DNA of 64,000 nucleotides from Coriobacteriia bacterium. Lineage in GTDB: Bacteria; Actinomycetota; Coriobacteriia; Anaerosomatales; SLCP01. The position numbers were made by a program, and so were the translations under genes. A model generated the notes under the pieces. The model did no database searches, was not told the DNA's origin, and saw only the letters and a program-made list of their open reading frames with translations. The first letter of the stretch is position 1; the number at the start of each line of letters is the position of its first letter. This document shows positions 1 through 64,000 of the stretch, one piece after another. The DNA lies in NCBI GenBank assembly GCA_007121015.1, contig SKMN01000028.1, positions 23,653-87,652 on the forward strand, given 5' to 3'.

Positions 1-806
1 CCGTAGACCTCCAGCACGACGCGGGCGATGCCGAACACACCCGCCTTGACGACAGCGACCGCGTGGAGCAGCGAACTCACCGGAGCGGGAGCGACCATCG
101 CCGCGGGTAGCCAGCCGTGGAGCGGGAAGAGCGCGGCCTTGACGCCGAGTCCGAGCATGAGCAGCGCGAAGATGGCGGTGAGCTGCACCGGGTGGGTGGC
201 CGCGAGGCCGAGCGGGAGCGCGCCGCCGGGGACGAACGACACCGGCCCCGCCAACACGTGGAGCCAGACGACGCCGAGCGCGAGCGCCGCGCCAGCGGGA
301 AGCGCGTACATGAGGTACGTGCGACCGCCCCGCAGCGCCGCTGGGGTCCCCGAGTGGACGACGAGCGGATACGTTGCGAGCGTGAGCATCTCGTAGAAGA
401 CGAAGAACGTGATGAGGTTCTCGGAAAGCGCGATGCCGATGGCCGAGCCCACGCAGATCGAGAAGAACCCGAAGAACCGCGCGCGGTCCGGGGAGTGCGA
501 CATGTACGCGATCGCGTAGACGGTGGTCACGAGCCACAACACGCCGGCGACCACCGCGAAGACAGCGCCGAGCATGTCGGCTTCGAACCCGAACCCTATG
601 TCGAGCAGTCCGATGCCGGCCGAGGCGAGTGGGCCGCCCGCCCTGCCCTGCCAGGCCGAGGCCGCGCACGCGAGCACCGCGACGGCCGTCCCTGCCGCCC
701 CGACCACGTTCACCGCCGAGCGCGCGGTCGTGCGCGCCTCGCCGAGCGCGAAGATCGCGGCGGCAGTCGCGAACGGGAGCGCGACCGCCGCGAGCAGCGC
801 GATCAC
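1..806 (-). CDS. Mrp/Nuo-type antiporter-like membrane subunit (MrpD/NuoM/N family), 3' end outside window
   Basis: Own reverse translation 806->1 (absent from ORF track because no stop lies in the window) reads VIALLAAVALPF...FFVFYEMLTLATYPLVVH...LFPLHGWLPAAMVAPAPVSSLLHAVAVVKAGVFGIARV. This is the hallmark motif of the NuoL/M/N-MrpA/D family. GTG start 806-804 overlaps the TGA (805-803) of the upstream mrpD as GTGA. Confidence 0.8.
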   Translation of the reverse strand, partial: MIALLAAVALPFATAAAIFALGEARTTARSAVNVVGAAGTAVAVLACAASAWQGRAGGPLASAGIGLLDIGFGFEADMLGAVFAVVAGVLWLVTTVYAIAYMSHSPDRARFFGFFSICVGSAIGIALSENLITFFVFYEMLTLATYPLVVHSGTPAALRGGRTYLMYALPAGAALALGVVWLHVLAGPVSFVPGGALPLGLAATHPVQLTAIFALLMLGLGVKAALFPLHGWLPAAMVAPAPVSSLLHAVAVVKAGVFGIARVVLEVY

Positions 807-2302
807 TGCCCAGTCCACGGGATCACCCCCGATGCCGGCGAGCCCACGGCCATCAGGTCCAATACGGGCTGGCCGAGGACGCCGAGGGCGAGCGCGGCGA
901 GCGCGAGGGCGAGCGCGGCGAACTCCATACGCCTTGGCAGACGGCCTGCGTCGACGTCGAGGTCGGATGCGTCATCCCTCGCCTTGGCGAACCCGGGCAC
1001 GACGACCCGTGCGACGTAGCCGGCGGCAAGCAGGCCGCCCGCGAGCACCACGATCGCCCACCACCACGCGCCCGACTCGATCGCCGCGGTGATGTAGAGC
1101 CACTTGACGACGAACCCGCCACTCGGCGGGAGTCCCATCATCGTGATGCCCGACAGCCCGAACGCCATCGTCGTGACCGGTGCCCGGCGCGACAGGCCCC
1201 CGAGGCCGTCGATACGGTCGTGGCCGAACCGGGAGAGCACCGCACCCGCCGCGAGGAACATCGCGGACTTGGCAAGGGCGTGCGAGACCGCATGGAAGAC
1301 GCCGGCACTCCACGCGTCGACGACGTGACTCCCCGCGATCTCGACGAGCGGGAAGAGCAGGAACAGGTAGCCGATCTGCGCGACGGTCGAGTACGCGACG
1401 AGCATCTTGAGCCGCTCCTGGAGCAGGGCCTGCACCGAACCCCACACGATAGCCATCGCGCCCAATACACCGAGCAGCGTACCCATGCCCGGCACGTATG
1501 ACGGGTCCCCGACGTCGGTCCAGAGCCTCAGCAGGATGTAGAAGGAGCCCTTGACGACGAGTGCCGAGAGCACGGCGCTCACCGGCGACGGCGCGTTGGC
1601 GTGCGCCGGCGGCAGCCAGAAGTGTGCGGGGAAGAGCGCGGTCTTGAGCACGAGACCGACGGTGATGAGCGCGAACGCCGCCTGCCCGGTCACGTCGGGA
1701 CCGAGCACCGCGGCCAGATGCGCAAGGTCGAGCACCCCGAACGCGCCGTAGAGCAGCGCGACCCCGAGCAGGTAGAAGATCGACCCGAGGATGGCGGCGA
1801 GCATGTAGCGCATCGCCGCGACGAGCGCATCGCGCTGGCCCGAGAGCCCGACGAGTGCCACCGCGGAGACGCTGACGAGCTCGAGACAGACGTAGAGGTT
1901 GAACACATCGGCCGAGAGGAACAGGGCGGCCATCGAGGCGAGCAGAAACAGCCAGAGCGCCCAGAAGAACCGGTACCGCTCCTTGTCTGCGAAGTAGCCG
2001 AGCGAGTAGACGGTGACGGCGAACCCGACGACGGCCGTGACGAGCAGCATCGTCGCCGACAGCCCGTCGACCACGAGCCCGATGCCGAGAGGCGCCTCCC
2101 ACCCGCCTATCTGGTAGCGCAGCTTCTCGCCTTCGGCGCTCACCAGCCACGCGAGCGCGAACGCGACCGGGACCGAGAGCGCGGACGCGACGAGCGCGAC
2201 CGGGCGGCCCCACCGTGCCCCGGCGAGGAACGCTATCGGCGCGGCCACGAGCGGGACGACCACCGCGAGCGCCGGCATGTGCGCGAGCAGCGCCTCAGCC
2301 AC
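803..2302 (-). CDS. mrpD: Monovalent cation/H+ antiporter subunit D-like (MrpD/MnhD, NuoN-like)
   Basis: 499-aa polytopic ORF (…GGWEAPLGIGLVVDGLSATMLLVTAVVGF…FNLYVCLELVSVS…WLPPAHANAPSPVSAVLSALVVKGSFY…), typical of MrpD/NuoM/N. GTG at 2302 overlaps the mrpC stop; an ATG at 2278 is an alternative start. Confidence 0.85.
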   Translation of the reverse strand: MAEALLAHMPALAVVVPLVAAPIAFLAGARWGRPVALVASALSVPVAFALAWLVSAEGEKLRYQIGGWEAPLGIGLVVDGLSATMLLVTAVVGFAVTVYSLGYFADKERYRFFWALWLFLLASMAALFLSADVFNLYVCLELVSVSAVALVGLSGQRDALVAAMRYMLAAILGSIFYLLGVALLYGAFGVLDLAHLAAVLGPDVTGQAAFALITVGLVLKTALFPAHFWLPPAHANAPSPVSAVLSALVVKGSFYILLRLWTDVGDPSYVPGMGTLLGVLGAMAIVWGSVQALLQERLKMLVAYSTVAQIGYLFLLFPLVEIAGSHVVDAWSAGVFHAVSHALAKSAMFLAAGAVLSRFGHDRIDGLGGLSRRAPVTTMAFGLSGITMMGLPPSGGFVVKWLYITAAIESGAWWWAIVVLAGGLLAAGYVARVVVPGFAKARDDASDLDVDAGRLPRRMEFAALALALAALALGVLGQPVLDLMAVGSPASGVIPWTGQ

Positions 2303-2627
2303 TACTGGCCTCCGGTTCCTCGATCACGTCGGGCGCATCGAGCGCAGCCATGCCGGTCTCGCTGTAGATACGCTTCGCGAGCGCAAGCGCGTACGCGGTC
2401 GAGCTCACCGTGACCACGATGCCGGTGAGCACCATCGCGTGCGGAAGCGGGTCGGGGTCTGGGCTCATGACCCGGCGAGCGATGCCGACGAACACAAGGA
2501 ACACCCCGCCGCTCATGATGTTGAGTGCGAGGATCTTGTGGATCAGGTGCGGCCTGGTGATCAGCCCGTACAGGCCGATCACGAAGAGTGCCGCACCCGC
2601 GAGCGTGTAGATGTCGGTCTGGCTCAT
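2295..2627 (-). CDS. mrpC: Monovalent cation/H+ antiporter subunit C (MrpC/MnhC, NuoK-like)
   Basis: Internal ATG (2627) of ORF 2295..3062 gives 110 aa: MSQTDIYTLAGAALFVIGLYGLITRPHLIHKILALNIMSGGVFLVFV…, a NuoK/MnhC-like 3-TM protein. The start overlaps the upstream stop as ATGA. Confidence 0.85.
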   Translation of the reverse strand: MSQTDIYTLAGAALFVIGLYGLITRPHLIHKILALNIMSGGVFLVFVGIARRVMSPDPDPLPHAMVLTGIVVTVSSTAYALALAKRIYSETGMAALDAPDVIEEPEASSG

Positions 2628-3349
2628 CGGCCATCCCCGGCCCGCGCGCGGAGTTCTTCGATCGGCGAGGCGGACGCGATGAAGAGGCTCACGAGAATGG
2701 CCCCGATCGACACGGTCAGCCACGTCTCGACGATGAGTACGAGCGCCTTGGCGTAGCCGTCGGGGTACTCGAGGAGCGCACCGCCGAGGAACATGACGCC
2801 CACAGCGATCGCCAGGAACACGATGAGCCCGACGGAGATGACGACCCTCAGCCCGAACCTGCTCACCCACGCAGGCCGCGCGTAGCCCGAGAGCGCAAGG
2901 AGTACGCCCGCGGCACCGAGCACGGATCCCGCCTGGAACGCGCCGCCGGGCGCGTGCTCTCCCGCCCACAGCAGGTAACCCGACGCTAGCACCATGAACG
3001 GCGCGAGGAGGCGCGCGAGCGCGGAGAGCACCGGGTCGGCCTCCTCGGCGACAGGCGCCCACACGCTCGAGTGCGACCCGGCTATCGAAAGTACGCCGAT
3101 GGTCGCAAGCACGAGCACCGCGATCTCGAGCAAGGTGTCGTAGCTGCGGAAGTTCAGCAGCACCGCCGTGACCGCGTGCTCCACACCGCTCTCGGCGATG
3201 CGCTCGGCGACGACGGGAGCGAGGCCCGGATGGTCCTCGGGTATCGCAAGCACCGCCCGCACGAGCAACGCTCCGAACCCCGCACAGAGTGCGGCCGCGG
3301 CGAGCCGGACGGAGCGCGGGCTCTTGGGCATGACGCTAGCCACCGGCAC
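2624..3349 (-). CDS. mrpB: Monovalent cation/H+ antiporter subunit B (MrpB/MnhB domain)
   Basis: 241-aa membrane ORF with the MnhB signature …AVTAVLLNFRSYDTLLEIAVLVLA…. Candidate starts are GTG 3349, GTG 3343 and ATG 3331. Confidence 0.8.
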   Translation of the reverse strand: MPVASVMPKSPRSVRLAAAALCAGFGALLVRAVLAIPEDHPGLAPVVAERIAESGVEHAVTAVLLNFRSYDTLLEIAVLVLATIGVLSIAGSHSSVWAPVAEEADPVLSALARLLAPFMVLASGYLLWAGEHAPGGAFQAGSVLGAAGVLLALSGYARPAWVSRFGLRVVISVGLIVFLAIAVGVMFLGGALLEYPDGYAKALVLIVETWLTVSIGAILVSLFIASASPIEELRARAGDGR

Positions 3350-3656
3350 CCCCCTCCTCCCGCGGTGCCGCCGGGGCTCCGCCTACCGGCTCGTCGGACG
3401 GATACGGCGCCGCGCGCCCGCGCATGTGCCCTACCGCGTCGAGCAGGAGTGCTCCCGTGATGCCGGCTCCGATCGCCGCCTCGGCGAGTGCGATGTCAGG
3501 AGCGGCGAGCCGCACCCACGCGAGCGCCACGAGCAGGCCGAACGCGATGTAGAGGACGACCGCCTTGAACAGCTTCGCCTCGGCGAGGATACGGACTGCG
3601 AGCCACAGCAACGTGCCGATCAGCAGGAGATCGTAGAGCCATCCGGAGTACGTCAT
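3336..3656 (-). CDS. DUF4040 / MbhD-like membrane protein (MrpA C-terminal-like)
   Basis: ATG at 3656 (ATGA overlap with the mrpG stop) gives MTYSGWLYDLLLIGTLLWLAVRILAEAKLFKAVVLYIAFGLLVALAWVRLAAPDIALAEAAIGAGITGALLL…. The APD(I/V)ALxEAA(I/V)GAG motif is typical of DUF4040/MbhD. Confidence 0.75.
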   Translation of the reverse strand: MTYSGWLYDLLLIGTLLWLAVRILAEAKLFKAVVLYIAFGLLVALAWVRLAAPDIALAEAAIGAGITGALLLDAVGHMRGRAAPYPSDEPVGGAPAAPREEGGAGG

Positions 3657-3958
3657 GACGGCTTCCTCCACGGGACGATCTTGGTCATCCGCGCCGACTC
3701 GGCCACGAGGTGTCCCGACGTCGCGCCCGCCACGACCACAAGACCCCAGATGAGCACCATCTTGGCGATGACGAGCCACGACTCCGCCCAAAACGACAGG
3801 CCGATGATGAGAAAGCCGAGCCCGAGGTTATCGGCCTTGGTCAGCGCGTGGAGCCGGGTATAGACGTCCGGAAGTCGGACGACACCGACCGAACCGGCGA
3901 TGAAGAAAACGGTCCCTACGGTAAGGAAGCCGACCCCGACGATATCGATCACTGACAT
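3653..3958 (-). CDS. mrpG: Monovalent cation/H+ antiporter subunit G (MrpG/MnhG)
   Basis: 101 aa: MSVIDIVGVGFLTVGTVFFIAGSVGVVRLPDVYTRLHALTKADNLGLGFLIIG…, the classic MnhG/PhaG motif (RLPDxYxRxHAxxKxxxLG). Confidence 0.85.
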   Translation of the reverse strand: MSVIDIVGVGFLTVGTVFFIAGSVGVVRLPDVYTRLHALTKADNLGLGFLIIGLSFWAESWLVIAKMVLIWGLVVVAGATSGHLVAESARMTKIVPWRKPS

Positions 3959-4236
3959 GGCGACTCGTCCTTACCCGAGGGGCCCGGGTGCCACGCCCGT
4001 TTGACGAAGGCTACGGTGGTCATCGCCGCAAGCAGCGCGAAGACGAGAGCGGCGTCGCGGAGTGCGGGGGTCTCGAGCGCCTGAGCGAGGATCAGCAGCG
4101 TGGCCACGCCCGAGGTACCGAAGAGCTGTGCGGCAAGCATGCGATCGGCTGGCGACGGGCCGCGCTCGACCCGCGTAAGCCCGACGATGATCGTAAGAAG
4201 GAGGACCACTGCAAAGCCCATGAGTATCGCTGTCAT
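3949..4236 (-). CDS. mrpF: Monovalent cation/H+ antiporter subunit F (MrpF/MnhF)
   Basis: Internal ATG at 4236 gives MTAILMGFAVVLLLTIIVGLTRVERGPSPADRMLAAQLFGTSGVATLLILA…, MnhF-like with 3 TM helices. The start overlaps the mrpE stop (4233). Confidence 0.8.
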   Translation of the reverse strand: MTAILMGFAVVLLLTIIVGLTRVERGPSPADRMLAAQLFGTSGVATLLILAQALETPALRDAALVFALLAAMTTVAFVKRAWHPGPSGKDESPCQ

Positions 4237-4796
4237 GACCCCCCGCCCTCGGTCAGCGCGCATGCTTCGAGCGTGTGGTCGGCAGGCGGGAGCGTGATCC
4301 CGTAGACGTCGGCGACCCTGTCCTCAACGTCGGCAAGGCTCTCGGCGACCGGCAGCCCGCGGTCGAGCACGTGCACGGTGATGTGCGTGTCGTCGATGCC
4401 TGCACTCAGCGTCCCGGGCAGGAGGCTCACGGTGTCCGTGAAGAGTACCCGTGCCTGTCTGGGCTCGAGCCGCATACGGTACCGGACGATGTCGGGGTCG
4501 ATCGGCATCGAGGGGCTCAGTACCCGCCGGGCCACGTCCACCCCTCCCGCCACCGACTGGTGGGCGAAGTACGCTGCGTACCGGAGCGCACCCGGTATCC
4601 GGACCTGCCACTCGCGTACCGGCGTCAGCTTCAGCGATGCCGCTGTCGCCAGTGCGACGAACGCCACGCCGAACGTCAGTCCGCCCGGGTCGGCATCTGA
4701 CATCACCATCCACGCGAATGAGAACACGACCGCTCGCTCGAGCGGTCGCCTGATGCGCGAGAATGCTGATGTGGGGGCTGTTCGGTGCATAGGCAT
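4233..4796 (-). CDS. mrpE: Monovalent cation/H+ antiporter subunit E (MrpE/MnhE)
   Basis: 187-aa ORF …AYFAHQSVAGGVDVARRVLSPSMPIDPDIVRYRMRLEPRQARVLFTDTVSLLPGTLSAGIDDTHITVHVLD…, matching the MnhE conserved core (TLTPGT-like LLPGT). First gene of the minus-strand cluster. Exact start uncertain. Confidence 0.75.
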   Translation of the reverse strand: MPMHRTAPTSAFSRIRRPLERAVVFSFAWMVMSDADPGGLTFGVAFVALATAASLKLTPVREWQVRIPGALRYAAYFAHQSVAGGVDVARRVLSPSMPIDPDIVRYRMRLEPRQARVLFTDTVSLLPGTLSAGIDDTHITVHVLDRGLPVAESLADVEDRVADVYGITLPPADHTLEACALTEGGGS

Positions 4797-4889
4797 CCAC
4801 GTACGGGGCCAGGAACGGGGTCACTATACCACTACCGCGACGGAGCCTCTCCTCGAACCCTCTGGCCCTTGTCGGGTCGACGATGTACG

Positions 4890-4929
4890 ACGCCCCTCCG
4901 GTCGTCTCGACAGACAGCCGAAGGGGCGT
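4890..4929 (-). terminator. GC-rich hairpin trailing tRNA-Ala (putative terminator or processing signal, no U-tract)
   Basis: On the minus-strand RNA, ACGCCCCUUCGG / CCGGAGGGGCGU form 12 consecutive pairs (one G-U) around a 16-nt loop, starting 11 nt after the tRNA CCA end. The same position is a C-A mismatch on the plus strand, so the fold is better on the tRNA transcript. Confidence 0.4.
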
Positions 4930-4939
4930 TCAAGGTTCA

Positions 4940-5014
4940 TGGTGGACGAGAAGGGATTCGAACCCTCAACCCCCTGCGTGCAAAGCAGGTGCGCTCCCGT
5001 TGCGCCACTCGCCC
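4940..5014 (-). tRNA. tRNA-Ala (anticodon UGC), CCA encoded
   Basis: Reverse complement is GGGCGAGTGGCGCAACGGGAGCGCACCTGCTTTGCACGCAGGGGGTTGAGGGTTCGAATCCCTTCTCGTCCACCA. It folds as a cloverleaf with a 7-bp acceptor stem, the G3:U70 Ala identity pair, anticodon loop TT-TGC-AC and T-loop TTCGAAT. Confidence 0.95.
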
Positions 5015-5060
5015 GTGCCGAGACCTCCGCGCACGCACGCGTTCAGGTCGAAGCCGCGTG

Positions 5061-5066
5061 ATTATA
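5061..5066 (-). promoter_or_regulatory. -10 box (TATAAT) upstream of tRNA-Ala
   Basis: Minus strand reads GGTATAATCAC, 47 nt upstream of the mature tRNA 5' end. The weak -35 candidate TTCTAT (5089-5084, 17-bp spacer) overlaps the U-run of the preceding hairpin. Confidence 0.4.
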
Positions 5067-5087
5067 CCATCGATTCCGAGTGCATAG

Positions 5088-5462
5088 AAAAACCGGGATG
5101 GCCTTCGCACCGCCCGAGGTTCCCTTCGAAGGGATATCCTTGAGGGCTCTTGGCCGAGTGAGTACGTTCCCTCTCGGCCGCACCCTCGCACATCCAGGGG
5201 CTTATGCCCGACTCTCCGTGGCCATGATCCATCGATTCCGATCGTTACCCTTCTGCTCTGTACGTTCCGAGCAGTCGAACATCCGACAGTACATTCGATC
5301 AATCACTGATACGCCGACTCGCAACTACCGGCCGTCCGGAGGTCTTCATCTGCCATCCCGGTCGAGTCTCGGTTTAGCGTCTCATCCAATGAGAAGCCTC
5401 ACCTCACTTGACCGCCTCGGTTGTCAAGTGGTCTGGCGTCCCGCGGTTCGGATGCCTGACCT
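5088..5462 (-). ncRNA. Candidate structured non-coding RNA of unknown class (~375 nt)
   Basis: Lower-GC, ORF-poor stretch between the Trx-like gene and tRNA-Ala. GGTATAAT (-10 at 5474-5469) lies at the upstream end; a hairpin (5116-5093) plus U5 (5092-5088) lies at the downstream end. Several perfect local stems are present, e.g. CACUUGAC/GUCAAGUG, CUGCUC/GAGCAG, GGCCGAG/CUCGGCC, GGGC-AUAA-GCCC, CCCUU-CG-AAGGG. No RNase P, tmRNA, SRP or tRNA-Sec motifs were recognised. Confidence 0.35.
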
Positions 5463-5541
5463 ATATGTATTATACCCTCGTTCGCAGGTTACCTAATCGC
5501 ATCGAGGAGACGTCACGCTCTTTCCGTCCGCGTGCACGGCC

Positions 5542-6255
5542 TTACCGCAACGCGTCGAGTTTCGACCTCATCTCGCTCTCGGCGACCTCGCCCACGAGCC
5601 TCCCCGCCTCCGCGCCGTCAGAGCTCACGAACACGAACGTCGGCACGTACTGCGCGCCGTACGAGCGCATAAGGTCGGCGCCCTCCTGGCTCTTGTCGAC
5701 GTCGTAGACCTTGAAGGTGACCGTATCCTCGTACTCCTGCTCGAGCCTGTCGACCACAGGCTTCATCGTCTTGCACGCTGGTCACCAATCGGTCGAGAAG
5801 ACGTAGAGCACGGGGCCGTCACCTGCTACGACATCCTCCGGCATCTCGGCGATCTCGACCTCATCGGCCCCGGACACGATCGCGCCCTGGTAGGCGATGA
5901 TGCCTGCGGCGAGGTGGTAGACGTCGGTGAATCCCTGGTCGGCAAGGTAGCGGATGGCGTCCGAAGAACGAGCGCCGGTAGTGCAGTAGACGAGGACCGG
6001 CTCGTCCCGGTCCCACTCCATCGACTCGTGCGCAAGCATGTTCATCGGGACGTTCTCGGCCCGCTCGATGTGACTCATCTCGTACTCGCCCGGCGTCCTC
6101 ACATCGATGACGCGCACGCCTTCGGCCACGAGCTCGGCGGAACGCTCGGGCGATACGTCCTGCGCGCCGCCGCCTGCGGGACTGAACAGCAACACGCCGA
6201 CGCCTATGACGACGACCGCTGCGATCGCCCAGACGACCAGCTGCTTGTGACCCAT
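5542..6255 (-). CDS. Membrane-anchored rhodanese-thioredoxin fusion, candidate selenoprotein (in-frame UGA at 5784-5782 read as Sec)
   Basis: ORFs 5782..6255 (TM helix plus rhodanese, active-site loop VLVYCTTGARS) and 5542..5766 (Trx fold C-terminal part) are in one frame. Readthrough gives …VLYVFSTDW-U-PACKTMKPVVDRLEQEY…, i.e. the thioredoxin WCxxC motif with UGA at the first Cys. RBS GAGGAGG lies before ATG 6255. Confidence 0.7.
5744..5762 (-). promoter_or_regulatory. SECIS-like recoding hairpin
   Basis: AGCCUGU-GGUCG-ACAGGCU is a perfect 7-bp stem beginning 19 nt after the UGA. The apical loop contains GGUC, as in the E. coli fdhF SECIS loop. One further G:C pair is possible with a bulged A. 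Confidence 0.6.
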
Positions 6256-6286
6256 CGTACCTCCTCGTATGTGACGTTACCGGCAG

Positions 6287-6292
6287 ATTATA
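6287..6292 (-). promoter_or_regulatory. -10 box (TATAAT) for the rhodanese-Trx gene
   Basis: Minus strand reads TTGCGG-18 nt-(GG)TATAAT, about 32 nt upstream of ATG 6255. The same GGTATAAT octamer occurs at 5068-5061 and 5476-5469. Confidence 0.4.
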
Positions 6293-6438
6293 CCCCACCG
6301 GGTATTACGACCGCAACATTCGTTGCGCCGGGTACACGTCGTACTGTGCCGTGTCAGTCGCTTGGTAGCAAGCATGCGACCAAACCCCGTCTGTGGAATA
6401 CACTGACTCATGGGACCCGCCGAGGAGGGAGCACGCCG

Positions 6439-9400
6439 GTGTCAAACGAGCGCACTCACGTGCCAGCCGCGAGAGACGGCGTCGAAGAGCCTCTCAGGCG
6501 CGAACTGTTGAGCCCTGCCCGCGCTTCCCGCAGGGCCCGCGAGCTCGCCACCTCCCAGCGCTGGGAGGTGGCCCCTCCTTCCGAGGGTACGCCCCTGCTG
6601 TCGCTTCTCGAGTCGATCGCGTCCGACCTCGAAGCCGACAACCGCACCCTCACCATCGCCATGCGCGAGGGCCTCCCCGTGCCAGCGGCCACCGAATGGC
6701 TACTCGACAACCACTACCTCGTCCAGGCACAGATCCGCGCGGTTCGAGCCGACCTGCCCGCGCACTACGGTGCGGAACTCCCTCGGCTCACCGAAGGACC
6801 GAACAGCGGTCTACCAAGAGTCTTCGAGATAGCCCTTGCAGTCGTGACCTATACCGACGCGCTCCTCGACGAGCACTTCATCGGCCGATTCCTCACCGGG
6901 TACCAAGAGGAGTCTCCGCTGACCATCGGCGAGGTGTGGGCCGTGCCGACCGTGCTCAGGATCGCCCTGGCCGAGAACCTGCGCCGCCTTTCGGCCAGGG
7001 TCGTCGAGGTGTACCGGGCGACGCTCGCTGCCGATGGGGCCGCCGAGCGTCTCTTGGTGACAGCGCAAGAGGACCCGCGCCGACTGGGGGACCTGCTTGA
7101 CGAACTCGAGACCACGACCGGCGGAGAGTCCTTCGCGTTCGTCGCGCGCCTGTCTCAGCGGCTCCAGGGCCGTGAGACCGGATCCGCATCCGTCAACGAG
7201 TTCGTGGGACGAGCACTCGGGCGCACCGGCCTGGACGTGGACACGCTCAACCATCGGCTCCAGCAGGAACAGGCCACCGACCAGGTCTCGATCGCGAACA
7301 CGATCACGTCACTGCGCTTCCTCGAAGCGCTCGACTGGAAGCGCTTCTTCGAGAACACCAGCGTCGTCGATCAGGTATTGCGCGAGGACCCGGCGGGCGT
7401 CTACCACCGCATGGACTTCGAGAGTCGTGACCGGTACCGTCAGGCGCTCGAGATGCTCGCCAAGCGCTCCCCGCTCGACGAGGTACAGGTCGCTAAGGCG
7501 ATCGTCGAGCTGGCATCGGGGCGCGTCGGCGAAGTGTCCGGGCACATCGGTCACTACCTGCTCGGCGAAGGGCGCCTCGAACTCGAGCATCACATCTCGT
7601 ACTCGCCGCGTGCCAGAGAACGGCTCCACCGTGGTCCGCTGCGTTTCAGGGGGCTCTACTACTGGGGCGCCCTCGCCATCACGACGGCTCTGTTCGTCTC
7701 GGTGTTCGGCGCCTACGCCTGGTCGGCCGGAGCGAGTCTTATCGCGATCGTAGCGCTGTCGGTCCTAGCCGTGACCCCGCTGAGCGAAGTGGCCCTGACG
7801 CTCGTGAACCGCCTGAGCGCACGGCTGTTCCCACCACGGATCCTGCCGCGCCTCGATTTCCGAGAGCCGATCGCCGAAGCGCACCGCACACTCGTCGTCA
7901 TCCCGGCGCTCTTGTCTTCGGTAGGGGCGGTCCGCAACGTCATCGACAACCTCGAGGTCGCCTACCTCGCGAACCGTGATGACAACATAGGTTTCGGTCT
8001 CCTCGGCGACCTGAGAGCCGCAGATACCCCGCATCGCGACGGTGACGACGAGATCATAGAGGTAGCCGAACGCGGGATCGCGAAGCTCAACGCGCGCTAC
8101 CAGACCGAGCACGGACGTCGCCCGTTCTTCCTCTTCCTTCGCGGTCGCACGTACAACGAAGTCGAGCAGACGTGGATGGGCTGGGAACGCAAGCGCGGCT
8201 CCCTCGTCGAGTTGAACCGCGTGTTGCGAGGCTCTCGGGAGGCGAGCTTCACCCACCGTGCGGGAGACGAATCGTTCCTGTCAGGAGTCACGTTCGTGCT
8301 CACGATCGACGCGGACACCCAGCTTCCGCGCGACACGGCCCGCAAGCTCATCTCCACGATCGCCCACCCCATGAACCGTGCGCGCTACGAGCCCAACGAC
8401 CCGCGCGTGACGAGCGGTTACGGTCTCATCCAGCCGAGGGTAAGCATGTCGCTGCCCGCGTCGGCGCGCTCGCTGTTCGCGTGGCTCCACTCGGGCCCGA
8501 CCGGGCTCGACCCGTACTCCGGCGCCGTGTCCGACACGTACCAGGACGTGTTCGGCGAAGGCAGCTTCACCGGCAAGGGCATCTATGAGGTCAACGTGTT
8601 CAATGCCGTCCTCGACGGTCGGATCCCGGAGAACACGATGCTCTCCCACGACCTCGTGGAAGGATGCTACCTGCGGGTCGGGCTCGCCTCGGACATCGAG
8701 GTCCTCGACGACTACCCGGCTACCTATCGGGCACACGCCGCCCGGCTGCACCGTTGGGTACGGGGAGACTGGCAGACCATCCCGTGGCTCCTGCCGAGCG
8801 TCCCCACTGAGCGGGGTCGCGAACCCAACCCCCTGTCCCGCCTGCATCGGTGGAAGATACTCGACAACCTGCGGCGAAGCCTCGTGCCATCCTCGCTACT
8901 GCTTCTGATGACCGTAGGCTGGGCCGCCCTGCCCGGTCAGGCGTGGGCGTGGCCGCTCGCCACGACACTCATCGTATTGTTCCCCGTGTACTTCTCGGCG
9001 GTCGACGGACTGCTCACCCGCTCTACCAACGTCCCGTTCCGCCGCAACGCACGCAGGGTGTGGCAGGAGTTCGGACGAGATGCCGCCCGGTCGCTGCTCG
9101 CGCTGTTACTCCTTCCGCATCAGACGGTCCAGATGCTCGACGCCTCCGTGCGGGCACTCTGGCGCATGTGGGTGAGCCGCACAGGCCTGCTCGAGTGGGA
9201 GACCGCCGCCGATGTCGAGCGTCGCCTCGGAGACGACCTCCGGGGCTTCGTCCGACGGCTCGGTCCCTCTGCTCTCCTCGGCGTGGCACTCCTCGTGCCA
9301 GGGTCGGTGACTACGCCCGAGCGGCTGTCTATCGCCATCCCGATCTCTCTTGCGTTCCTGGCGGGCCCGTTCGTCGCGTGGCGCGTGTCGCGTCCTCGAC

Positions 9401-12400
9401 CCGAGCGGGTACTCGAGATCGACAGGAGCGCGCGAGAACAGTTGCGGCGCACCGCGCGCTCGACGTGGTTCTTCTTCGAGACGTTCGTCGGTCCGGAAGG
9501 CAACTACCTTGCGCCCGACAACTACCAGGAAGACCCCAAGGGCGAAGTGGCGTACCGGACCTCCCCGACGAACATAGGGCTCCAGCTGATGGCCGGTCTT
9601 ACCGCGTACGACCTCGGCTACATCCCGCTGACGAGACTCGTCGAGCGCACGAGCGACACCCTCAACACCATGGCGGGCCTCAAGCGGTTCCGCGGCCACT
9701 TCTACAACTGGTACGACACCCGCACGCTCGAGCCTCTCCCGCCCCACTACATCTCGACGGTCGACAGCGGCAACCTCGCCGGAAACCTCCTCGTGCTCCG
9801 GATAGGCCTCCTCGAGGCTTCGGAGGCATCGATGATCGGGCCGCAGGTCACCAGCGGCCTCGCCGACACCGCGCGCATGGTGCGCGACGAGATCCACTCC
9901 TTACGCGGCCGGATAGGCCCCGACGACACCGCGAGCGAGCTGTACGATATCGTCGAAGAGCTGCGCCGGGATGCGCTGCTCGAGGAGCCTCCGCACAACC
10001 TCGGCGGGTGGCGCGCCGTGGTGGACCGATGGACCAGGATGGCGGCACGGGCCCAGTCCATGGTCGCGAGCCTCCACACCCTCGACGGTGCGGCCGGTGA
10101 CGACCCCGAGGCACCGTGCGTCGAGGGGCTTTCGGACCCGGCCGAGTGCCTACGCCGCCTCACCGAGCGCTTAGCGATCCACGTGCACGACCTGTCCGAG
10201 ACCCTCGAGCGGCTGGCCCCGTGGGCGCACCTCGTCGTCGATCCGCCACGGGCTTTGCCCTCGCACGGGCATACCGCATCTCTCGCGCCCATCATCGAAC
10301 ACATCCCGAGCCTCGTCGGACTCGCGGAGGGGCTTGCAGAGACCCTAGAGGGACTCGACGCCCTCGCCTCCGACCCACCGGACACCACCCCCGCCGAGCA
10401 GGCGGCCGTCTCGGAGTGGGCGCGTGCGGTCTCCGACGGGATCGTCGCGGCACGTCCGGCATGCGTCGAACTCCTCGCCCGACTCCGCCTCGATGCAAGC
10501 ATCGCCCGCGAGATGTGGGAGCACACCGACTTCACCATGCTCTTCGACGAACAGCGCCTTCTCTTCTCGATCGGATACAACACTGCCGAGGGGCACCTCG
10601 ACGGCTCCTACTACGACATGCTCGCTTCTGAGTGCCGCCTCGCGAGCTTCCTTGCCATCGCAAAAGGTGATGTGCCTCAGGAGCACTGGTTCCGCCTCGG
10701 CCGGCAGATCACCGCCGTGAACGGGAATCGGGCGCTGCTGTCGTGGAGCGCCTCGATGTTCGAATACCTCATGCCGCTACTCGTCATGCGCTCGTGGCCG
10801 ATGACGCTACTGGACGAGACGTACGCCGCCATCGTCGCCCGGCAGATCTCCTACGGACGCGAGCTCGGGGTCCCGTGGGGGGTCTCCGAGAGCGCCTTCA
10901 ACGTCAAGGACGCAGACCTCACCTACCAGTACCAGGCGTTCGGGGTTCCGGGGCTCGGACTCAAGCGCGGTCTTTCCGAGGACATCGTCGTCGCACCGTA
11001 CGCCTGCATCCTCGCACTGCCGATCGTCCCGAGCAGCGCGGTCGCGAATCTCACCGAGCTCGAGGCGATAGGCGCTCGCGGGCGGTTCGGGTTCTACGAG
11101 GCGATCGACTTCACCCCCGGGCGGGTACCCGCCGGCAAGCGCCGGGCGATCGTGCGCGCGTACATGGCGCACCATCAGGGGATGAGTCTCGTCGCTATCG
11201 GGAACACGCTGACCGGTGAACGGATGCAGGAACGGTTCCACGCCGATCCCATGGTCACCTCGGCGGAACTGTTGCTGCAGGAGCGCGTACCCCGGGCCGT
11301 CGAGCTGGCGACACCGCACGTCGAGGAGGTCGAGCAAGTCCGCTCGGTGCGCGAACTCCCCGTTCCGGCGAACCGTTCGTACCCGACCGCCGACACGCCC
11401 GTACCCGCGACCCACTTCCTGTCCAACGGCCGCTACTCCGTCATGGTCACGAACGGGGGTGGCGGCTACAGCACGTGTGGCGGACTTGCCGTCACGCGCT
11501 ACCGCGAAGACGTCACCCGCGACTCGTGGGGGCACTTCTTCTTCGTCCGGGACACGGAAAGCGGCGAAGTCTGGTCGGCGACCCGCAACCCGACGCCGGT
11601 GGAACCCGACCACTACCGGGTGACGTTCTCTGCGGACAAGGCAGAGTTCCAGCGTACCGATGGTGACATCGAGGTCGCCACCGAGGTCGCCGTCTCCCCC
11701 GAGGACGACGTCGAGGTGCGCCGGCTCACGGTGGCGAACCGTGGCACCTCCTCCCGCACCCTCGATGTCACGAGCTACTTCGAGATCGCGCTCACCGACC
11801 AGGCTGCCGATCAGGCCCACCGCTCCTTCTCCAACCTGTTCGTCGAGACCGAGGCCGTGCCGGACGCGTGCGGCATCCTCTTCTCGCGACGCCCCCGCTC
11901 TTCCGCCGAGGAACGCTACTGGGGCTTCCACGTACTCGGAGGTGACCTGGCCGAGGAGTGCGACTGGTCGTTCGAGACCGATCGGGCACGCTTCCTGGGC
12001 CGGCTTCGCGGCGTGGACTCTCCCGTCGCGCTCGACCCGGGAGCAGCGCTCACCGGTACGGTCGGAGCCGTCCTCGACCCGGCCTGTGCGATCCGGCAGT
12101 CGGTGACCCTCGAGGCCGGAGAGAGCGCGCGTCTCGTATTCGTGACCGGTGTCGCGTCCGTGCGCGACGACGCTCTCGAGCTCGCAGAACGGTACCATGA
12201 CGTGCGAGCGGCCCAGCGGGCGATCGACCTGTCGTGGACGGCGTCGCAGATCGAGCTGCGCGATCTCGGCATCGGCTCGGGCGAAGCCGTCACCCTCCAG
12301 CGCCTCGCCTCCCGCCTCTTGCTCACGGACCCGCACTCGGCTCTCAAGGTGGTCACGCCTGTGGAGAACGGGCTGCCGATATCGGCGCTGTGGTCGCTCG

Positions 12401-15249
12401 GCATCTCCGGGGACATGCCGATCCTGCTGGTACAAGTCGATGAGCTGGAGCACGCGCCGCTGGTGCGGCAGGCGCTTCTCGCCCACCAGTACTGGCGTCA
12501 CAAGGGCCTCGTCGCCGACCTCGTGATACTCAACACGCGGCCGTCGGCGTACAGCGACGAGCTCGACGACCGCCTCAAGCTGCTCGTGCGCACCGGGCAC
12601 GCGATGCAGCTCGTGGACAAGCCCGGGGGCGTGTTCCTCAGGCGAGCAGACCACATGCACCCCGACGTGCTCAACCTCCTCATCACCGTCGCCCGTGCCG
12701 TCCTTGACGGTAATGGGGGCCCGCTCGAGCTACAGCTCAACCAGCGCTCCATTCACCCTACCGACCCCCCGGCGCTCCCGGTGGTGCGCGAGCCGGGGTC
12801 CTACCCCGCTCCCGCGTTCGAGCGACCCGCCCTCGTGCACGACAACGGGTACGGTGGGTTCGACCCGGACACCGGCGAGTACGTGATCGTGCTCGAGGGC
12901 CCCTCGGCCACCCCTGCACCGTGGATCAACGTGATGGCGTCCCCGCACTTCGGCTGCATGGTGTCAGAAGCCGGCATCGGGTGCACGTGGGCGGAGAACA
13001 GCCACGAGAACCGCATCACGACGTGGAACAACGACCCGGTCTCCGACGGGTCGGGCGAGGTCATCTACGTGAGAGACGAGGAGACGGGCGAGGTCTGGAG
13101 TCCCACACCGCTTCCGTGCCGCTCCGACGAACCGCACGTGATCCGCCACGGATTCGGCTACTCGCGCTTCGAGCACACCACCCACGGCGTAGCCCACGAA
13201 CTCGACTGGTTCGTGCCCGAAGACGACCCGGTCCGTGTCGTGCGCCTCCGTCTCACGAACCTCACCGACCGGAGACGGGCGCTCTCCGTCACCCAGTTCG
13301 TGGAGTGGGTCCTCGGCTCGTCGCGCAGCAAGGCCCAACACCTCGTGGTCACCTGGTACGACGCCGAACACGAGATACTCACCGCGCACAACCACTACAA
13401 CCCCGACTTCCCCGGCCGCGCGGCGTTCCTCGCCTCCGACCGCCCGCTCTTCTCGTGGACCGCGAGCCGGACCGAGTTCGTCGGCCGCAACGGTCACCCT
13501 TCGCGGCCCGCAGCGCTGCGCCGCGAGCACCTGCACGGCCGCTCAGGCAGGTTCCACGACAACTGCGGCGCGATGATGGTGCGCGTCGACCTGGAGGCGG
13601 GCGCGAGCGAGGAGATCGTCTTCCTCCTCGGCCAGACTGACACGATCGATGCCACGCGCGAGATCGTCGCGCGCTACCGCATCCCCGGCTCGGCCGAGGC
13701 CGCCCTCGACGCCGCCCGCTCCGGGTGGGACCGGCTACTCGCGACGGTGGACGTCCGCACCCCCGATCCCGAGCTCGACGCACTCGTCAACGGCCGCCTG
13801 CTCTACCAGGCGCTCGCGTGCCGGCTGTGGGGGCGCACCGCGACGTATCAATCCTCCGGCGCGTTCGGCTTCCGCGACCAGCTCCAAGACACCCTCTGCC
13901 TCATCTACTCGCGCCCCGATCTCGTGCGCGCTCAGATCGTCGAGGCCTCGCGTCACCAGTTCCCCGAAGGCGACGTCTTGCACTGGTGGCAGCCGGTCTC
14001 CGGCCGAGGGGTGCGCACCCACATCACCGACGACCGCCACTGGATGGCGTTCGTGTGCGCCGAGTACGTGCGGACCACCGGCGATACGGACGTGCTCGAC
14101 GTCCGCACGCCGTTCATCGACGCACCCGCGGTCGACGAGGGTGCCGAAGACGCCTACGTGGTGCCCACCGTCACCGAAGAGGCGGTCACCGTGTATGAGC
14201 ACTGTGTCGCGGCACTCGAGACATCGTTCGCCGTAGGCGAGCACGGACTCCCGCTCATCGGCGGGGGGGACTGGAACGACGGCATGAACCGCGTGGGACA
14301 CGAAGGCCGAGGCGAGAGCGTGTGGATGGCGTGGTTCCTCGACGTCGTGCTCCGCGGGTTCGCGCCCCTGTGCGAGCTGCGCGGGGAGTCCGAGCGGGCC
14401 GAGCGCTACCGCGCCCACGCGCGCGCGCTCGTCGACGCTGCCGAGGAGGCCGGCTGGGACGGGGGCTGGTACCGGCGCGCGTACTTCGACGACGGCACGC
14501 CGCTCGGCACGAAGGATGCCGAGGAGTGCCGTATCGACGCGATCGCTCAGGCGTGGGCGGTCATCTCCGGCGAGGGCGACGCGATCCGGGCTGCGCGCGC
14601 TCTCGACGCGGTCGAGGACAAGCTGGTGCGACGGGAGGATGAGCTCATCGCGCTGCTCACGCCTCCGTTCGACCGCATGGAACACGATCCCGGCTACATC
14701 AAAGGCTACGTCCCCGGCGTGCGCGAGAACGGTGGCCAGTATACGCACGCGGCGCTCTGGGTCGTCCTCGCCCACCTCTTGCGCGGCGACGGAGACGAGG
14801 CACTCTCCCTCATCGACCTCATCAACCCGGTCAACCATGCGCGCACCACCGAGGATGCAGATACCTACCGGGTCGAACCGTACGTGGTCGCCGCCGACGT
14901 CTACGCTGTCGAACCACACGTCGGTCGCGGCGGCTGGACATGGTACACCGGCTCGGCATCGTGGTTCTATCGCGTCGCCGTCGAGTACCTCCTCGGCCTG
15001 AAGCTCGTCGCGGTCGACGGGAAGCGCCACTTCACGGTCGACCCATGCATCTCGAAGCAGTGGCCCGGCTTCGAACTCACATACCGCTACGGAGAAGCGA
15101 CGTTCCGGGTGACGGTGGAGAACCCGCGCGGCATCAACCGTGGCGTCGCACGCGTCGAGCTCGACGGCGAACCCGTCACGGACGGGCTCATAGCGCTCGA
15201 CGGGGCTGTCGGCGAACACGACGTCCGGGTCGTGCTCCTCGGCGGGTGA
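6439..15249 (+). CDS. cgs: Cyclic beta-1,2-glucan synthase-like protein (GT84 glycosyltransferase + GH94 glucan phosphorylase domains), ~2,936 aa
   Basis: Hallmark Cgs/NdvB/ChvB motifs are present: …ATEWLLDNHYLVQAQIR…, …LTIDADTQLPRD…, …FTGKGIYEVNVF…LSHDLVEG…. The C-terminal GH94-type …PLIGGGDWNDGMNRVG…ENGGQYTHAALW… is also present. Start re-placed at GTG 6439, 7 nt after RBS GGAGGGAG. The track ORF start at 5914 lies antisense to the neighbouring gene. Confidence 0.85.
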   Translation: MSNERTHVPAARDGVEEPLRRELLSPARASRRARELATSQRWEVAPPSEGTPLLSLLESIASDLEADNRTLTIAMREGLPVPAATEWLLDNHYLVQAQIRAVRADLPAHYGAELPRLTEGPNSGLPRVFEIALAVVTYTDALLDEHFIGRFLTGYQEESPLTIGEVWAVPTVLRIALAENLRRLSARVVEVYRATLAADGAAERLLVTAQEDPRRLGDLLDELETTTGGESFAFVARLSQRLQGRETGSASVNEFVGRALGRTGLDVDTLNHRLQQEQATDQVSIANTITSLRFLEALDWKRFFENTSVVDQVLREDPAGVYHRMDFESRDRYRQALEMLAKRSPLDEVQVAKAIVELASGRVGEVSGHIGHYLLGEGRLELEHHISYSPRARERLHRGPLRFRGLYYWGALAITTALFVSVFGAYAWSAGASLIAIVALSVLAVTPLSEVALTLVNRLSARLFPPRILPRLDFREPIAEAHRTLVVIPALLSSVGAVRNVIDNLEVAYLANRDDNIGFGLLGDLRAADTPHRDGDDEIIEVAERGIAKLNARYQTEHGRRPFFLFLRGRTYNEVEQTWMGWERKRGSLVELNRVLRGSREASFTHRAGDESFLSGVTFVLTIDADTQLPRDTARKLISTIAHPMNRARYEPNDPRVTSGYGLIQPRVSMSLPASARSLFAWLHSGPTGLDPYSGAVSDTYQDVFGEGSFTGKGIYEVNVFNAVLDGRIPENTMLSHDLVEGCYLRVGLASDIEVLDDYPATYRAHAARLHRWVRGDWQTIPWLLPSVPTERGREPNPLSRLHRWKILDNLRRSLVPSSLLLLMTVGWAALPGQAWAWPLATTLIVLFPVYFSAVDGLLTRSTNVPFRRNARRVWQEFGRDAARSLLALLLLPHQTVQMLDASVRALWRMWVSRTGLLEWETAADVERRLGDDLRGFVRRLGPSALLGVALLVPGSVTTPERLSIAIPISLAFLAGPFVAWRVSRPRPERVLEIDRSAREQLRRTARSTWFFFETFVGPEGNYLAPDNYQEDPKGEVAYRTSPTNIGLQLMAGLTAYDLGYIPLTRLVERTSDTLNTMAGLKRFRGHFYNWYDTRTLEPLPPHYISTVDSGNLAGNLLVLRIGLLEASEASMIGPQVTSGLADTARMVRDEIHSLRGRIGPDDTASELYDIVEELRRDALLEEPPHNLGGWRAVVDRWTRMAARAQSMVASLHTLDGAAGDDPEAPCVEGLSDPAECLRRLTERLAIHVHDLSETLERLAPWAHLVVDPPRALPSHGHTASLAPIIEHIPSLVGLAEGLAETLEGLDALASDPPDTTPAEQAAVSEWARAVSDGIVAARPACVELLARLRLDASIAREMWEHTDFTMLFDEQRLLFSIGYNTAEGHLDGSYYDMLASECRLASFLAIAKGDVPQEHWFRLGRQITAVNGNRALLSWSASMFEYLMPLLVMRSWPMTLLDETYAAIVARQISYGRELGVPWGVSESAFNVKDADLTYQYQAFGVPGLGLKRGLSEDIVVAPYACILALPIVPSSAVANLTELEAIGARGRFGFYEAIDFTPGRVPAGKRRAIVRAYMAHHQGMSLVAIGNTLTGERMQERFHADPMVTSAELLLQERVPRAVELATPHVEEVEQVRSVRELPVPANRSYPTADTPVPATHFLSNGRYSVMVTNGGGGYSTCGGLAVTRYREDVTRDSWGHFFFVRDTESGEVWSATRNPTPVEPDHYRVTFSADKAEFQRTDGDIEVATEVAVSPEDDVEVRRLTVANRGTSSRTLDVTSYFEIALTDQAADQAHRSFSNLFVETEAVPDACGILFSRRPRSSAEERYWGFHVLGGDLAEECDWSFETDRARFLGRLRGVDSPVALDPGAALTGTVGAVLDPACAIRQSVTLEAGESARLVFVTGVASVRDDALELAERYHDVRAAQRAIDLSWTASQIELRDLGIGSGEAVTLQRLASRLLLTDPHSALKVVTPVENGLPISALWSLGISGDMPILLVQVDELEHAPLVRQALLAHQYWRHKGLVADLVILNTRPSAYSDELDDRLKLLVRTGHAMQLVDKPGGVFLRRADHMHPDVLNLLITVARAVLDGNGGPLELQLNQRSIHPTDPPALPVVREPGSYPAPAFERPALVHDNGYGGFDPDTGEYVIVLEGPSATPAPWINVMASPHFGCMVSEAGIGCTWAENSHENRITTWNNDPVSDGSGEVIYVRDEETGEVWSPTPLPCRSDEPHVIRHGFGYSRFEHTTHGVAHELDWFVPEDDPVRVVRLRLTNLTDRRRALSVTQFVEWVLGSSRSKAQHLVVTWYDAEHEILTAHNHYNPDFPGRAAFLASDRPLFSWTASRTEFVGRNGHPSRPAALRREHLHGRSGRFHDNCGAMMVRVDLEAGASEEIVFLLGQTDTIDATREIVARYRIPGSAEAALDAARSGWDRLLATVDVRTPDPELDALVNGRLLYQALACRLWGRTATYQSSGAFGFRDQLQDTLCLIYSRPDLVRAQIVEASRHQFPEGDVLHWWQPVSGRGVRTHITDDRHWMAFVCAEYVRTTGDTDVLDVRTPFIDAPAVDEGAEDAYVVPTVTEEAVTVYEHCVAALETSFAVGEHGLPLIGGGDWNDGMNRVGHEGRGESVWMAWFLDVVLRGFAPLCELRGESERAERYRAHARALVDAAEEAGWDGGWYRRAYFDDGTPLGTKDAEECRIDAIAQAWAVISGEGDAIRAARALDAVEDKLVRREDELIALLTPPFDRMEHDPGYIKGYVPGVRENGGQYTHAALWVVLAHLLRGDGDEALSLIDLINPVNHARTTEDADTYRVEPYVVAADVYAVEPHVGRGGWTWYTGSASWFYRVAVEYLLGLKLVAVDGKRHFTVDPCISKQWPGFELTYRYGEATFRVTVENPRGINRGVARVELDGEPVTDGLIALDGAVGEHDVRVVLLGG

Positions 15250-15286
15250 CGCTATGGGAGCGCAGCGCGCGTGCGGCCACTGGCTC

Positions 15287-16105
15287 TCATCGGCCCATCC
15301 ACCTGTCGTGGAAGAAGCGCATCACCCTCATCTCTCCGAACCACCTGCGCGCTGCGATGAGCGGACGCGCGTACGCCGAGATCGGATAGCGCAGGCGATC
15401 GCTCTCGTCGAGCACCGCGTCGCGGATCTCGCGCGCGGCGTCCCCGGGAGAGGTGCGCTTCCCGATGTTCGCCTCGAAGGCGATCATCGCCTCCACCGGC
15501 TTGCGATACGAAGCGCTCACCTGTTCGAGCACGCTCTCTCCCCGCATCGCCTTGTCGTAGATGGGCGTCTCGACGAAGCCGGGCTCCACAGCCTTGACGC
15601 GGATACCGAACGCCTTGAGTTCGTGCCACATCCCCTCCGAGAAGCCCTCGAGTGCGTGCTTCGAGGCGTTATAGGCGGCGAAGAACGGAAAGGCCATGCG
15701 CCCACCGAGAGAGGTCACGTTCACGATGAGGCCGCTACTACGCTCGCGCCACGCGGGCACGAGCCCCATCGCAAGGGCGACGGGCTCGAACACGTTGACG
15801 CGGAAGACCTCCTCTACCTCGGCTTGCGTCGCATCCTCGATAGGTCCGAACAGCAGGGTGGCGGCATTGTTGACGAGCACATCGGGCACGCCGTGGCGCT
15901 CGAGGACGCGGACGGCAAGGCGCTCGCCGGAGCCGGGCTCGGCGAAGTCCGCCTGTTCGATCCGCACGTCGCCGCCCCACTGATGGCCTTCGATGCGTTG
16001 CGGGTCGCGGACTGTTCCCACCACCGTCCAGCCTTCGCGTGCGAACAGTTCGGCCGTGGCCCGGCCGATACCCGACGAGACCCCGGTCACTACGATGAGC
16101 GACAC
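15287..16105 (-). CDS. Short-chain dehydrogenase/reductase (SDR) family oxidoreductase
   Basis: GTG 16105 preceded by GGAGG gives VSLIVVTGVSSGIGRATA… (TGxxxGIG), NNAA, and the YxxxK catalytic motif (AAYNASKHAL). 272 aa. Confidence 0.85.
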   Translation of the reverse strand: MSLIVVTGVSSGIGRATAELFAREGWTVVGTVRDPQRIEGHQWGGDVRIEQADFAEPGSGERLAVRVLERHGVPDVLVNNAATLLFGPIEDATQAEVEEVFRVNVFEPVALAMGLVPAWRERSSGLIVNVTSLGGRMAFPFFAAYNASKHALEGFSEGMWHELKAFGIRVKAVEPGFVETPIYDKAMRGESVLEQVSASYRKPVEAMIAFEANIGKRTSPGDAAREIRDAVLDESDRLRYPISAYARPLIAARRWFGEMRVMRFFHDRWMGR

Positions 16106-16242
16106 GCCTGACCTCCCCCGATGTCCGGGCACTCCGCCCGGTGGAACCTTTGGTTTCTGGGAACGAATATACCCGATAGGAAAACTCATATCCCGGCAAC
16201 GTTGACGTAGGGTGAACGGCGCAGGCAGCGCCGGGGAACGGG

Positions 16243-17553
16243 GTGCGCGTGAAAGTGGCCGTGATCGGATCGGGAATCTCGGGGCTTGGGGCCGCCTGGC
16301 TGCTCTCTTCGACACACGAGGTCGACATCTTCGAAGCCGAGGACCGGCTCGGCGGACACGCGCACACACACGACGTGCGCGTCGGCGGCAAGACCGTCGC
16401 CGCGGACACCGGCTTCATGGTGTACAACGAACGCACGTACCCGAACCTCATCCGCTTCTTCGAGCGGCTCGGCGTGACGTACGCCGCCAGCGACATGTCC
16501 TTCTCGGTCCAGTGTCCCGATGAGGGCATCGAGTGGAGCGGGTCGAGCGTCGACACGATCTTCGCCCAGCGCACGAACCTCGCGAACCCGCTGTTCCTGG
16601 GGATGCTCGTCGACATCGTCCGCTTCTCCCGGAGGGCCGAGCGCCTCCTTGCCGATGAGAGCGTCGACGCGCTCACCCTGGGCGAACTGCTCGACCGCGA
16701 GCGGTTCGGTCACGGCTTCACCGACTGGTACCTCGTGCCGATGGGCTCGGCGATCTGGTCGACACCCGCCGGCAAGATGCGCGACTTCCCGGCGAAGAGC
16801 TTCCTGCGCTTCGCCGACAACCATGGCCTGCTCCACATCGCCGACAAACCCCAGTGGCGCAGCCTCGTGGGGGGCGCACGTACGTACGTCGACGCCGCGG
16901 CCGCCCGCGTGTCCGGCGCGATCCACCTCGCGAGCCCTGTGGAGCGCGTCGACCGGGTGGGCGGCGGCGTCGAGGTCGTGTGGCCGGACGGCTCCGCACG
17001 CTACGACGCCGCGGTCATCGCCACGCACGCGCCGCAGGCACTCTCGCTCCTCGGCGAGCCTACCGACACGGAGTGCTCCATCCTCGGGACGTTCGGGGCC
17101 AACGACAACGACGTCATCCTCCACACCGACACCTCGTTCCTGCCGGACAACGCGCGCGTCCACGCCTCGTGGAACTACTACAGCGACGCAGCAGACACGA
17201 GCACGGCGACCCTCGCGCTCACCTACTACCTCAACCGCCTCCAGCCGCTCGGCACCGACTTTCCTCTGCTCGTGACGCTGAACGCCCAGCGCGAACCAGA
17301 CGCCGACAGCGTGCTCGGCCGGATGCGCTACGTGCACCCGCTGTTCGGTCGTGATGCGATAGCCGCGCAGGCGCGTCTCGGCGAGATACAGGGGAACGGC
17401 GGTGTGTGGTTCACCGGTGCGTGGCAGCGCTACGGCTTCCACGAAGATGGACTGCTCTCCGCGGTACGCGTGGCCGAGGCGATGGGCGCGCACCTGCCGT
17501 GGGGCGACGAACTCGACGAGACTCGCACGCGGGTCCAGGGGGCCGCGTCGTGA
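16243..17553 (+). CDS. NAD(P)/FAD-dependent oxidoreductase (amine-oxidase-like, COG2907 type)
   Basis: N-terminal Rossmann motif KVAVIGSGISGLGAAWLL…DIFEAEDRLGGHA. It is followed by DUF1365 and cfa genes, the usual partners of this family. Confidence 0.85.
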   Translation: MRVKVAVIGSGISGLGAAWLLSSTHEVDIFEAEDRLGGHAHTHDVRVGGKTVAADTGFMVYNERTYPNLIRFFERLGVTYAASDMSFSVQCPDEGIEWSGSSVDTIFAQRTNLANPLFLGMLVDIVRFSRRAERLLADESVDALTLGELLDRERFGHGFTDWYLVPMGSAIWSTPAGKMRDFPAKSFLRFADNHGLLHIADKPQWRSLVGGARTYVDAAAARVSGAIHLASPVERVDRVGGGVEVVWPDGSARYDAAVIATHAPQALSLLGEPTDTECSILGTFGANDNDVILHTDTSFLPDNARVHASWNYYSDAADTSTATLALTYYLNRLQPLGTDFPLLVTLNAQREPDADSVLGRMRYVHPLFGRDAIAAQARLGEIQGNGGVWFTGAWQRYGFHEDGLLSAVRVAEAMGAHLPWGDELDETRTRVQGAAS

Positions 17554-18326
17554 GCCAGGCCTTCGACAGCGGACTGTACGTAGGCACCGTCGTCCACGAG
17601 CGCAAGCGGCCGCGCACCAACCGGTTCCGCTACGGCATCTACTTCATCTACGCCGACCTCGACGAGCTCGATGCGCTCGACGCCTCACTCCGTCTGTTCT
17701 CCTTGAACCGCCCGAACATCTTCTCGCTTCGGTTCGAAGACCATGGCCCGCGCGACGGCTCGCCGCTCCGTCCGTGGATCGACGGCGTGCTCGCCCGCGC
17801 CGGCATCGACCTCGAAGGCGGAGCGGTGCGGCTCCTCACCTTCCCGCGGGTGCTCGGCTTCAAGTTCTTCCCGGTCGCCTTCTGGTACTGCTTCCACGCC
17901 GACGGCACGCCGCGCGGTGTGCTGGCCGAGGTGAACAACACCTTCGGCGACCACCACAACTACCTGCTGCACGCCTCGGGAGGGGTATTCGACTGGCACA
18001 CCGTTCCCGAGGCCCGCAAGGTGTTCCACGTCTCGCCCTTCATCGAGATGGACGCCCGCTACGAGTTCCGCTTCTCCGAGCCCGGCGAACGCGTATCCGT
18101 GTCGCTCTTCGACTACGTGAGCGGGCCGCTGCTGCTCGTCGCGGCGATCTCGCTCGCACGCCGCCCACTCACAGACCGCGAACTCCTCAAGGCAGTCGCA
18201 CGCTACGGCCCGATATCGCTTCGCGCGTGGCTGCTCATCCACTACCAGGCGATCCGCCTGTTCTTCTTCAAACGCATCGCATACGTTCCCCGCACGCCGC
18301 CACCCGAGGAGGAGACGTCATGGTAG
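17550..18326 (+). CDS. DUF1365 family protein
   Basis: GTG 17550 (GTGA overlap with the upstream stop) gives VSQAFDSGLYVGTVVHERKRPRTNRFRYGIYFIYADLDELD…LFSLNRPNIFSLRFEDHG…, the characteristic DUF1365 N-terminus. Confidence 0.85.
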   Translation: MSQAFDSGLYVGTVVHERKRPRTNRFRYGIYFIYADLDELDALDASLRLFSLNRPNIFSLRFEDHGPRDGSPLRPWIDGVLARAGIDLEGGAVRLLTFPRVLGFKFFPVAFWYCFHADGTPRGVLAEVNNTFGDHHNYLLHASGGVFDWHTVPEARKVFHVSPFIEMDARYEFRFSEPGERVSVSLFDYVSGPLLLVAAISLARRPLTDRELLKAVARYGPISLRAWLLIHYQAIRLFFFKRIAYVPRTPPPEEETSW

Positions 18327-19522
18327 GCTCAGCCAGCCCGCACGGTGCCGGCCCCCGGACCGTCTACGAGCGCCTGGTGCACCTCATACTTCAGCAGCGC
18401 CTACCTGCCGGCACGCTCGACATCACGTGGCCTGGTGGCGGGACGACGAGCTACATCGGCCGAGAGACCGGTCCTCACGCCGAGGTGCACCTGCACGACA
18501 GCGCCGCCGCCAAGCACATCGCCCGTGCAGGCTCGATGGGCCTCGCGGAGTCCTACATGGACGGACGGTGGGACACGCCCGACCTGACCGCCGTGCTGGA
18601 CCTCGGCGCCGCCGGCATGAAAGCGGGCGGGATGGAGGGTGCCGACGGACGTCCTTCGGTCGTGCACCGACTCGCACACGCGCTCGCCGCCAACACCCGT
18701 CGCGGCTCGAAACGCAACATCGCCGCCCACTACGACCTCGGCAACGATTTCTACGAGCTGTGGCTCGATCCCGGCATGACGTACTCGGCGGCCTGCTTCG
18801 AGGACGACTGCGCCAATCTGGCCGAGGCGCAGCGCCGCAAGTACGACCGCATGCTCGAGATCACCGACCCCGACACCCGCTCGCACTTGCTCGAGATAGG
18901 CTGCGGGTGGGGCGGATTCGCCGTACACGCAGCCCGGACCGCCGGGTGCCGGGTGACCGGCGTCACCCTCTCGCGCGAGCAGTACGACCGGGCGCGGGCC
19001 CGCGTGGTCGCCGAAGGCCTCGAAGACAGGATCGACATCGTACTGAAGGACTACCGCGACGTCCCTGGCACCTACGACCGCATCGTGTCGATCGAGATGT
19101 TCGAGGCCGTAGGCGAGCGGTACTGGCCGGTGTTCTTCCGCCGCGTCCGCGAGCTGCTGACGAAGACCGGGGCGGCGGCTATGCAGACGATCACGATCCC
19201 CGAGGAGCGGTTCGAGAACTACCGCGACAACCCCGACTTCATCCAGCGCTACATCTTTCCCGGCGGCATGCTGCCGAGTCCCGAGCGGTTCGCACTCGCT
19301 GCACACGACGCCGGGCTCGAGGTCGGCGAGCCGCACTTCTTCGGCCACTCGTACGCCGACACGCTACAGGCGTGGCTCGGACGGTTCGACTCGGTGGCCG
19401 ACGACGTCCGTGTACTCGGCTTTGACGAGCGGTTCGTACGGATGTGGCGCTTCTACCTCGCGTTCTGTCGCGCCGGTTTTCGCTACGACTCCATCGATGT
19501 CATGCAGGTCGCGCTCAGGTAG
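18320..19522 (+). CDS. cfa: Cyclopropane-fatty-acyl-phospholipid synthase family SAM methyltransferase
   Basis: ATG 18320 after GAGGAGGAG. Motifs …NIAAHYDLGNDFYELWLDPGMTYSAACF…LLEIGCGWGGFAVHAA…SIEMFEAVGERYW…YIFPGGMLPS…WRFYLAFCRAGF… are diagnostic of the CFA synthase family. Confidence 0.9.
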   Translation: MVGSASPHGAGPRTVYERLVHLILQQRLPAGTLDITWPGGGTTSYIGRETGPHAEVHLHDSAAAKHIARAGSMGLAESYMDGRWDTPDLTAVLDLGAAGMKAGGMEGADGRPSVVHRLAHALAANTRRGSKRNIAAHYDLGNDFYELWLDPGMTYSAACFEDDCANLAEAQRRKYDRMLEITDPDTRSHLLEIGCGWGGFAVHAARTAGCRVTGVTLSREQYDRARARVVAEGLEDRIDIVLKDYRDVPGTYDRIVSIEMFEAVGERYWPVFFRRVRELLTKTGAAAMQTITIPEERFENYRDNPDFIQRYIFPGGMLPSPERFALAAHDAGLEVGEPHFFGHSYADTLQAWLGRFDSVADDVRVLGFDERFVRMWRFYLAFCRAGFRYDSIDVMQVALR

Positions 19523-19569
19523 CGCTTCGTGCTAGCCGCTGCGACACCACGACGTCTGCGGACACACAA

Positions 19570-19602
19570 ACGCCCCTCCGTCGCCGAGGATCGGAGAGGC
19601 GT
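19570..19602 (-). terminator. GC-rich hairpin trailing tRNA-Ile (also downstream of convergent cfa)
   Basis: Minus-strand RNA ACGCCUCUCCG / CGGAGGGGCGU forms 11 pairs (one G-U), 13 nt after the tRNA 3' end. It shares the exact plus-strand 11-mer acgcccctccg with the hairpin at 4890. Confidence 0.4.
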
Positions 19603-19614
19603 CTGTAGCGGTGT

Positions 19615-19691
19615 TGGTGGGCCCGAGTGGATTCGAACCACTGACCTCACGGTTATCAGCCGTGCGCTCTAACCAACTGAGCTACGGGCCC
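19615..19691 (-). tRNA. tRNA-Ile (anticodon GAU), CCA encoded
   Basis: Reverse complement is GGGCCCGTAGCTCAGTTGGTTAGAGCGCACGGCTGATAACCGTGAGGTCAGTGGTTCGAATCCACTCGGGCCCACCA. Canonical cloverleaf with anticodon loop CT-GAT-AA. Confidence 0.95.
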
Positions 19692-19787
19692 TCGCCCTGG
19701 AGCGGGCGAAACGCCCCCGTACCATAGCCGACATCCGAGCGACGGTCAAGCGCGCGGGCACCGCACAACCGCTGGTCAGGCGCGTGC

Positions 19788-20198
19788 TCACCTGCCGAGG
19801 AGCCTGACTTCCACCCGCCGCTCCCTCGGACCGTCGAACTCGCAGAGAAACACGCCCTGCCACGTGCCGAGCGCGAGTCGGCCGTCGCTCACCGGCACGA
19901 GCGCGAAGCCCCCGACGAGCGACGCCTTGACGTGGGCATCGGCGTTACCCTCCTCGTGACGGTAGTCGCCATCGGGCGGCACGACACCACGAAGCGCACG
20001 CACGATGTCCGCGGCCACGTCCGGGTCGGCGGCCTCGTTCACCGTGATACCGGCGGTGGTGTGCGGGCACCAAACGTGCGCGAGTCCCTCGGACACTCCC
20101 AGACCAGCGATCGCATCCTCCACCTCGCGCGTGATGTCGACGAGCATCTCCCGCGTCGTCGAACGGACCACTATCGAACGCGCCCTGGTGTCAGCCAT
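19788..20198 (-). CDS. YjbQ/UPF0047 family protein (secondary thiamine-phosphate synthase-like)
   Basis: Internal ATG 20198 gives MADTRARSIVVRSTTREMLVDITREV…VWCPHTTAGITVNEAADPDV…HEEGNADAHVKASLVG…LALGTWQGVFLCEFDGPRERRV, the UPF0047 signature. Confidence 0.85.
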   Translation of the reverse strand: MADTRARSIVVRSTTREMLVDITREVEDAIAGLGVSEGLAHVWCPHTTAGITVNEAADPDVAADIVRALRGVVPPDGDYRHEEGNADAHVKASLVGGFALVPVSDGRLALGTWQGVFLCEFDGPRERRVEVRLLGR

Positions 20199-20288
20199 GA
20201 CGCCCCCCCTCACGCGATGGACGGTCGATTCCCTATCGTATGATAGTGGAAGGTAGTGTAGAGAAGCCCAGTGAAGGAGGCGGAACGA

Positions 20289-20783
20289 GTGGTGCACGTG
20301 CGCATAGCGAGCCTCAGCGTGGACTCGGTGTCGAACCAGCCGGTGATCATCTTGCGGCCCGTCGACGAGTCGGTCGCCGAGGGACGCCTCGTGCCAATCT
20401 GGATCGGCCAGGCCGAGGCCACCGCCATCCTGCTCGCGCTACAGGACATCTCGCCTCCCCGCCCGATGACGCACGACCTGTTCACGCGCGTGATCGCCCG
20501 GCTGGACACCACGCTCTCGCGCGTCGAGATCACGCGCATCGAGGGCGGGACGTTCTACGCGAACCTCATCTTGGCCGATGCGAGCGGCTCCGAGCACGAG
20601 GTCGACGCCCGGCCGAGCGACTCGATAGCCCTTGCCGTGCGCACCGGCTCACCCATCTACCTCTCGGAGCAGGTCCTCGAGGAGGCCGCCGTCATCGAGG
20701 TGGTGGCCGAGGACGAAGAGGACGAGGTCGAGCAGTTCCGGTCGTTCCTCGACCACGTCGATCCGAGCGACTTCCAGTCGTGA
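20289..20783 (+). CDS. Bifunctional nuclease family protein (DUF151/BFN domain)
   Basis: GTG 20289 lies 8 nt after GAAGGAGG. …NQPVIILRPVDE…RLVPIWIGQAEATAILLALQDISPPRPMTHDL… matches the BFN domain, followed by an acidic C-terminal tail. Confidence 0.8.
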   Translation: MVHVRIASLSVDSVSNQPVIILRPVDESVAEGRLVPIWIGQAEATAILLALQDISPPRPMTHDLFTRVIARLDTTLSRVEITRIEGGTFYANLILADASGSEHEVDARPSDSIALAVRTGSPIYLSEQVLEEAAVIEVVAEDEEDEVEQFRSFLDHVDPSDFQS

Positions 20784-20855
20784 GGTAGCGCATCGGCGCC
20801 CGCCTGCGGACCGGGACGCCCCGGCCCGTGACGCGCCCCGGGCCCGTTCGCGACG

Positions 20856-22046
20856 TCACTCGTAGCGCAATGCCTCGATCGGGTCGAGACGGGAGGCCTT
20901 GTACGCCGGATACACGCCGAAGAAGATCCCCACCGCTGCCGAGAACGTGAACGCGAGGCCCACCGCCCACACCGTGACCTCGGTCGGCACCCACTGCTGC
21001 AGCACCGCCGCACCCGCTGCGCCAAGCGCGATGCCAACGACACCGCCCACCACCGAGAGCGAGACCGCCTCGATCACGAACTGGCTCATGATGTCGTGCG
21101 TGCGTGCGCCCACGGCCTTTCGGATGCCGATCTCGCGCGTCCGCTCACTCACGCTCACGAGCATGATGTTCATGATGCCGATGCCCCCCACGAGCAGCGA
21201 GATCCCGGCGATTCCGGCAAGCATGAACGTGAGCGTTCCGAGGATGGCCTGGAACAGGCCGAGCGTTTGGTCCTGGGTGAGCACGGTGAACTCGTCGCCG
21301 AACCCCGGCCGCAGGATCGACTCGACCTGGTGCTTGACCGCGTCCACCTCGTCAGCGGTGTCCGCCTTCACGACTATCGATGATATGTCGGTCGAGCCAA
21401 GCAGCCGCTGCGCTGTGGTGACCGGCATGTAGATCTGGTTGTCCTGGTCGCCGGTGAGCGACCCTCCCTGCGCGACGACGTGCCCGATGACCGTGAACCG
21501 CTGGCCGCTGACGTTGAGGGTCCGTCCGAGCGGGTCTTGGTTCGGGAAGAGACGGTCGCGCACGCTCGACCCGATGACGACGACACGGGACGCCGCCACG
21601 ACCTCACTGCGGCGGTACCCTCGGCCACTCTCGTACTCGGAGGTGAAGACGGTATCGGAGAACTCGTTTCCCGCCGCTATCGTCGTGCGCATCGTGCGGT
21701 TCCCTACCCTGAGCGTAGCCGGTCCCTGCACGATGGGGACGACCGCGTGACGGTCATCGAGCCGCCGCTGCACGAGATCCGCGTCCTCGAGGGTGAACTG
21801 GCGCCGTATCGTGATGCCCCCGCCCGGGCCTCCTCCGTCCTCGAAGTTGCCCGCGAACACGAAGACGAGGTTGGAGCCGAGGCCCTCGATCGAGCCGGTG
21901 ATCTCGTCTTGCACGCCGCTGCCGATCGCCACGAGCAGGATGACCGCCGCTACGCCGATGATGACCCCGAGCATGGTGAGCGCGCTGCGCACCTTGTTGG
22001 CGCCGAGCGCGCGGAGGGCGATGCGGAAACTCTCGACTACGTTCAC
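20856..22046 (-). CDS. ABC transporter permease, MacB/FtsX type
   Basis: 396 aa with an N-terminal TM helix, a large extracytoplasmic MacB_PCD-like domain, and a C-terminal FtsX 3-TM bundle (…[27 protein letters not shown]…[21 protein letters not shown]). Confidence 0.9.
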
Positions 22047-22792
22047 AGCCCGACACCTCCCGGCTCGTCCGAGCCTGTGGTGGCGGGTCGCTCCACCTCT
22101 GCGGCAAGGATGCGCGCAGTGACGGCCTCGTCTCGGACGATGCGACCGTCGCGGATGTGCACGATCCGCTCGGAGTGGCGAGCGACGTCGTCGTCGTGGG
22201 TGACGATCACCACGGTGATGCCGTGCTCGTTGAGTTCCTGCAAGATGTTCATGACCTCGACGCCGGACGAGGAGTCGAGGTTGCCTGTGGGTTCGTCGGC
22301 AAGCACGATCGAGGGGTCGGTCACGAGCGCGCGCGCGATGGCGACGCGCTGTTGCTGCCCGCCGGAGAGCTGGTTGGGCAGGTGGCCGAGACGATCGGCG
22401 AGCCCCACCCGCTCGAGCGCTGCCCGCGCCCTGCGCGTGCGCTCCGAACCGGAGACCCCGGCGTAGACGAGCGGCAGCTCGACGTTGGCAAGCGCGGTAG
22501 TACGGCTGAGCAGGTTGAATGATTGGAACACGAACCCGATGCGCCGGTTGCGGACCGCCGCGAGCTCGTTGGGGGTCATGCGCGAGACCTCCTCGCCCTC
22601 GACCACGACGCTGCCGGACGTGGGTCGGTCGAGTAGGCCGATGAGGTGCATGAGGGTCGACTTGCCCGAGCCGGACGGGCCCATGATGGATAGCATCTGG
22701 CCCTCACAGATCGAGAGGTCGACCTCTCGCAGCGCATGCACGTCTACCTCGCCGAGGTGATAACACTTGCTCACGGAACGAGCTTCGAGCAC
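22043..22792 (-). CDS. ABC transporter ATP-binding protein (MacB-type ATPase)
   Basis: Walker [10 protein letters not shown], signature [15 protein letters not shown], Walker [13 protein letters not shown]. Start placed at GTG 22792, 6 nt after GGGGAG; ATG 22852 is the alternative. The stop overlaps the permease start. Confidence 0.9.
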
Positions 22793-22861
22793 GGTGCGCT
22801 CCCCATCGCACCTCGCATCCACTCTCGCGCCCTCACCCGGTGTGCCGCCCATGCGCGAGGG

Positions 22862-24343
22862 CTACCTGACGCTGACGAGCATGCCATCGGCCAACTCCTC
22901 GGGACCGGCGAGGGCGACCCTCTCGCCTGCGCGCACGCCTGAGGTGATCTCGATGACCGACTCGGTAAGCGCGCCCAGCTGAACCGGCGTCCGCACGAGG
23001 CGGTCGTCCTCCTCGATGACGAACACGTACGACCCGGTCGCGTCGTCGAAGAGCGCCTCGATCGGCAAGGTCACGACGGAAGACACGCGGCTCACCTCGA
23101 TCTCCGCATCGCCCTTCATGCCGAGAAGTACCGTGGCGCCATCGGCTTCCACGCGCAGGTATACGGGGAACACCGTTCCCCCGGTCGGCGTGAGGGTGGC
23201 AGCCGGACGGATCTCAGAGACCGTCGTCTCGAACGAGCGGTCCGGTAGCGCGTCGAGACGCACCCTGGCGGACATACCGGTCTCGACGAGCGCCACATCG
23301 ACCTCGTCGACCTCGGCGGTGAACCGCATCGTCTCGAAGCGGACCACCGTGAATGGTGCCGTCTGCGGGGCGACGGCAGCGCCGGGAGCGGCCTTGGGGA
23401 CCGAGCCGTCGGCCGAGGGGGTCCCAAGCGGGTTGAAGAGCACGGTGCCGTCGACGGGCGCTCGCATCTCGGCCTTGGCGCGGTTCGACTCGGCGAGCGC
23501 GAGCGCTTCACGCGCCTGTTCGAGTGCCGCGCGTGCCGCCGAGCGCTGCGGTGACACGTCCACGCCCTCGAGCTTCTCCTGCTGCGCCTTCGCGCTCAGG
23601 TACGCGGCGTAAGCCTGCGCCACGCCTGCGTCGGCGGATGCCTGTTGAGCCGACAGGTCGACGGAGGCCAACGAGCGCTCGGTCGCCTGCGCGCCGAGGT
23701 ACACCGCGTATGCCTGGTCGCGTGCCACGGCGGCAGCGGTGAGGCTCGCATCGGCCGAGGGCGTCGGGCTGAGGTCGTAGACGGCCTTCAATGTGTCGTA
23801 TGCATCGGAGGCCTGATCGTAGGCGGTCCGTGCGGCGCGGGTCGCAGCGGCCGCCGCCTGCTTCTCGACATCGCCCGGCGCCTGGTCGCTCACTGACGCG
23901 GCCGCGATCTGCGCAGAGCGGTATGCCTGCCACGCGGCGTCGGTAGCGCTGCGGGCCGCCTCGAGCTCCGCACTCCCCGGCGACTGATCGTCGACCGCCT
24001 GCAGGCCCGCTTCGGCCTGGGCGAGGCCCGCTTCGGCCTGGGCGACCGCTAGATCGAGTGGCTCGGGGTCGAGGACGGCGATGACGTCACCCGCCACGAC
24101 CTGCTGCCCGTCGACGACCCGGACCTCGGCGAGCACGCCGGCTGCCGGCGGGAACACATCGCCGCGCGCGTCAGACTCCACGCTTCCCGCGGCAGTCACC
24201 GTCACCGCGATGTCGTCGACCATCGCTGTCGCTGCATCGACGGTCGCGGCCGGTCTGGTCGCGCTGTACGCGACCGCGGCAGCGATCCCCCCGACGATCA
24301 CCAAGCTCGTCACGGCGGCTACCATCTTGGTCTTTGGCGACAC
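22862..24343 (-). CDS. Efflux transporter periplasmic adaptor (HlyD/MacA family)
   Basis: GTG 24343 lies 7 nt after AAGGAGG. It has an N-terminal TM helix, a lipoyl-like hairpin (…VVDGQQVVAGDVIAVLD…), a long Ala-rich coiled coil, then a beta-barrel (…GMSARVRLDALPDRSFETTVSEI…). The track's longer N-terminus overlaps the HAD gene. Confidence 0.8.
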   Translation of the reverse strand: MSPKTKMVAAVTSLVIVGGIAAAVAYSATRPAATVDAATAMVDDIAVTVTAAGSVESDARGDVFPPAAGVLAEVRVVDGQQVVAGDVIAVLDPEPLDLAVAQAEAGLAQAEAGLQAVDDQSPGSAELEAARSATDAAWQAYRSAQIAAASVSDQAPGDVEKQAAAAATRAARTAYDQASDAYDTLKAVYDLSPTPSADASLTAAAVARDQAYAVYLGAQATERSLASVDLSAQQASADAGVAQAYAAYLSAKAQQEKLEGVDVSPQRSAARAALEQAREALALAESNRAKAEMRAPVDGTVLFNPLGTPSADGSVPKAAPGAAVAPQTAPFTVVRFETMRFTAEVDEVDVALVETGMSARVRLDALPDRSFETTVSEIRPAATLTPTGGTVFPVYLRVEADGATVLLGMKGDAEIEVSRVSSVVTLPIEALFDDATGSYVFVIEEDDRLVRTPVQLGALTESVIEITSGVRAGERVALAGPEELADGMLVSVR

Positions 24344-24464
24344 TGGTCGTCCTCCTTGTTCGCGTACACTGCCGATCACAGGCGTGCGTCGCCCGTCCTT
24401 CACCCTACGCCGAAACGCGGGTATCGGCACGTGCGCGGGTATAGTTGTCCGACGCCGGAAGCAC

Positions 24465-25133
24465 CTACACGCGGCCGAGCAGCTCCGGCAGCTCGGAGAT
24501 GGACGCGAGCGCGTGGTGGGGGCCGGGCGCGAGGAGCTCCTCGGCCGAGAACGCCCCCCAGAGCGCTGCGATAGCAAGCGCCCCGCCAGCTAGCGCGGCA
24601 GCCATGTCGTACGGGCTGTCGCCTACGTACGCACAACGCTCGATCGGCACGCCGAGTCGTGTCGCCGCGTGACAGAGCGGGAACGGGTCCGGCTTGTGTA
24701 CCTCGACGTCGTCGGCGGTGACGACGACCGGGAAGTAGTGGCTCAGCCCGAACACCGCAAGGCCGTGGTGCGCCATCGGCGAGCCCTTCGAGGTCACCAC
24801 GCCCATCGGTCGGCCGGTCGCTGCGATGGCGTCGAGCGCCTCGTGGACACCCGGATACTCGCGCGCTATCTCGTCGTGATGGGCGGCATTGTGCTCGCGG
24901 TAGACGCGCACGAGCTCCTCGGCGTGATCGGGCGCGAACTGGCGCATCTGACGCGAGAGCGGCACGCCGATGTTCTCGAGCAGCAGCCTGTCAGGCAACG
25001 GTTCGCCGAGGACGGCGCCCGTGGCGTGCCGGAACGACGTCAAGATGAGCTCGATGGTGTCGATGAGCGTGCCGTCGAGGTCGAACAGGACGGCATCGAC
25101 CGCTGAGACCCGCTCGTCGGCTCCGCTCGTCAC
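24465..25133 (-). CDS. HAD-superfamily hydrolase (phosphoglycolate phosphatase/PpaX-like)
   Basis: GTG 25133 overlaps the gyrA stop as GTGA. HAD motifs are [14 protein letters not shown] (I), VVTSK (II) and [12 protein letters not shown] (IV). Confidence 0.85.
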
Positions 25134-27742
25134 TCCTCGGCCTCGAGCTCTTCGAACTCCTCGCTCACAAGGGCCTCCGCCTCGGCTTCGCGCTCCACCT
25201 CGGACGCCGGGACGGGGCACGCATCCTCAGAGGCGCTCGCCGTTCCCGGTGCCTCTTCCGCGCCGAGCACTCCCTGGCCCTCGGCCACGCGTGGTGGGGC
25301 CGGACGCTTCTTGCCGCCTGCGGAGACACGTGCGATCGCGCGTACGCGGTCGGTCTCGGAGACGTTCATCACCTTGACGCCCTGCGTCGAGCGCCCGAGT
25401 TTCGAGATGTCCTGCGCCCGGACCCTGATCACCACGCCCTCATCGGATATCAGCATGAGCTCGTGGTCGGGCCGGACGATCTTCATGCCAGCAAGCGGCC
25501 CTTTCTTGGGTGTCACCTGGATGGTCTTCACTCCCATGCCGCCGCGCCTCTGCACCGGATACTCGACCACCGGCGTGCGCTTGCCGTATCCGCGCTCTGT
25601 CACAACGAAGAGCTCGCTGTCTGCCGGCGCGATCTCCATGCCGAGCACGGCATCGTCGCCCTTGATCGCCATGCCCTTCACGCCCATGGTACCGCGACCC
25701 ATCGGCCGCGCGTCGGCCTCGTCCCACACGATCGCCTTGCCGTGGGCCGACACCATCATGACCCGCTCGCCCGACCTGACGCGGCGAACGGAGATGAGCT
25801 CATCGTCGCTTCGCAGGTTGATGGCGATGATCCCGTCGCGCCTGGAGCGGTCGTAGGCACTCATCGCCGTCTTCTTGCACATACCCTTCCTCGTCGCGAA
25901 GAGCAGGTAGTCCTCGGCGCCGAACTCACGCGTGTTGATGACGGCTGCGATGCGCTCGTCGGCGGCGAACGGCAGCAGGTTCACGATGGCGGTCCCTCGC
26001 GCGTGCCTCGACCCCACAGGCAGTTCGTGCACCTTGAGGCGGTAGACCTTGCCCGCCGAGGAGAAGAACAACACGTAGTCGTGAGTCGAGCTGATGAAGA
26101 GGTGCTCGACGAAGTCGTTCTCGCGCAGGTTCACCCCGGCTACGCCCTTGCCGCCGCGCTTCTGCTGGCGGTACGTCGCCACCGGGAGGCGCTTGACGTA
26201 GCCCGCCTTCGTGATGGTGACGACCATGTCCTCCTCGGCGATGAGGTCCTCGACGTCGAGGTCGTGGGCGACCGTGGTGATCTCGGTGCGTCGTGGATCG
26301 GCGAACTTCGCGCGGATCTCGGCCATCTCCTCTTTGATGATGTCGAGCACGAGCTGCACGTCGCCGAGCACCTTCTTGTACCAGGCTATGCGCTCGCGCA
26401 ACACGCCGAGCTCCTCTTCGATCTTCGTGCGCTCGAGACCGGTAAGGCGGCGCAGACGCATCTCGAGGATCGCGTCGGTCTGCGCCTCCGAGAGCCCGAA
26501 CCGCTCGATGAGACGACCCTTGGCCTCGCTGTCGTCCGCCGAGGACCGGATGATCGCGATGACCTCGTCGATGTTGTCGAGAGCGATGACGTAGCCCTCG
26601 AGGATGTGTGCGCGTTCCTCGGCCTTGCGAAGTTCGAACTTGGTGCGCCTGGTGATGACCTCTTTCTGGAACTCGATGTAGTGCGAGAGGATCTCTTTGA
26701 GGGTGAGCGTGCGCGGGACGCCGTCGACGAGCGCGAGCATGTTCATGCCGAAGCTCGTCTGCAGCGGCGTGTGCTTGTAGAGCTTGTTGAGCACGACCTG
26801 CGGCACGCACACCTGCTTGAGCTCGATGACGATGCGCATGCCCTTGCGGTCCGACTCGTCACGTAGGTCCGAGATCTCGGTGAGCTTCTTCTCGCGCACG
26901 AGTTCGGCGATCTTGGTTACGAGTTTGGATTTGTTCACGGCGTACGGTATCTCCGTGACGATGATGCGGGTCCGCCCTGTCGAGGTCTGCTCGATGTGGG
27001 CCTTGCCGCGAACGCGGATCGAGCCGCGTCCCGTCGTGTACGCGTCCTGGATACCGTCGCCGCCCATTATCATCGCCCCGGTGGGGAAATCCGGACCCGG
27101 CACCACGCTCATCAGCTCTTCGGTCGTCGTTTCGGGGTTGTCTATGAGCATCGTGGTCGCGTCGATGACTTCACCGAGGTTGTGCGGGGGGATGTTCGTC
27201 GCCATTCCCACGGCGATACCGGCGCTGCCGTTGACGAGCAGGTTCGGGTAGCGGCTCGGCAGGACGACGGGTTCGAGGAGGGACTCGTCGTAGTTGGGTC
27301 CGAAGTCGACGGTCTCCTTGTCGAGGTCGCGGAGCAGCTCCGTCGACACCTTATGCAGCCGTGCTTCCGTATAGCGCATCGCTGCCGCGGAGTCTCCGTC
27401 GACCGACCCGAAGTTCCCATGCCCGTCGATGAGCGGCGCGCGCATCGCCCAGGGCTGCGCCATGCGGACCATCGTGTCGTACACAGCCGCGTCCCCGTGC
27501 GGATGGTACTTACCGATGACCTCTCCGACCGTCCACGCGGACTTCTTGAACGGACGCCCCGGCGTCAGGTTCGACTCGTTCATCGCGTAGAGGATCCGCC
27601 GATGCACCGGTTTGAGTCCGTCACGCACGTCGGGGAGCGCTCGGGACACGATGACGCTCATGGAGTACTCGAGGAAGCTGTCGCGCAGCTCCTGTTGGAT
27701 CTCGATGGGAAGTACCGTGCTACCCGCCATCTCTTCAGCCAC
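25130..27742 (-). CDS. gyrA: DNA gyrase subunit A
   Basis: …[30 protein letters not shown]…[20 protein letters not shown]… plus C-terminal beta-pinwheel repeats and an acidic tail. Start is GTG 27742 or ATG 27730. Confidence 0.97.
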
Positions 27743-28294
27743 TTAGAGCACTCCTTGCTTCCGAAGACTACGTACGACCAACCACACTCCGAGAGCCACG
27801 AGGCCCGCGCCCATGAGTCCCATGACTCCAGCCCCGAGGTACGCCGTCGGACCCGACTCGAGCGTCCGCGCAAGCGCCACTCCCGACCACACCACGAGCA
27901 CGAGACCCATCGCGGTCAAGAAGAGGCCCGCGACCATCCCTACCTTCCAAACCTCCGAAGCCGGATCCGGCTCTTCTGCTCGGAGGGCCATCAACATCGC
28001 GTCGACGTTCGCGGCGTCCGGCTCGTCCGCCGCCTCTCGCCCTTCCTGCGCACTATCGACCCGCTTACCCGCCTCGTGTGCCGAGTCCGCAGACACCGCG
28101 CCCTCTGCGCCGATCGCAGACGCGTGTTCTTCAGACAGCGAGCCCTCAGCGTCGGCGTCGGCGCGCTCGGCCTCCGCCACCGCTGCCTCTTCGGCCGCCC
28201 TTTCTCGCTCTCGTGCCAGCTCCTCGAACTGCTCCTTCTCCCACGGCGGCGGCTCGAACGGCTTGGCTGCTCGTCTGTGGGGCTGGTCAGCCAT
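27743..28294 (-). CDS. Hypothetical membrane protein (acidic N-terminal region, two C-terminal TM helices)
   Basis: ATG 28294 lies 13 nt after the gyrB stop, and the TAA stop abuts the gyrA GTG. Sequence is MADQPHRRAAKPFEPPPWEKEQFEELARERERAAEEAAVAEAER… then …VGMVAGLFLTAMGLVLVVW…GLMGAGLVALGVWLVV. No recognisable family. Confidence 0.55.
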   Translation of the reverse strand: MADQPHRRAAKPFEPPPWEKEQFEELARERERAAEEAAVAEAERADADAEGSLSEEHASAIGAEGAVSADSAHEAGKRVDSAQEGREAADEPDAANVDAMLMALRAEEPDPASEVWKVGMVAGLFLTAMGLVLVVWSGVALARTLESGPTAYLGAGVMGLMGAGLVALGVWLVVRSLRKQGVL

Positions 28295-28307
28295 CAGGCA
28301 CGTCCGA

Positions 28308-30287
<1,980 letters not shown>

Positions 30288-30299
30288 TTAACACAATGC

Positions 30300-30878
30300 C
30301 TAGGGTAAACCCCCCGAATCTGTATCTGTGGGCCTCTCAGAGCCTCTCTCCGCGCTCTTTCGTTTCGCTTGAGCCTTTTTCCACTCCAGGTCGCGCATCG
30401 TGGCCCTCATCGCCGCCTCTCGCAGGGCGTCGCCCGGTATCGCTTCGGCCGATCTCTCAACCCACTCCCGCTCCTCTTTCGTGAGCGGCTCTGGCGTGAC
30501 GCGCTCCCCTCCGTAGCCCCTCCTGATCGCACGGTCCACGCGCCTGCGCCGCGCTCGTTCTTCGACCGCGGCGGAAACAGTGAACCGCACCGAACCTACC
30601 AGGCTCTCACCGAGTGCTGAATTCAGTCTTTCCCTGAGGTGTTCGCCCATCAGCGATAGCTCTGCTGCCCAGGCGTGCGAGTCGACATGGACGACGAGCT
30701 CCTCGCCTCGCAGTACAAGACCTGCCGTGTGTCGTGATACATCAGGCCCCACCACGCCGTCCCACACCTCTTCCACCCGCGCCTGAGCCAGTCCCGTGCC
30801 TCTCGCATCCGACCGGGCGATGAGGTCCCGGAGCAGGTCGCCTACGCGAACGGGTCTGCTTGAGCGCTCAGCGCACAT
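30300..30878 (-). CDS. DUF721 (DciA-like) protein
   Basis: ATG 30878 overlaps the recF end by 11 nt. Sequence is MCAERSSRPVRVGDLLRDLIA…VEEVWDGVVGPDVSRHTAGLVLRGEELVVHVDSHAWAAELSLMGEHLRERLN…. This is a typical DUF721 core in the conserved recF-gyrB position, plus a ~80-aa charged C-terminal extension. Confidence 0.8.
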   Translation of the reverse strand: MCAERSSRPVRVGDLLRDLIARSDARGTGLAQARVEEVWDGVVGPDVSRHTAGLVLRGEELVVHVDSHAWAAELSLMGEHLRERLNSALGESLVGSVRFTVSAAVEERARRRRVDRAIRRGYGGERVTPEPLTKEEREWVERSAEAIPGDALREAAMRATMRDLEWKKAQAKRKSAERGSERPTDTDSGGLP

Positions 30879-31995
30879 CGGCGACCTCCACGATCTCTGC
30901 CTCCTCGAGCATCTCCGGGGCGAAGTACGCCAGGTTCGTCGTCGTGAGCAACGCCTGGGGTCCGGACTCCACGAACTCCTGAAGGGCCGCTCTCCGTTTC
31001 TCGTCGAGTTCGGACATGACGTCGTCGAGGAGAAGGACGGGCGTGCATCCAAGCACGGCACCGACCACTTCGGCTTCGGCCATCTTCCAGGCGAGCGCAA
31101 GCGACCGCTGCTGTCCCTGAGACGCGAAGCCGCGCGCCGACAATCCCTCGATCAGCAAGACGAGGTCGTCGCGGTGAGGGCCGACGAGCGTCACCCCTCT
31201 TGCCCGTTCCTTCCGGGACACTCTCTCGAGAGCCTCCCTCATCAACCATTCCACCTCGTCCCTGCTCGCTGCCGCCCATTCGCGTGGAGGCCGGGTCTCT
31301 CCGCCCCATGATGTCTCGAAACGCATCTCTACCCGCTCTCCGACCGAGAGGGTCTCGTAGAAAGGCACGATCGCTTCCTCTATCCGGGATGCGAGACGGG
31401 CCCTGTGGATGAAGAACGAAGCTCCGGTCCTCGCGAGGACCTCGTCCCACTCGACCGTATCTCTCCTCGCCTCGCCCTGCTTCAAGAGAGCGGTCCTTTG
31501 CCTGACGATTTTGCCGTACTCTGACCTCAGGGTCCCGTACGCCGGCGAAAGCTGGGATCCGAGCACATCGAGCGCGTGCCTCCTCACCTCCCCCGACCCC
31601 TTGGCGAGTTGCAGGTCATCGGGCACAAAGGTGACTACGGGGACCCTTCCCGCCACATCAGACGCCTTCCTCTTCTTCGTCCCATCCACGAAGAAACTCT
31701 TTCTCCCCGAGGATTCGACGTCGAGTCCAAGCCTCACCGGAACCAGACCGCGCTCCGCGTCCAACCGCACTCGCGCGAGAGCCTCACCCTCCTTGACGAC
31801 ATCGGGCCACGAGAACTGTCTGAAGGACGTTGCTGACGAGACGAGCGTCACCGCTTCGAGCAGGTTGCTCTTACCGATCGCGTTCGGTCCGACGAGGATC
31901 GTCATACCGGGTCCCGGCCTCACCGTCACCGCTTCGTGGTTCCTGAAGGAGAGGACATCTATCGACCGTATCCGTACCGGCGTACGTTCGTTCAT
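30868..31995 (-). CDS. recF: DNA replication and repair protein RecF
   Basis: 375 aa with Walker A GPNAIGKSNLLEA, signature …SQGQQRSLALAWKMAE… and Walker B …VLLLDDVMSELD…. Confidence 0.95.
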   Translation of the reverse strand: MNERTPVRIRSIDVLSFRNHEAVTVRPGPGMTILVGPNAIGKSNLLEAVTLVSSATSFRQFSWPDVVKEGEALARVRLDAERGLVPVRLGLDVESSGRKSFFVDGTKKRKASDVAGRVPVVTFVPDDLQLAKGSGEVRRHALDVLGSQLSPAYGTLRSEYGKIVRQRTALLKQGEARRDTVEWDEVLARTGASFFIHRARLASRIEEAIVPFYETLSVGERVEMRFETSWGGETRPPREWAAASRDEVEWLMREALERVSRKERARGVTLVGPHRDDLVLLIEGLSARGFASQGQQRSLALAWKMAEAEVVGAVLGCTPVLLLDDVMSELDEKRRAALQEFVESGPQALLTTTNLAYFAPEMLEEAEIVEVADVR

Positions 31996-31996
31996 C

Positions 31997-33103
31997 TCAG
32001 TTGAGACGGACAGGCATCAACAGGTAGAGAAAACCGTCATCTCGAGGACTGGTTATAACGCCAGGTTTAAGGGGGCTCACTATGTCGATATCCACGGTCT
32101 CCCCTCCTGCTGCAGCGAGTCCGTCGAGGAGGAATACGTGGTTGAACGCTATCTCGACGTCTTTTCCTTCCACGGTGGCCATCAGGTCTTCCGATGCGTC
32201 TCCCACCTCGTGGCTCGTCGCCGAGAGGCTCACTGTCTGGTCCTCCGCTCTCACCGTTATCCTCAGCGGCGTATTGTGTTGCGCAAGGAGCGATACTCGC
32301 TTGACAGCGGCTATCAGTTCCTCGCGGGCTACACTCACTTTGGTCTCGGATTCTTTCGGGATGAGCTGCCGATAGTTCGGGAAAGCTCCGTCGATCCTTC
32401 GCGTCACGAACACGGTCCTGCCGAAAGAGAAGACTATCTGGTTCTCTGCTACACCTAAGGAGATATCTTCATTCCCCCCGCTGACACGGGCGACCTCTTC
32501 GAGCACCTTCGCGGGGATCACCACCTCGAGTTTTTCAGCACACCCCCCTTCTATCTCGCTTTCTTTGACGGCAAGGCGGTACGAGTCGGTAGCCACCATC
32601 TTGATCTGCGGCCCTTCTACGGTCACCAGGATCCCCGTCAACACCGGCCTCGTCTCGTCCCTGCTCACAGCCTTTGAGACGTGCTTGATCGTTTCTTTGG
32701 CCGTACCCGCTGGAAGGGAGACCATCGTTTCGCTCTCCACATGGGGAAACTTAGGGAAGTCCTCGTGTGGGAGAACCCTCAGTGCGAACGATGACTGGAG
32801 ACATGTGATAGCGGCCATCTCCCCGTCCACGTCTATCGTCACCGCCGCTTCTGGGAGAGAGCGAACGATGTCACCAAGAAGTTTCCCAGGAAGAACAGCG
32901 GCGCCAGGCCGCTCCACTCCCGCCAGGGACAGCGTTTCCTTTATCGAGACTTCGAGATCCGTTGCTTGAAGGGTGACTTCTCCCGAAGAGTCTGCCGACA
33001 TCAGGATCCCGGAAAGGATAGGTAGGGTCGATCGAGAGGAAAGACCGCGCCCTACGACTCCTAGAGCATCGACCAATTCACCCCGGGACACAGAGAACTT
33101 CAT
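31997..33103 (-). CDS. dnaN: DNA polymerase III subunit beta (sliding clamp)
   Basis: 368 aa: MKFSVSRGELVDALGVVGRGLSSRSTLPILSGILM…ATDLEVSI…ATDSYRLAV…PNYRQLIP…, a typical three-domain clamp. Confidence 0.97.
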   Translation of the reverse strand: MKFSVSRGELVDALGVVGRGLSSRSTLPILSGILMSADSSGEVTLQATDLEVSIKETLSLAGVERPGAAVLPGKLLGDIVRSLPEAAVTIDVDGEMAAITCLQSSFALRVLPHEDFPKFPHVESETMVSLPAGTAKETIKHVSKAVSRDETRPVLTGILVTVEGPQIKMVATDSYRLAVKESEIEGGCAEKLEVVIPAKVLEEVARVSGGNEDISLGVAENQIVFSFGRTVFVTRRIDGAFPNYRQLIPKESETKVSVAREELIAAVKRVSLLAQHNTPLRITVRAEDQTVSLSATSHEVGDASEDLMATVEGKDVEIAFNHVFLLDGLAAAGGETVDIDIVSPLKPGVITSPRDDGFLYLLMPVRLN

Positions 33104-33346
33104 ACTACGTCCTTTCTATATACATCGAGTATTAGTAGTAATAAGGGCTGTGGAAGATGTGGAAAACGTGCCTTCCTTCAGGTGAGAGTGCTTATTCTGG
33201 TCAGGCACAAGATGTTGACAGAGTGTCCCCTCTTTCCACACTATCCCGAGGGTGAGGACGGATGGACCTCGTCTTGAGAATCGTCCAGAAAACGTCCCCT
33301 CTGCGTTCACATCCTTATCCACACCCACAAGGATCCGTACCTCTCA
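33104..33346. other. oriC segment: dnaA-dnaN intergenic region with DnaA boxes and AT-rich unwinding element
   Basis: One perfect TTATCCACA box at 33315-33323. Tandem TGTGGAAGA and TGTGGAAAA at 33149-33166, the reverse orientation of TCTTCCACA and TTTTCCACA. CTTTCCACA at 33232-33240. The most AT-rich tract of the window, ctttctatatacatcgagtattagtagtaataag, lies at 33112-33145. Confidence 0.75.
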
Positions 33347-34756
33347 TCAGTTACGTTGCTTGATAGCGTTCGTCAGAGCCTGTATCTGATTGTAGACTTC
33401 CCTGTCAGCGTTCATCATCTTCTGGATCTTAGCTGTAGCATGCATCACCGTGGTGTGGTCCCTTCCACCGAACTCGGCGCCTATCCTCGGCAGCGAAAGG
33501 TCGGTGAGCTCCCGCGACAGATACATAGCGATCTGCCTCGGATAGACGATGTTCTGAGACCGCTTGTTCCCTGTCAGCTCGGACAGGGATATAGAGTAAT
33601 ACTTAGAGACCTCGCGTTGGATGGTCGAGACAGCGATAGGTCGCGTAGAGCGCTCAGGGAAGATGTCCTTCAGCACGCTTCGCGCGAGATCTATCGTGAC
33701 AGGGCTCCGAGTGAGAGAACTGAACGCCACCACACGGATAAGAGCCCCTTCGAGCTCTCGGATGTTCGAAGAGACCCGGTCGGCGACGAAGGAAACCACG
33801 TCGAAAGGAACCTCGAGACCCTCTGCTTCGATTTTGCGTCTCAAGATGGCGATACGGGTCTCGAGGTCGGGTGGTTGGATGTCCGTCATGAGGCCCATCT
33901 CGAAACGGCTTCTCAATCGTTCCTCGAGCTTCTCTATGTCCTTAGGAGGCCTGTCCGACGACAAGATCACCTGCTTTCCCGCCTGTTGGAGGGTGTTGAA
34001 CGTATGGAAGAATTCCTCCTGGATACCTTCTTTTCCGCGTAGGAACTGTATGTCATCGACGAGTAGTACGTCATTCGTCCGGTACTGGCGCCGGAAGCCG
34101 TCGATCCGCTTCCGGTCACGGTCGCCGATCGAGTTGATGAAGTCGTTGGTGAACTGCTCCGTCGATACATACTTCACCTTCATGTGAGGGAAGCCGAGAA
34201 GGACATACCTCCCTATAGCCTGCAGAAGATGTGTCTTACCGAGACCCACTCCCCCGTAGATGAATAAAGGATTGTATGCGCGCCCGGGAGATTCGGCGAC
34301 GGCGAGGGCTGCGGCGTGAGCGAACTGGTTGGAGGGCCCCATGACATAAGAGTCGAACGAGTACTTGGGGTTGAAGCCGCTGAGGTCGGTCGGTTCTGCT
34401 TTCGTGCCCTCCGGTGAACGGAGAGATTCGGAGATCTCGACAGATGCGGTTTCCGGTGATACCGGGGTGGTTCCCTGATTCCCGGAGGCGTTCTCCGGGA
34501 TAACGAACTCCACGGCCATGGGGCGGCCGCACACTTGGGACAGGGCGGAACGGAGGAGCCCGGAGTATCGCGACTCCAGCCACTCACGGGCGAACTCGTT
34601 CTGGACGCCCACGACGATGCGGTCCTCGAACACGTCGACCGGGGACGTGTGCTCGAACCAGGTCTTGAATGTAGGTGTGTTGAGCTCGGACCTCACGACC
34701 GAGAGAACTTCTTCCCAAACGCGATGGGCTTCCGGGGATGTAGTAATACTGCTCAC
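33347..34756 (-). CDS. dnaA: Chromosomal replication initiator protein DnaA
   Basis: AAA+ Walker [16 protein letters not shown], Walker [10 protein letters not shown], sensor/arginine finger motifs, and C-terminal DNA-binding …[34 protein letters not shown]…. Start placed at GTG 34756, 8 nt after GGAGG; the track start TTG 34771 is the alternative. Confidence 0.97.
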
Positions 34757-34776
34757 CGACCCTGCCTCCAACCCTG

Positions 34777-35592
34777 CTACTGACCGAACATGTTATCGAG
34801 AAAGCGGGCGCCCTCATCGGTAAGGACGCGCTTGCCTGTCTCATCTGCCGCTATCAACCCACTGCTCTCGAGGTGCGCGAGATCCCGGTACGCAGTGGAA
34901 AGCGCTACCGATAGCTCGCGAGAAACGATAGTCGGACCGACCTCTCCTAATTCGAGCACGAGCGAAAGGACTTGCTTCTGCCGTGTACTTATAGGTGGTA
35001 GGGGCAAGAAGGACTGGTGCGCGGTAACCGGTGCCGAGATCCCGGACTCGATGGCGGGCTCAGCACGGGCGGCGGCTGACGTTATCGTGACGACGGTACC
35101 CCGGCCGAGATTGTCTTCGACGATCAGCGCCCCCCCGCAGTGCTCCAGAAAGTCTCGGACGATCGGGAGACCTGAGCCCACGCCACGGATGATGTGCTTC
35201 ATGTCAGCCGTGGCGGTGGTGTAGCCGGGCAGCGTCGCCTTCTCTTTGTCGGGCACACCGGGTCCCTGGTCAGCGAAACGAATGGTGGTTCCGGAGTCCA
35301 TGACCGAGATCACCGGCTCGGTGAAGTCGGCGTGCACGAAGTTCTCGACCACCTCACGGATAACCGTGTACGGCATGGCGCCCCCTGCCTCTCGAGTGAG
35401 CGCATGTACTCGTGCGGAGGCCGTTTCGATGAAGTCGAGGGGGCTGGAGGAGCGGACGTCCTCCGTCCTCGGTGCCGCCGCCGCGGCTTCATATACCGCG
35501 ATCCGTGCCACACACTCGCGCTGCTGGGGCTTGTGATGCTCTGCCGGGGGAGGGTGCTCGTGAGCCTCCCTAAGACCGGTCCTTCGCTCCAT
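34777..35592 (-). CDS. HATPase_c_4-like (Bergerat-fold, RecG-C-terminal-like) protein with C-terminal winged-helix DNA-binding domain; start uncertain
   Basis: …[13 protein letters not shown]…[11 protein letters not shown]…[37 protein letters not shown]… shows N, G1 and G2-like boxes. It is followed by …[49 protein letters not shown]… (wHTH). The stop lies 20 nt before the dnaA GTG. Candidate starts are ATG 35592, ATG 35376 (after AGGGGG) or further upstream; the open frame reaches 36030 but crosses DnaA boxes. Confidence 0.6.
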
Positions 35593-35799
35593 GATCGTTG
35601 TCGAGCCACTCGGGGTCTCGTTACCGAAGAAGTTCTTCAACACTCCCCCACCCTTGCCACGGTGCAGCCGCTTCACACCGTTATCAACAGGACTGCAGCT
35701 ATCGCGCCGCTCCCGGAACACCTGCTGAGACGAGTAGCCATCGGCCGTGACCTGGTAAGGCCGAAACCGAACGAAGCCGCCGAGGTGGGACTTTCCGTG

Positions 35800-36193
35800 T
35801 TGTCCACAGATGTTTCCACACCTGTGGAAAGGAGGCGGCCCGTCTGTCGAGTGCAACCCTCGAGCAAGCAGGATATCGAGGGCGCGTGCCCTTCCCCTTC
35901 TTTCCGGCCTGTTGAAAAGACGACTTTCGGCTTCCACCGTGTGTGGATAGTCCTCAAGGCCCCGCGGCCATTGCGCGAACTGCACTTCTCGCGCGAGACA
36001 CTTCCGGTGTGTAGCGAGCGGCTGGCTCATCGAACAAAGCTATAAGCAGGTGTTTTCAAGGAGCGAATCGAAAAACGAGACGACTTGCGGTCGCCGACGA
36101 TTCTAGCAAGACGGCTACTGGTGAACAACGCCGAGAGGCGGGTTATCCACAGGAAGCCCGGTCGCCGGGCCTGGGTTTTCCACACTGTCCACA
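35800..36193. other. oriC segment / dnaA-operon control region: second DnaA-box cluster
   Basis: Seven boxes: TTGTCCACA 35800-35808; GTTTCCACA 35812-35820; TGTGGAAAG 35823-35831; TGTGGATAG 35942-35950; perfect TTATCCACA 36143-36151; adjacent TTTTCCACA 36176-36184 and CTGTCCACA 36185-36193. Confidence 0.7.
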
Positions 36194-36238
36194 GATTTCA
36201 TCCCAGTTTGACGGGTGGCGAGAAGCCGGGTCGCGGGT

Positions 36239-36268
36239 TTGACACTCCGGAAACACCATAGCTATAAT
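36239..36268 (+). promoter_or_regulatory. Consensus sigma70-type promoter of rpmH-rnpA operon
   Basis: TTGACA (36239-36244), an 18-bp spacer, then TATAAT (36263-36268). It lies ~43 nt upstream of the rpmH GTG and just downstream of the DnaA boxes. Confidence 0.7.
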
Positions 36269-36310
36269 CGTCGGGCTTTGCCCCCGATGGGGGCCGGAAT
36301 CGGAGGAATC

Positions 36311-36445
36311 GTGAAGAGGACCTACCAGCCAAACAATCGCAAGCGCAGCAAGGTGCACGGCTTCCGCAAGCGCATGTCGACCCGTGCCGGGCAGCGCATA
36401 CTGGCCAACCGCCGCCGCAAAGGCCGGCACGTCCTCTCCGCCTGA
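36311..36445 (+). CDS. rpmH: 50S ribosomal protein L34
   Basis: GTG 36311 after GGAGGAATC gives [44 protein letters not shown] (44 aa), the canonical L34 sequence. Confidence 0.95.
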
Positions 36446-36476
36446 GGGGGCTCTCGGGACAGCTGGAGCGCCAACC

Positions 36477-36806
36477 GTGCGCACGATCCGCTCGAATCGC
36501 GAGATCGAGACCATCTTTCTTCGAGGGCGCCGCGTGGCTCACCCCCTCGTGGTCGCCCTGTACCGCCCGACGGCTGCGGCGGACGGTGATGGCGCGCGCG
36601 TGGCCTTCGTCGCCGGGAAGAAGGTCGGGGGCGCCGTGTCCCGGAATCGAGCGAAAAGGGTCTTGCGCGCCGCCGCTCGCAGGCTAGGCGCTCCCTGGCC
36701 AGGCTACGACGTCGTCTTGATAGCGCGGCCCCTTACCGGCCGCGCGCCCTCCGCGGACCTCGACGCTGCTGTTTCTTCCGTACTGGAACGGGGAGGAGTG
36801 ATCTAG
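36477..36806 (+). CDS. rnpA: Ribonuclease P protein component
   Basis: GTG 36477 gives [29 protein letters not shown]…[28 protein letters not shown]… (RNR motif), 109 aa, in conserved synteny after rpmH. Confidence 0.9.
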
Positions 36807-36807
36807 T

Positions 36808-37035
36808 ATGTGGGTCACAGTCCTCCCCCGCCGGACCGCGGTGCTCGTGCTCCTCGGCTATCAGAAGCTAATCTCCCCCCTGCTCGGTCCTACGTGCCGG
36901 TTCGTGCCATCCTGTTCTGCGTACGCGATGACATCCCTCGAGCGGTATGGTGTACTCAGGGGCGGATGGCTTGCCCTTCGTCGGGTGATCCGATGTCATC
37001 CGTGGAATCCGGGCGGCCACGATCCCGTACCCTGA
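36808..37035 (+). CDS. yidD: Membrane protein insertion efficiency factor YidD
   Basis: 75 aa: …[61 protein letters not shown], the diagnostic YidD sequence. Confidence 0.9.
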
Positions 37036-37095
37036 GCGCGTGAGTAGCACTAGAGAGATGAGCCGCCGGTCTACGGCGGATGGACGAGGAGGTTC

Positions 37096-37815
37096 TTGCC
37101 CGTGTGGCAGACGATCAAGGAAGTCATTTTCGAGGCACTACAGTACCTGCACGCTGTCACCGGGGACTACGGGGCAGCGATTATCCTGCTTACGGTGTCG
37201 ATTCGTCTGCTCATGGTCCCCCTGACCGTCAAACAGACACGCTCGATGTACGAGCTCCAGCGGATCCAGCCGAAGATCAAGCAACTTCAGAAGAAGTACA
37301 AGAACGACAAGGAGAAGCTCCAAGAGGAGACCCTGAAGTTCTACCAGGAGAATAAGATCAACCCCTTCGGCGGCTGCTTGCCGCTTCTTCTGCAGATGCC
37401 GGTCTTCATCGCGCTCTACCAGGTACTCGGAGGCACCGCAGAGCGGCCAGGTCTCTTTCTCGAGTACATAGCCGGGCTTCCCGAAGTACAGCAGGAGGCG
37501 ATGAGGCGATTCTGGATAATTCTTCCAGACCTAACAGCGACGCCGTCATCAGTCTGGTCAGCGAACGGGATACTAGCGGCTTTCCCGTACATCGCACTCG
37601 TCGCCCTATTCGGCTTGAGCATCTGGCTTCCACAGATGCTCATGCCTGGTGAAAAACAACAGAAGCAGATAATCGGCATCATGGCCGTCATGATGCTGTA
37701 CATAGGTTGGATCAGCCCGTCCGGGGTGCTTCTGTACTGGGTGACGTCCAGCATACTCGGCATCGGACAGCAGCAGATCCAGATGAAGTTCCTCACACGC
37801 AGAGAGGAAGAGTGA
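37096..37815 (+). CDS. yidC: Membrane protein insertase YidC (short Gram-positive type)
   Basis: …YGAAIILLTVSIRLLMVPLTVKQTRSMYELQRIQPKIKQLQKKYKNDKEKLQEETLKFYQENKINPFGGCLPLLLQMPVFIALYQVL…. Start is TTG 37096 or GTG 37102, downstream of GAGGAGG. Confidence 0.92.
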   Translation: MPVWQTIKEVIFEALQYLHAVTGDYGAAIILLTVSIRLLMVPLTVKQTRSMYELQRIQPKIKQLQKKYKNDKEKLQEETLKFYQENKINPFGGCLPLLLQMPVFIALYQVLGGTAERPGLFLEYIAGLPEVQQEAMRRFWIILPDLTATPSSVWSANGILAAFPYIALVALFGLSIWLPQMLMPGEKQQKQIIGIMAVMMLYIGWISPSGVLLYWVTSSILGIGQQQIQMKFLTRREEE

Positions 37816-37820
37816 TCGTC

Positions 37821-38600
37821 ATGATACGGGAGAGCATCGGAGAGGGGCCGACAGTCGAGGAAGCGATCGACGCGGCCCTCGCAGAACTGGGCGTTCAGCA
37901 AGATGCAGTCGAATTCGAGGTGCTCGAGGAGCCGTCACGCAAGATCCTCGGTCTTGGTGTCGAGCGGGGCGCACGCGTCCGCGTCTGGCTGAAGGACGAG
38001 TTCATCGCGCAGATCGTGGATGGGCGCGAGGTCAGACAACAGGAGCCCGAGCACATAGACTCTCCCCTGCCGGCCGAGGCGGACTCTCAGGGTGCCGACC
38101 CGATCGCCAAGTCGACGGGCGCCGCACTCTCAGAAGAGGAGCTCGATGCTGTCGCAGATGCCGCGAGCGATACCATCAACGTGATCCTCGAGTCCTTCGG
38201 AATCGAGGCCGAGGTCGAGGAGTACGAAGGAGACGAGGACGAGATCATCCTGGACGTCGTCGGCGGCGACATGGCGGTTCTCATCGGTCGACACGGCCGC
38301 ACGCTCGATAGCATCCAGGTCCTCACGTCGGCGATCACGAACAAGCGGCTCGGTTTCAGGCACCCGGTCATCATCGATATCGAAGGGTATCGAAACCGCC
38401 GGAAGGCTAAGCTGGAGGAGATCGGCTTCCGCGCCGCTGCACGAGCAGTGCGGCAGGGAACCCCGGTGAAACTGCGCCCGATGTCTGCACTCGAGCGCCG
38501 GGTCATCCATATCTCCCTCCGTGACGATCCGAAAGTACAGACCGCAAGCGAGGGCGACGAGCCGTATCGTTCGGTCGTTGTGTCGCCGAGCCGGCGCTGA
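37821..38600 (+). CDS. jag: Jag/KhpB RNA-binding protein (Jag_N + KH + R3H domains)
   Basis: ATG 37821 gives MIRESIGEGPTVEEAIDAALAELGVQQDAVEFEVLEEPSRKILGLG…; C-terminal …IGRHGRTLDSIQVL…LRPMSALERRVIHISLRDDPKVQTASEGDEPYRSVVV (R3H). Conserved position after yidC. Confidence 0.88.
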   Translation: MIRESIGEGPTVEEAIDAALAELGVQQDAVEFEVLEEPSRKILGLGVERGARVRVWLKDEFIAQIVDGREVRQQEPEHIDSPLPAEADSQGADPIAKSTGAALSEEELDAVADAASDTINVILESFGIEAEVEEYEGDEDEIILDVVGGDMAVLIGRHGRTLDSIQVLTSAITNKRLGFRHPVIIDIEGYRNRRKAKLEEIGFRAAARAVRQGTPVKLRPMSALERRVIHISLRDDPKVQTASEGDEPYRSVVVSPSRR

Positions 38601-38640
38601 AAGTCCTTCGTCAGCCCGATATATCCCCCATGTTCAAGAG

Positions 38641-38678
38641 AACGGCGCCCCGCCACCACGGCTCGGGCGCCGTTTTTC
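38641..38678 (+). terminator. Rho-independent terminator after jag
   Basis: AACGGCGCCC / GGGCGCCGTT form a 10-bp stem around a 14-nt loop. The 3' arm runs into TTTTT (38673-38677). The element lies 41 nt after the jag stop. Confidence 0.7.
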
Positions 38679-38956
38679 GTGGCTCCCGGGTCCCGCTCAC
38701 TCGAGGGCCGCTCTTGACCCAAGAAGCCAACAGGACGAGGGGACATGGTCCAGGCGCCGGTGCGCGATCCGAAGTCCCGATGATCCCGAGTGCGATCGCG
38801 GGGCCTGTTGCGCTCCGGCTGCGTCGTTTACGTGACATTCTGGCCGAGCGCTGTCGAGAACCAGCGGCACACCGAGTCTTGTCAGCTGACGGGGCATTTT
38901 AGTACACAACGGGATGCCGAGCGTGCAGGACGCATCCGAGATGGGGCTCCTGATAC

Positions 38957-38987
38957 GCGAGAACGTGGCGCACGGCCACGTTCTCGC
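38957..38987. promoter_or_regulatory. Perfect 12-bp inverted repeat (operator-like) abutting a TATAGT -10-like hexamer
   Basis: GCGAGAACGTGG-cgcacgg-CCACGTTCTCGC (38957-38987) is followed 1 nt later by TATAGT (38989-38994). It lies ~35 nt upstream of parS-1 and ~115 nt upstream of the rsmG start. Confidence 0.45.
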
Positions 38988-39026
38988 GTATAGTCTGAGC
39001 GGCACGGGGCAGGGCGAAGGCGGTGA

Positions 39027-39042
39027 GGTTTCACGTGAAACA
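39027..39042. promoter_or_regulatory. parS centromere-like site 1
   Basis: gGTTTCACGTGAAACa contains the perfect 14-bp palindrome GTTTCACGTGAAAC, identical to the core of the conserved ParB-binding parS consensus tGTTNCACGTGAAACa. Confidence 0.85.
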
Positions 39043-39061
39043 CTCGCACGCAGCCCACTCA

Positions 39062-39077
39062 TGTTTCACGTGAAACC
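39062..39077. promoter_or_regulatory. parS centromere-like site 2
   Basis: TGTTTCACGTGAAACc is a second perfect copy of the 14-bp palindrome, 35 bp centre-to-centre from site 1. It overlaps the alternative ATG (39061) of rsmG. Confidence 0.85.
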
Positions 39078-39105
39078 TCCACTCGTTCGATGCAAGGGAC
39101 TCGAT

Positions 39106-39819
39106 GTGAACTCGGAGGCGATACTGCGATCCGCACTCGAGCGGGCAGGGTTCTCGGAAAACAGCCGAAACATCGAACTGATGGGTAGGCATCTCGACGC
39201 TGTCCTCGAGGCAAATCAACGAATCAATCTCACCGCGATTCGAAACGTCGATTCAGCCGTGCTGCTCCATGTCGTCGATTCGCTGATGTGCACGTCAGAG
39301 CTTGCGGATGCACCCGAGGGGCCGCTCGCCGACCTTGGCAGCGGAGCTGGGTTCCCCGGCGTGCCCCTCGCGATCGTATCGGGCCGCGAAGCGGTTCTGG
39401 TGGAGTCGGTAGGCAAGAAGGCGAGCTTTCTCCGAGAAGTGGTCGGACGGTTGGGTCTGGAGGGCCGTGTGCGGGTCGAGTCGGCGCGGGCCGAAGAGCT
39501 TGCGCGCAGCGATCGTGGACGATTTGCCGCGGTGACGGCGCGAGCAGTTTCCAGCCTTCCCGCCCTCGTCGAGCTCGCCTCGCCTCTCCTCATGCAGGGA
39601 GGACGCCTAATCGCACTGAAGGGGCGCATGGACCCGGAGGAAGTCGAGAGCGGACGCGCGGTGGGGGAATTGGTGGGGATGTCCGCGGGCGAACCCAGAC
39701 AGTACCGCCTTCTCGGGCGCGAAGATGCACGTTCATGCGTGACGTTCACGAAAATCGGCAGCGAGACGATAGATCTGCCCCGCCGGAACGGGATGGCGCA
39801 GCGTCGCCCGTTGAGATGA
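39106..39819 (+). CDS. rsmG: 16S rRNA (guanine527-N7)-methyltransferase RsmG (GidB)
   Basis: …LDAVLEANQRINLTAIRNVDSAVLLHVVDSL…LADLGSGAGFPGVPLAI…VESVGKKASFL…VTARAV…GGRLIALKG…. Start is GTG 39106 (preferred, clear of parS) or ATG 39061. Confidence 0.88.
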   Translation: MNSEAILRSALERAGFSENSRNIELMGRHLDAVLEANQRINLTAIRNVDSAVLLHVVDSLMCTSELADAPEGPLADLGSGAGFPGVPLAIVSGREAVLVESVGKKASFLREVVGRLGLEGRVRVESARAEELARSDRGRFAAVTARAVSSLPALVELASPLLMQGGRLIALKGRMDPEEVESGRAVGELVGMSAGEPRQYRLLGREDARSCVTFTKIGSETIDLPRRNGMAQRRPLR

Positions 39820-39918
39820 GGCGATGCTTCCGCAGCCGCTACCGATGACCTATACTGTTGAGCGGCTCGGACGACATGGATAGCGTTGCGGTTGTTAGGG
39901 AGGGGGCGAGAGTCGGAC

Positions 39919-40716
39919 GTGATTGAAGAAGCGTGTGTTCATCCGACCTCCGGTGCTCGTGTGTTGGCCGTCGTCAACCAGAAGGGCGGCGTCGGCAAGA
40001 GCACGACCGCGGTGAACCTTGCTGCATGCCTCGGTGACGCCGGGCGAAAAGTCCTGCTCGTGGATCTCGACCCCCAAGGTAACGCCACATCCGGATACGG
40101 CCTCAACAAGAACCAGCGGCAGGCATGCATCTACGATGCCTTGCTTGGGGACGAGCCTCTCGCGGCTCTGATCGAGCCGGTCGAAATCGAACATGTGTTC
40201 GTAGTGCCGGCGACGATACAGCTGGCCGGCGCGGAGATAGAATTGGTCTCCGCACTCAGCAGGGAGGCGCGCCTCAAGACAATCCTCGAACCGGTACTCG
40301 GTGATTTCGACTTCGTGATCGTTGATTGCCCACCGTCACTCGGGCTCCTTACAATCAACGCGCTTACTGCAGCTCAGGGGCTTGTCATCCCAATCCAATG
40401 CGAGTACTACGCACTCGAGGGACTGTCGAAACTGCTTGACAGCGTGCGATTGGTCAAGGCTCACCTCAACCCTCGGCTCGAGGTGTTCGGCGTCGTCATG
40501 ACGATGTTCGATGTCAGGACTCGGCTTTCACAGCAAGTCGTGGATGAAGTGCGTGACTTCTTTGGGGAGAAGGTCTTCGCGTCGCTCATCCCGCGCAGCG
40601 TGCGTCTGTCCGAGGCCCCGAGCTTCGGGCAGCCTGTGACGTTATACGATCCCTCGGGGAAGGGCGCCGAGGCATACAGGGCACTCTCTAGAGAGGTGAT
40701 TGACCGTGTCGAATAA
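39919..40716 (+). CDS. parA: Chromosome partitioning ATPase ParA/Soj
   Basis: Deviant Walker A …VLAVVNQKGGVGKSTTAVNLAACL…, …LVDLDPQGNATSG…, …DFVIVDCPPSLGLLTINAL…. Start is GTG 39919; TTG 39886 is the alternative. Confidence 0.92.
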   Translation: MIEEACVHPTSGARVLAVVNQKGGVGKSTTAVNLAACLGDAGRKVLLVDLDPQGNATSGYGLNKNQRQACIYDALLGDEPLAALIEPVEIEHVFVVPATIQLAGAEIELVSALSREARLKTILEPVLGDFDFVIVDCPPSLGLLTINALTAAQGLVIPIQCEYYALEGLSKLLDSVRLVKAHLNPRLEVFGVVMTMFDVRTRLSQQVVDEVRDFFGEKVFASLIPRSVRLSEAPSFGQPVTLYDPSGKGAEAYRALSREVIDRVE

Positions 40717-41587
40717 GCGAGGCCTGGGGCGCGGACTGTCGGCGCTCATACCTAACGCAGGGCAGGAAGGTAGCGACACGGAGGTCAACGAGATCGCCGT
40801 GGATCAGGTGACCCCGAACCCGAAGCAGCCGCGGACGGACATCGACGAACAAGGGGTAGCGGAACTCGCCGAATCGATACGCCGCGTAGGGATGCTCCAG
40901 CCCATCATCGTGAGACCACACGGCGAGGGATACCAGATAATCGCGGGTGAGAGACGGTGGAGAGCTGCCCGTATGGCGGGGCTTGAGCGAGTGCCGGTGC
41001 GGGTCCTGACGAAGACCGAGTCGGAGTCCCTCGAACTCGCGCTGATAGAGAACCTGCAGAGAGAGGACCTGAACCCGATCGAAGAGGCGCGAGGGTACCG
41101 GCGTCTGCTCTCCGAGCACCAGATGACCCAAGCAGAACTCGCAGATAACGTCTCGAAGTCACGCTCCACGATAACGAACGCGTTGCGTCTCCTCGATCTG
41201 CCAGAAGACGTACAGACGCTGGTCTACGAGGGCCAACTCTCGGCGGGTCACGCCCGGGCCGTCCTTTCCGTGCCGGACGAGGGATCACGTTCGCGTCTTG
41301 CCCAAAAGGTCGTGACAGAAGGCTTATCGGTGCGGGAAGCTGAGAACATCGCGCGCCTGTATGTTGCAGGTCAGATCGAGCGGGTGCCTCGGCCGGCGAC
41401 TCCGAAGTCGTTCAAGATCGTGGCACGCAAGCTTCGCAAGATCCTCGGCACAGGTGTGCGGGTGCGACAAACCGAGCGCAAGGGGAAGATAGAGATCGAC
41501 TTCCAGGGCGAAGAAGAGCTCGAGCGCATCTTCCGTGTGCTGGTGGAAGGGGACGCCGGCGTGGGGGCGGAGGAGGTGTCGACGTGA
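40706..41587 (+). CDS. parB: Chromosome partitioning protein ParB/Spo0J
   Basis: GTG 40706 gives VSNKRGLGRGLSALIP…VDQVTPNPKQPRTDIDEQGVAELAESIRRVGMLQPIIVRP…YQIIAGERRWRAA… (ParB boxes, arginine patch) plus an HTH. It overlaps the parA end by 11 nt. Confidence 0.92.
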   Translation: MSNKRGLGRGLSALIPNAGQEGSDTEVNEIAVDQVTPNPKQPRTDIDEQGVAELAESIRRVGMLQPIIVRPHGEGYQIIAGERRWRAARMAGLERVPVRVLTKTESESLELALIENLQREDLNPIEEARGYRRLLSEHQMTQAELADNVSKSRSTITNALRLLDLPEDVQTLVYEGQLSAGHARAVLSVPDEGSRSRLAQKVVTEGLSVREAENIARLYVAGQIERVPRPATPKSFKIVARKLRKILGTGVRVRQTERKGKIEIDFQGEEELERIFRVLVEGDAGVGAEEVST

Positions 41588-41883
41588 GATATAAACTGGA
41601 ATATTTTGCCATTGGGCTGGTCGTAGGCGCCACCCTAGGGTTCCTGGCGGGCGTCCTCTTCGCGCCGACCAGTGGACAGCGCACGAGGCGCCGCCTCGCG
41701 ATCGAGGCGCGTAGGGCTGCCGAGGTGGCACGGACCGTCGCGGAGCGAGCAGAAGACGCCGCCGAGACGCTCGGAGGCAGGGTAGAGCACTACCTCGGGC
41801 GCGACGAAGAGGTCGCGTGGCGCAAGGTACGAGAGATCAGGGAAGGCGTCCAGCGCTACACGCGCGCCCAGTCCACCTCGTGA
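41584..41883 (+). CDS. YtxH domain-containing protein
   Basis: GTG 41584 (GTGA overlap with the parB stop). …FAIGLVVGATLGFLAGVLFAPTSGQRTRRRL… is the YtxH motif, followed by a helical charged tail. 99 aa. Confidence 0.75.
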   Translation: MRYKLEYFAIGLVVGATLGFLAGVLFAPTSGQRTRRRLAIEARRAAEVARTVAERAEDAAETLGGRVEHYLGRDEEVAWRKVREIREGVQRYTRAQSTS

Positions 41884-41932
41884 TGACGTCAGAACCGTGT
41901 GAGAGGATGCCGTCGTCGACGAGGAGGACGGC

Positions 41933-44761
41933 ATGCAGCTCACGGTCGTGACGGGAAGGGCGAACTCAGGCAAGACGCGGTTCTTGCACGAAGAGGTCGC
42001 TAGAGGGATCGAGGCGGGGGAGTGCCCGACACTGCTCGTCCCGACGTTTCCCGATGCCGTCAGGGTGGAGACAGAACTCGCCGACAAAGGGCTTTCGGGC
42101 ATCAGGGTGGTCGCTTTCGACCGTTACCTGTCGGAACTGTGGCGGTCGCACGGGGACGGGCGACGGTTTCCGAGCCGCCTGGAGCGTCGCGCACTCATGT
42201 CAGAGGCGATAGAAGCGACGAGCGTCATCGAACACGACACACTTGTCGGGTGTACGGGTTTCCGTGACATGCTCGGTGACATCGCGGGCCGCCTTTCGCC
42301 TGATGACACCGTCCGCGCAAGCGGCCTTTCCCATGAGGACAGGGAGATCGCCTCCATCATCGTGACGTACCGAGCCCTTTGTCAGCAGCGGGGCATCGTC
42401 GAACCACTCGGTGCTGCATCGGTGTTGGCGCAGGACCCGCCTATCGTCGAGGGCCCGGTCGTCGCCAACCGGTTCGCGTCGCTCTCGCGCTCGGAAGAAC
42501 TGCTGCTGACGGGGCTTGCTCGACGCAACGCAGTCACGGTGGCGCTCACGTGGGAGCAAGGTCATCCGGCGACCGAGGCAGTCGAGCCGCTCCTGTTCCG
42601 CTTGCTCGGTGGGGGGGCACGACACGTCGTGGCAGAAGGCGACGCCACTGTCAGTGGGGAACTCACGCAGATCGAGCGGCAGCTGTATCGACCAAGCTCC
42701 AGGGTGCGAGCCACCGGAGAGGTCTCGATAGCTTCGGCCACCGACGAGATCTCCGAGGCTGGCCTGGTGGGCGACATCGTGCGCGCTCACGTATGTCGAG
42801 GGGTTCCGCCAAACCACATAGCCGTGGTCTTCAGGGACCCCGCGCGCAGGAGCCATGCGTTGAGTGCGATCGCAGACAAGGCTGGCGCCGGGGTGCACCT
42901 CGACATCCTCGTCCCATTCTCGCGGACCCCGTACGGCGCGGCCTTCCTGGCCCTGCTCGACACCGTGTCAGGGCGTGTCGCCGACAGGAGGCGGATGCTC
43001 GCGTTCCTTGCGACACCGTATTCCGGGTGTTCGTTGGCTGAGGTGGGCGAGGCCGATATCCGGTGGCGTCGTGGCCGGGTCGAGGGCATGGCGCTTCTCG
43101 AGGACGTACATCGAGTCGGAACCGCTGCTGCTCGCGCAGTGGAACTTGCCCGTTCGGTCGTACACGGACCGCTCACCGAGAGCACCGAAATATGGCAGGA
43201 ACTGGCAGACACGCTTCTTGCGTCCGCCCAGGGCATCCGGCCTGCGGGTTCTGACGACGCTGCCCTTGACGTGGCTGCTCACACGGCGGTGTGCGATGCA
43301 ATGACGGCCGCTTTGCGGCTCGAGTCGCCGCGGGTGTCGGCCGCTGACGTCATCGAGACCCTCCGTGAAGCGAAGGTCGGACCGTTGCCAGCCCCCTCGG
43401 CGGAGACCGTGGTCGTGACCGAGGCGAAGCGTCTTCAGGGACGTCGTTTCGATGTCGTTGTGGTGGCAGGACTTTCCTCACGGGAGTTCTCACCGCTGAA
43501 GGCACACTCCGCCGCACAAGTCGTCGCAGAGCGGCTCGGGGCGCCTGCTGCGCCCGACGACTCCCTCCTGGAGCGCTCGCTCTTCTACTCTGTGGTGACG
43601 AGGGCGCGCATCCACCTGGCGCTCGTGCACCCGGCTTCGATCCCCGGCGACGAGGAAGCCGTCCCGTCGACCTTCATCAACGAGGTCCTCGACCTGTACC
43701 GGACTGACGAGGAGCGCATGAGCGGTGTACCGCCTAAGCAAGGGCCGACACGTGAGCGCATGGCATACCACCAGACTACACGCGATCCCGAGCAGGACAG
43801 ACCACACGGCGGCCGCACACCGCGTGTGCCGAGGAACACGCCGGGCGCAACTCGCGGAGGAGCGCCCGGCGCGGATTTCGTGCGAGCTCAGCTCGATAGG
43901 ACCGAACACTCGGTCTCGGAGATCGAGACGTATCTCGCATGTCCGTTCAAATGGTTCATCACGCACGTCGTTCGGGCCCGTGACGTAGACCGCGAGTTGG
44001 GGGTCGCAGAGCTTGGCTCGCTCGCCCACAGACTTCTCGCGGGTTTCTATGGCAAGTGGCGGGACGGTAAGGGAAGGTCGCGCGTGACCTCGGCTACGGT
44101 GGAGGAGGCCCTTTCGGTCCTTGCCGACATCGAGGAAACGGCGAGCACAAAGGTACATCCGCGTGACCTCGCGGAGCGTTTGGCTGTTACCGCAGTACAC
44201 GAGCGGGCGCGGGCGGTCGTGCGCGACGACGCCACGTTCCTTCCCGGCTTCGAGCCCGTCGAGCACGAGTTCGCGTTCGGCGTCGCGGTCGAGCGGCCGT
44301 TCGAATTCGGGAGCACGCAACTCGTGGGCACCATAGACCGTATCGATGCAAGTCCGGATGCGCTCGTCGTGACCGACTACAAATCGGGTTCCTCGGTCTC
44401 TGGGCACAAGCGCTTCTCTCGCGACGGGCTCGTCCAGCTACCCGTCTACGCTGCTGCCGCTAATCACTTCTTCGAACGACCAGTAGTCGGCGCCGTGTAT
44501 CGATCACTTGCATCACTGCAGGTCAGGGGTGCCTGGGTAGCGGCGCACGCGGATCTGAGCGAGCGAGGCGTCTCTACCGACTCCGTGGACGGCCCCGGGT
44601 TCGCGGCCCTCCTTGTCGAGGCCGAGGAGCGAACGGCGACGGCCGTGCGGGGCATGCGCGAGGGCCGGATATCGGTGGGGCCGTCACGAGACGGGTCGTG
44701 CAGGTTCTGCCTGGTCTCCGATGTGTGCGAGGAGGCGAGATCGACATGGGTGCCAAGCTGA
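41933..44761 (+). CDS. addB: AddB-type helicase-nuclease subunit (PD-(D/E)XK nuclease with Fe-S Cys motif)
   Basis: N-terminus MQLTVVTGRANSGKTRFL… (Walker A). C-terminal RecB-type nuclease …GTIDRIDASPDALVVTDYKSG…QLPVYAAAA… and a terminal CRFCLVSDVC (Cx2Cx5C), as in AddB. Confidence 0.8.
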   Translation: MQLTVVTGRANSGKTRFLHEEVARGIEAGECPTLLVPTFPDAVRVETELADKGLSGIRVVAFDRYLSELWRSHGDGRRFPSRLERRALMSEAIEATSVIEHDTLVGCTGFRDMLGDIAGRLSPDDTVRASGLSHEDREIASIIVTYRALCQQRGIVEPLGAASVLAQDPPIVEGPVVANRFASLSRSEELLLTGLARRNAVTVALTWEQGHPATEAVEPLLFRLLGGGARHVVAEGDATVSGELTQIERQLYRPSSRVRATGEVSIASATDEISEAGLVGDIVRAHVCRGVPPNHIAVVFRDPARRSHALSAIADKAGAGVHLDILVPFSRTPYGAAFLALLDTVSGRVADRRRMLAFLATPYSGCSLAEVGEADIRWRRGRVEGMALLEDVHRVGTAAARAVELARSVVHGPLTESTEIWQELADTLLASAQGIRPAGSDDAALDVAAHTAVCDAMTAALRLESPRVSAADVIETLREAKVGPLPAPSAETVVVTEAKRLQGRRFDVVVVAGLSSREFSPLKAHSAAQVVAERLGAPAAPDDSLLERSLFYSVVTRARIHLALVHPASIPGDEEAVPSTFINEVLDLYRTDEERMSGVPPKQGPTRERMAYHQTTRDPEQDRPHGGRTPRVPRNTPGATRGGAPGADFVRAQLDRTEHSVSEIETYLACPFKWFITHVVRARDVDRELGVAELGSLAHRLLAGFYGKWRDGKGRSRVTSATVEEALSVLADIEETASTKVHPRDLAERLAVTAVHERARAVVRDDATFLPGFEPVEHEFAFGVAVERPFEFGSTQLVGTIDRIDASPDALVVTDYKSGSSVSGHKRFSRDGLVQLPVYAAAANHFFERPVVGAVYRSLASLQVRGAWVAAHADLSERGVSTDSVDGPGFAALLVEAEERTATAVRGMREGRISVGPSRDGSCRFCLVSDVCEEARSTWVPS

Positions 44762-47700
44762 GCGGAGGACAGCGGAGGGCGGTCGAGCATCGCTCGGGAA
44801 GGTTGCTCATCACCGCCGGTGCCGGCTCGGGCAAGACACGGACGCTCGCAGAACGGTTCGCAGCGTACGTGGCGCACGACGTATCAAGGGGCGCAGGCGA
44901 GCGGGTCGACTCGGTACTGACCATCACGTACACCACGAAGGCGGCCGCGGAGCTCGCCGAGCGAGTGCGTGGGGCGCTCCGGGCGCGGGGACTCGAGCGA
45001 GAAGCCCGTAGGATCGATGGTGCATGGATCTCGACGATCCACACGCTGTGCTCTCGCATCCTGCGCCGGGAGGCGCTTGCGGCCGGTATCGACCCGGCGT
45101 TCACCGTGGCCAACGACGTACAGGGCGCGGAGCTGGCGGCGTCGGCGTTCCAGTCGGCTGCTGGGGCGGCGATCCGCGACGACGACCCAGATGTCGTGCG
45201 CCTTCTCGAGGTGTATCGGTACGACGACGTACGTGCCGCGACCGTGAGCCTTGTCGCCTTGCTGCGCTCACGGGGCCTCTTACCAGCAGACGTCTCGCTC
45301 GAGTCGACTACTGACGTGTGGACGCTGCGTGCCCGCGGCGCGGCTTTCCTCGAAGAGATCTCCGCCGAGTTAGCCCTACATGCGCACGCGAGCAAGGTCG
45401 CAGAGGCTCACCGGGCCGCGTGCGAGGCGCTCCGCGGTCGCATCGAAGCGATCGATGACTCGCTGCCCGAGGAGGACGCAGCGGAGCACCTGTGGCGTGC
45501 GCTCGTCGACTACGGAGCCGCAGACAGGACGGCCAAAGCGATAGGGGAGACGGTCGAGCGCCTTCGCGACACGCGAGCGGACCTGATCGATGCAAGCCTC
45601 GCCATAGTGACAAGACCGCTCGCATCCGGCTTGCGCGCACTTGCGGAGCTGTACCTCGCTTCCTACGAGGATGCCAAGAAGAGCCGGGGAATCGTGGACT
45701 TCGACGACATGATCGCGCTGACCGCCCGCCTTTTCGAGCGGCGTCCGGACATCGCGCAGGTGTATCGAGAGCGGTTCGACGCAGTGATGGTCGACGAGTT
45801 CCAGGACACCGACGCGCTGCAGCTGGCGCTCATCGAGACCATCGGTGCACCGGATCTTGCCACGGTCGGCGATGCGCGGCAGTCGATCTACTCGTTTCGC
45901 GGAGCCGACATCGAGGTGTACCGGAACCACCGGAAGCACATGCACGACGAGGGAGCCACGGAGGTCGCGCTCGACGAGAACTACCGGTCCCACGCGGACA
46001 TCATCGCATTCGTGAACGAGACGTTCGGTTCGCGCATGCTGTTCGGTTCGCGCGACAACGAGTTGCACTCGGCTCGCCCGGAGCCCGACCCCTCCCGGAT
46101 GCCTCAGGACCAGCCGCGTGTCGAGATCGCTCTCGTAGACACGTCAGACGGCGCCAAGCGCTGCGACTCCGTCGAGGAGGAGGCCGCGCTCGTCGCCGAG
46201 AGGTTCGCACAGCTCCGCGAACACGGTTTCGACCCGTCCGAGATGGCCGTTCTCCTCAGGAGATATCAGGAGGCGACCCCCTTCGCTGATGAGCTGGAGC
46301 AGCGAGGACTTCCCGCCACCATCGTGGGCGGAGACCGCTTCTTCTCCCTGCCCGTGGTGGCCGAGTTGCGAGCGCTATGCGCAGTCATGGCCAACCCTCT
46401 TGACGACCACGCACTCGTGCAGTTGCTCGTTTCCACCATGGGCGGGCTTACCGGGACGGACCTGTGGCGTCTGGTCGCCGAGGCGCACGGTCGGCCACGA
46501 ACGGAGCCCCTGTTCGAGCGTCTCCGCGACGCGCAGCGGACGATCGGCGGCGCCACTGGTGAGCGAGCCGCTCACCTCGCGGCATGCATCGAGCGGGGTG
46601 TGCAGCGATCCGGTGGAGAGGGCCTCTCGCCCGCCTTGATGACGGTCGTCCGGGAGATCGGATACGACGTGTACCTGGCGGAGCGGGGAGCCGAGGGGCG
46701 ACTTGCCTGGGCGAACACGCTGAAGCTCATCGGCAAGGCCGCGCAGTTCGAGCGGAGCGGAGGCGCTGGAGCAGCCGCCTTCGTCGCCGCGCTCGACGCC
46801 GAGCGGGCTGCCGGTAGCTACGAGAGTCCGGCGTCGAGCGTGGCGGAAGGCGGGGGGTCTGTGACGATCATGAGCGTCCATGCCGCCAAGGGGCTCGAAT
46901 TCCCGGTGGTCGCCGTCCCCGGTCTCGGGCAGCGCGTGACCCGCAGTGCGCGCGACTTCTGGCGCCTGTCCTCGAAGCAGGACGGGTCGCGGCTCGTCGT
47001 GCGCCTTCCGAGCTCGTGGTCCCCTCGGTCCGACGAGCGAGCCCGGTCTGCTACGAAGCCGAGCTTGTTCGAGCGAGTCGATCGCGAGATGGCCGAGGCC
47101 CAGTCAGAGGAGGCGAAACGCCTGCTGTACGTTGCATGCACCCGCGCCGAGGACGTACTCGTCCTCGTCGGCTCGGAGAAGTGCGACAAGCTCGACGACG
47201 CGGCACGAGACACGCCGCTCGGCTGGCTCGTGGCCGCGTACGCTCCCGCACTCGGAGATGCGCTGTCCGGGGAGGGGGAGTCCCGGGTACGCCTCGGTGA
47301 GATCGACGTGCGCGTCGAGGTACGCAAGGGCGTCGGCGACCGTGTGGCCGAGGGTGGCGAGTGTACGGACGACTTTCCCCAGCAGGGGTCGCTCGCGACG
47401 TCGCCACCACCTCTGGCGGCATCGAACAGCTCGGTCCGCAACGAACCGCTGGGTCCGGTACGGCCCGGACGGGTCTCCTACAGCGATCTGGCGCTGTACG
47501 AGCGGTGCACGCTCCGGTACTGGGCAGAGCGGGTCGCGCGGATGCGAAAGATCGAACTCCCGGGCTCACGCAGCGCCACAGCGTTCGGGTCCGCCCTGCA
47601 CGCGGTGTTGCAGCGGGCAGGCGACCCTTCTTGCGAGATACCGGCTGAGTGGATCGAATCGGTAGCGGATGCGTTCGGGTTGCCAGTCGACGAGCGTGAG

Positions 47701-48246
47701 CGGCTTGCCCAGACAATCGCGCGCTACCGGGCGTCGGATGTCGCACGACACGTCGCCGCCTTCCCACTCGTGAAGGCCGAGTACCCTTTCTCCATCCGCG
47801 TTGGTGGGGAGGGTGGTCCCGTGCTCGTCGGATCGATAGACCTGTACGCACGCGACGGTGCGACTGCCTGCATCGTCGACTACAAGAGCGGCCGTTCCGG
47901 GGAACACGCCGAGCTGACCGAGCGCTACCGCTTGCAGGCACAGTGCTATGCGCTCGCGGCGCTATATGAAGGAGCTGGATCGGTGAGCGTACGGTTCGTA
48001 AGGCCCGAGGTGGCCGGACCCGGAGGCGTGCTCGAAGAGGTCGAGTTCGAGTTCGAGCGGCGCGAGTGCGAAGCGATGGAACAGGAGGTCCTCGGCATCT
48101 GGACGCGGATGGGTGCTGAGCCGTACGCACCCCTCGGTGCTTCGTGCGACGACGCGTGCAGGGGGTGCTCGGCGAGCGGGTCGGTGTGCACCCTTACGCC
48201 GAGGGGGCGGCGCCACGCCCGGAAGACGACGCGTGGCGCTGGGTGA
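44746..48246 (+). CDS. addA: AddA-type UvrD/Rep-family helicase-nuclease subunit
   Basis: ATG 44746 after GAGGAGG gives MGAKLSGGQRRAVEHRSGRLLITAGAGSGKTRTLAERF…; motifs …MVDEFQDTD…, …GDARQSIYSFRGA…, …LDENYRS…, …SVHAAKGLEFPVV…, …LLYVACTRAE…. C-terminal nuclease …GSIDLYARDG…CIVDYKSG…QAQCYALA…. It overlaps the addB end by 16 nt. Confidence 0.85.
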   Translation: MGAKLSGGQRRAVEHRSGRLLITAGAGSGKTRTLAERFAAYVAHDVSRGAGERVDSVLTITYTTKAAAELAERVRGALRARGLEREARRIDGAWISTIHTLCSRILRREALAAGIDPAFTVANDVQGAELAASAFQSAAGAAIRDDDPDVVRLLEVYRYDDVRAATVSLVALLRSRGLLPADVSLESTTDVWTLRARGAAFLEEISAELALHAHASKVAEAHRAACEALRGRIEAIDDSLPEEDAAEHLWRALVDYGAADRTAKAIGETVERLRDTRADLIDASLAIVTRPLASGLRALAELYLASYEDAKKSRGIVDFDDMIALTARLFERRPDIAQVYRERFDAVMVDEFQDTDALQLALIETIGAPDLATVGDARQSIYSFRGADIEVYRNHRKHMHDEGATEVALDENYRSHADIIAFVNETFGSRMLFGSRDNELHSARPEPDPSRMPQDQPRVEIALVDTSDGAKRCDSVEEEAALVAERFAQLREHGFDPSEMAVLLRRYQEATPFADELEQRGLPATIVGGDRFFSLPVVAELRALCAVMANPLDDHALVQLLVSTMGGLTGTDLWRLVAEAHGRPRTEPLFERLRDAQRTIGGATGERAAHLAACIERGVQRSGGEGLSPALMTVVREIGYDVYLAERGAEGRLAWANTLKLIGKAAQFERSGGAGAAAFVAALDAERAAGSYESPASSVAEGGGSVTIMSVHAAKGLEFPVVAVPGLGQRVTRSARDFWRLSSKQDGSRLVVRLPSSWSPRSDERARSATKPSLFERVDREMAEAQSEEAKRLLYVACTRAEDVLVLVGSEKCDKLDDAARDTPLGWLVAAYAPALGDALSGEGESRVRLGEIDVRVEVRKGVGDRVAEGGECTDDFPQQGSLATSPPPLAASNSSVRNEPLGPVRPGRVSYSDLALYERCTLRYWAERVARMRKIELPGSRSATAFGSALHAVLQRAGDPSCEIPAEWIESVADAFGLPVDERERLAQTIARYRASDVARHVAAFPLVKAEYPFSIRVGGEGGPVLVGSIDLYARDGATACIVDYKSGRSGEHAELTERYRLQAQCYALAALYEGAGSVSVRFVRPEVAGPGGVLEEVEFEFERRECEAMEQEVLGIWTRMGAEPYAPLGASCDDACRGCSASGSVCTLTPRGRRHARKTTRGAG

Positions 48247-49312
48247 GTTGCCCGCACGCGGCTTCTATGTCGCTGCCCCGCTCGCTGCGTATCGACACCT
48301 CGGTCCCTGATCGCTGGAGCTCGATGACGAACTCTTTCGCACGATCGAGCGGGGGACGGTCGAACGGAACGTTCGTGCTCGGGTTCACGGGGATGAGGTT
48401 GACGTGGCACAGGAGCCCTCGGCAGAACTCGACGAGTGCGTCGAGTTCATCTGGCGAGTCGTTCACCCCTGCGACGAGCGCGTACTCGAGGCTCGGCCGC
48501 CGACCGGTCTTGCCGGTATAGCGAACGAGCGCCTCGCGGAGGCGGGGGAGTGACTGGTTCCGCATCGCGGGGACGAGCCGGTCCCGGGTGGCCTGCCGAG
48601 CCGAGTGCAGCGAGACGGCGAGCGTGAACTGTTCGGGCTCGGACGCCAAGCGGTCGATGCCGCCGATGATCCCGCACGTCGAGATGGTCAGGTGGCGAGC
48701 GCCGATGCCGAGAGCGTCGGGGTCGTTCATGAGCCGCAAGCCGCCGAGTGACGCCTCGTAGGCGGCGAACGGCTCCCCCTGGCCCATGGCGACGGCATTG
48801 GTGACGCGCTGCCCGAAGTCGGCACCGACGAGCATCACCTGTTGCGCCATCTCGCCCGGGCCGAGGTCACGCACGAACCCGCCCTCGCCGGTCGCGCAGA
48901 ACGCACACCCCATCGCGCAGCCCGCCTGGGTGGAGAAGCACACCGTCAGGCGGTCGCCAGCCGGCAGCCCCACGCTCTCGACGGTCACTCCGTCGCTAAG
49001 GCGCCACAGGTAGCGGCGGGTGCCGTCGAGAGCGGAGACGAGCCGTTCCTCGAGCTCGGGGACGTGCAGCGGTACTCGCGATGCCAGCTCCTGCCTCAAG
49101 GCGGCAGGCAGGTCGGTCATCTGTTCGTACGAGGTCGCTCCCCGTTGGTACGTCCACCGCAGTATCTGGCCGCAGCGGTAGGGCGGAATCTCCTCCGTCG
49201 CAAGCCACCGCTCGAGGGCGGTGCGGTCGAACGCGGTGAGCGGCGCGTCGTTCGGTGCGGGCGTGTTGCCCGACTCACCCGAGGTCTTCGAGAGCCTTCC
49301 GGTACTCCTCAC
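48194..49312 (-). CDS. rlmN: 23S rRNA/tRNA (adenine-C2)-methyltransferase RlmN (radical SAM)
   Basis: …PPYRCGQILRWTYQRGATSYEQMTDLP…CFSTQAGCAMGCAFCATGEGGF… (CxxxCxxC), …HLTISTCG…AVSLHSA…EYALVAGVNDS…NLIPVNP…ACGQL. GTG 49312 is the only in-frame start upstream of the conserved N-terminus. Confidence 0.9.
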   Translation of the reverse strand: MRSTGRLSKTSGESGNTPAPNDAPLTAFDRTALERWLATEEIPPYRCGQILRWTYQRGATSYEQMTDLPAALRQELASRVPLHVPELEERLVSALDGTRRYLWRLSDGVTVESVGLPAGDRLTVCFSTQAGCAMGCAFCATGEGGFVRDLGPGEMAQQVMLVGADFGQRVTNAVAMGQGEPFAAYEASLGGLRLMNDPDALGIGARHLTISTCGIIGGIDRLASEPEQFTLAVSLHSARQATRDRLVPAMRNQSLPRLREALVRYTGKTGRRPSLEYALVAGVNDSPDELDALVEFCRGLLCHVNLIPVNPSTNVPFDRPPLDRAKEFVIELQRSGTEVSIRSERGSDIEAACGQLTQRHASSSGRGAAPSA

Positions 49313-49781
49313 GGTGCTCCTTCTCGAACTTGCCTACTGAGCGGAAGTAGAAAGCGATGTGGTCGAATCCCTCGCGCTTTGCGGTCTCCGCGAAGGAGGG
49401 ATACATGTCCTGGGACTCGTAGTCCTCCCCGGACGCGGCGGTCTCGAGGTTCGCCTTGGTCTCACCGAAGCCTCCCATATAGGCGAGGTGGCCGAGCGCG
49501 TGCGCGGTCTCTTCCCTGGCAGCTCTGTCGAACGCGTCGAGGACCGATTGCGGCGCGCCTTCGAGCTCGGCGATCCGCCGGAACAGAGTGTACATCCGAT
49601 TCGCCTGCGACTCTCCAGCGAAGGCCGCTTTGAGGTTCTCGAGCGTCTCGGTCCCGGTGAGGTCCGGCAGCTCCTCTTGCGGCACGAACATGCTCTGGGG
49701 CGCGCCGCAGACCGGGCATATCTCGGGAGCGGGACCGACATGCAGGTAGCCACAACCTTTGCAGCGGTATATCTCGGTCAT
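49275..49781 (-). CDS. rbr: Reverse rubrerythrin (N-terminal rubredoxin-like Cys4 + C-terminal ferritin-like diiron domain)
   Basis: ATG 49781 after GAGAGGAG gives MTEIYRCKGCGYLHVGPAPEICPVCGAPQSMF… (CxxC…CxxC), then …NLKAAFAGESQANRMY…REETAHALGH…EDYESQDMYPSFAETA…EKEHREEY… (ExxH diiron ligands). Confidence 0.88.
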   Translation of the reverse strand: MTEIYRCKGCGYLHVGPAPEICPVCGAPQSMFVPQEELPDLTGTETLENLKAAFAGESQANRMYTLFRRIAELEGAPQSVLDAFDRAAREETAHALGHLAYMGGFGETKANLETAASGEDYESQDMYPSFAETAKREGFDHIAFYFRSVGKFEKEHREEYRKALEDLG

Positions 49782-50017
49782 CGTCTGGCTCCTCTCTAAG
49801 TGGCCCGCACGCGTGGACGGGCCGGAGGCGGATTCCGCGTACGGGGTGTATATCCCACTGCGGGCGCGCTTCGACATGCGATAATCGAAGTGATTCGTTG
49901 GCCGCATGCGATGCGAGCAGAGCGGTCGCGCCGGTTGGGTACGAACACGATAGTCGGCACGCACACGGTGACCCGTAGTGCGGCGCTCCTCGGCGGGCGC
50001 TGAAGAAAGGGGCAGAG

Positions 50018-51379
50018 ATGGGAGTCAAGAGGTCGATCGCGGTCGTCGGGGCCTGGGCGGCGATGTTGGGATTCGCGGCCTCGGCATTCGCAATCGAGCT
50101 TCCCTCGGTGCCTCCCGGCGTGTTCGAGACTTCGGCGGGGTGCGGGTGTCACGGTGAGTTCCGAGACCAGTGGTCGCGGACGATGCACTCGCAGGCGATC
50201 AGCGACCCCTTATATCAGTACAAGCTCGCCAAGGGCAACGAGGAGACCGATGGTGCGATCGGCGACTTCTGCGAGACGTGCCACTCGCCGGCCGCTGCGA
50301 TGTGGGGTGAGTTGGGTCGCGATCCTTCAGACTTCTCACCGGCGGCGGCCGAAGGCGTGACGTGCGACGTCTGCCACCAGATCACGGGGCACACGGAGCC
50401 CGTGGGCAACGTGTCGCTCGAGTGGACGCCGGACGGCACGAAGCGGGGTGGCCTTATGGACTCCTTCTCCCCCGTGCACGCGACAGAGTTCTCTCCTGTC
50501 CACACGAGTGCGGAGTTCTGTGGTTCGTGCCATCAGGTCATCCACCCGGTTAACGACCTCGTGCTTGAAGGAACGTACACCGAGTGGAAGGAAAGCCCCT
50601 ACGCAGACGAAGGCATCGTCTGCCAGGACTGCCACATGACTCCCGGCCCCGGTGTCACGAAGCCCAATCCGGGCAGGGTAGGATCGGGTGCCCCCGAGCG
50701 CGAGCACATCTACATCATGACGTTCGCCGGCGGGAACGTGGCTCTCGGCGACGCGGAGCTGGCCGAGGAGCGCCTCCAGGCCGCGGCCGAGATGGAGGTC
50801 CTCGCACCAGACGTCGTAGCTCCCGGCGAAGCGGCCTCTGTCGGGGTCCGCATCACCAACGTCGGTGCGGGCCACTACCTGCCGACCGGCCTCACCGACG
50901 TGAGACGCATGTGGGTCGAGCTCGTCGCCACGGGGCCGGACGGCGAGTCCTACGAGATCGGACGCCGCGAGTTCCACACCGTGTTCCACGACGCCGAGGG
51001 CAACGCGCCCGCAGAGATCTGGTTCGCCGAGGGCGTAGAGAGCGACGACCGCATCCCGCCGCGGGAGTCGGTCGAGGAGATGTGGGACGTGACGATGCCG
51101 AGCGGGCCACTCGAGCTGAACGCGACCCTCTACTACCGCTCCGCTCCCGAGGAGATGGCCGAGGCCGCAGGGGTCGACGTCCCCACGACTACCATGACAC
51201 AGACGTCTGCCACCGTGTTCACGAGCGCCGAAGAGGCGGCCGAGAACGCGCGACCCGGAGCACCTGCCGAGGAAGTCGCCGAGGGTCTCGCGCCACTTCT
51301 GCTCGTGACCGTCTTCGTGATCCTTGCCGCCATCGCGGGGGTCGGCGCTTACTTCATCATGAAAGCACGACGCTCGTAG
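50018..51379 (+). CDS. Multihaem c-type cytochrome with signal peptide and C-terminal membrane anchor
   Basis: Signal-like N-terminus MGVKRSIAVVGAWAAMLGFAASAFA. Four canonical CxxCH sites (CETCH, CDVCH, CGSCH, CQDCH) plus an atypical CGCH. A beta-rich domain follows, then the hydrophobic tail LAPLLLVTVFVILAAIAGVGAYFIMKARRS. Confidence 0.85.
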   Translation: MGVKRSIAVVGAWAAMLGFAASAFAIELPSVPPGVFETSAGCGCHGEFRDQWSRTMHSQAISDPLYQYKLAKGNEETDGAIGDFCETCHSPAAAMWGELGRDPSDFSPAAAEGVTCDVCHQITGHTEPVGNVSLEWTPDGTKRGGLMDSFSPVHATEFSPVHTSAEFCGSCHQVIHPVNDLVLEGTYTEWKESPYADEGIVCQDCHMTPGPGVTKPNPGRVGSGAPEREHIYIMTFAGGNVALGDAELAEERLQAAAEMEVLAPDVVAPGEAASVGVRITNVGAGHYLPTGLTDVRRMWVELVATGPDGESYEIGRREFHTVFHDAEGNAPAEIWFAEGVESDDRIPPRESVEEMWDVTMPSGPLELNATLYYRSAPEEMAEAAGVDVPTTTMTQTSATVFTSAEEAAENARPGAPAEEVAEGLAPLLLVTVFVILAAIAGVGAYFIMKARRS

Positions 51380-51385
51380 GGCGAG

Positions 51386-51423
51386 AGAGCCCCGCGCTAC
51401 TCGAGTGAGTGGCGCGGGGCTCT
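51386..51423. terminator. Bidirectional GC-rich hairpin between convergent cytochrome and htrA genes
   Basis: AGAGCCCCGCGC / GCGCGGGGCTCT form a perfect 12-bp stem with a 14-nt loop, 7 nt after the cytochrome stop and 24 nt after the htrA stop. No U-tract. Confidence 0.5.
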
Positions 51424-51446
51424 GGTTCACGGGGACGGGTGCCGTG

Positions 51447-52838
51447 TCAGTCCATCCCGGGACTATCCGGGATATCCGGCATCTCGGGGGGCATCTCCGG
51501 TACGGGCGGCATCTCGGGCTGCGGAATCTCGAGGTCGTCGGGCTTGACGCCCACCTCCATCTCGAGTTCCATCCGCTCGCCGTCGCGCCAGACCTCGAGC
51601 GTCACGACATCACCGATCTCGTGTCGGCGCACCTCTAAGATCAGGTCGTCCATGGTGAAGATCGGCACGCCGTCCAGCGCAACGATGACGTCACCGGGCA
51701 CGAGGCCGGCCTCGGCGGCCTTGCCGCCCTCGACCAGGTCGACGACGTAGGCGCCTTCCTCGACAGGAAGCCCCTCGGCCTCGGCGAAGCCGGGTGTCAC
51801 GGTCTGACCGACGATGCCGAGGAAGGGATGCTCGGCCACACCGGTCTCGATGAGGGCCTCGGCGATGCGCACCGCGGTGTTGACGGGAACCGCGAAACCG
51901 ATCCCGCCGGATACGCCGGTCTCCGACACGATGGCGGTGTTGATGCCGACGAGCCTCCCCTCACGGTCGACGAGGGCACCTCCCGAGTTGCCGGGATTGA
52001 TGGCGGCATCGGTCTGGATGACGTCTACGAGCGGGTATACGCCGCGCTGTCCGGTGCCGGTGGTGACCGCGCGGCCGATCGCCGAAACCACGCCCGACGT
52101 CACGGTATGCTGGAGGCCGAACGGCGATCCGATGGCGGTGACGAGCTGGCCGACCTCGAGCATGTCGGAATCGCCGATCGAGATGGCGGGGAAGTCGACG
52201 TCCACTCTCACTACGGCGATGTCGGTCTCGGCGTCAGCGCCGACCACGGTGGCCTCATGGCGCTCCCGGTCTGCGCCTCTCACGATGACCGCTTCAGCGG
52301 TGGCGACCACGTGTGCGTTCGTGATTATGTACGTGCCGCCTTCGGGGGCGGCCATGAACGCCACGCCCGAACCGCTGACCTGGCGGGGTACACCGGGATG
52401 GCCTTCGGGGAGAGGGTCCTCGGTTGCCGGGTGGGTCGCGCCGCGCACCTCAACGGTGACGACGCTCGGCACGGCCGCTGCCGCAGCGGCGACCACCGGT
52501 TCGTCAGTCTCGGCAGGCACGACCCGTACCGTACCGGGCTCTCCGACCGTCGTGCCCCGAAGTGCGACCCACGCGCCGGCGAACCCGCCAAAACCGCCGG
52601 CGAACGCGCCGGCGAACAGGGAGACGGCGAGCGCGATGGCGACCACCGCGCCTGCCGAGATACCTTTACGGTCGGGCTGTTCGGGCTCGTGGATGGGTCG
52701 GCTGGACGCCTGGGGAGGCACAGGCGGTGTTGCGAGCGGCGGAGCTTCCGAGGGAGGCTCGGGGGGAGAGGTATGGCCGCCGGGGTCGGGACGTCCGGCA
52801 GAAGGGGTATCCTGGTCGGCAGACGTGTCATCGTACAT
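51447..52838 (-). CDS. htrA: HtrA/DegP-family trypsin-like serine protease with PDZ domain
   Basis: Pro-rich N-terminus, a TM helix, then …YIITNAHVV…, …DIAVVRV…, …TDAAINPGNSGGALVD… (catalytic Ser), and a PDZ domain (…GLVPGDVIVALDGVPI…). ATG 52838 after GAGGTGG. The C-terminal tail has EMPP-type repeats. Confidence 0.9.
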   Translation of the reverse strand: MYDDTSADQDTPSAGRPDPGGHTSPPEPPSEAPPLATPPVPPQASSRPIHEPEQPDRKGISAGAVVAIALAVSLFAGAFAGGFGGFAGAWVALRGTTVGEPGTVRVVPAETDEPVVAAAAAAVPSVVTVEVRGATHPATEDPLPEGHPGVPRQVSGSGVAFMAAPEGGTYIITNAHVVATAEAVIVRGADRERHEATVVGADAETDIAVVRVDVDFPAISIGDSDMLEVGQLVTAIGSPFGLQHTVTSGVVSAIGRAVTTGTGQRGVYPLVDVIQTDAAINPGNSGGALVDREGRLVGINTAIVSETGVSGGIGFAVPVNTAVRIAEALIETGVAEHPFLGIVGQTVTPGFAEAEGLPVEEGAYVVDLVEGGKAAEAGLVPGDVIVALDGVPIFTMDDLILEVRRHEIGDVVTLEVWRDGERMELEMEVGVKPDDLEIPQPEMPPVPEMPPEMPDIPDSPGMD

Positions 52839-52987
52839 GTTCCACCTCGTGTCGTAGGCTACTTCTGTGCAGCGCACTCGCAGATACTATGCCCAGCCGA
52901 CAGGATGTAGCACCAAACGGCACGAAAGCGCATCAAAGTACCATATCCCGGGGACACGAGACCGGGTGCCACGAGATTGGACAGTGG

Positions 52988-54499
52988 ATGCCGGACAAGC
53001 ATGACCGAGTGCTCGTATGCGATGGCCGTCACGTCGATGAGCGCGTCATTCTCGCGATACTGACGGTGGGCACGTTCATCGCGCCGCTCGACTCGAGCAT
53101 CGTCAACATCGCCCTTCCCGCGATGGCGGCGGATTTCGGGGCCCGGCTGACCACGGTCGGGTGGGTGGCGACCGCCTACGTGTTGACGACCGCGTCGTTC
53201 GTGCTCGCGATGGGCCGCCTGGCCGACATCTACGGCCTGCGCCGCGTCTACGTCTCGGGGTTCGTGGTGTTCGCCGCCGGTTCGGCGGCGTGCGCGCTGG
53301 CGCCGTCGCTCGGCCTTCTTATCGCGGCCCGCGTCTTCCAGGCCATCGGTGCGGCCGCGATGTTCGCCGCGGGGCCGGCTCTCGTCAGCCGGACGTTCCC
53401 TCCGCGGCGGAGGGGTTGGGCGCTTGGCTGGATCGCCCTCTCAGTCTCGGCGGGCCTCACGATCGGACCGGCGCTCGGCGGAACGCTCGTCGGGATGTGG
53501 GGATGGCAGGGCATCTTCCTCATCAACATCCCGCTGGCGCTCATCACGGCGGGGGTGGCCAGGACGCTCCTCCCCGAGGACTGCCCAGACGCTGAGCCGT
53601 TCGACCTCGGGGGCGCGGCGCTCATCTCGGTCTCGCTCACGGGGGCCCTGCTCGCCCTGTCGGAGACGGCTCGCGTGGGATTGTTGTCGGTTTCGACGCT
53701 CGGCCTGGTGTTCATCGCGGTGTTCGCAGGCGTGGCGTTCGTGCACGTCGAGCGGCGGGTGGAGCATCCGCTGATCGACCTCGGCATGTTCCGCCGGTGG
53801 CGCTTCTCGGCGGGACTGATCTCGGCGATACTGAGCTTCACGAGCCTGTTCGCCGTCACGTTCACCATGCCGTTCTACCTGCTCAAAGTGCAGGGACTGG
53901 CTCCGCAGACGGCAGGGTTGCTGTTGACGGCGACCCCGCTCACGATGGCGCTGTTCGCTCCGGCTGCGGGGCGCGCGTCCGACCGGATGGGCAGCCGACG
54001 CCTCTCCACAGCCGGACTCGCCCTGCTTGCGGTCACGCTGACGGTGATGACCAACCTCTCGGTCGACACCCACCTCGGACTCATCGTGCTGGCGCTCATG
54101 GGGGTGGGCACGGGGCTCTCGGTGTTCAGCGCGCCGAACACCGCCGACATCCTCCGCGCCACGCCTCGGGCACGCGTAGGGGTCGGGTCGGCACTCGTGG
54201 GCCAGGCCCGCAACCTCGGCATCGCGTTCGGGGTCGGCATCACCGCGCTCGTCATCTCGCTCGGACTCGAGGGCGCCGACCTGATGTCGTCCGAGGCGGT
54301 CCTCACGGGTCCTGATGCCGAACTGTTCGTGAGCGCGATGCGTTCGGCGTTCGGGGTCGCCGCGGTCGTTGCGGCCATCGGCGCGGCCGTCGCATGGTCG
54401 CGGGGAGAGGCTGCCGAGGAGGACGTCGCCGCGGTCGACGCGGAGTTCTCCACTCGCGTAGACTTGCCTGCAAGAGAGTCGGGGGAAGAGGGAGCATGA
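52988..54499 (+). CDS. MFS transporter, DHA2 (EmrB/QacA-like, 14-TM) family
   Basis: …ILTVGTFIAPLDSSIVNIALPAMAADFG…GWVATAYVLTTASFVLAMGRLADIYGLRRVY…AARVFQAIGAAAM…, typical drug:H+ antiporter-2 motifs. Start is ATG 52988; GTG 53009 is the alternative. Confidence 0.88.
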   Translation: MPDKHDRVLVCDGRHVDERVILAILTVGTFIAPLDSSIVNIALPAMAADFGARLTTVGWVATAYVLTTASFVLAMGRLADIYGLRRVYVSGFVVFAAGSAACALAPSLGLLIAARVFQAIGAAAMFAAGPALVSRTFPPRRRGWALGWIALSVSAGLTIGPALGGTLVGMWGWQGIFLINIPLALITAGVARTLLPEDCPDAEPFDLGGAALISVSLTGALLALSETARVGLLSVSTLGLVFIAVFAGVAFVHVERRVEHPLIDLGMFRRWRFSAGLISAILSFTSLFAVTFTMPFYLLKVQGLAPQTAGLLLTATPLTMALFAPAAGRASDRMGSRRLSTAGLALLAVTLTVMTNLSVDTHLGLIVLALMGVGTGLSVFSAPNTADILRATPRARVGVGSALVGQARNLGIAFGVGITALVISLGLEGADLMSSEAVLTGPDAELFVSAMRSAFGVAAVVAAIGAAVAWSRGEAAEEDVAAVDAEFSTRVDLPARESGEEGA

Positions 54500-54921
54500 G
54501 CGAGGACAAAGCGCCCGAACAGACTGCACCGGAGCCGATCGAAGAGATACTCGAGGACGCTCCGTGCGACACGCCCAAGACGACGCCGGTCGCCTGGTGG
54601 CCGTTCCTCGTCTACCTCGCGATGTGGGCCGCTCTCGTAGCGACGTCCGTATACCTCCTCGCCGGACTCGAGCCCGTCGTCACCGCGCTCGAGAACCCGG
54701 CGTACCCCGCGCTGCTACTCTCGGCCGTCGCGCTCACCGCGCTCGGCCCGCTGCTCGCGGTGGTCACGTGGGCGGTCGCGTGGTTCGCCAGCTCTGCCGG
54801 TTGCCGAGGAGGACTGCTGACCGTCGCGCTCGTGCGCGGAGCCGCGGCTACGCTCTTCGGCGTCCTGGCGTGGTGGGTGACGCTCGTGCTCGTCGATGCG
54901 ATCAGGCTGGGCGTGTTGTGA
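54496..54921 (+). CDS. Hypothetical membrane protein (acidic N-terminus, ~4 TM helices)
   Basis: ATG 54496 overlaps the MFS stop as ATGA. Sequence is MSEDKAPEQTAPEPIEEILEDAP…WWPFLVYLAMWAALVATSVYLLAGL…. No recognisable family. The call rests on translational coupling and hydrophobicity. Confidence 0.55.
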   Translation: MSEDKAPEQTAPEPIEEILEDAPCDTPKTTPVAWWPFLVYLAMWAALVATSVYLLAGLEPVVTALENPAYPALLLSAVALTALGPLLAVVTWAVAWFASSAGCRGGLLTVALVRGAAATLFGVLAWWVTLVLVDAIRLGVL

Positions 54922-54955
54922 CGCGCTCGGCCCACCTCGAGAAGGAAGCGTACGT

Positions 54956-55894
54956 ATGAACTCACAAGAACGGCTCACAGTCGCGGTCCTCATGGGTGGG
55001 AAGTCGGGCGAGCGCGAGGTGTCGCTCAACACGGGCGGACAAGTCGCCCAGGCGCTCGCGGCGATGGGACACGAGGTCGTGCCGATAGACACGCGCGAGA
55101 ACTCGTTCATCGGCCAGCTCGTCGATGCGGCGCCGGACGTGGCGTTCATCTGTCTGCACGGTCGCCTCGGTGAAGACGGCACCGTGCAGGGGCTGCTCGA
55201 ACTCCTCGGCATGGCGTATGTCGGATCCGGCGTGCTCGCGAGCGCTCTGGCGATGGACAAGGTGATGTCGAAACACTTCTTCGCACATGCGGGACTTCCC
55301 ACGCCCGACTACGTCCACCTCCGCGCGGACGACCGGATAGACATCGGTACGATCACCGCTGCGCTCGGCGAGAAGACGGTCGTCAAGCCAGCCAACGAAG
55401 GTTCCGCGCTCGGTGTGACGATCGCGCACGAGCCTTCAGAGCTCGATGCCGCCATCGCTGAGGCGTTCCGCTTCGACGACGACATCCTCATCGAGCGATT
55501 CATCGCAGGTGTCGAGGTGACGGTCGGCGTCATCGGCAACGACGAGCTCACTGTGCTGCCAACCCTCGAGATCGTTCCGGAACACGAGTTCTACGATTAC
55601 GAGTCGAAGTACGTTCCCGGCATGAGCCGGCACATCATCCCTGCTCGCGTGAGCGCGGAGGCGGCTGCCGAGTGCCAGCGCGTCGCGGTCGAAGCGCACC
55701 GGACGCTCGGGTGCCGAGGGATGTCGCGAGCCGATACCATCGTCGACGACGAGGGCACGGTGTGGCTGCTCGAAACGAACACCATCCCCGGCATGACGAC
55801 GACGAGCCTGCTCCCGGATGCGGCCCGCGCGACCGGCATCGAGTTCTCCGAACTCTGCGAGCGGCTCGTGCGGCACGCGCTCGAGGGTCGCTGA
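54956..55894 (+). CDS. ddl: D-alanine--D-alanine ligase
   Basis: ATG 54956 after GAGAAGGAAG gives MNSQERLTVAVLMGGKSGEREVSLNTG…FICLHGRLGEDGTVQGLLELLGMAYVGSGVLASALAMDK…VVKPANEGSALGV…LLETNTIPGMTTTSLLP…, the diagnostic Ddl ATP-grasp pattern. Confidence 0.95.
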   Translation: MNSQERLTVAVLMGGKSGEREVSLNTGGQVAQALAAMGHEVVPIDTRENSFIGQLVDAAPDVAFICLHGRLGEDGTVQGLLELLGMAYVGSGVLASALAMDKVMSKHFFAHAGLPTPDYVHLRADDRIDIGTITAALGEKTVVKPANEGSALGVTIAHEPSELDAAIAEAFRFDDDILIERFIAGVEVTVGVIGNDELTVLPTLEIVPEHEFYDYESKYVPGMSRHIIPARVSAEAAAECQRVAVEAHRTLGCRGMSRADTIVDDEGTVWLLETNTIPGMTTTSLLPDAARATGIEFSELCERLVRHALEGR

Positions 55895-55949
55895 GGGCGC
55901 GGCCGACGGCTAGGGTGGCAGCGTGGCACGGCGGAGAGCGACCGGGCGC

Positions 55950-58040
55950 TTACGGCTCCGAAGCGGCCGGGTCGGAGGGGGCCTCGGGTAGCTCGACCAC
56001 GAAGCGCGCACCCGAGCGCCCGTCGGGGCGACCCTCGACGTGGACGGTGCCTCCGTGGCTTTCGACGATCGCACGCACGATGTAGAGCCCGAGCCCGATA
56101 CCAGGCCTGTTCTCGCCGTTCGTTGCGAGGCGTGCGAACCGTTCGAAGATGATCTCCCGGTCGGGCTCGGGAACGCCGGGGCCGTCGTCTTCTACGATCG
56201 CGAAGACGCGGCTGTCGCGTGACTCGACCACGATGTCGATGGAGCCCGCCTCGGACGCGTGCTTCATGGCGTTGGACACGATGTTGACGAGCACCTGGCG
56301 CAGACGACGTTCTTCGCCGAGCACCACCCCCCGACCGGTCGCGGTCGCGGCGATGCGGTGGGCAGAGGCGTGCTCGAACGAGGCGGCGGTTTCCTCGGCC
56401 AGCGCGGCGAGCGACACCGGGTCGTGCACGACGGGGGCGAACAACTCCTCGGCGCGCGTAGCGGTGAGCAGGTCCTCGAGCAGCAGCCCCATGCGCTCGG
56501 CGCTGCGCCGCGCAGACGCGACGGCCTTGGAGCGCGCATCGTCCGGCAACTGGCGTTCGAGCAGGTCGAGGTAGCCGCTGATGACGGTGAGCGGCGCGCG
56601 CAGGTCGTGGGTGACGAGCGAGACGATCTCGTTGCGGACCGCGTCGACGCGGCGCTGCTCGGTCACATCGCGGCCGGTGAGAAGGGTCGTCTTGTGGGTG
56701 TCGGCGTGTCCGACCCCTCGCACCTCGACCCACCGCGTAGGGATTCCGGAGCGCGAGATCTTGACCACGGTGGGCTCGACGCACGCGGCGGCGAGCAGCT
56801 CGTCCGGCGACAGTCTGGTGCCGTCCTCGGCTTCGATGGTGAGCGATTCGAGGGCCTCGTCCCACTCGGCGAGCGGGCTGTCGGCAGGGATGCCGAGAAG
56901 GGTGGACGCAGCGGCGTTGACGAGCGTTACGCGGTCGTCGCGGAGGAGGATCTTCGCTTCCGAGGAGTCGTCCACCGCGAACCGGAGGGCACTCGTGGCC
57001 TCCGACACCTCGGCCTGACGCCGTGCGAGGTGGTCGAGGAGGCTGTTGTAGACGTCGGCGAGCTTGCGGAACTCGACCGGGAGTACGGGGTCTTGTTCGA
57101 GGTGAGCGACCTCGTGACCTTCGAGCGCCGCATGACCGTGATGGCGTACGTGGCTGACGAGCATCTCGACAGGACGGCGGACGAGCACCGTGAGCCCGAC
57201 ACCGACGACGAGGCCGACGACCACCGCCAGTCCGGCCGCGACGAGGAACGACAAGCCGAGCACGTCGGGGAGACCGCTCTCGTCGTCGAGGGCGACGGTG
57301 AGCCAGCCGACAGGCCGGTCGTCGATACCGATGAGTTCACCGCGGACGAGCAGGTCGGTGTCAGGACCGGACACGACCGCTGTCGAGAACGCCTGGGAGG
57401 GGGGCGCCGGTAGCAGCGTGTCGCCCGGCCGAGCGCTCCCGGTCGCGCTGAAGCCGACGTCGAGCCGGGAGAGCGAGCCGACATCGATCTCCCGGATGAG
57501 GACCAGCCAGCCCGAGCCCGAAGGGCTGAGCTCGCGTACGGAGGCTGCGGCGAGACGATCGTCGTCGAGATAGATGAGCCCACTCGTCTCGGCGAGTCCC
57601 ACCGCTCTCACGATCGACGCGACGCGGGTGACGTCACGTTCTCCCCCGATGGTCACGAGCGTCTCGCCATCGGAGGAAAGCAGGAGCGCGGCGGTGCCCG
57701 ACGTGTTGACGACCACTCCTTCGAGCCGGGCTTGCGCACGAGCCACCTCGTCCCCGGGTTCGTCTACGCCGGAGCCGAATGCGGGGGATACAGCCGCGCT
57801 CGCGGCGATCGCGTCGGCGAGCGCGACCTCGTGGCTGATGTTCGACGCCACCACCCGGAGCGCCGAGTTCGCTTCGCGCTCGAGCCGGGCGGGATGGTCG
57901 AGGGACGCGAACACCGCGAGCACGAGGGCCCCGGCTATCACGAGCGAGACGTTCGTGAGCAGGATGGTCAGCGTGAGCCGCGAGCGCAGACTGGATGGCA
58001 AGAGGCGCGCAATCAGTGGGGTGCGGTCATGGGCGGCCAT
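55950..58040 (-). CDS. Sensor histidine kinase (TM - extracytoplasmic domain - TM - HAMP/PAS - HisKA - HATPase_c)
   Basis: H-box …LVTHDLRAPLTVISGYLDLLE…, N-box …VNIVSNAMKHA…, G-boxes …EDDGPGVP… and …GIGLGLYIVRAIVESHGG…. There is no adjacent response regulator in the window. Confidence 0.9.
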   Translation of the reverse strand: MAAHDRTPLIARLLPSSLRSRLTLTILLTNVSLVIAGALVLAVFASLDHPARLEREANSALRVVASNISHEVALADAIAASAAVSPAFGSGVDEPGDEVARAQARLEGVVVNTSGTAALLLSSDGETLVTIGGERDVTRVASIVRAVGLAETSGLIYLDDDRLAAASVRELSPSGSGWLVLIREIDVGSLSRLDVGFSATGSARPGDTLLPAPPSQAFSTAVVSGPDTDLLVRGELIGIDDRPVGWLTVALDDESGLPDVLGLSFLVAAGLAVVVGLVVGVGLTVLVRRPVEMLVSHVRHHGHAALEGHEVAHLEQDPVLPVEFRKLADVYNSLLDHLARRQAEVSEATSALRFAVDDSSEAKILLRDDRVTLVNAAASTLLGIPADSPLAEWDEALESLTIEAEDGTRLSPDELLAAACVEPTVVKISRSGIPTRWVEVRGVGHADTHKTTLLTGRDVTEQRRVDAVRNEIVSLVTHDLRAPLTVISGYLDLLERQLPDDARSKAVASARRSAERMGLLLEDLLTATRAEELFAPVVHDPVSLAALAEETAASFEHASAHRIAATATGRGVVLGEERRLRQVLVNIVSNAMKHASEAGSIDIVVESRDSRVFAIVEDDGPGVPEPDREIIFERFARLATNGENRPGIGLGLYIVRAIVESHGGTVHVEGRPDGRSGARFVVELPEAPSDPAASEP

Positions 58041-58236
58041 CGAGCTCCTATCGGACCCCTGTCGTTCGGCGGCGCGTTCCCGGACACGGGGTTTTCAGGA
58101 ACGGTACGTAGAGTGTAGCCAACTGCACGGTGGTTGTCAGCGCGACCACTCCGGACAGCCGGGCGGGCGGATGGATGATAGCTTGCGTTGATCGGCGCCC
58201 GACGGGGCCGCGAGCATGGCGGAGCACGAGCGGGTA

Positions 58237-58266
58237 TTGACGCCTACTGCGCGAGGGGAGTAGTAT
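58237..58266 (+). promoter_or_regulatory. Putative feoAB promoter
   Basis: TTGACG (58237-58242), an 18-bp spacer, then TAGTAT (58261-58266), ~60 nt upstream of the feoA ATG. It is followed by the palindromic TTAG-n6-CTAA element (58278-58296). Confidence 0.35.
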
Positions 58267-58327
58267 TACATCGGACTTGGAGTTAGCTCTATCTAAGTAG
58301 CACTCTGTGCACACAGGAGGCACGACG

Positions 58328-58603
58328 ATGGCGACACGCGACACGCAGGACACACCGCAGACCACCGAGATGTTCACACTCGACCGGCTCCGCAGGGGCG
58401 ATTCGTGCGAGGTCGTCGCCATCGGGGACGAGATGGCGCGCATCACGGCGCTCAGGTTCGGCATGGCCGAGGGCGCCTGCATCTCGTGCGTCACACGCGT
58501 GCCGGCCGGCCCCGTGGTCGTGCGCTCGGGCATGCAGGAGATCGCCGTGGGCCGAAACCTCGCCCGCAAGATCGACGTCCGGCGCGTGGCGAAGAGGAAC
58601 TAG
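58328..58603 (+). CDS. feoA: Ferrous iron transport protein A (FeoA)
   Basis: ATG 58328 lies 7 nt after AGGAGG. …FTLDRLRRGDSCEVVAIGDEMARITALRFGMAEGACISCVTRVPAGPVVVRSGMQEIAVGRNLARKIDV… is a FeoA SH3-like domain. Confidence 0.88.
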   Translation: MATRDTQDTPQTTEMFTLDRLRRGDSCEVVAIGDEMARITALRFGMAEGACISCVTRVPAGPVVVRSGMQEIAVGRNLARKIDVRRVAKRN

Positions 58604-58604
58604 C

Positions 58605-60470
58605 ATGACCGACCAGACCTCGGTCCACTCCCACGCGCCCGTGCCGCTCGAGCACCGTGAAGGAGCGGCGACGCTCGTTCTTGCGGGCAATCCCAACGTC
58701 GGCAAGTCGGTCGTCTTCAACGCTCTCACCGGCACGTACGTCGACGTGAGCAACTTCCCCGGCACGACGGTCGAACTCACCCGCGGCCAGATGGGCGGGT
58801 TCGATGTCGTGGACACCCCCGGTGTGTACGGCGTGTCGTCCTTCAACGACGAGGAGCGGGTCGCTCGCGACGTCATCATGGGGGCCGACGTCGTCATCAA
58901 CGTCGTCGATGCCGTGCACCTCGAGCGCGACCTCTTCCTCACGCTGCAACTCATCGACATGGGCAAGCGGGTCGTCGTGGCGCTCAATATGGCCGATGAG
59001 GCCCGCTCCCGCGGCGTTGGAATCGACCGCGACCTGCTCTCCGACCTGCTCGGAGTGCCGGTCGTAGAGACAGTCGCCGTGCGGGGCGAGGGCATCGAAG
59101 AACTGAAAGTCGCCGTCGCCGAGGCCCGCATGGGCGTCTCCGACCACGAGCTCGAAGAACAGCTCGTGTTCATGGCCGCGCGCGTCGGCCTGCGGGCGGA
59201 AGCGCTGCTCGTGCTCGAGGGCGACGAGAACGTCGCCGAGCGCCACGGCATCGAGCCGGAAGGCGAGCGGGACGCGATCTACCTGCGTCGCCGCGAGCGC
59301 GTCAACGACATCGTCGGTCACGTGGTGACCCACACCACCGAGGGCGCGAACTTCTCGGCCCGCCTCTCCCACGCAATGATGCACCCCGCGACCGGCTTGC
59401 CCCTCCTCGGCCTACTGCTCTACGGCATGTACATCGTCCTCGGCGAGTGGCTCGCCGGCGGACTCGTCGATTGGCTCGCCGAGGACGTGCTCGAGGAGTA
59501 CTTCGTGCCGTTCGTAGAAGGCGTGGTAGGACGCGCGTTCGCCGAGGGAAGTGCTCTGTTCACGATCGCCGCCGGCGAGTTCGGCGTGCTTACCATGACC
59601 CCCGTCTACCTGTTCGGCGTCATCCTCCCGCTCGTGACCGGCTTCTACCTGCTCCTCGCGTTGCTCGAGGACTCCGGGTACCTGCCGAGGATAGCCGCGC
59701 TCGCCGACCGCTCGCTCTCGGGCATGGGCCTCAACGGGCGCGCGGTCATCCCGCTCATCTTAGGGCTCGGCTGCGTGACGATGGGGACGCTCACCACGCG
59801 CATCCTCGGCTCGAAACGCGAGCGCATCATCGCGACCGCGCTCATGGCCATCGCGGTGCCGTGCTCGGCTCAGATCGCGGTCATCGCCGCGCTCATGGCG
59901 GGCGTGGGGCCGACGTACGCCGCAGGCTACTTCGCCGCGCTCCTCGTCATCTTCGTGGGCGTGGGCACAGCGCTCGCACGCCTCACGCCGGGCGTGACGA
60001 CCGACCTGCTCATCGACATCCCGAGCCTGCGCTTGCCGCGCGCCGATAACGTCATCCGCAAGACGGTCATGAAGGTGTGGCACTTCATGAAGGAGGTCAC
60101 CGTCTTCTTTCTCGTGGGTGCCGCGCTCATCTCGACGATGCAGGTCACCGGCGCGCTCGACGCGATCCAGCGGTGGGCCGTGCCGCTCACCGTGGGCTGG
60201 CTCGGTCTTCCGGCCGAGGCGGCGACCGCGTTCGTCATGGGCTTCGTGCGCCGCGACTTCGGCGCCGCCGGGTTCTTCACGATGAACCTCACTGCCGCGC
60301 AGCTGCTCGTCTCGATGGTGACGATCACGCTCTTCGTGCCGTGCATCGCGAGCGTGATGGTCATCGCGAAGGAGCGTGGTGCGCGCTACCTCGTCGGGCT
60401 GTTCGCCGCATCGGTGGGACTCGCGTTCATCGTGGGCGGCCTGCTTGCTCGCCTCATAGGGGTGGTCTAG
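58605..60470 (+). CDS. feoB: Ferrous iron transport protein B (FeoB)
   Basis: N-terminal G-domain …LVLAGNPNVGKSVVFNALTG…DTPGVY…, followed by a polytopic gate domain. 621 aa, immediately after feoA. Confidence 0.95.
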   Translation: MTDQTSVHSHAPVPLEHREGAATLVLAGNPNVGKSVVFNALTGTYVDVSNFPGTTVELTRGQMGGFDVVDTPGVYGVSSFNDEERVARDVIMGADVVINVVDAVHLERDLFLTLQLIDMGKRVVVALNMADEARSRGVGIDRDLLSDLLGVPVVETVAVRGEGIEELKVAVAEARMGVSDHELEEQLVFMAARVGLRAEALLVLEGDENVAERHGIEPEGERDAIYLRRRERVNDIVGHVVTHTTEGANFSARLSHAMMHPATGLPLLGLLLYGMYIVLGEWLAGGLVDWLAEDVLEEYFVPFVEGVVGRAFAEGSALFTIAAGEFGVLTMTPVYLFGVILPLVTGFYLLLALLEDSGYLPRIAALADRSLSGMGLNGRAVIPLILGLGCVTMGTLTTRILGSKRERIIATALMAIAVPCSAQIAVIAALMAGVGPTYAAGYFAALLVIFVGVGTALARLTPGVTTDLLIDIPSLRLPRADNVIRKTVMKVWHFMKEVTVFFLVGAALISTMQVTGALDAIQRWAVPLTVGWLGLPAEAATAFVMGFVRRDFGAAGFFTMNLTAAQLLVSMVTITLFVPCIASVMVIAKERGARYLVGLFAASVGLAFIVGGLLARLIGVV

Positions 60471-60659
60471 ATGTGTAGCGCTTCCGCCCCGTGTCCGACG
60501 TGCGGCGCGCCCACCGACCCCGCAGACGTGCGCTGCCCCCGTTGCAACGCGCTCACCCTCACCTCGTGTGCAGGGGCGTGCTCGGCGTGCGGGAAGACGC
60601 GGGCGCGCAAGACGCGAGTGCGTACGGCCCGGTGCGACGCGGGGGCCGAGCGACCGTAA
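60471..60659 (+). CDS. Putative Cys-rich zinc-ribbon-like small protein downstream of feoB
   Basis: The ATG directly abuts the feoB TAG (TAGATG). The 62-aa product MCSASAPCPTCGAPTDPADVRCPRCNALTLTSCAGACSACGKTRARK… has CPxC…CPxC plus Cx3Cx2C. No family recognised and coding status unproven. Confidence 0.4.
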   Translation: MCSASAPCPTCGAPTDPADVRCPRCNALTLTSCAGACSACGKTRARKTRVRTARCDAGAERP

Positions 60660-60796
60660 CGCAGCGTATCGCGAGCGTTGGCGCAAGTTTCGCTCCAGGT
60701 CAGTGCCTGCGGCGGCCGATTGTGCGCTACGGCTCGCAGCAGTATCATCGGTGCGCGCATCTGCGCTGTTCAGGCAAGCGAAAGAAGGGATCCGCC

Positions 60797-61342
60797 ATGT
60801 CCGTACTCGGGCAGAAGCAGCTCACATCCATCCTGGCAGTCGCGGCAGTGGCGCTCGTTGCCACCGTCGCTGTCCTCGTGTGGCAGAACTCGCGTGCGGG
60901 CACTGCTGCCGAGCCCACAGTCTCTTCGCCGATGCTCTCGGCGACCGATCCCGCGGCCATACCGCCCGGCATGCCCGCCCAGGCACCGTCCGCGGATTTC
61001 GATCCGAGCACCGCTCCGGTCGTGCCGGCAGACATGACGCCGCTCGAGTACGTCACCGCGTACTACGAGGCCTGCGCGAACAAGGAGTACGAGCGTGCGT
61101 TCACCATGCTCCCCGTTGCGACGCAGCAGAATTACGGAGCCGTCGATGCGTTCGAGCAGACGCTCGAGGGTTACCGGATCACCGACTACAGCGTGGATGA
61201 TCCAGTCGAGGTGGACGGAGGCGTTTCGGTCGTCGGGTGGCAGGTCGCCCGGGGGGCTTCTATCGGATACGAGTGGAAGTTCGTCGAGGGCGATGACGGG
61301 TCGCTGCTCGTTCACTCGCGGGTCAGGGCGGGGAGCAAGTAG
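60797..61342 (+). CDS. Hypothetical membrane-anchored protein (TM helix, Pro/Ala-rich linker, small globular domain)
   Basis: ATG 60797 after AAGAAGGGA gives MSVLGQKQLTSILAVAAVALVATVAVLVW…, then …TPLEYVTAYYEACANKEYERAFTML…. No recognisable family. Confidence 0.55.
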   Translation: MSVLGQKQLTSILAVAAVALVATVAVLVWQNSRAGTAAEPTVSSPMLSATDPAAIPPGMPAQAPSADFDPSTAPVVPADMTPLEYVTAYYEACANKEYERAFTMLPVATQQNYGAVDAFEQTLEGYRITDYSVDDPVEVDGGVSVVGWQVARGASIGYEWKFVEGDDGSLLVHSRVRAGSK

Positions 61343-61427
61343 TCTCGTTGCTCGTCTGGGAACGAGTGTACGTATCCACGCGCGCCGTCCCGACAGTGTC
61401 GGGGCGGCGTGCTAATCTTGTCGGGTG

Positions 61428-64000
61428 ATGAGCGCAGGATTGTCCCGCTTCTTGGTTCCCGGTACCGATCTCGACGTCGCTGACGCGTACGCCGGCGTGC
61501 TCGAACGCGTCCGCGACGAGGTGTTCGGCTTCGAGGACGAAGTCGTGCTCGTAGACATCGAGACGACCGGGTTCGACCCTGGTCGCGACGCTCTCATCGA
61601 GATCGCCGCTGCGCTCATGCGCGGACCGGAAGTCGTCGAGCGCTTCCACACGATGGTCGACCCGGGCCGACCCGTCCCACCCGAGATCGTGCAGCTTACC
61701 GGTATCGACGACGCGGCCCTTGCCGGTGCGCCCCCGCCCGAGAAGGCCGCGCTCGATCTCGCGGAGTTCGCAGCCGGGCGCGCCCTCGTCGCGCACAACG
61801 CCCCGTTCGACCGCTCGTTCCTCGAGCGCCTCGCTGGCCCGTCGCGCTTCGGCGGCCCGTGGCTCGACACACTCCAGCTCTCGCTCCTGGCCTTCCCGCG
61901 CCTGTCGAGCCACCGCCTCTGCGATTTGGCGGAAGCCTTTGGCGCCCACGTCCCCTCGCACCGCGCCGCAGACGATGTCGAGGCCCTTGCCACGGTGTGG
62001 CGCGCATGTCTGTGCGGCTTGGCCGACCTCGGCCCCGCACTCCTCGGCCGCCTCGCCGCACTCGCGCCAGACGCCGAGTGGCCGGCACGGAGCGTGCTCG
62101 CGCACCTCGCTGCCGGCGCGTCTGCGGCGCGTTTCGAGCTCAAGGCCGCACGCGCCGCACGCGCGCCCACCGAGCGGGGAGAGCCGCTTGCCGACGCGAC
62201 CGAACTCGAGTGCGTGTGTCCGCCTGCCGCAGAAGTCCTCGCCGAGTTCACGGCCGATGGTGCGGCGGGACGGATGTATCCGGCGTACGAGTCGCGCGCC
62301 GAGCAGGTCGAGATGGCGCGCACCATTACCCGCGCGTTCGCCGACGGGACGCACGCGGCGATCGAAGCGGGGACGGGGGTGGGCAAGTCGCTCGCGTACC
62401 TCGTGCCCGCGGTGCGCTTCGCGTGCGCGAACGACGTGGGCGTGGGTGTCGCGACCAAGACGAACGCGCTCATGGACCAGCTCGTCTACGGCGAGCTCCC
62501 GGCGCTCGCCCGGGTACTCGGCGACGGGTTCGGCTACGTCGCGCTCAAAGGCTACGAGCACTACCTGTGCCTGCGCAAGCTCGAACGGTTCGCAGCGAGC
62601 CTCACGGCCGACACGCCCGCCGAGGTCACCGGCACCGCCGCCGCCCTGCTCGCGTGGGTCGCCCAGTCATCGTGGGGCGACGTCGCGGCGATCAACGCGC
62701 ACCTTGCGCGCGAGGTCCGGGCCGAAGTCACCGCCTCGGTCGCCGACTGCACGCGCAAGCACTGCCCGTTCTACCCGTACCTGTGCTACCTGCACGGGGT
62801 GCGACGACGAGCCTCGGCAGCCCACATCGTGGTGACCAACCACGCACTGCTCTTCCGCGACGTCGTGGCTGCCGGCGGGATCCTGCCACCCATCCGGCAC
62901 TGGGTAGTGGACGAGGCGCACGCTGCGGAGTCCGAGGCGCGCAAGCAGCTATCGATGGAGTGTTCGCGCCTGGAACTCTCGGTGCTCTTCGGAGCGCTCG
63001 GCGGCGCACGCGGCGGCATGGCTGAGGAGGTCTCGCGGCGCGCCCGGCGCCTCGGTGTTGAGGACCCGACCACGATCGACGCGGCGGCGGCCGAGCTCAG
63101 ACGTGCCATCGAGGAGGCCGCCACGCTCGCGTCCTCGCTCTTCGAGTTCGTGCACGACGCGATACCCGTCCGCGACGACGGCTACGACGTGAGCGACGTG
63201 CGCGTCGACGCCGGGATCCGCGCAGGGTCGGCGTGGTCGACGGTCGCGCGTGTGGGAAGCTCGCTCGCACAGCGCCTCGACGCTGCGCTGCTCGCCGGTC
63301 GCCGGCTCACGCTCGCGCTCGAGGAGGCCGACGGCTCCGGGACATCCGACATCCGCGCCGACCTCTCCGGGCTGCTCACGCGTCTCGCCGACCAGCACGT
63401 CGCGCTCGCTACCGTCCTGGAGGGCGAGGCGACCGAGTTCGTCTACCACGTCACCGTCGACCGGCGCCCCGGAGCGCGTGCCGACCGTCTCTCGGCCTCC
63501 CGCCTCGACGTGGGCGAAGCGCTCGTCGCAGAGTTCTATCCGCGGGTCCGCTCGACGGTGTTCACCTCGGCCACGATTGCTGCGGGTGAGGACTTCTCGC
63601 ACTTCACCCGTGCCGTCGGGCTCGACCGCCTGCCACCGGAGGGCTGCGAGACCGCGCGGCTCGCGTCGTCGTACGACTTCGCGCGCCAGATGGCCGCCTT
63701 CGTGCCGACCGACCTCGGCGACGTGCGTTCGCCCGGATACGGTGCGGCCCTCGAGGCGCTGCTGTTCGACCTGCACGTCGCGATGGGCGGCTCGGTGCTC
63801 ACGCTCTTCACGAACCGCCGCGAGATGGACCGCCTTTACCGCGCACTCGCGCCACGGCTGGCCGAGGAGGGGCTCGTGCTGCTCGTCCAGAGCCGCGGTG
63901 TGTCCACGAAGCGGCTGCGCGACGAGTTCCTCGGCGAGGAGAGTGCCTCGCTTTTCGCGACGAAGTCGTTCTGGGAGGGGTTCGACGCGCCCGGCGACAC
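61428..64000 (+). CDS. dinG: DinG-family ATP-dependent helicase with N-terminal DnaQ-like 3'-5' exonuclease domain (3' end outside window)
   Basis: Own translation (the frame is open to the window end, so it is absent from the ORF track) gives MSAGLSRFLVPG…VVLVDIETTGFDPGRDALIEIAAAL…LVAHNAPFDRSFLE… (Exo I/II). Then …AIEAGTGVGKSLAYLVPA… (Walker A), …C…DCTRKHCPFYPYLC… (Fe-S type Cys) and …HIVVTNHALL…WVVDEAH… (DEAH). Confidence 0.85.
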   Translation, partial: MSAGLSRFLVPGTDLDVADAYAGVLERVRDEVFGFEDEVVLVDIETTGFDPGRDALIEIAAALMRGPEVVERFHTMVDPGRPVPPEIVQLTGIDDAALAGAPPPEKAALDLAEFAAGRALVAHNAPFDRSFLERLAGPSRFGGPWLDTLQLSLLAFPRLSSHRLCDLAEAFGAHVPSHRAADDVEALATVWRACLCGLADLGPALLGRLAALAPDAEWPARSVLAHLAAGASAARFELKAARAARAPTERGEPLADATELECVCPPAAEVLAEFTADGAAGRMYPAYESRAEQVEMARTITRAFADGTHAAIEAGTGVGKSLAYLVPAVRFACANDVGVGVATKTNALMDQLVYGELPALARVLGDGFGYVALKGYEHYLCLRKLERFAASLTADTPAEVTGTAAALLAWVAQSSWGDVAAINAHLAREVRAEVTASVADCTRKHCPFYPYLCYLHGVRRRASAAHIVVTNHALLFRDVVAAGGILPPIRHWVVDEAHAAESEARKQLSMECSRLELSVLFGALGGARGGMAEEVSRRARRLGVEDPTTIDAAAAELRRAIEEAATLASSLFEFVHDAIPVRDDGYDVSDVRVDAGIRAGSAWSTVARVGSSLAQRLDAALLAGRRLTLALEEADGSGTSDIRADLSGLLTRLADQHVALATVLEGEATEFVYHVTVDRRPGARADRLSASRLDVGEALVAEFYPRVRSTVFTSATIAAGEDFSHFTRAVGLDRLPPEGCETARLASSYDFARQMAAFVPTDLGDVRSPGYGAALEALLFDLHVAMGGSVLTLFTNRREMDRLYRALAPRLAEEGLVLLVQSRGVSTKRLRDEFLGEESASLFATKSFWEGFDAPGD

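Follow-up and report, generated by a model that had tools for sequence, protein, structure and literature searches.

Single-domain rhodaneses of the PspE/GlpE type carry a C-X4-R-[ST] loop and belong to systems in which the partners are separate and Cys-only. Thioredoxin is an established sulfur acceptor of GlpE. In the E. coli fdhF gene, the intragenic hairpin (SECIS) 3' of the selenocysteine (Sec) UGA starts 11 nt after the UGA, has a small loop starting with GGUC and contains a bulged U in its upper stem. Sec thioredoxins of the Treponema denticola type (PF00085, UxxC; PMC13188914) combine the thioredoxin (Trx) fold with Sec in place of the nucleophilic first Cys, have a SECIS immediately 3' of the UGA and have Cys-containing homologues. 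The only curated selenoprotein with a domain logic comparable to that of the locus described here is TsoB (NCBIfam NF045694; "rhodanese form 5", PMC13188914), which joins a rhodanese to a Trx-like/DsbD-type redox module. The TsoB model spans 572 positions, includes a DsbD-like part and has a UxxxxU motif with two Sec. Bacteroidota encode Cys-type rhodanese-thioredoxin lipoproteins in the order signal or lipobox, rhodanese (C-x-x-G-x-R-S), linker and Trx.

The window, that is, the whole 64-kb stretch of DNA analyzed here, very probably contains at positions 6255-5542 of the minus strand a single gene for a 237-residue predicted selenoprotein, with an internal UGA recoded via a SECIS. The features listed above for Sec thioredoxins are shared. 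In contrast to these, the Trx part of the predicted protein forms the C-terminal half of a fusion with a rhodanese that is anchored in the membrane and probably extracytoplasmic, and its motif is U-P-x-C, with Pro after Sec as in CPHC or CPYC, rather than U-G-P-C. Membership in TsoB was considered and rejected, as the score of 42.8 bits is far from the cutoff of 805; the window protein would have one Sec in a UxxC motif and a single transmembrane (TM) helix, without a DsbD membrane domain. The Bacteroidota Cys-type fusions (P0049-P0055, P0063, P0065 and P0068; loci L011, L015, L022, L040 and others) have the same domain order and are 26-31% identical to the window protein. They differ in their W-C-x-P-C motif, in their gene contexts (one lies within an ars-like cluster) and in lacking the hairpin constraint, with the peptide K-M-E/K-P-x-L in place of K-P-V-V-D-R-L. 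The GlpE and PspE NCBIfam models are among the best sub-threshold matches and the catalytic loop is shared, but the rhodanese of the window is fused and anchored, and the predicted acceptor nucleophile is Sec. Neither NCBIfam nor the 2026 selenoprotein inventory contains the family.

Organization of the locus

The minus-strand frame from ATG 6255 to TAA 5542 comprises 237 codons, and its sole interruption is a TGA at 5784-5782. The read-through coding sequence (5542..6255, minus strand; stop codon TAA at 5544-5542) therefore holds one internal UGA. This is codon 158 (5782..5784, minus strand), the predicted Sec and the first residue of U158-P159-A160-C161, with the C161 codon at 5775-5773. Upstream of the TGA, an ORF at 6255..5782 (minus strand) encodes 157 aa and ends in ...VLYVFSTDW. 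Past the TGA, the frame reads PACKTMKPVVDRL... and closes at TAA 5544-5542; ATG 5766 is the sole listed start for a 74-aa downstream ORF. A preliminary description of this DNA had reported two ORFs sharing a frame across the TGA, the single start of the downstream piece, a TM anchor and a CTTGARS rhodanese in the upstream piece, and a W-[UGA]-P-A-C motif upon read-through. All of these features were found again at the positions given, including the hydrophobic N-terminal helix and the loop Y-C91-TTGARS. By direct reading, a Shine-Dalgarno motif GAGGAGG (6260..6266, minus strand) lies 4 nt upstream of ATG 6255-6253, and inspection of the sequence ahead of the internal ATG 5766 revealed no comparable motif. 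A consensus scan of 5350-6500 found neither a sigma-70 promoter nor an intrinsic terminator.

Gene callers and NCBI annotate the locus type as a 157-aa "rhodanese-like domain-containing protein" and a 74-aa weak Trx. An exact-sequence database look-up of the 157-aa ORF of the window returned no record, and the 99% identical P0001 stood in for it. As the UGA almost certainly encodes Sec, the two annotated fragments would be parts of one membrane-anchored rhodanese-thioredoxin protein.

Conservation across the UGA codon

All eight genome loci have the TGA at codon 158, and so do 77 of the 78 metagenome loci that were informative (35-99% identity); the metagenome loci were picked by the rhodanese part alone and not by the downstream frame. 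In the set of 84 orthologous sequences compared at this codon, every one carries TGA. A Cys codon at this position was found in none of about 85 orthologous loci. An in-frame Trx part of 76-80 aa follows the TGA in orthologous loci, and the single-TGA architecture is common to the 8 genome and 77 metagenome loci. The preliminary description had asked whether orthologues would show split or frameshifted genes; the frame is always preserved across these loci. All of about 48 database homologues (40-99% identity) stop at this ...TDW and have lengths of 150-190 aa. In every database entry for the family, the protein appears as a truncated "rhodanese-like protein", with the Trx fragment left as an orphan behind it, and FdhA genes of the lineage are split likewise. 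The predicted protein belongs to a widespread Coriobacteriia family annotated in databases as truncated rhodanese.

Cys-containing homologues align with the UGA as the proposed Cys/Sec pairing at the redox position of a Trx fold predicts. The uninterrupted Bacteroidota fusions carry W-C-[AGIV]-P-C with the first Cys aligned with the UGA, and in PDB thioredoxins it is the first Cys of WCGPC that falls on codon 158. Bacteroidetes are without the Sec trait (PMC5322559). Codons downstream of the TGA show a coding pattern: at invariant codons, the entropy of the three positions is 0/0/about 1, and the unchanging Pro, Cys, Pro, Leu and Val residues have codons that differ at position 3 alone. GC3 is 0.91. 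These patterns show that the sequence 3' of the UGA is under purifying selection and indicate that it is translated.

Hairpin downstream of the UGA

A SECIS-type hairpin is located at 5744..5762 (minus strand). AGCCUGU (5762-5756) and ACAGGCU (5750-5744) form a perfect 7-bp stem after a 19-nt spacer from the UGA and enclose the loop GGUCG (5755-5751), just as the preliminary description had drawn it. The conserved core of the hairpin consists of 6 bp (5761-5756 / 5750-5745), and the region encodes K-P-V-V-D-R-L. The 6-bp core is paired in 99.8% of alignment cells and the full 7-bp stem in 96.7%. In a control, sliding the 3' stem partner by 1-3 columns lowered pairing to 22-50%. Two stem positions covary among 78 sequences, with pair 27-37 being UA in 55, CG in 21 and GC in 2, and pair 28-36 being GC in 54 and CG in 24. 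These amount to 23 and 24 double changes, none of them broken. Covariation scores 0.263, compared with 0.096 for shuffles, and 0 of 500 shuffles reach the observed value. Among nine stem haplotypes, eight keep all core pairs standard and the ninth has one C-A mismatch; GCCCGU/ACGGGC is one naturally occurring compensated stem. The covariation swaps the encoded peptide among PVVDRL, PVVDGL, PLVERL and PLVEGL. The spacing between UGA and stem is fixed without indels in the 78 sequences, the apical loop GGUCG is nearly invariant (70/78) and RNAalifold recovers the same helix. In these alignments, covariation of the predicted hairpin together with the conserved UGA is far beyond chance.

The published bSECIS model (PMC13188914) asks for a loop of 3-9 nt, a stem of 4-16 bp, a UGA-to-loop distance of 16-37 nt, and a G within the two leading nucleotides of the loop with a G or U after it, with a minimum free energy of at most -7.5 kcal/mol. 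The hairpin agrees with all four published sequence and spacing constraints, having a 5-nt loop, a 6-7 bp stem, a loop G followed by G/U and a distance of 26 nt, which places it at the usual bacterial distance as described earlier. Its fold energy is -11.2 kcal/mol. The single-sequence fold of 5725-5790 is not unusual against shuffles of this 66% GC DNA (z = -0.71), so the structural argument is entirely a comparative one. No relevant Rfam family matched, whether the gathering cutoff or a permissive one was applied. Extension of the helix by a lower stem (columns 8-12 with 51-55) was tried and discarded, as pairing there reached 75% and about half of the sequences broke two of the pairs. The earlier label "fdhF-like" is reasonable in view of the GGUC start of the loop, which is shared with E. 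coli fdhF and with the lineage FdhA genes L172-L174 (GGUCU, against GGUCG in the window gene). Unlike E. coli fdhF, the window hairpin has no bulged U and no supported lower stem, and the stem starts 19-20 nt after the UGA rather than 11 nt; in the lineage FdhA genes, the stem starts after 12 nt.

Probable selenocysteine decoding in related genomes

Relatives of the window's organism provided the evidence from FdhA. The 2,668,373-bp chromosome carrying the orthologue L006 encodes a 907-aa FdhA reading ...VDHCARL-[UGA]-HSSTV..., in which this single UGA occupies the canonical Sec site and is followed by the hairpin GUCGCC-GGUCU-GGCGAC. Two further genomes of the lineage have the same FdhA UGA and hairpin, with compensated stems. 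The best 120 FdhA matches are all truncated at the Sec codon. The FdhA genes of these relatives support the prediction that the lineage decodes Sec. Most Eggerthellaceae carry tRNA-Sec and selB (PMC13462651). A tRNA scan and Pfam annotation of the 64-kb window revealed no selA, selB, selC or selD, and tRNA scans of 41 loci revealed no tRNA-Sec. Searches by tblastn with the E. coli SelA, SelB and SelD proteins against 1.9 Mb of loci gave no match, and the supplement of the Anaerosomatales paper contains nothing on Sec machinery. A crude scan of the window and the lineage loci for other in-frame TGA and hairpin candidates yielded, besides the gene described here, off-frame GC-rich noise only. 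The hydrogenase large subunit encoded at locus L144 is of the Cys type (DPCIGCAVH) and is uninformative on Sec.

Domain architecture

Hydrophobicity and flanking charges predict an N-terminal signal-anchor helix, LVVWAIAAVVVIGVGVLLF, at residues 6-24 (6184..6240, minus strand), with Lys/His before and acidic residues after it. The helix predicts an N-in/C-out topology, in which both the rhodanese and the Trx domain would face outward. The N-terminal tails of orthologues are Lys-rich or, as in P0046 (...LATAGC), include a lipobox; lipoprotein signals occur in the Bacteroidota Cys homologues. The preliminary description had called an extracytoplasmic location unusual for a selenoprotein. This was overstated, as predicted DsbA-like, thiol:disulfide-interchange and TlpA-like proteins with Sec are already part of the published selenoprotein inventory.

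The rhodanese domain covers residues 33-125 (5881..6159, minus strand) and matches Pfam PF00581 at residues 44-123 (57.5 bits against a cutoff of 22.2). The active-site Cys91 (codon 5985-5983) opens the six-residue catalytic loop in C-T-T-G-A-R96-S97, and C91, G94, R96 and S97 are invariant among 69 read-through orthologues. With its C-X4-R-S loop, the domain is predicted to be catalytically competent. An acidic linker of about 25 residues leads to the Trx-fold domain at residues 140-237 (5545..5838, minus strand), which was delimited by Pfam PF00085 and PDB alignment. In the read-through product, PF00085 matches residues 140-234 with 53.6 bits (cutoff 23.5), so the domain spans codon 158. PDB thioredoxins align over residues 138-235. 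The beta-strand VLYVFSTDW of the fold is encoded 5' of the UGA and the remainder of the fold 3' of it. The Trx domain includes the cis-Pro motif Y-V-P205-T-F, and P159, C161, P166, V168, L171, P205, F207, G214 and G222 are invariant. The residue preceding Sec is W, T or S among orthologues. The core of the preliminary description, one gene with Sec at the Trx nucleophile, a SECIS and an anchored rhodanese-Trx fusion, found support in every test that could be run.

Alternative explanations

The annotation of exactly two pieces by gene callers and NCBI could reflect a broken gene, with a nonsense change or sequencing error in the Cys codon, or two independently expressed genes for products of 157 and 74 aa. 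The internal ATG at the 5766 position is indeed kept in 65 of 75 orthologues. However, the same TGA recurs, always with the frame kept, in about 85 independent loci whose identity falls as low as 35-40%, and the downstream part is under purifying selection. A separate 74-aa product would have neither beta-strand 1 nor the nucleophile of the Trx fold. Some orthologues have CTG, GTC or ATT in place of the internal ATG, and this start is not preceded by a Shine-Dalgarno motif. We regard a broken or split gene as extremely improbable. The UGA might also be read as a standard amino acid without Sec, either by near-cognate read-through or by UGA-to-Trp reassignment. Reassignment exists within the class Coriobacteriia in some Eggerthellaceae (PMC13462651), and the residue ahead of the UGA is often Trp. 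Yet the reassigned clade has 31-40% GC, is without RF2 and avoids UGA stops (PMC13462651), whereas the window has 66% GC and TGA ends 21 of its 27 Pfam-verified genes, including dnaA, dnaN, gyrA and gyrB. As UGA is the usual stop in the window, codon reassignment is excluded. Homologues have Cys rather than Trp at codon 158, and a covarying hairpin at SECIS distance would have no role under reassignment. Reading of the UGA as a standard amino acid is hence highly unlikely.

If the gene encodes an anchored rhodanese-Trx selenoprotein, its function might be that of a ResA/TlpA-type extracytoplasmic thiol-disulfide reductase for cytochrome c maturation, with the cytochrome at 49979-51376 as client. 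Such a link had been proposed in the preliminary description. The membrane anchor and the predicted outward Trx fold resemble ResA, the ORF at 49979-51376 does encode a multihaem cytochrome c (4 CxxCH; weak Cytochrome_C554/c3 matches) and cultured Anaerosomatales encode multihaem cytochromes (PMC9686372). The link is speculative, though: the cytochrome gene is 44 kb distant and outside the conserved neighborhood, and no CcdA/DsbD, ResB or ResC gene was found close to the selenoprotein gene, either in the window or among the orthologous loci examined. The ResA/TlpA-type Pfam models miss their cutoffs (26 for AhpC-TSA, which scores 23.7, and 26.6 for Redoxin, which scores 17.1) while the classical Thioredoxin model passes, and a maturation role would leave the invariant, predicted catalytically competent rhodanese domain unexplained. 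Cytochrome maturation thus seems quite improbable. A role as a redox or sulfur-transfer accessory of the head-to-head giant GH94/glycoamylase, a cyclic beta-1,2-glucan synthase-like enzyme, is unlikely as well, even though a divergent GH94 gene adjoins not only the window gene but also, down to 38% identity, its orthologues in 46 of the 59 loci whose upstream sequence reaches far enough. The best NCBIfam match of the rhodanese part is "rhoda_near_glyco", but this match is sub-threshold (score 54 against a cutoff of 145). The adjacency to GH94 could simply be ancestral gene order retained close to the replication origin. The selenoprotein also occurs without a GH94 neighbor in an entire subclade (13 loci), and no known chemistry connects rhodanese or Trx with glucan synthesis.

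Possible function and implications

For the single gene with a recoded UGA, the comparative evidence indicates that a ribosome arriving at the UGA (5784-5782) would encounter the hairpin 19-20 nt downstream as a bacterial SECIS. The hairpin would recruit SelB-GTP-Sec-tRNA(Sec), such that Sec is inserted without termination and translation continues to TAA 5542. The product would consist of a signal anchor, an outward rhodanese with Cys91, the acidic linker and a Trx fold with the attacking Sec158 in U-P-x-C161. Cys91 might accept sulfane sulfur from thiosulfate, polysulfide or a persulfide to form Cys-S-SH. The Sec158 selenolate could then attack the Cys91 persulfide and release or pass on the sulfur, and Cys161 would resolve the adduct into a Sec158-Cys161 selenenylsulfide. 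A putative membrane electron donor would re-reduce this bond. The protein might thereby serve as a self-contained sulfurtransferase and "selenoredoxin" relay on the outside of the membrane of sulfur- or iron-respiring anaerobic Coriobacteriia of the OPB41/Anaerosomatales lineage. Taken as a whole, this rhodanese-to-selenolate sulfur chemistry is a tentative proposal that we would not yet call probable. If Sec insertion failed, for example under scarce selenium, termination at the UGA would leave a 157-residue anchored rhodanese. A broader scenario joins a new Sec-fixed family, Sec on the outer face of monoderm anaerobes, a rhodanese-"selenoredoxin" persulfide/thiosulfate relay and a selenium-dependent switch at the UGA. 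This combination is speculative and rather unlikely to be correct in all its parts. If true, the relay could be tied to sulfur or metal respiration of OPB41/Anaerosomatales or to the neighboring giant GH94 enzyme, and termination at the UGA would switch between rhodanese-only and rhodanese-Trx products depending on selenium.

OPB41/Anaerosomatales are a cosmopolitan subsurface group. Because annotations split both the predicted selenoprotein and FdhA, metabolic reconstructions of OPB41/Anaerosomatales miss a likely selenium dependence. With this family, the Trx-fold selenoproteins would gain a rhodanese-Trx architecture that is membrane-anchored and probably extracytoplasmic, and the family could provide a natural fusion for studying the handover of persulfide from a rhodanese to a selenolate. 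Cultured Anaerosomatales strains make the prediction directly testable, provided that the gene is present in them. The hairpin also represents a clean case of an RNA signal constraining a protein, as stem covariation couples the change from V-D-R to L-E-G.

A single reading frame across the TGA codon

The rhodanese-thioredoxin (Trx) locus is very probably a genuine selenoprotein gene. On the minus strand, a Shine-Dalgarno-type GAGGAGG (6266-6260) precedes the start ATG at 6255, from which the frame encodes MGHKQ-LVVWAIAAVVVIGVGVLLF, a rhodanese domain with Y-C91-TTGARS and then ...VLYVFSTDW. An in-frame TGA follows as codon 158 (5784-5782), and the frame goes on as PACKTMKPVVDRL... to a TAA stop at 5544-5542. 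This reading matches exactly the frame, TGA, motifs and hairpin of the preliminary description. When codon 158 is read as Cys, Pfam recognizes Rhodanese at residues 44-123 (57.5 bits) and Thioredoxin at residues 140-234 (53.6 bits) of the read-through protein. The TGA thus falls inside the Trx fold, in support of one gene across it.

Searches with the read-through protein as query retrieved about 48 homologues at 40-99% identity, none of which reaches beyond the first 66% of the query; each ends in ...[FY][STA]TDW. Full-length fusions at 26-31% identity, mostly from Bacteroidota, carry W-C-x-P-C at the UGA position. Codon 158 also aligns with the first active-site Cys of solved thioredoxins, and both comparisons agree with the proposal that UGA occupies the nucleophilic Cys position of the Trx motif. 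Orthologous DNA was picked by alignment of the rhodanese part alone, hence the selection of loci was blind to the sequence past the TGA. Codon 158 was TGA in 8/8 genome loci of Coriobacteriia/Actinomycetota, followed in the same frame by P-x-C and by a ~79-aa Trx domain that is conserved. The same TGA and in-frame Trx were recovered directly in 76 of 80 metagenome loci, and in a further one (L124) once a start artefact was corrected; two contigs stopping short of the TGA site and one non-comparable locus (L143) were left out. None of these genome or metagenome orthologues has a Cys codon in place of the TGA. Their active-site motif is U-P-[S/T/A/V/E]-C, preceded by W, T or S.

An internal ATG at 5766 might suggest two independent genes, or the locus might be a pseudogene. 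Both readings are excluded, because codons downstream of the UGA are conserved and the internal ATG is neither preceded by a Shine-Dalgarno motif in the window sequence nor kept, as several orthologues have CTG, GTC or ATT instead. Changes in the invariant codons past the UGA (P159, C161, P166, L171, V and others) are confined to the third position, and GC3 is 0.91. Residues that never vary among 69 read-through proteins include P159, C161, P166, V168, L171, P205 (the cis-Pro of the fold), F207, G214 and G222 of the Trx part and C91, G94, R96 and S97 of the rhodanese loop. Reassignment of UGA to Trp is found in some Eggerthellaceae, whose genomes are at 31-40% GC, have no RF2 and avoid UGA as a stop (PMC13462651). 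Here, TGA is the stop of 21 of the 27 Pfam-verified genes in the window and GC is 66%, against 31-40%, and reassignment was rejected. The selenoprotein reading is instead supported by the kept UGA, the Cys homologues, the downstream selection and a covarying hairpin.

A covarying hairpin downstream of the UGA

The hairpin lies 19 nt past the TGA on the minus strand (5762-5744) and consists of AGCCUGU (5762-5756), the loop GGUCG (5755-5751) and ACAGGCU (5750-5744). Its single-sequence fold is unremarkable in 66% GC DNA (z = -0.71), and no Rfam family matches the region. The comparative evidence comes from a gap-free alignment of 78 distinct 66-nt sequences that starts at the UGA. Across these, 96.7% of cells in the 7-bp stem are paired; shifting the 3' partner by 1-3 columns lowers this to 22-50%. 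Pairing in the 6-bp core reaches 99.8%. Two pairs with compensatory changes are never broken, namely 27-37 (U-A 55, C-G 21, G-C 2) and 28-36 (G-C 54, C-G 24). The covariation score of 0.263 compares with 0.096 for shuffles and was reached by 0 of 500, and RNAalifold returns the same helix. Nine stem haplotypes occur, including GCCUGU/ACAGGC, GCCUCU/AGAGGC, GCCCGU/ACGGGC, GCCCCU/AGGGGC, GCCGGU/ACCGGC and GCCGCU/AGCGGC; all core pairs are standard in eight, and the ninth has a single C-A mismatch. The apical loop is GGUCG in 70 of the 78 sequences, in which a longer lower stem is unsupported. The hairpin agrees with all four constraints of the published model for the bacterial selenocysteine insertion sequence (SECIS; PMC13188914), with a 5-nt loop, a stem of 6-7 bp, a loop starting with G then G/U, and a UGA-loop distance of 26 nt (-11.2 kcal/mol). 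The proposed SECIS element is supported by both model and conservation.

Covariation is so strong that the stem (5744-5762; columns 23-41 of the alignment from the UGA onward) couples amino-acid changes, giving PVVDRL, PVVDGL, PLVERL and PLVEGL. The stem also keeps AGG, an otherwise rare Arg codon, for pairing with CCU.

Probable selenocysteine decoding in the lineage

There is good, though indirect, genomic evidence that the lineage is able to decode selenocysteine (Sec). In the 64-kb window sel genes are absent and the only tRNAs are tRNA-Ala and tRNA-Ile, and neither sel genes nor tRNA-Sec were found in the orthologous loci examined. Formate dehydrogenase (FdhA) provides the evidence. On a 2,668,373-bp contig that agrees in length and GC content (67.2% and 67.3%) with OY968780.1, the chromosome carrying the orthologue L006, FdhA reads ...NNVDHCARL-[UGA]-HSSTVAG... 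over 907 aa, with a single UGA followed by the hairpin GUCGCC-GGUCU-GGCGAC. Two further lineage genomes have FdhA alike, with compensated stems and the loop GGUCU kept. Given this shared loop, the lineage uses GGUC-loop SECIS elements, as in the rhodanese-Trx gene. The Sec trait is also distributed in line with the Sec/Cys split of rhodanese-Trx proteins: most Eggerthellaceae have tRNA-Sec and selB (PMC13462651), and Bacteroidetes are without the trait (PMC5322559).

On the orthologous locus L100, an FdhA gene lies 3' of the selenoprotein gene and the locus breaks off one codon short of the canonical Sec position. The best 120 database homologues of this FdhA are all ~352-360 aa and cut at the Sec-site codon, which is a systematic misannotation. 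The FdhA genes (...DHCARL-[UGA]-HSSTV...) at L172 10001-12724, L173 10001-12721 and L174 10001-12715 are called as two ORFs of ~358 and 530 aa. They are of the NAD-linked type, adjoin NuoE/NuoF-like and Wood-Ljungdahl genes, and carry a GGUCU-loop hairpin 12 nt past the UGA. At L100 8997-12462, in the subclade that lacks a GH94 neighbour, a YkuD-like gene, an uncharacterised gene and then a NuoE/NuoF/FdhA operon come after the selenoprotein gene, placing two selenoprotein genes within 5 kb.

Architecture, possible function and relation to known selenoproteins

The protein combines a signal anchor, a rhodanese domain with catalytic residues, an acidic linker and a Trx fold that carries U-P-x-C. 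Basic residues precede the anchor helix and acidic residues follow it. Orthologues begin with a Lys-rich tail or carry a lipobox, and lipoprotein signals occur in the Cys homologues, from which both domains are predicted to face outward. Rhodanese and thioredoxin are known partners for GlpE-type enzymes, and the proposed protein would be a fused version of this partnership. We tentatively suggest a persulfide relay, a possible but not the likelier outcome, in which Cys91 would carry a persulfide that Sec158/Cys161 would accept or reduce. Respiration of thiosulfate, sulfur or Fe(III) by cultured Anaerosomatales (PMC9686372) makes persulfide chemistry plausible, not proven. A ResA/TlpA-like role in cytochrome maturation, as raised initially, is not supported by the context: no CcdA/DsbD or ResB/ResC genes lie nearby in the window or orthologous neighbourhoods, and TlpA/ResA-type Pfam models stay below threshold on the read-through protein. 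In Bacteroidota, one Cys-type rhodanese-Trx lipoprotein (L167 4618-7723, GCA_031411335.1) ends an ars-like cluster with an ArsR-type HTH, a methyltransferase, an LMW-phosphatase-type ArsC and a MIP channel, a gene content that hints at a role of this branch in arsenic handling.

No NCBIfam model claims the rhodanese-Trx protein, and NCBI names the orthologues 'rhodanese-like domain-containing protein' (Anaerosomatales and Coriobacteriia MAGs). TsoB is the nearest curated selenoprotein by domain logic, but the protein scores 42.8 bits against a cutoff of 805. A 2026 inventory includes Trx (UxxC), thiol:disulfide interchange proteins and five forms of rhodanese, in which Sec lies within the rhodanese domain or in TsoB (PMC13188914); a fusion of rhodanese and Trx whose Trx motif carries Sec is absent from it. 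The recoding mechanism and UxxC Trx chemistry are conventional, and the novelty lies in the architecture and probable location. The finding corrects a systematic annotation error and is solid and testable, if conceptually unsurprising.

Genomic context

The selenoprotein gene is monocistronic and lies between a divergent GH94/glycoamylase gene and tRNA-Ala(UGC). The former (6439-15249, plus strand, start about 6439) encodes a giant protein of ~2936 aa resembling cyclic beta-1,2-glucan synthase; the two genes are arranged head-to-head with 183 bp between them. The 5' part (5914-6438) of a listed 3111-aa GH94 ORF, overlapping the selenoprotein gene, was rejected as spurious. The GH94 neighbour is kept in L161, L164-L166 and 46 of 59 orthologous loci, down to 38% identity, and is missing from one subclade. 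The tRNA-Ala(UGC) (4940-5014, minus strand) lies just downstream, as it does in L001-L008 and most other lineage loci, with a TATAAT-like motif near 5480 in between in the window. Genes further downstream differ among loci (Mrp antiporter or P-II/Amt).

The window spans the replication-origin region (25133-41584), where the minus strand carries gyrA, gyrB, recF, dnaN and dnaA, followed by rpmH, yidC, jag, rsmG, parA and parB in plus orientation; GC3 is reduced at about 32-40 kb. ORFs of coding-like composition at 18404-19363 (-), 27746-28381 (-, between gyrA and gyrB) and 60479-61339 (+) give no Pfam match with an E-value of 0.001 or less. An ORF at 49979-51376 (+), adjoining rubrerythrin and HtrA genes, encodes a protein with a signal at its N-terminus, four CxxCH motifs and a TM helix at its C-terminus. 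With weak Pfam matches only (Cytochrome_C554, c3, MtrC/MtrF-like), this product looks like a divergent multihaem cytochrome c that is anchored in the membrane.
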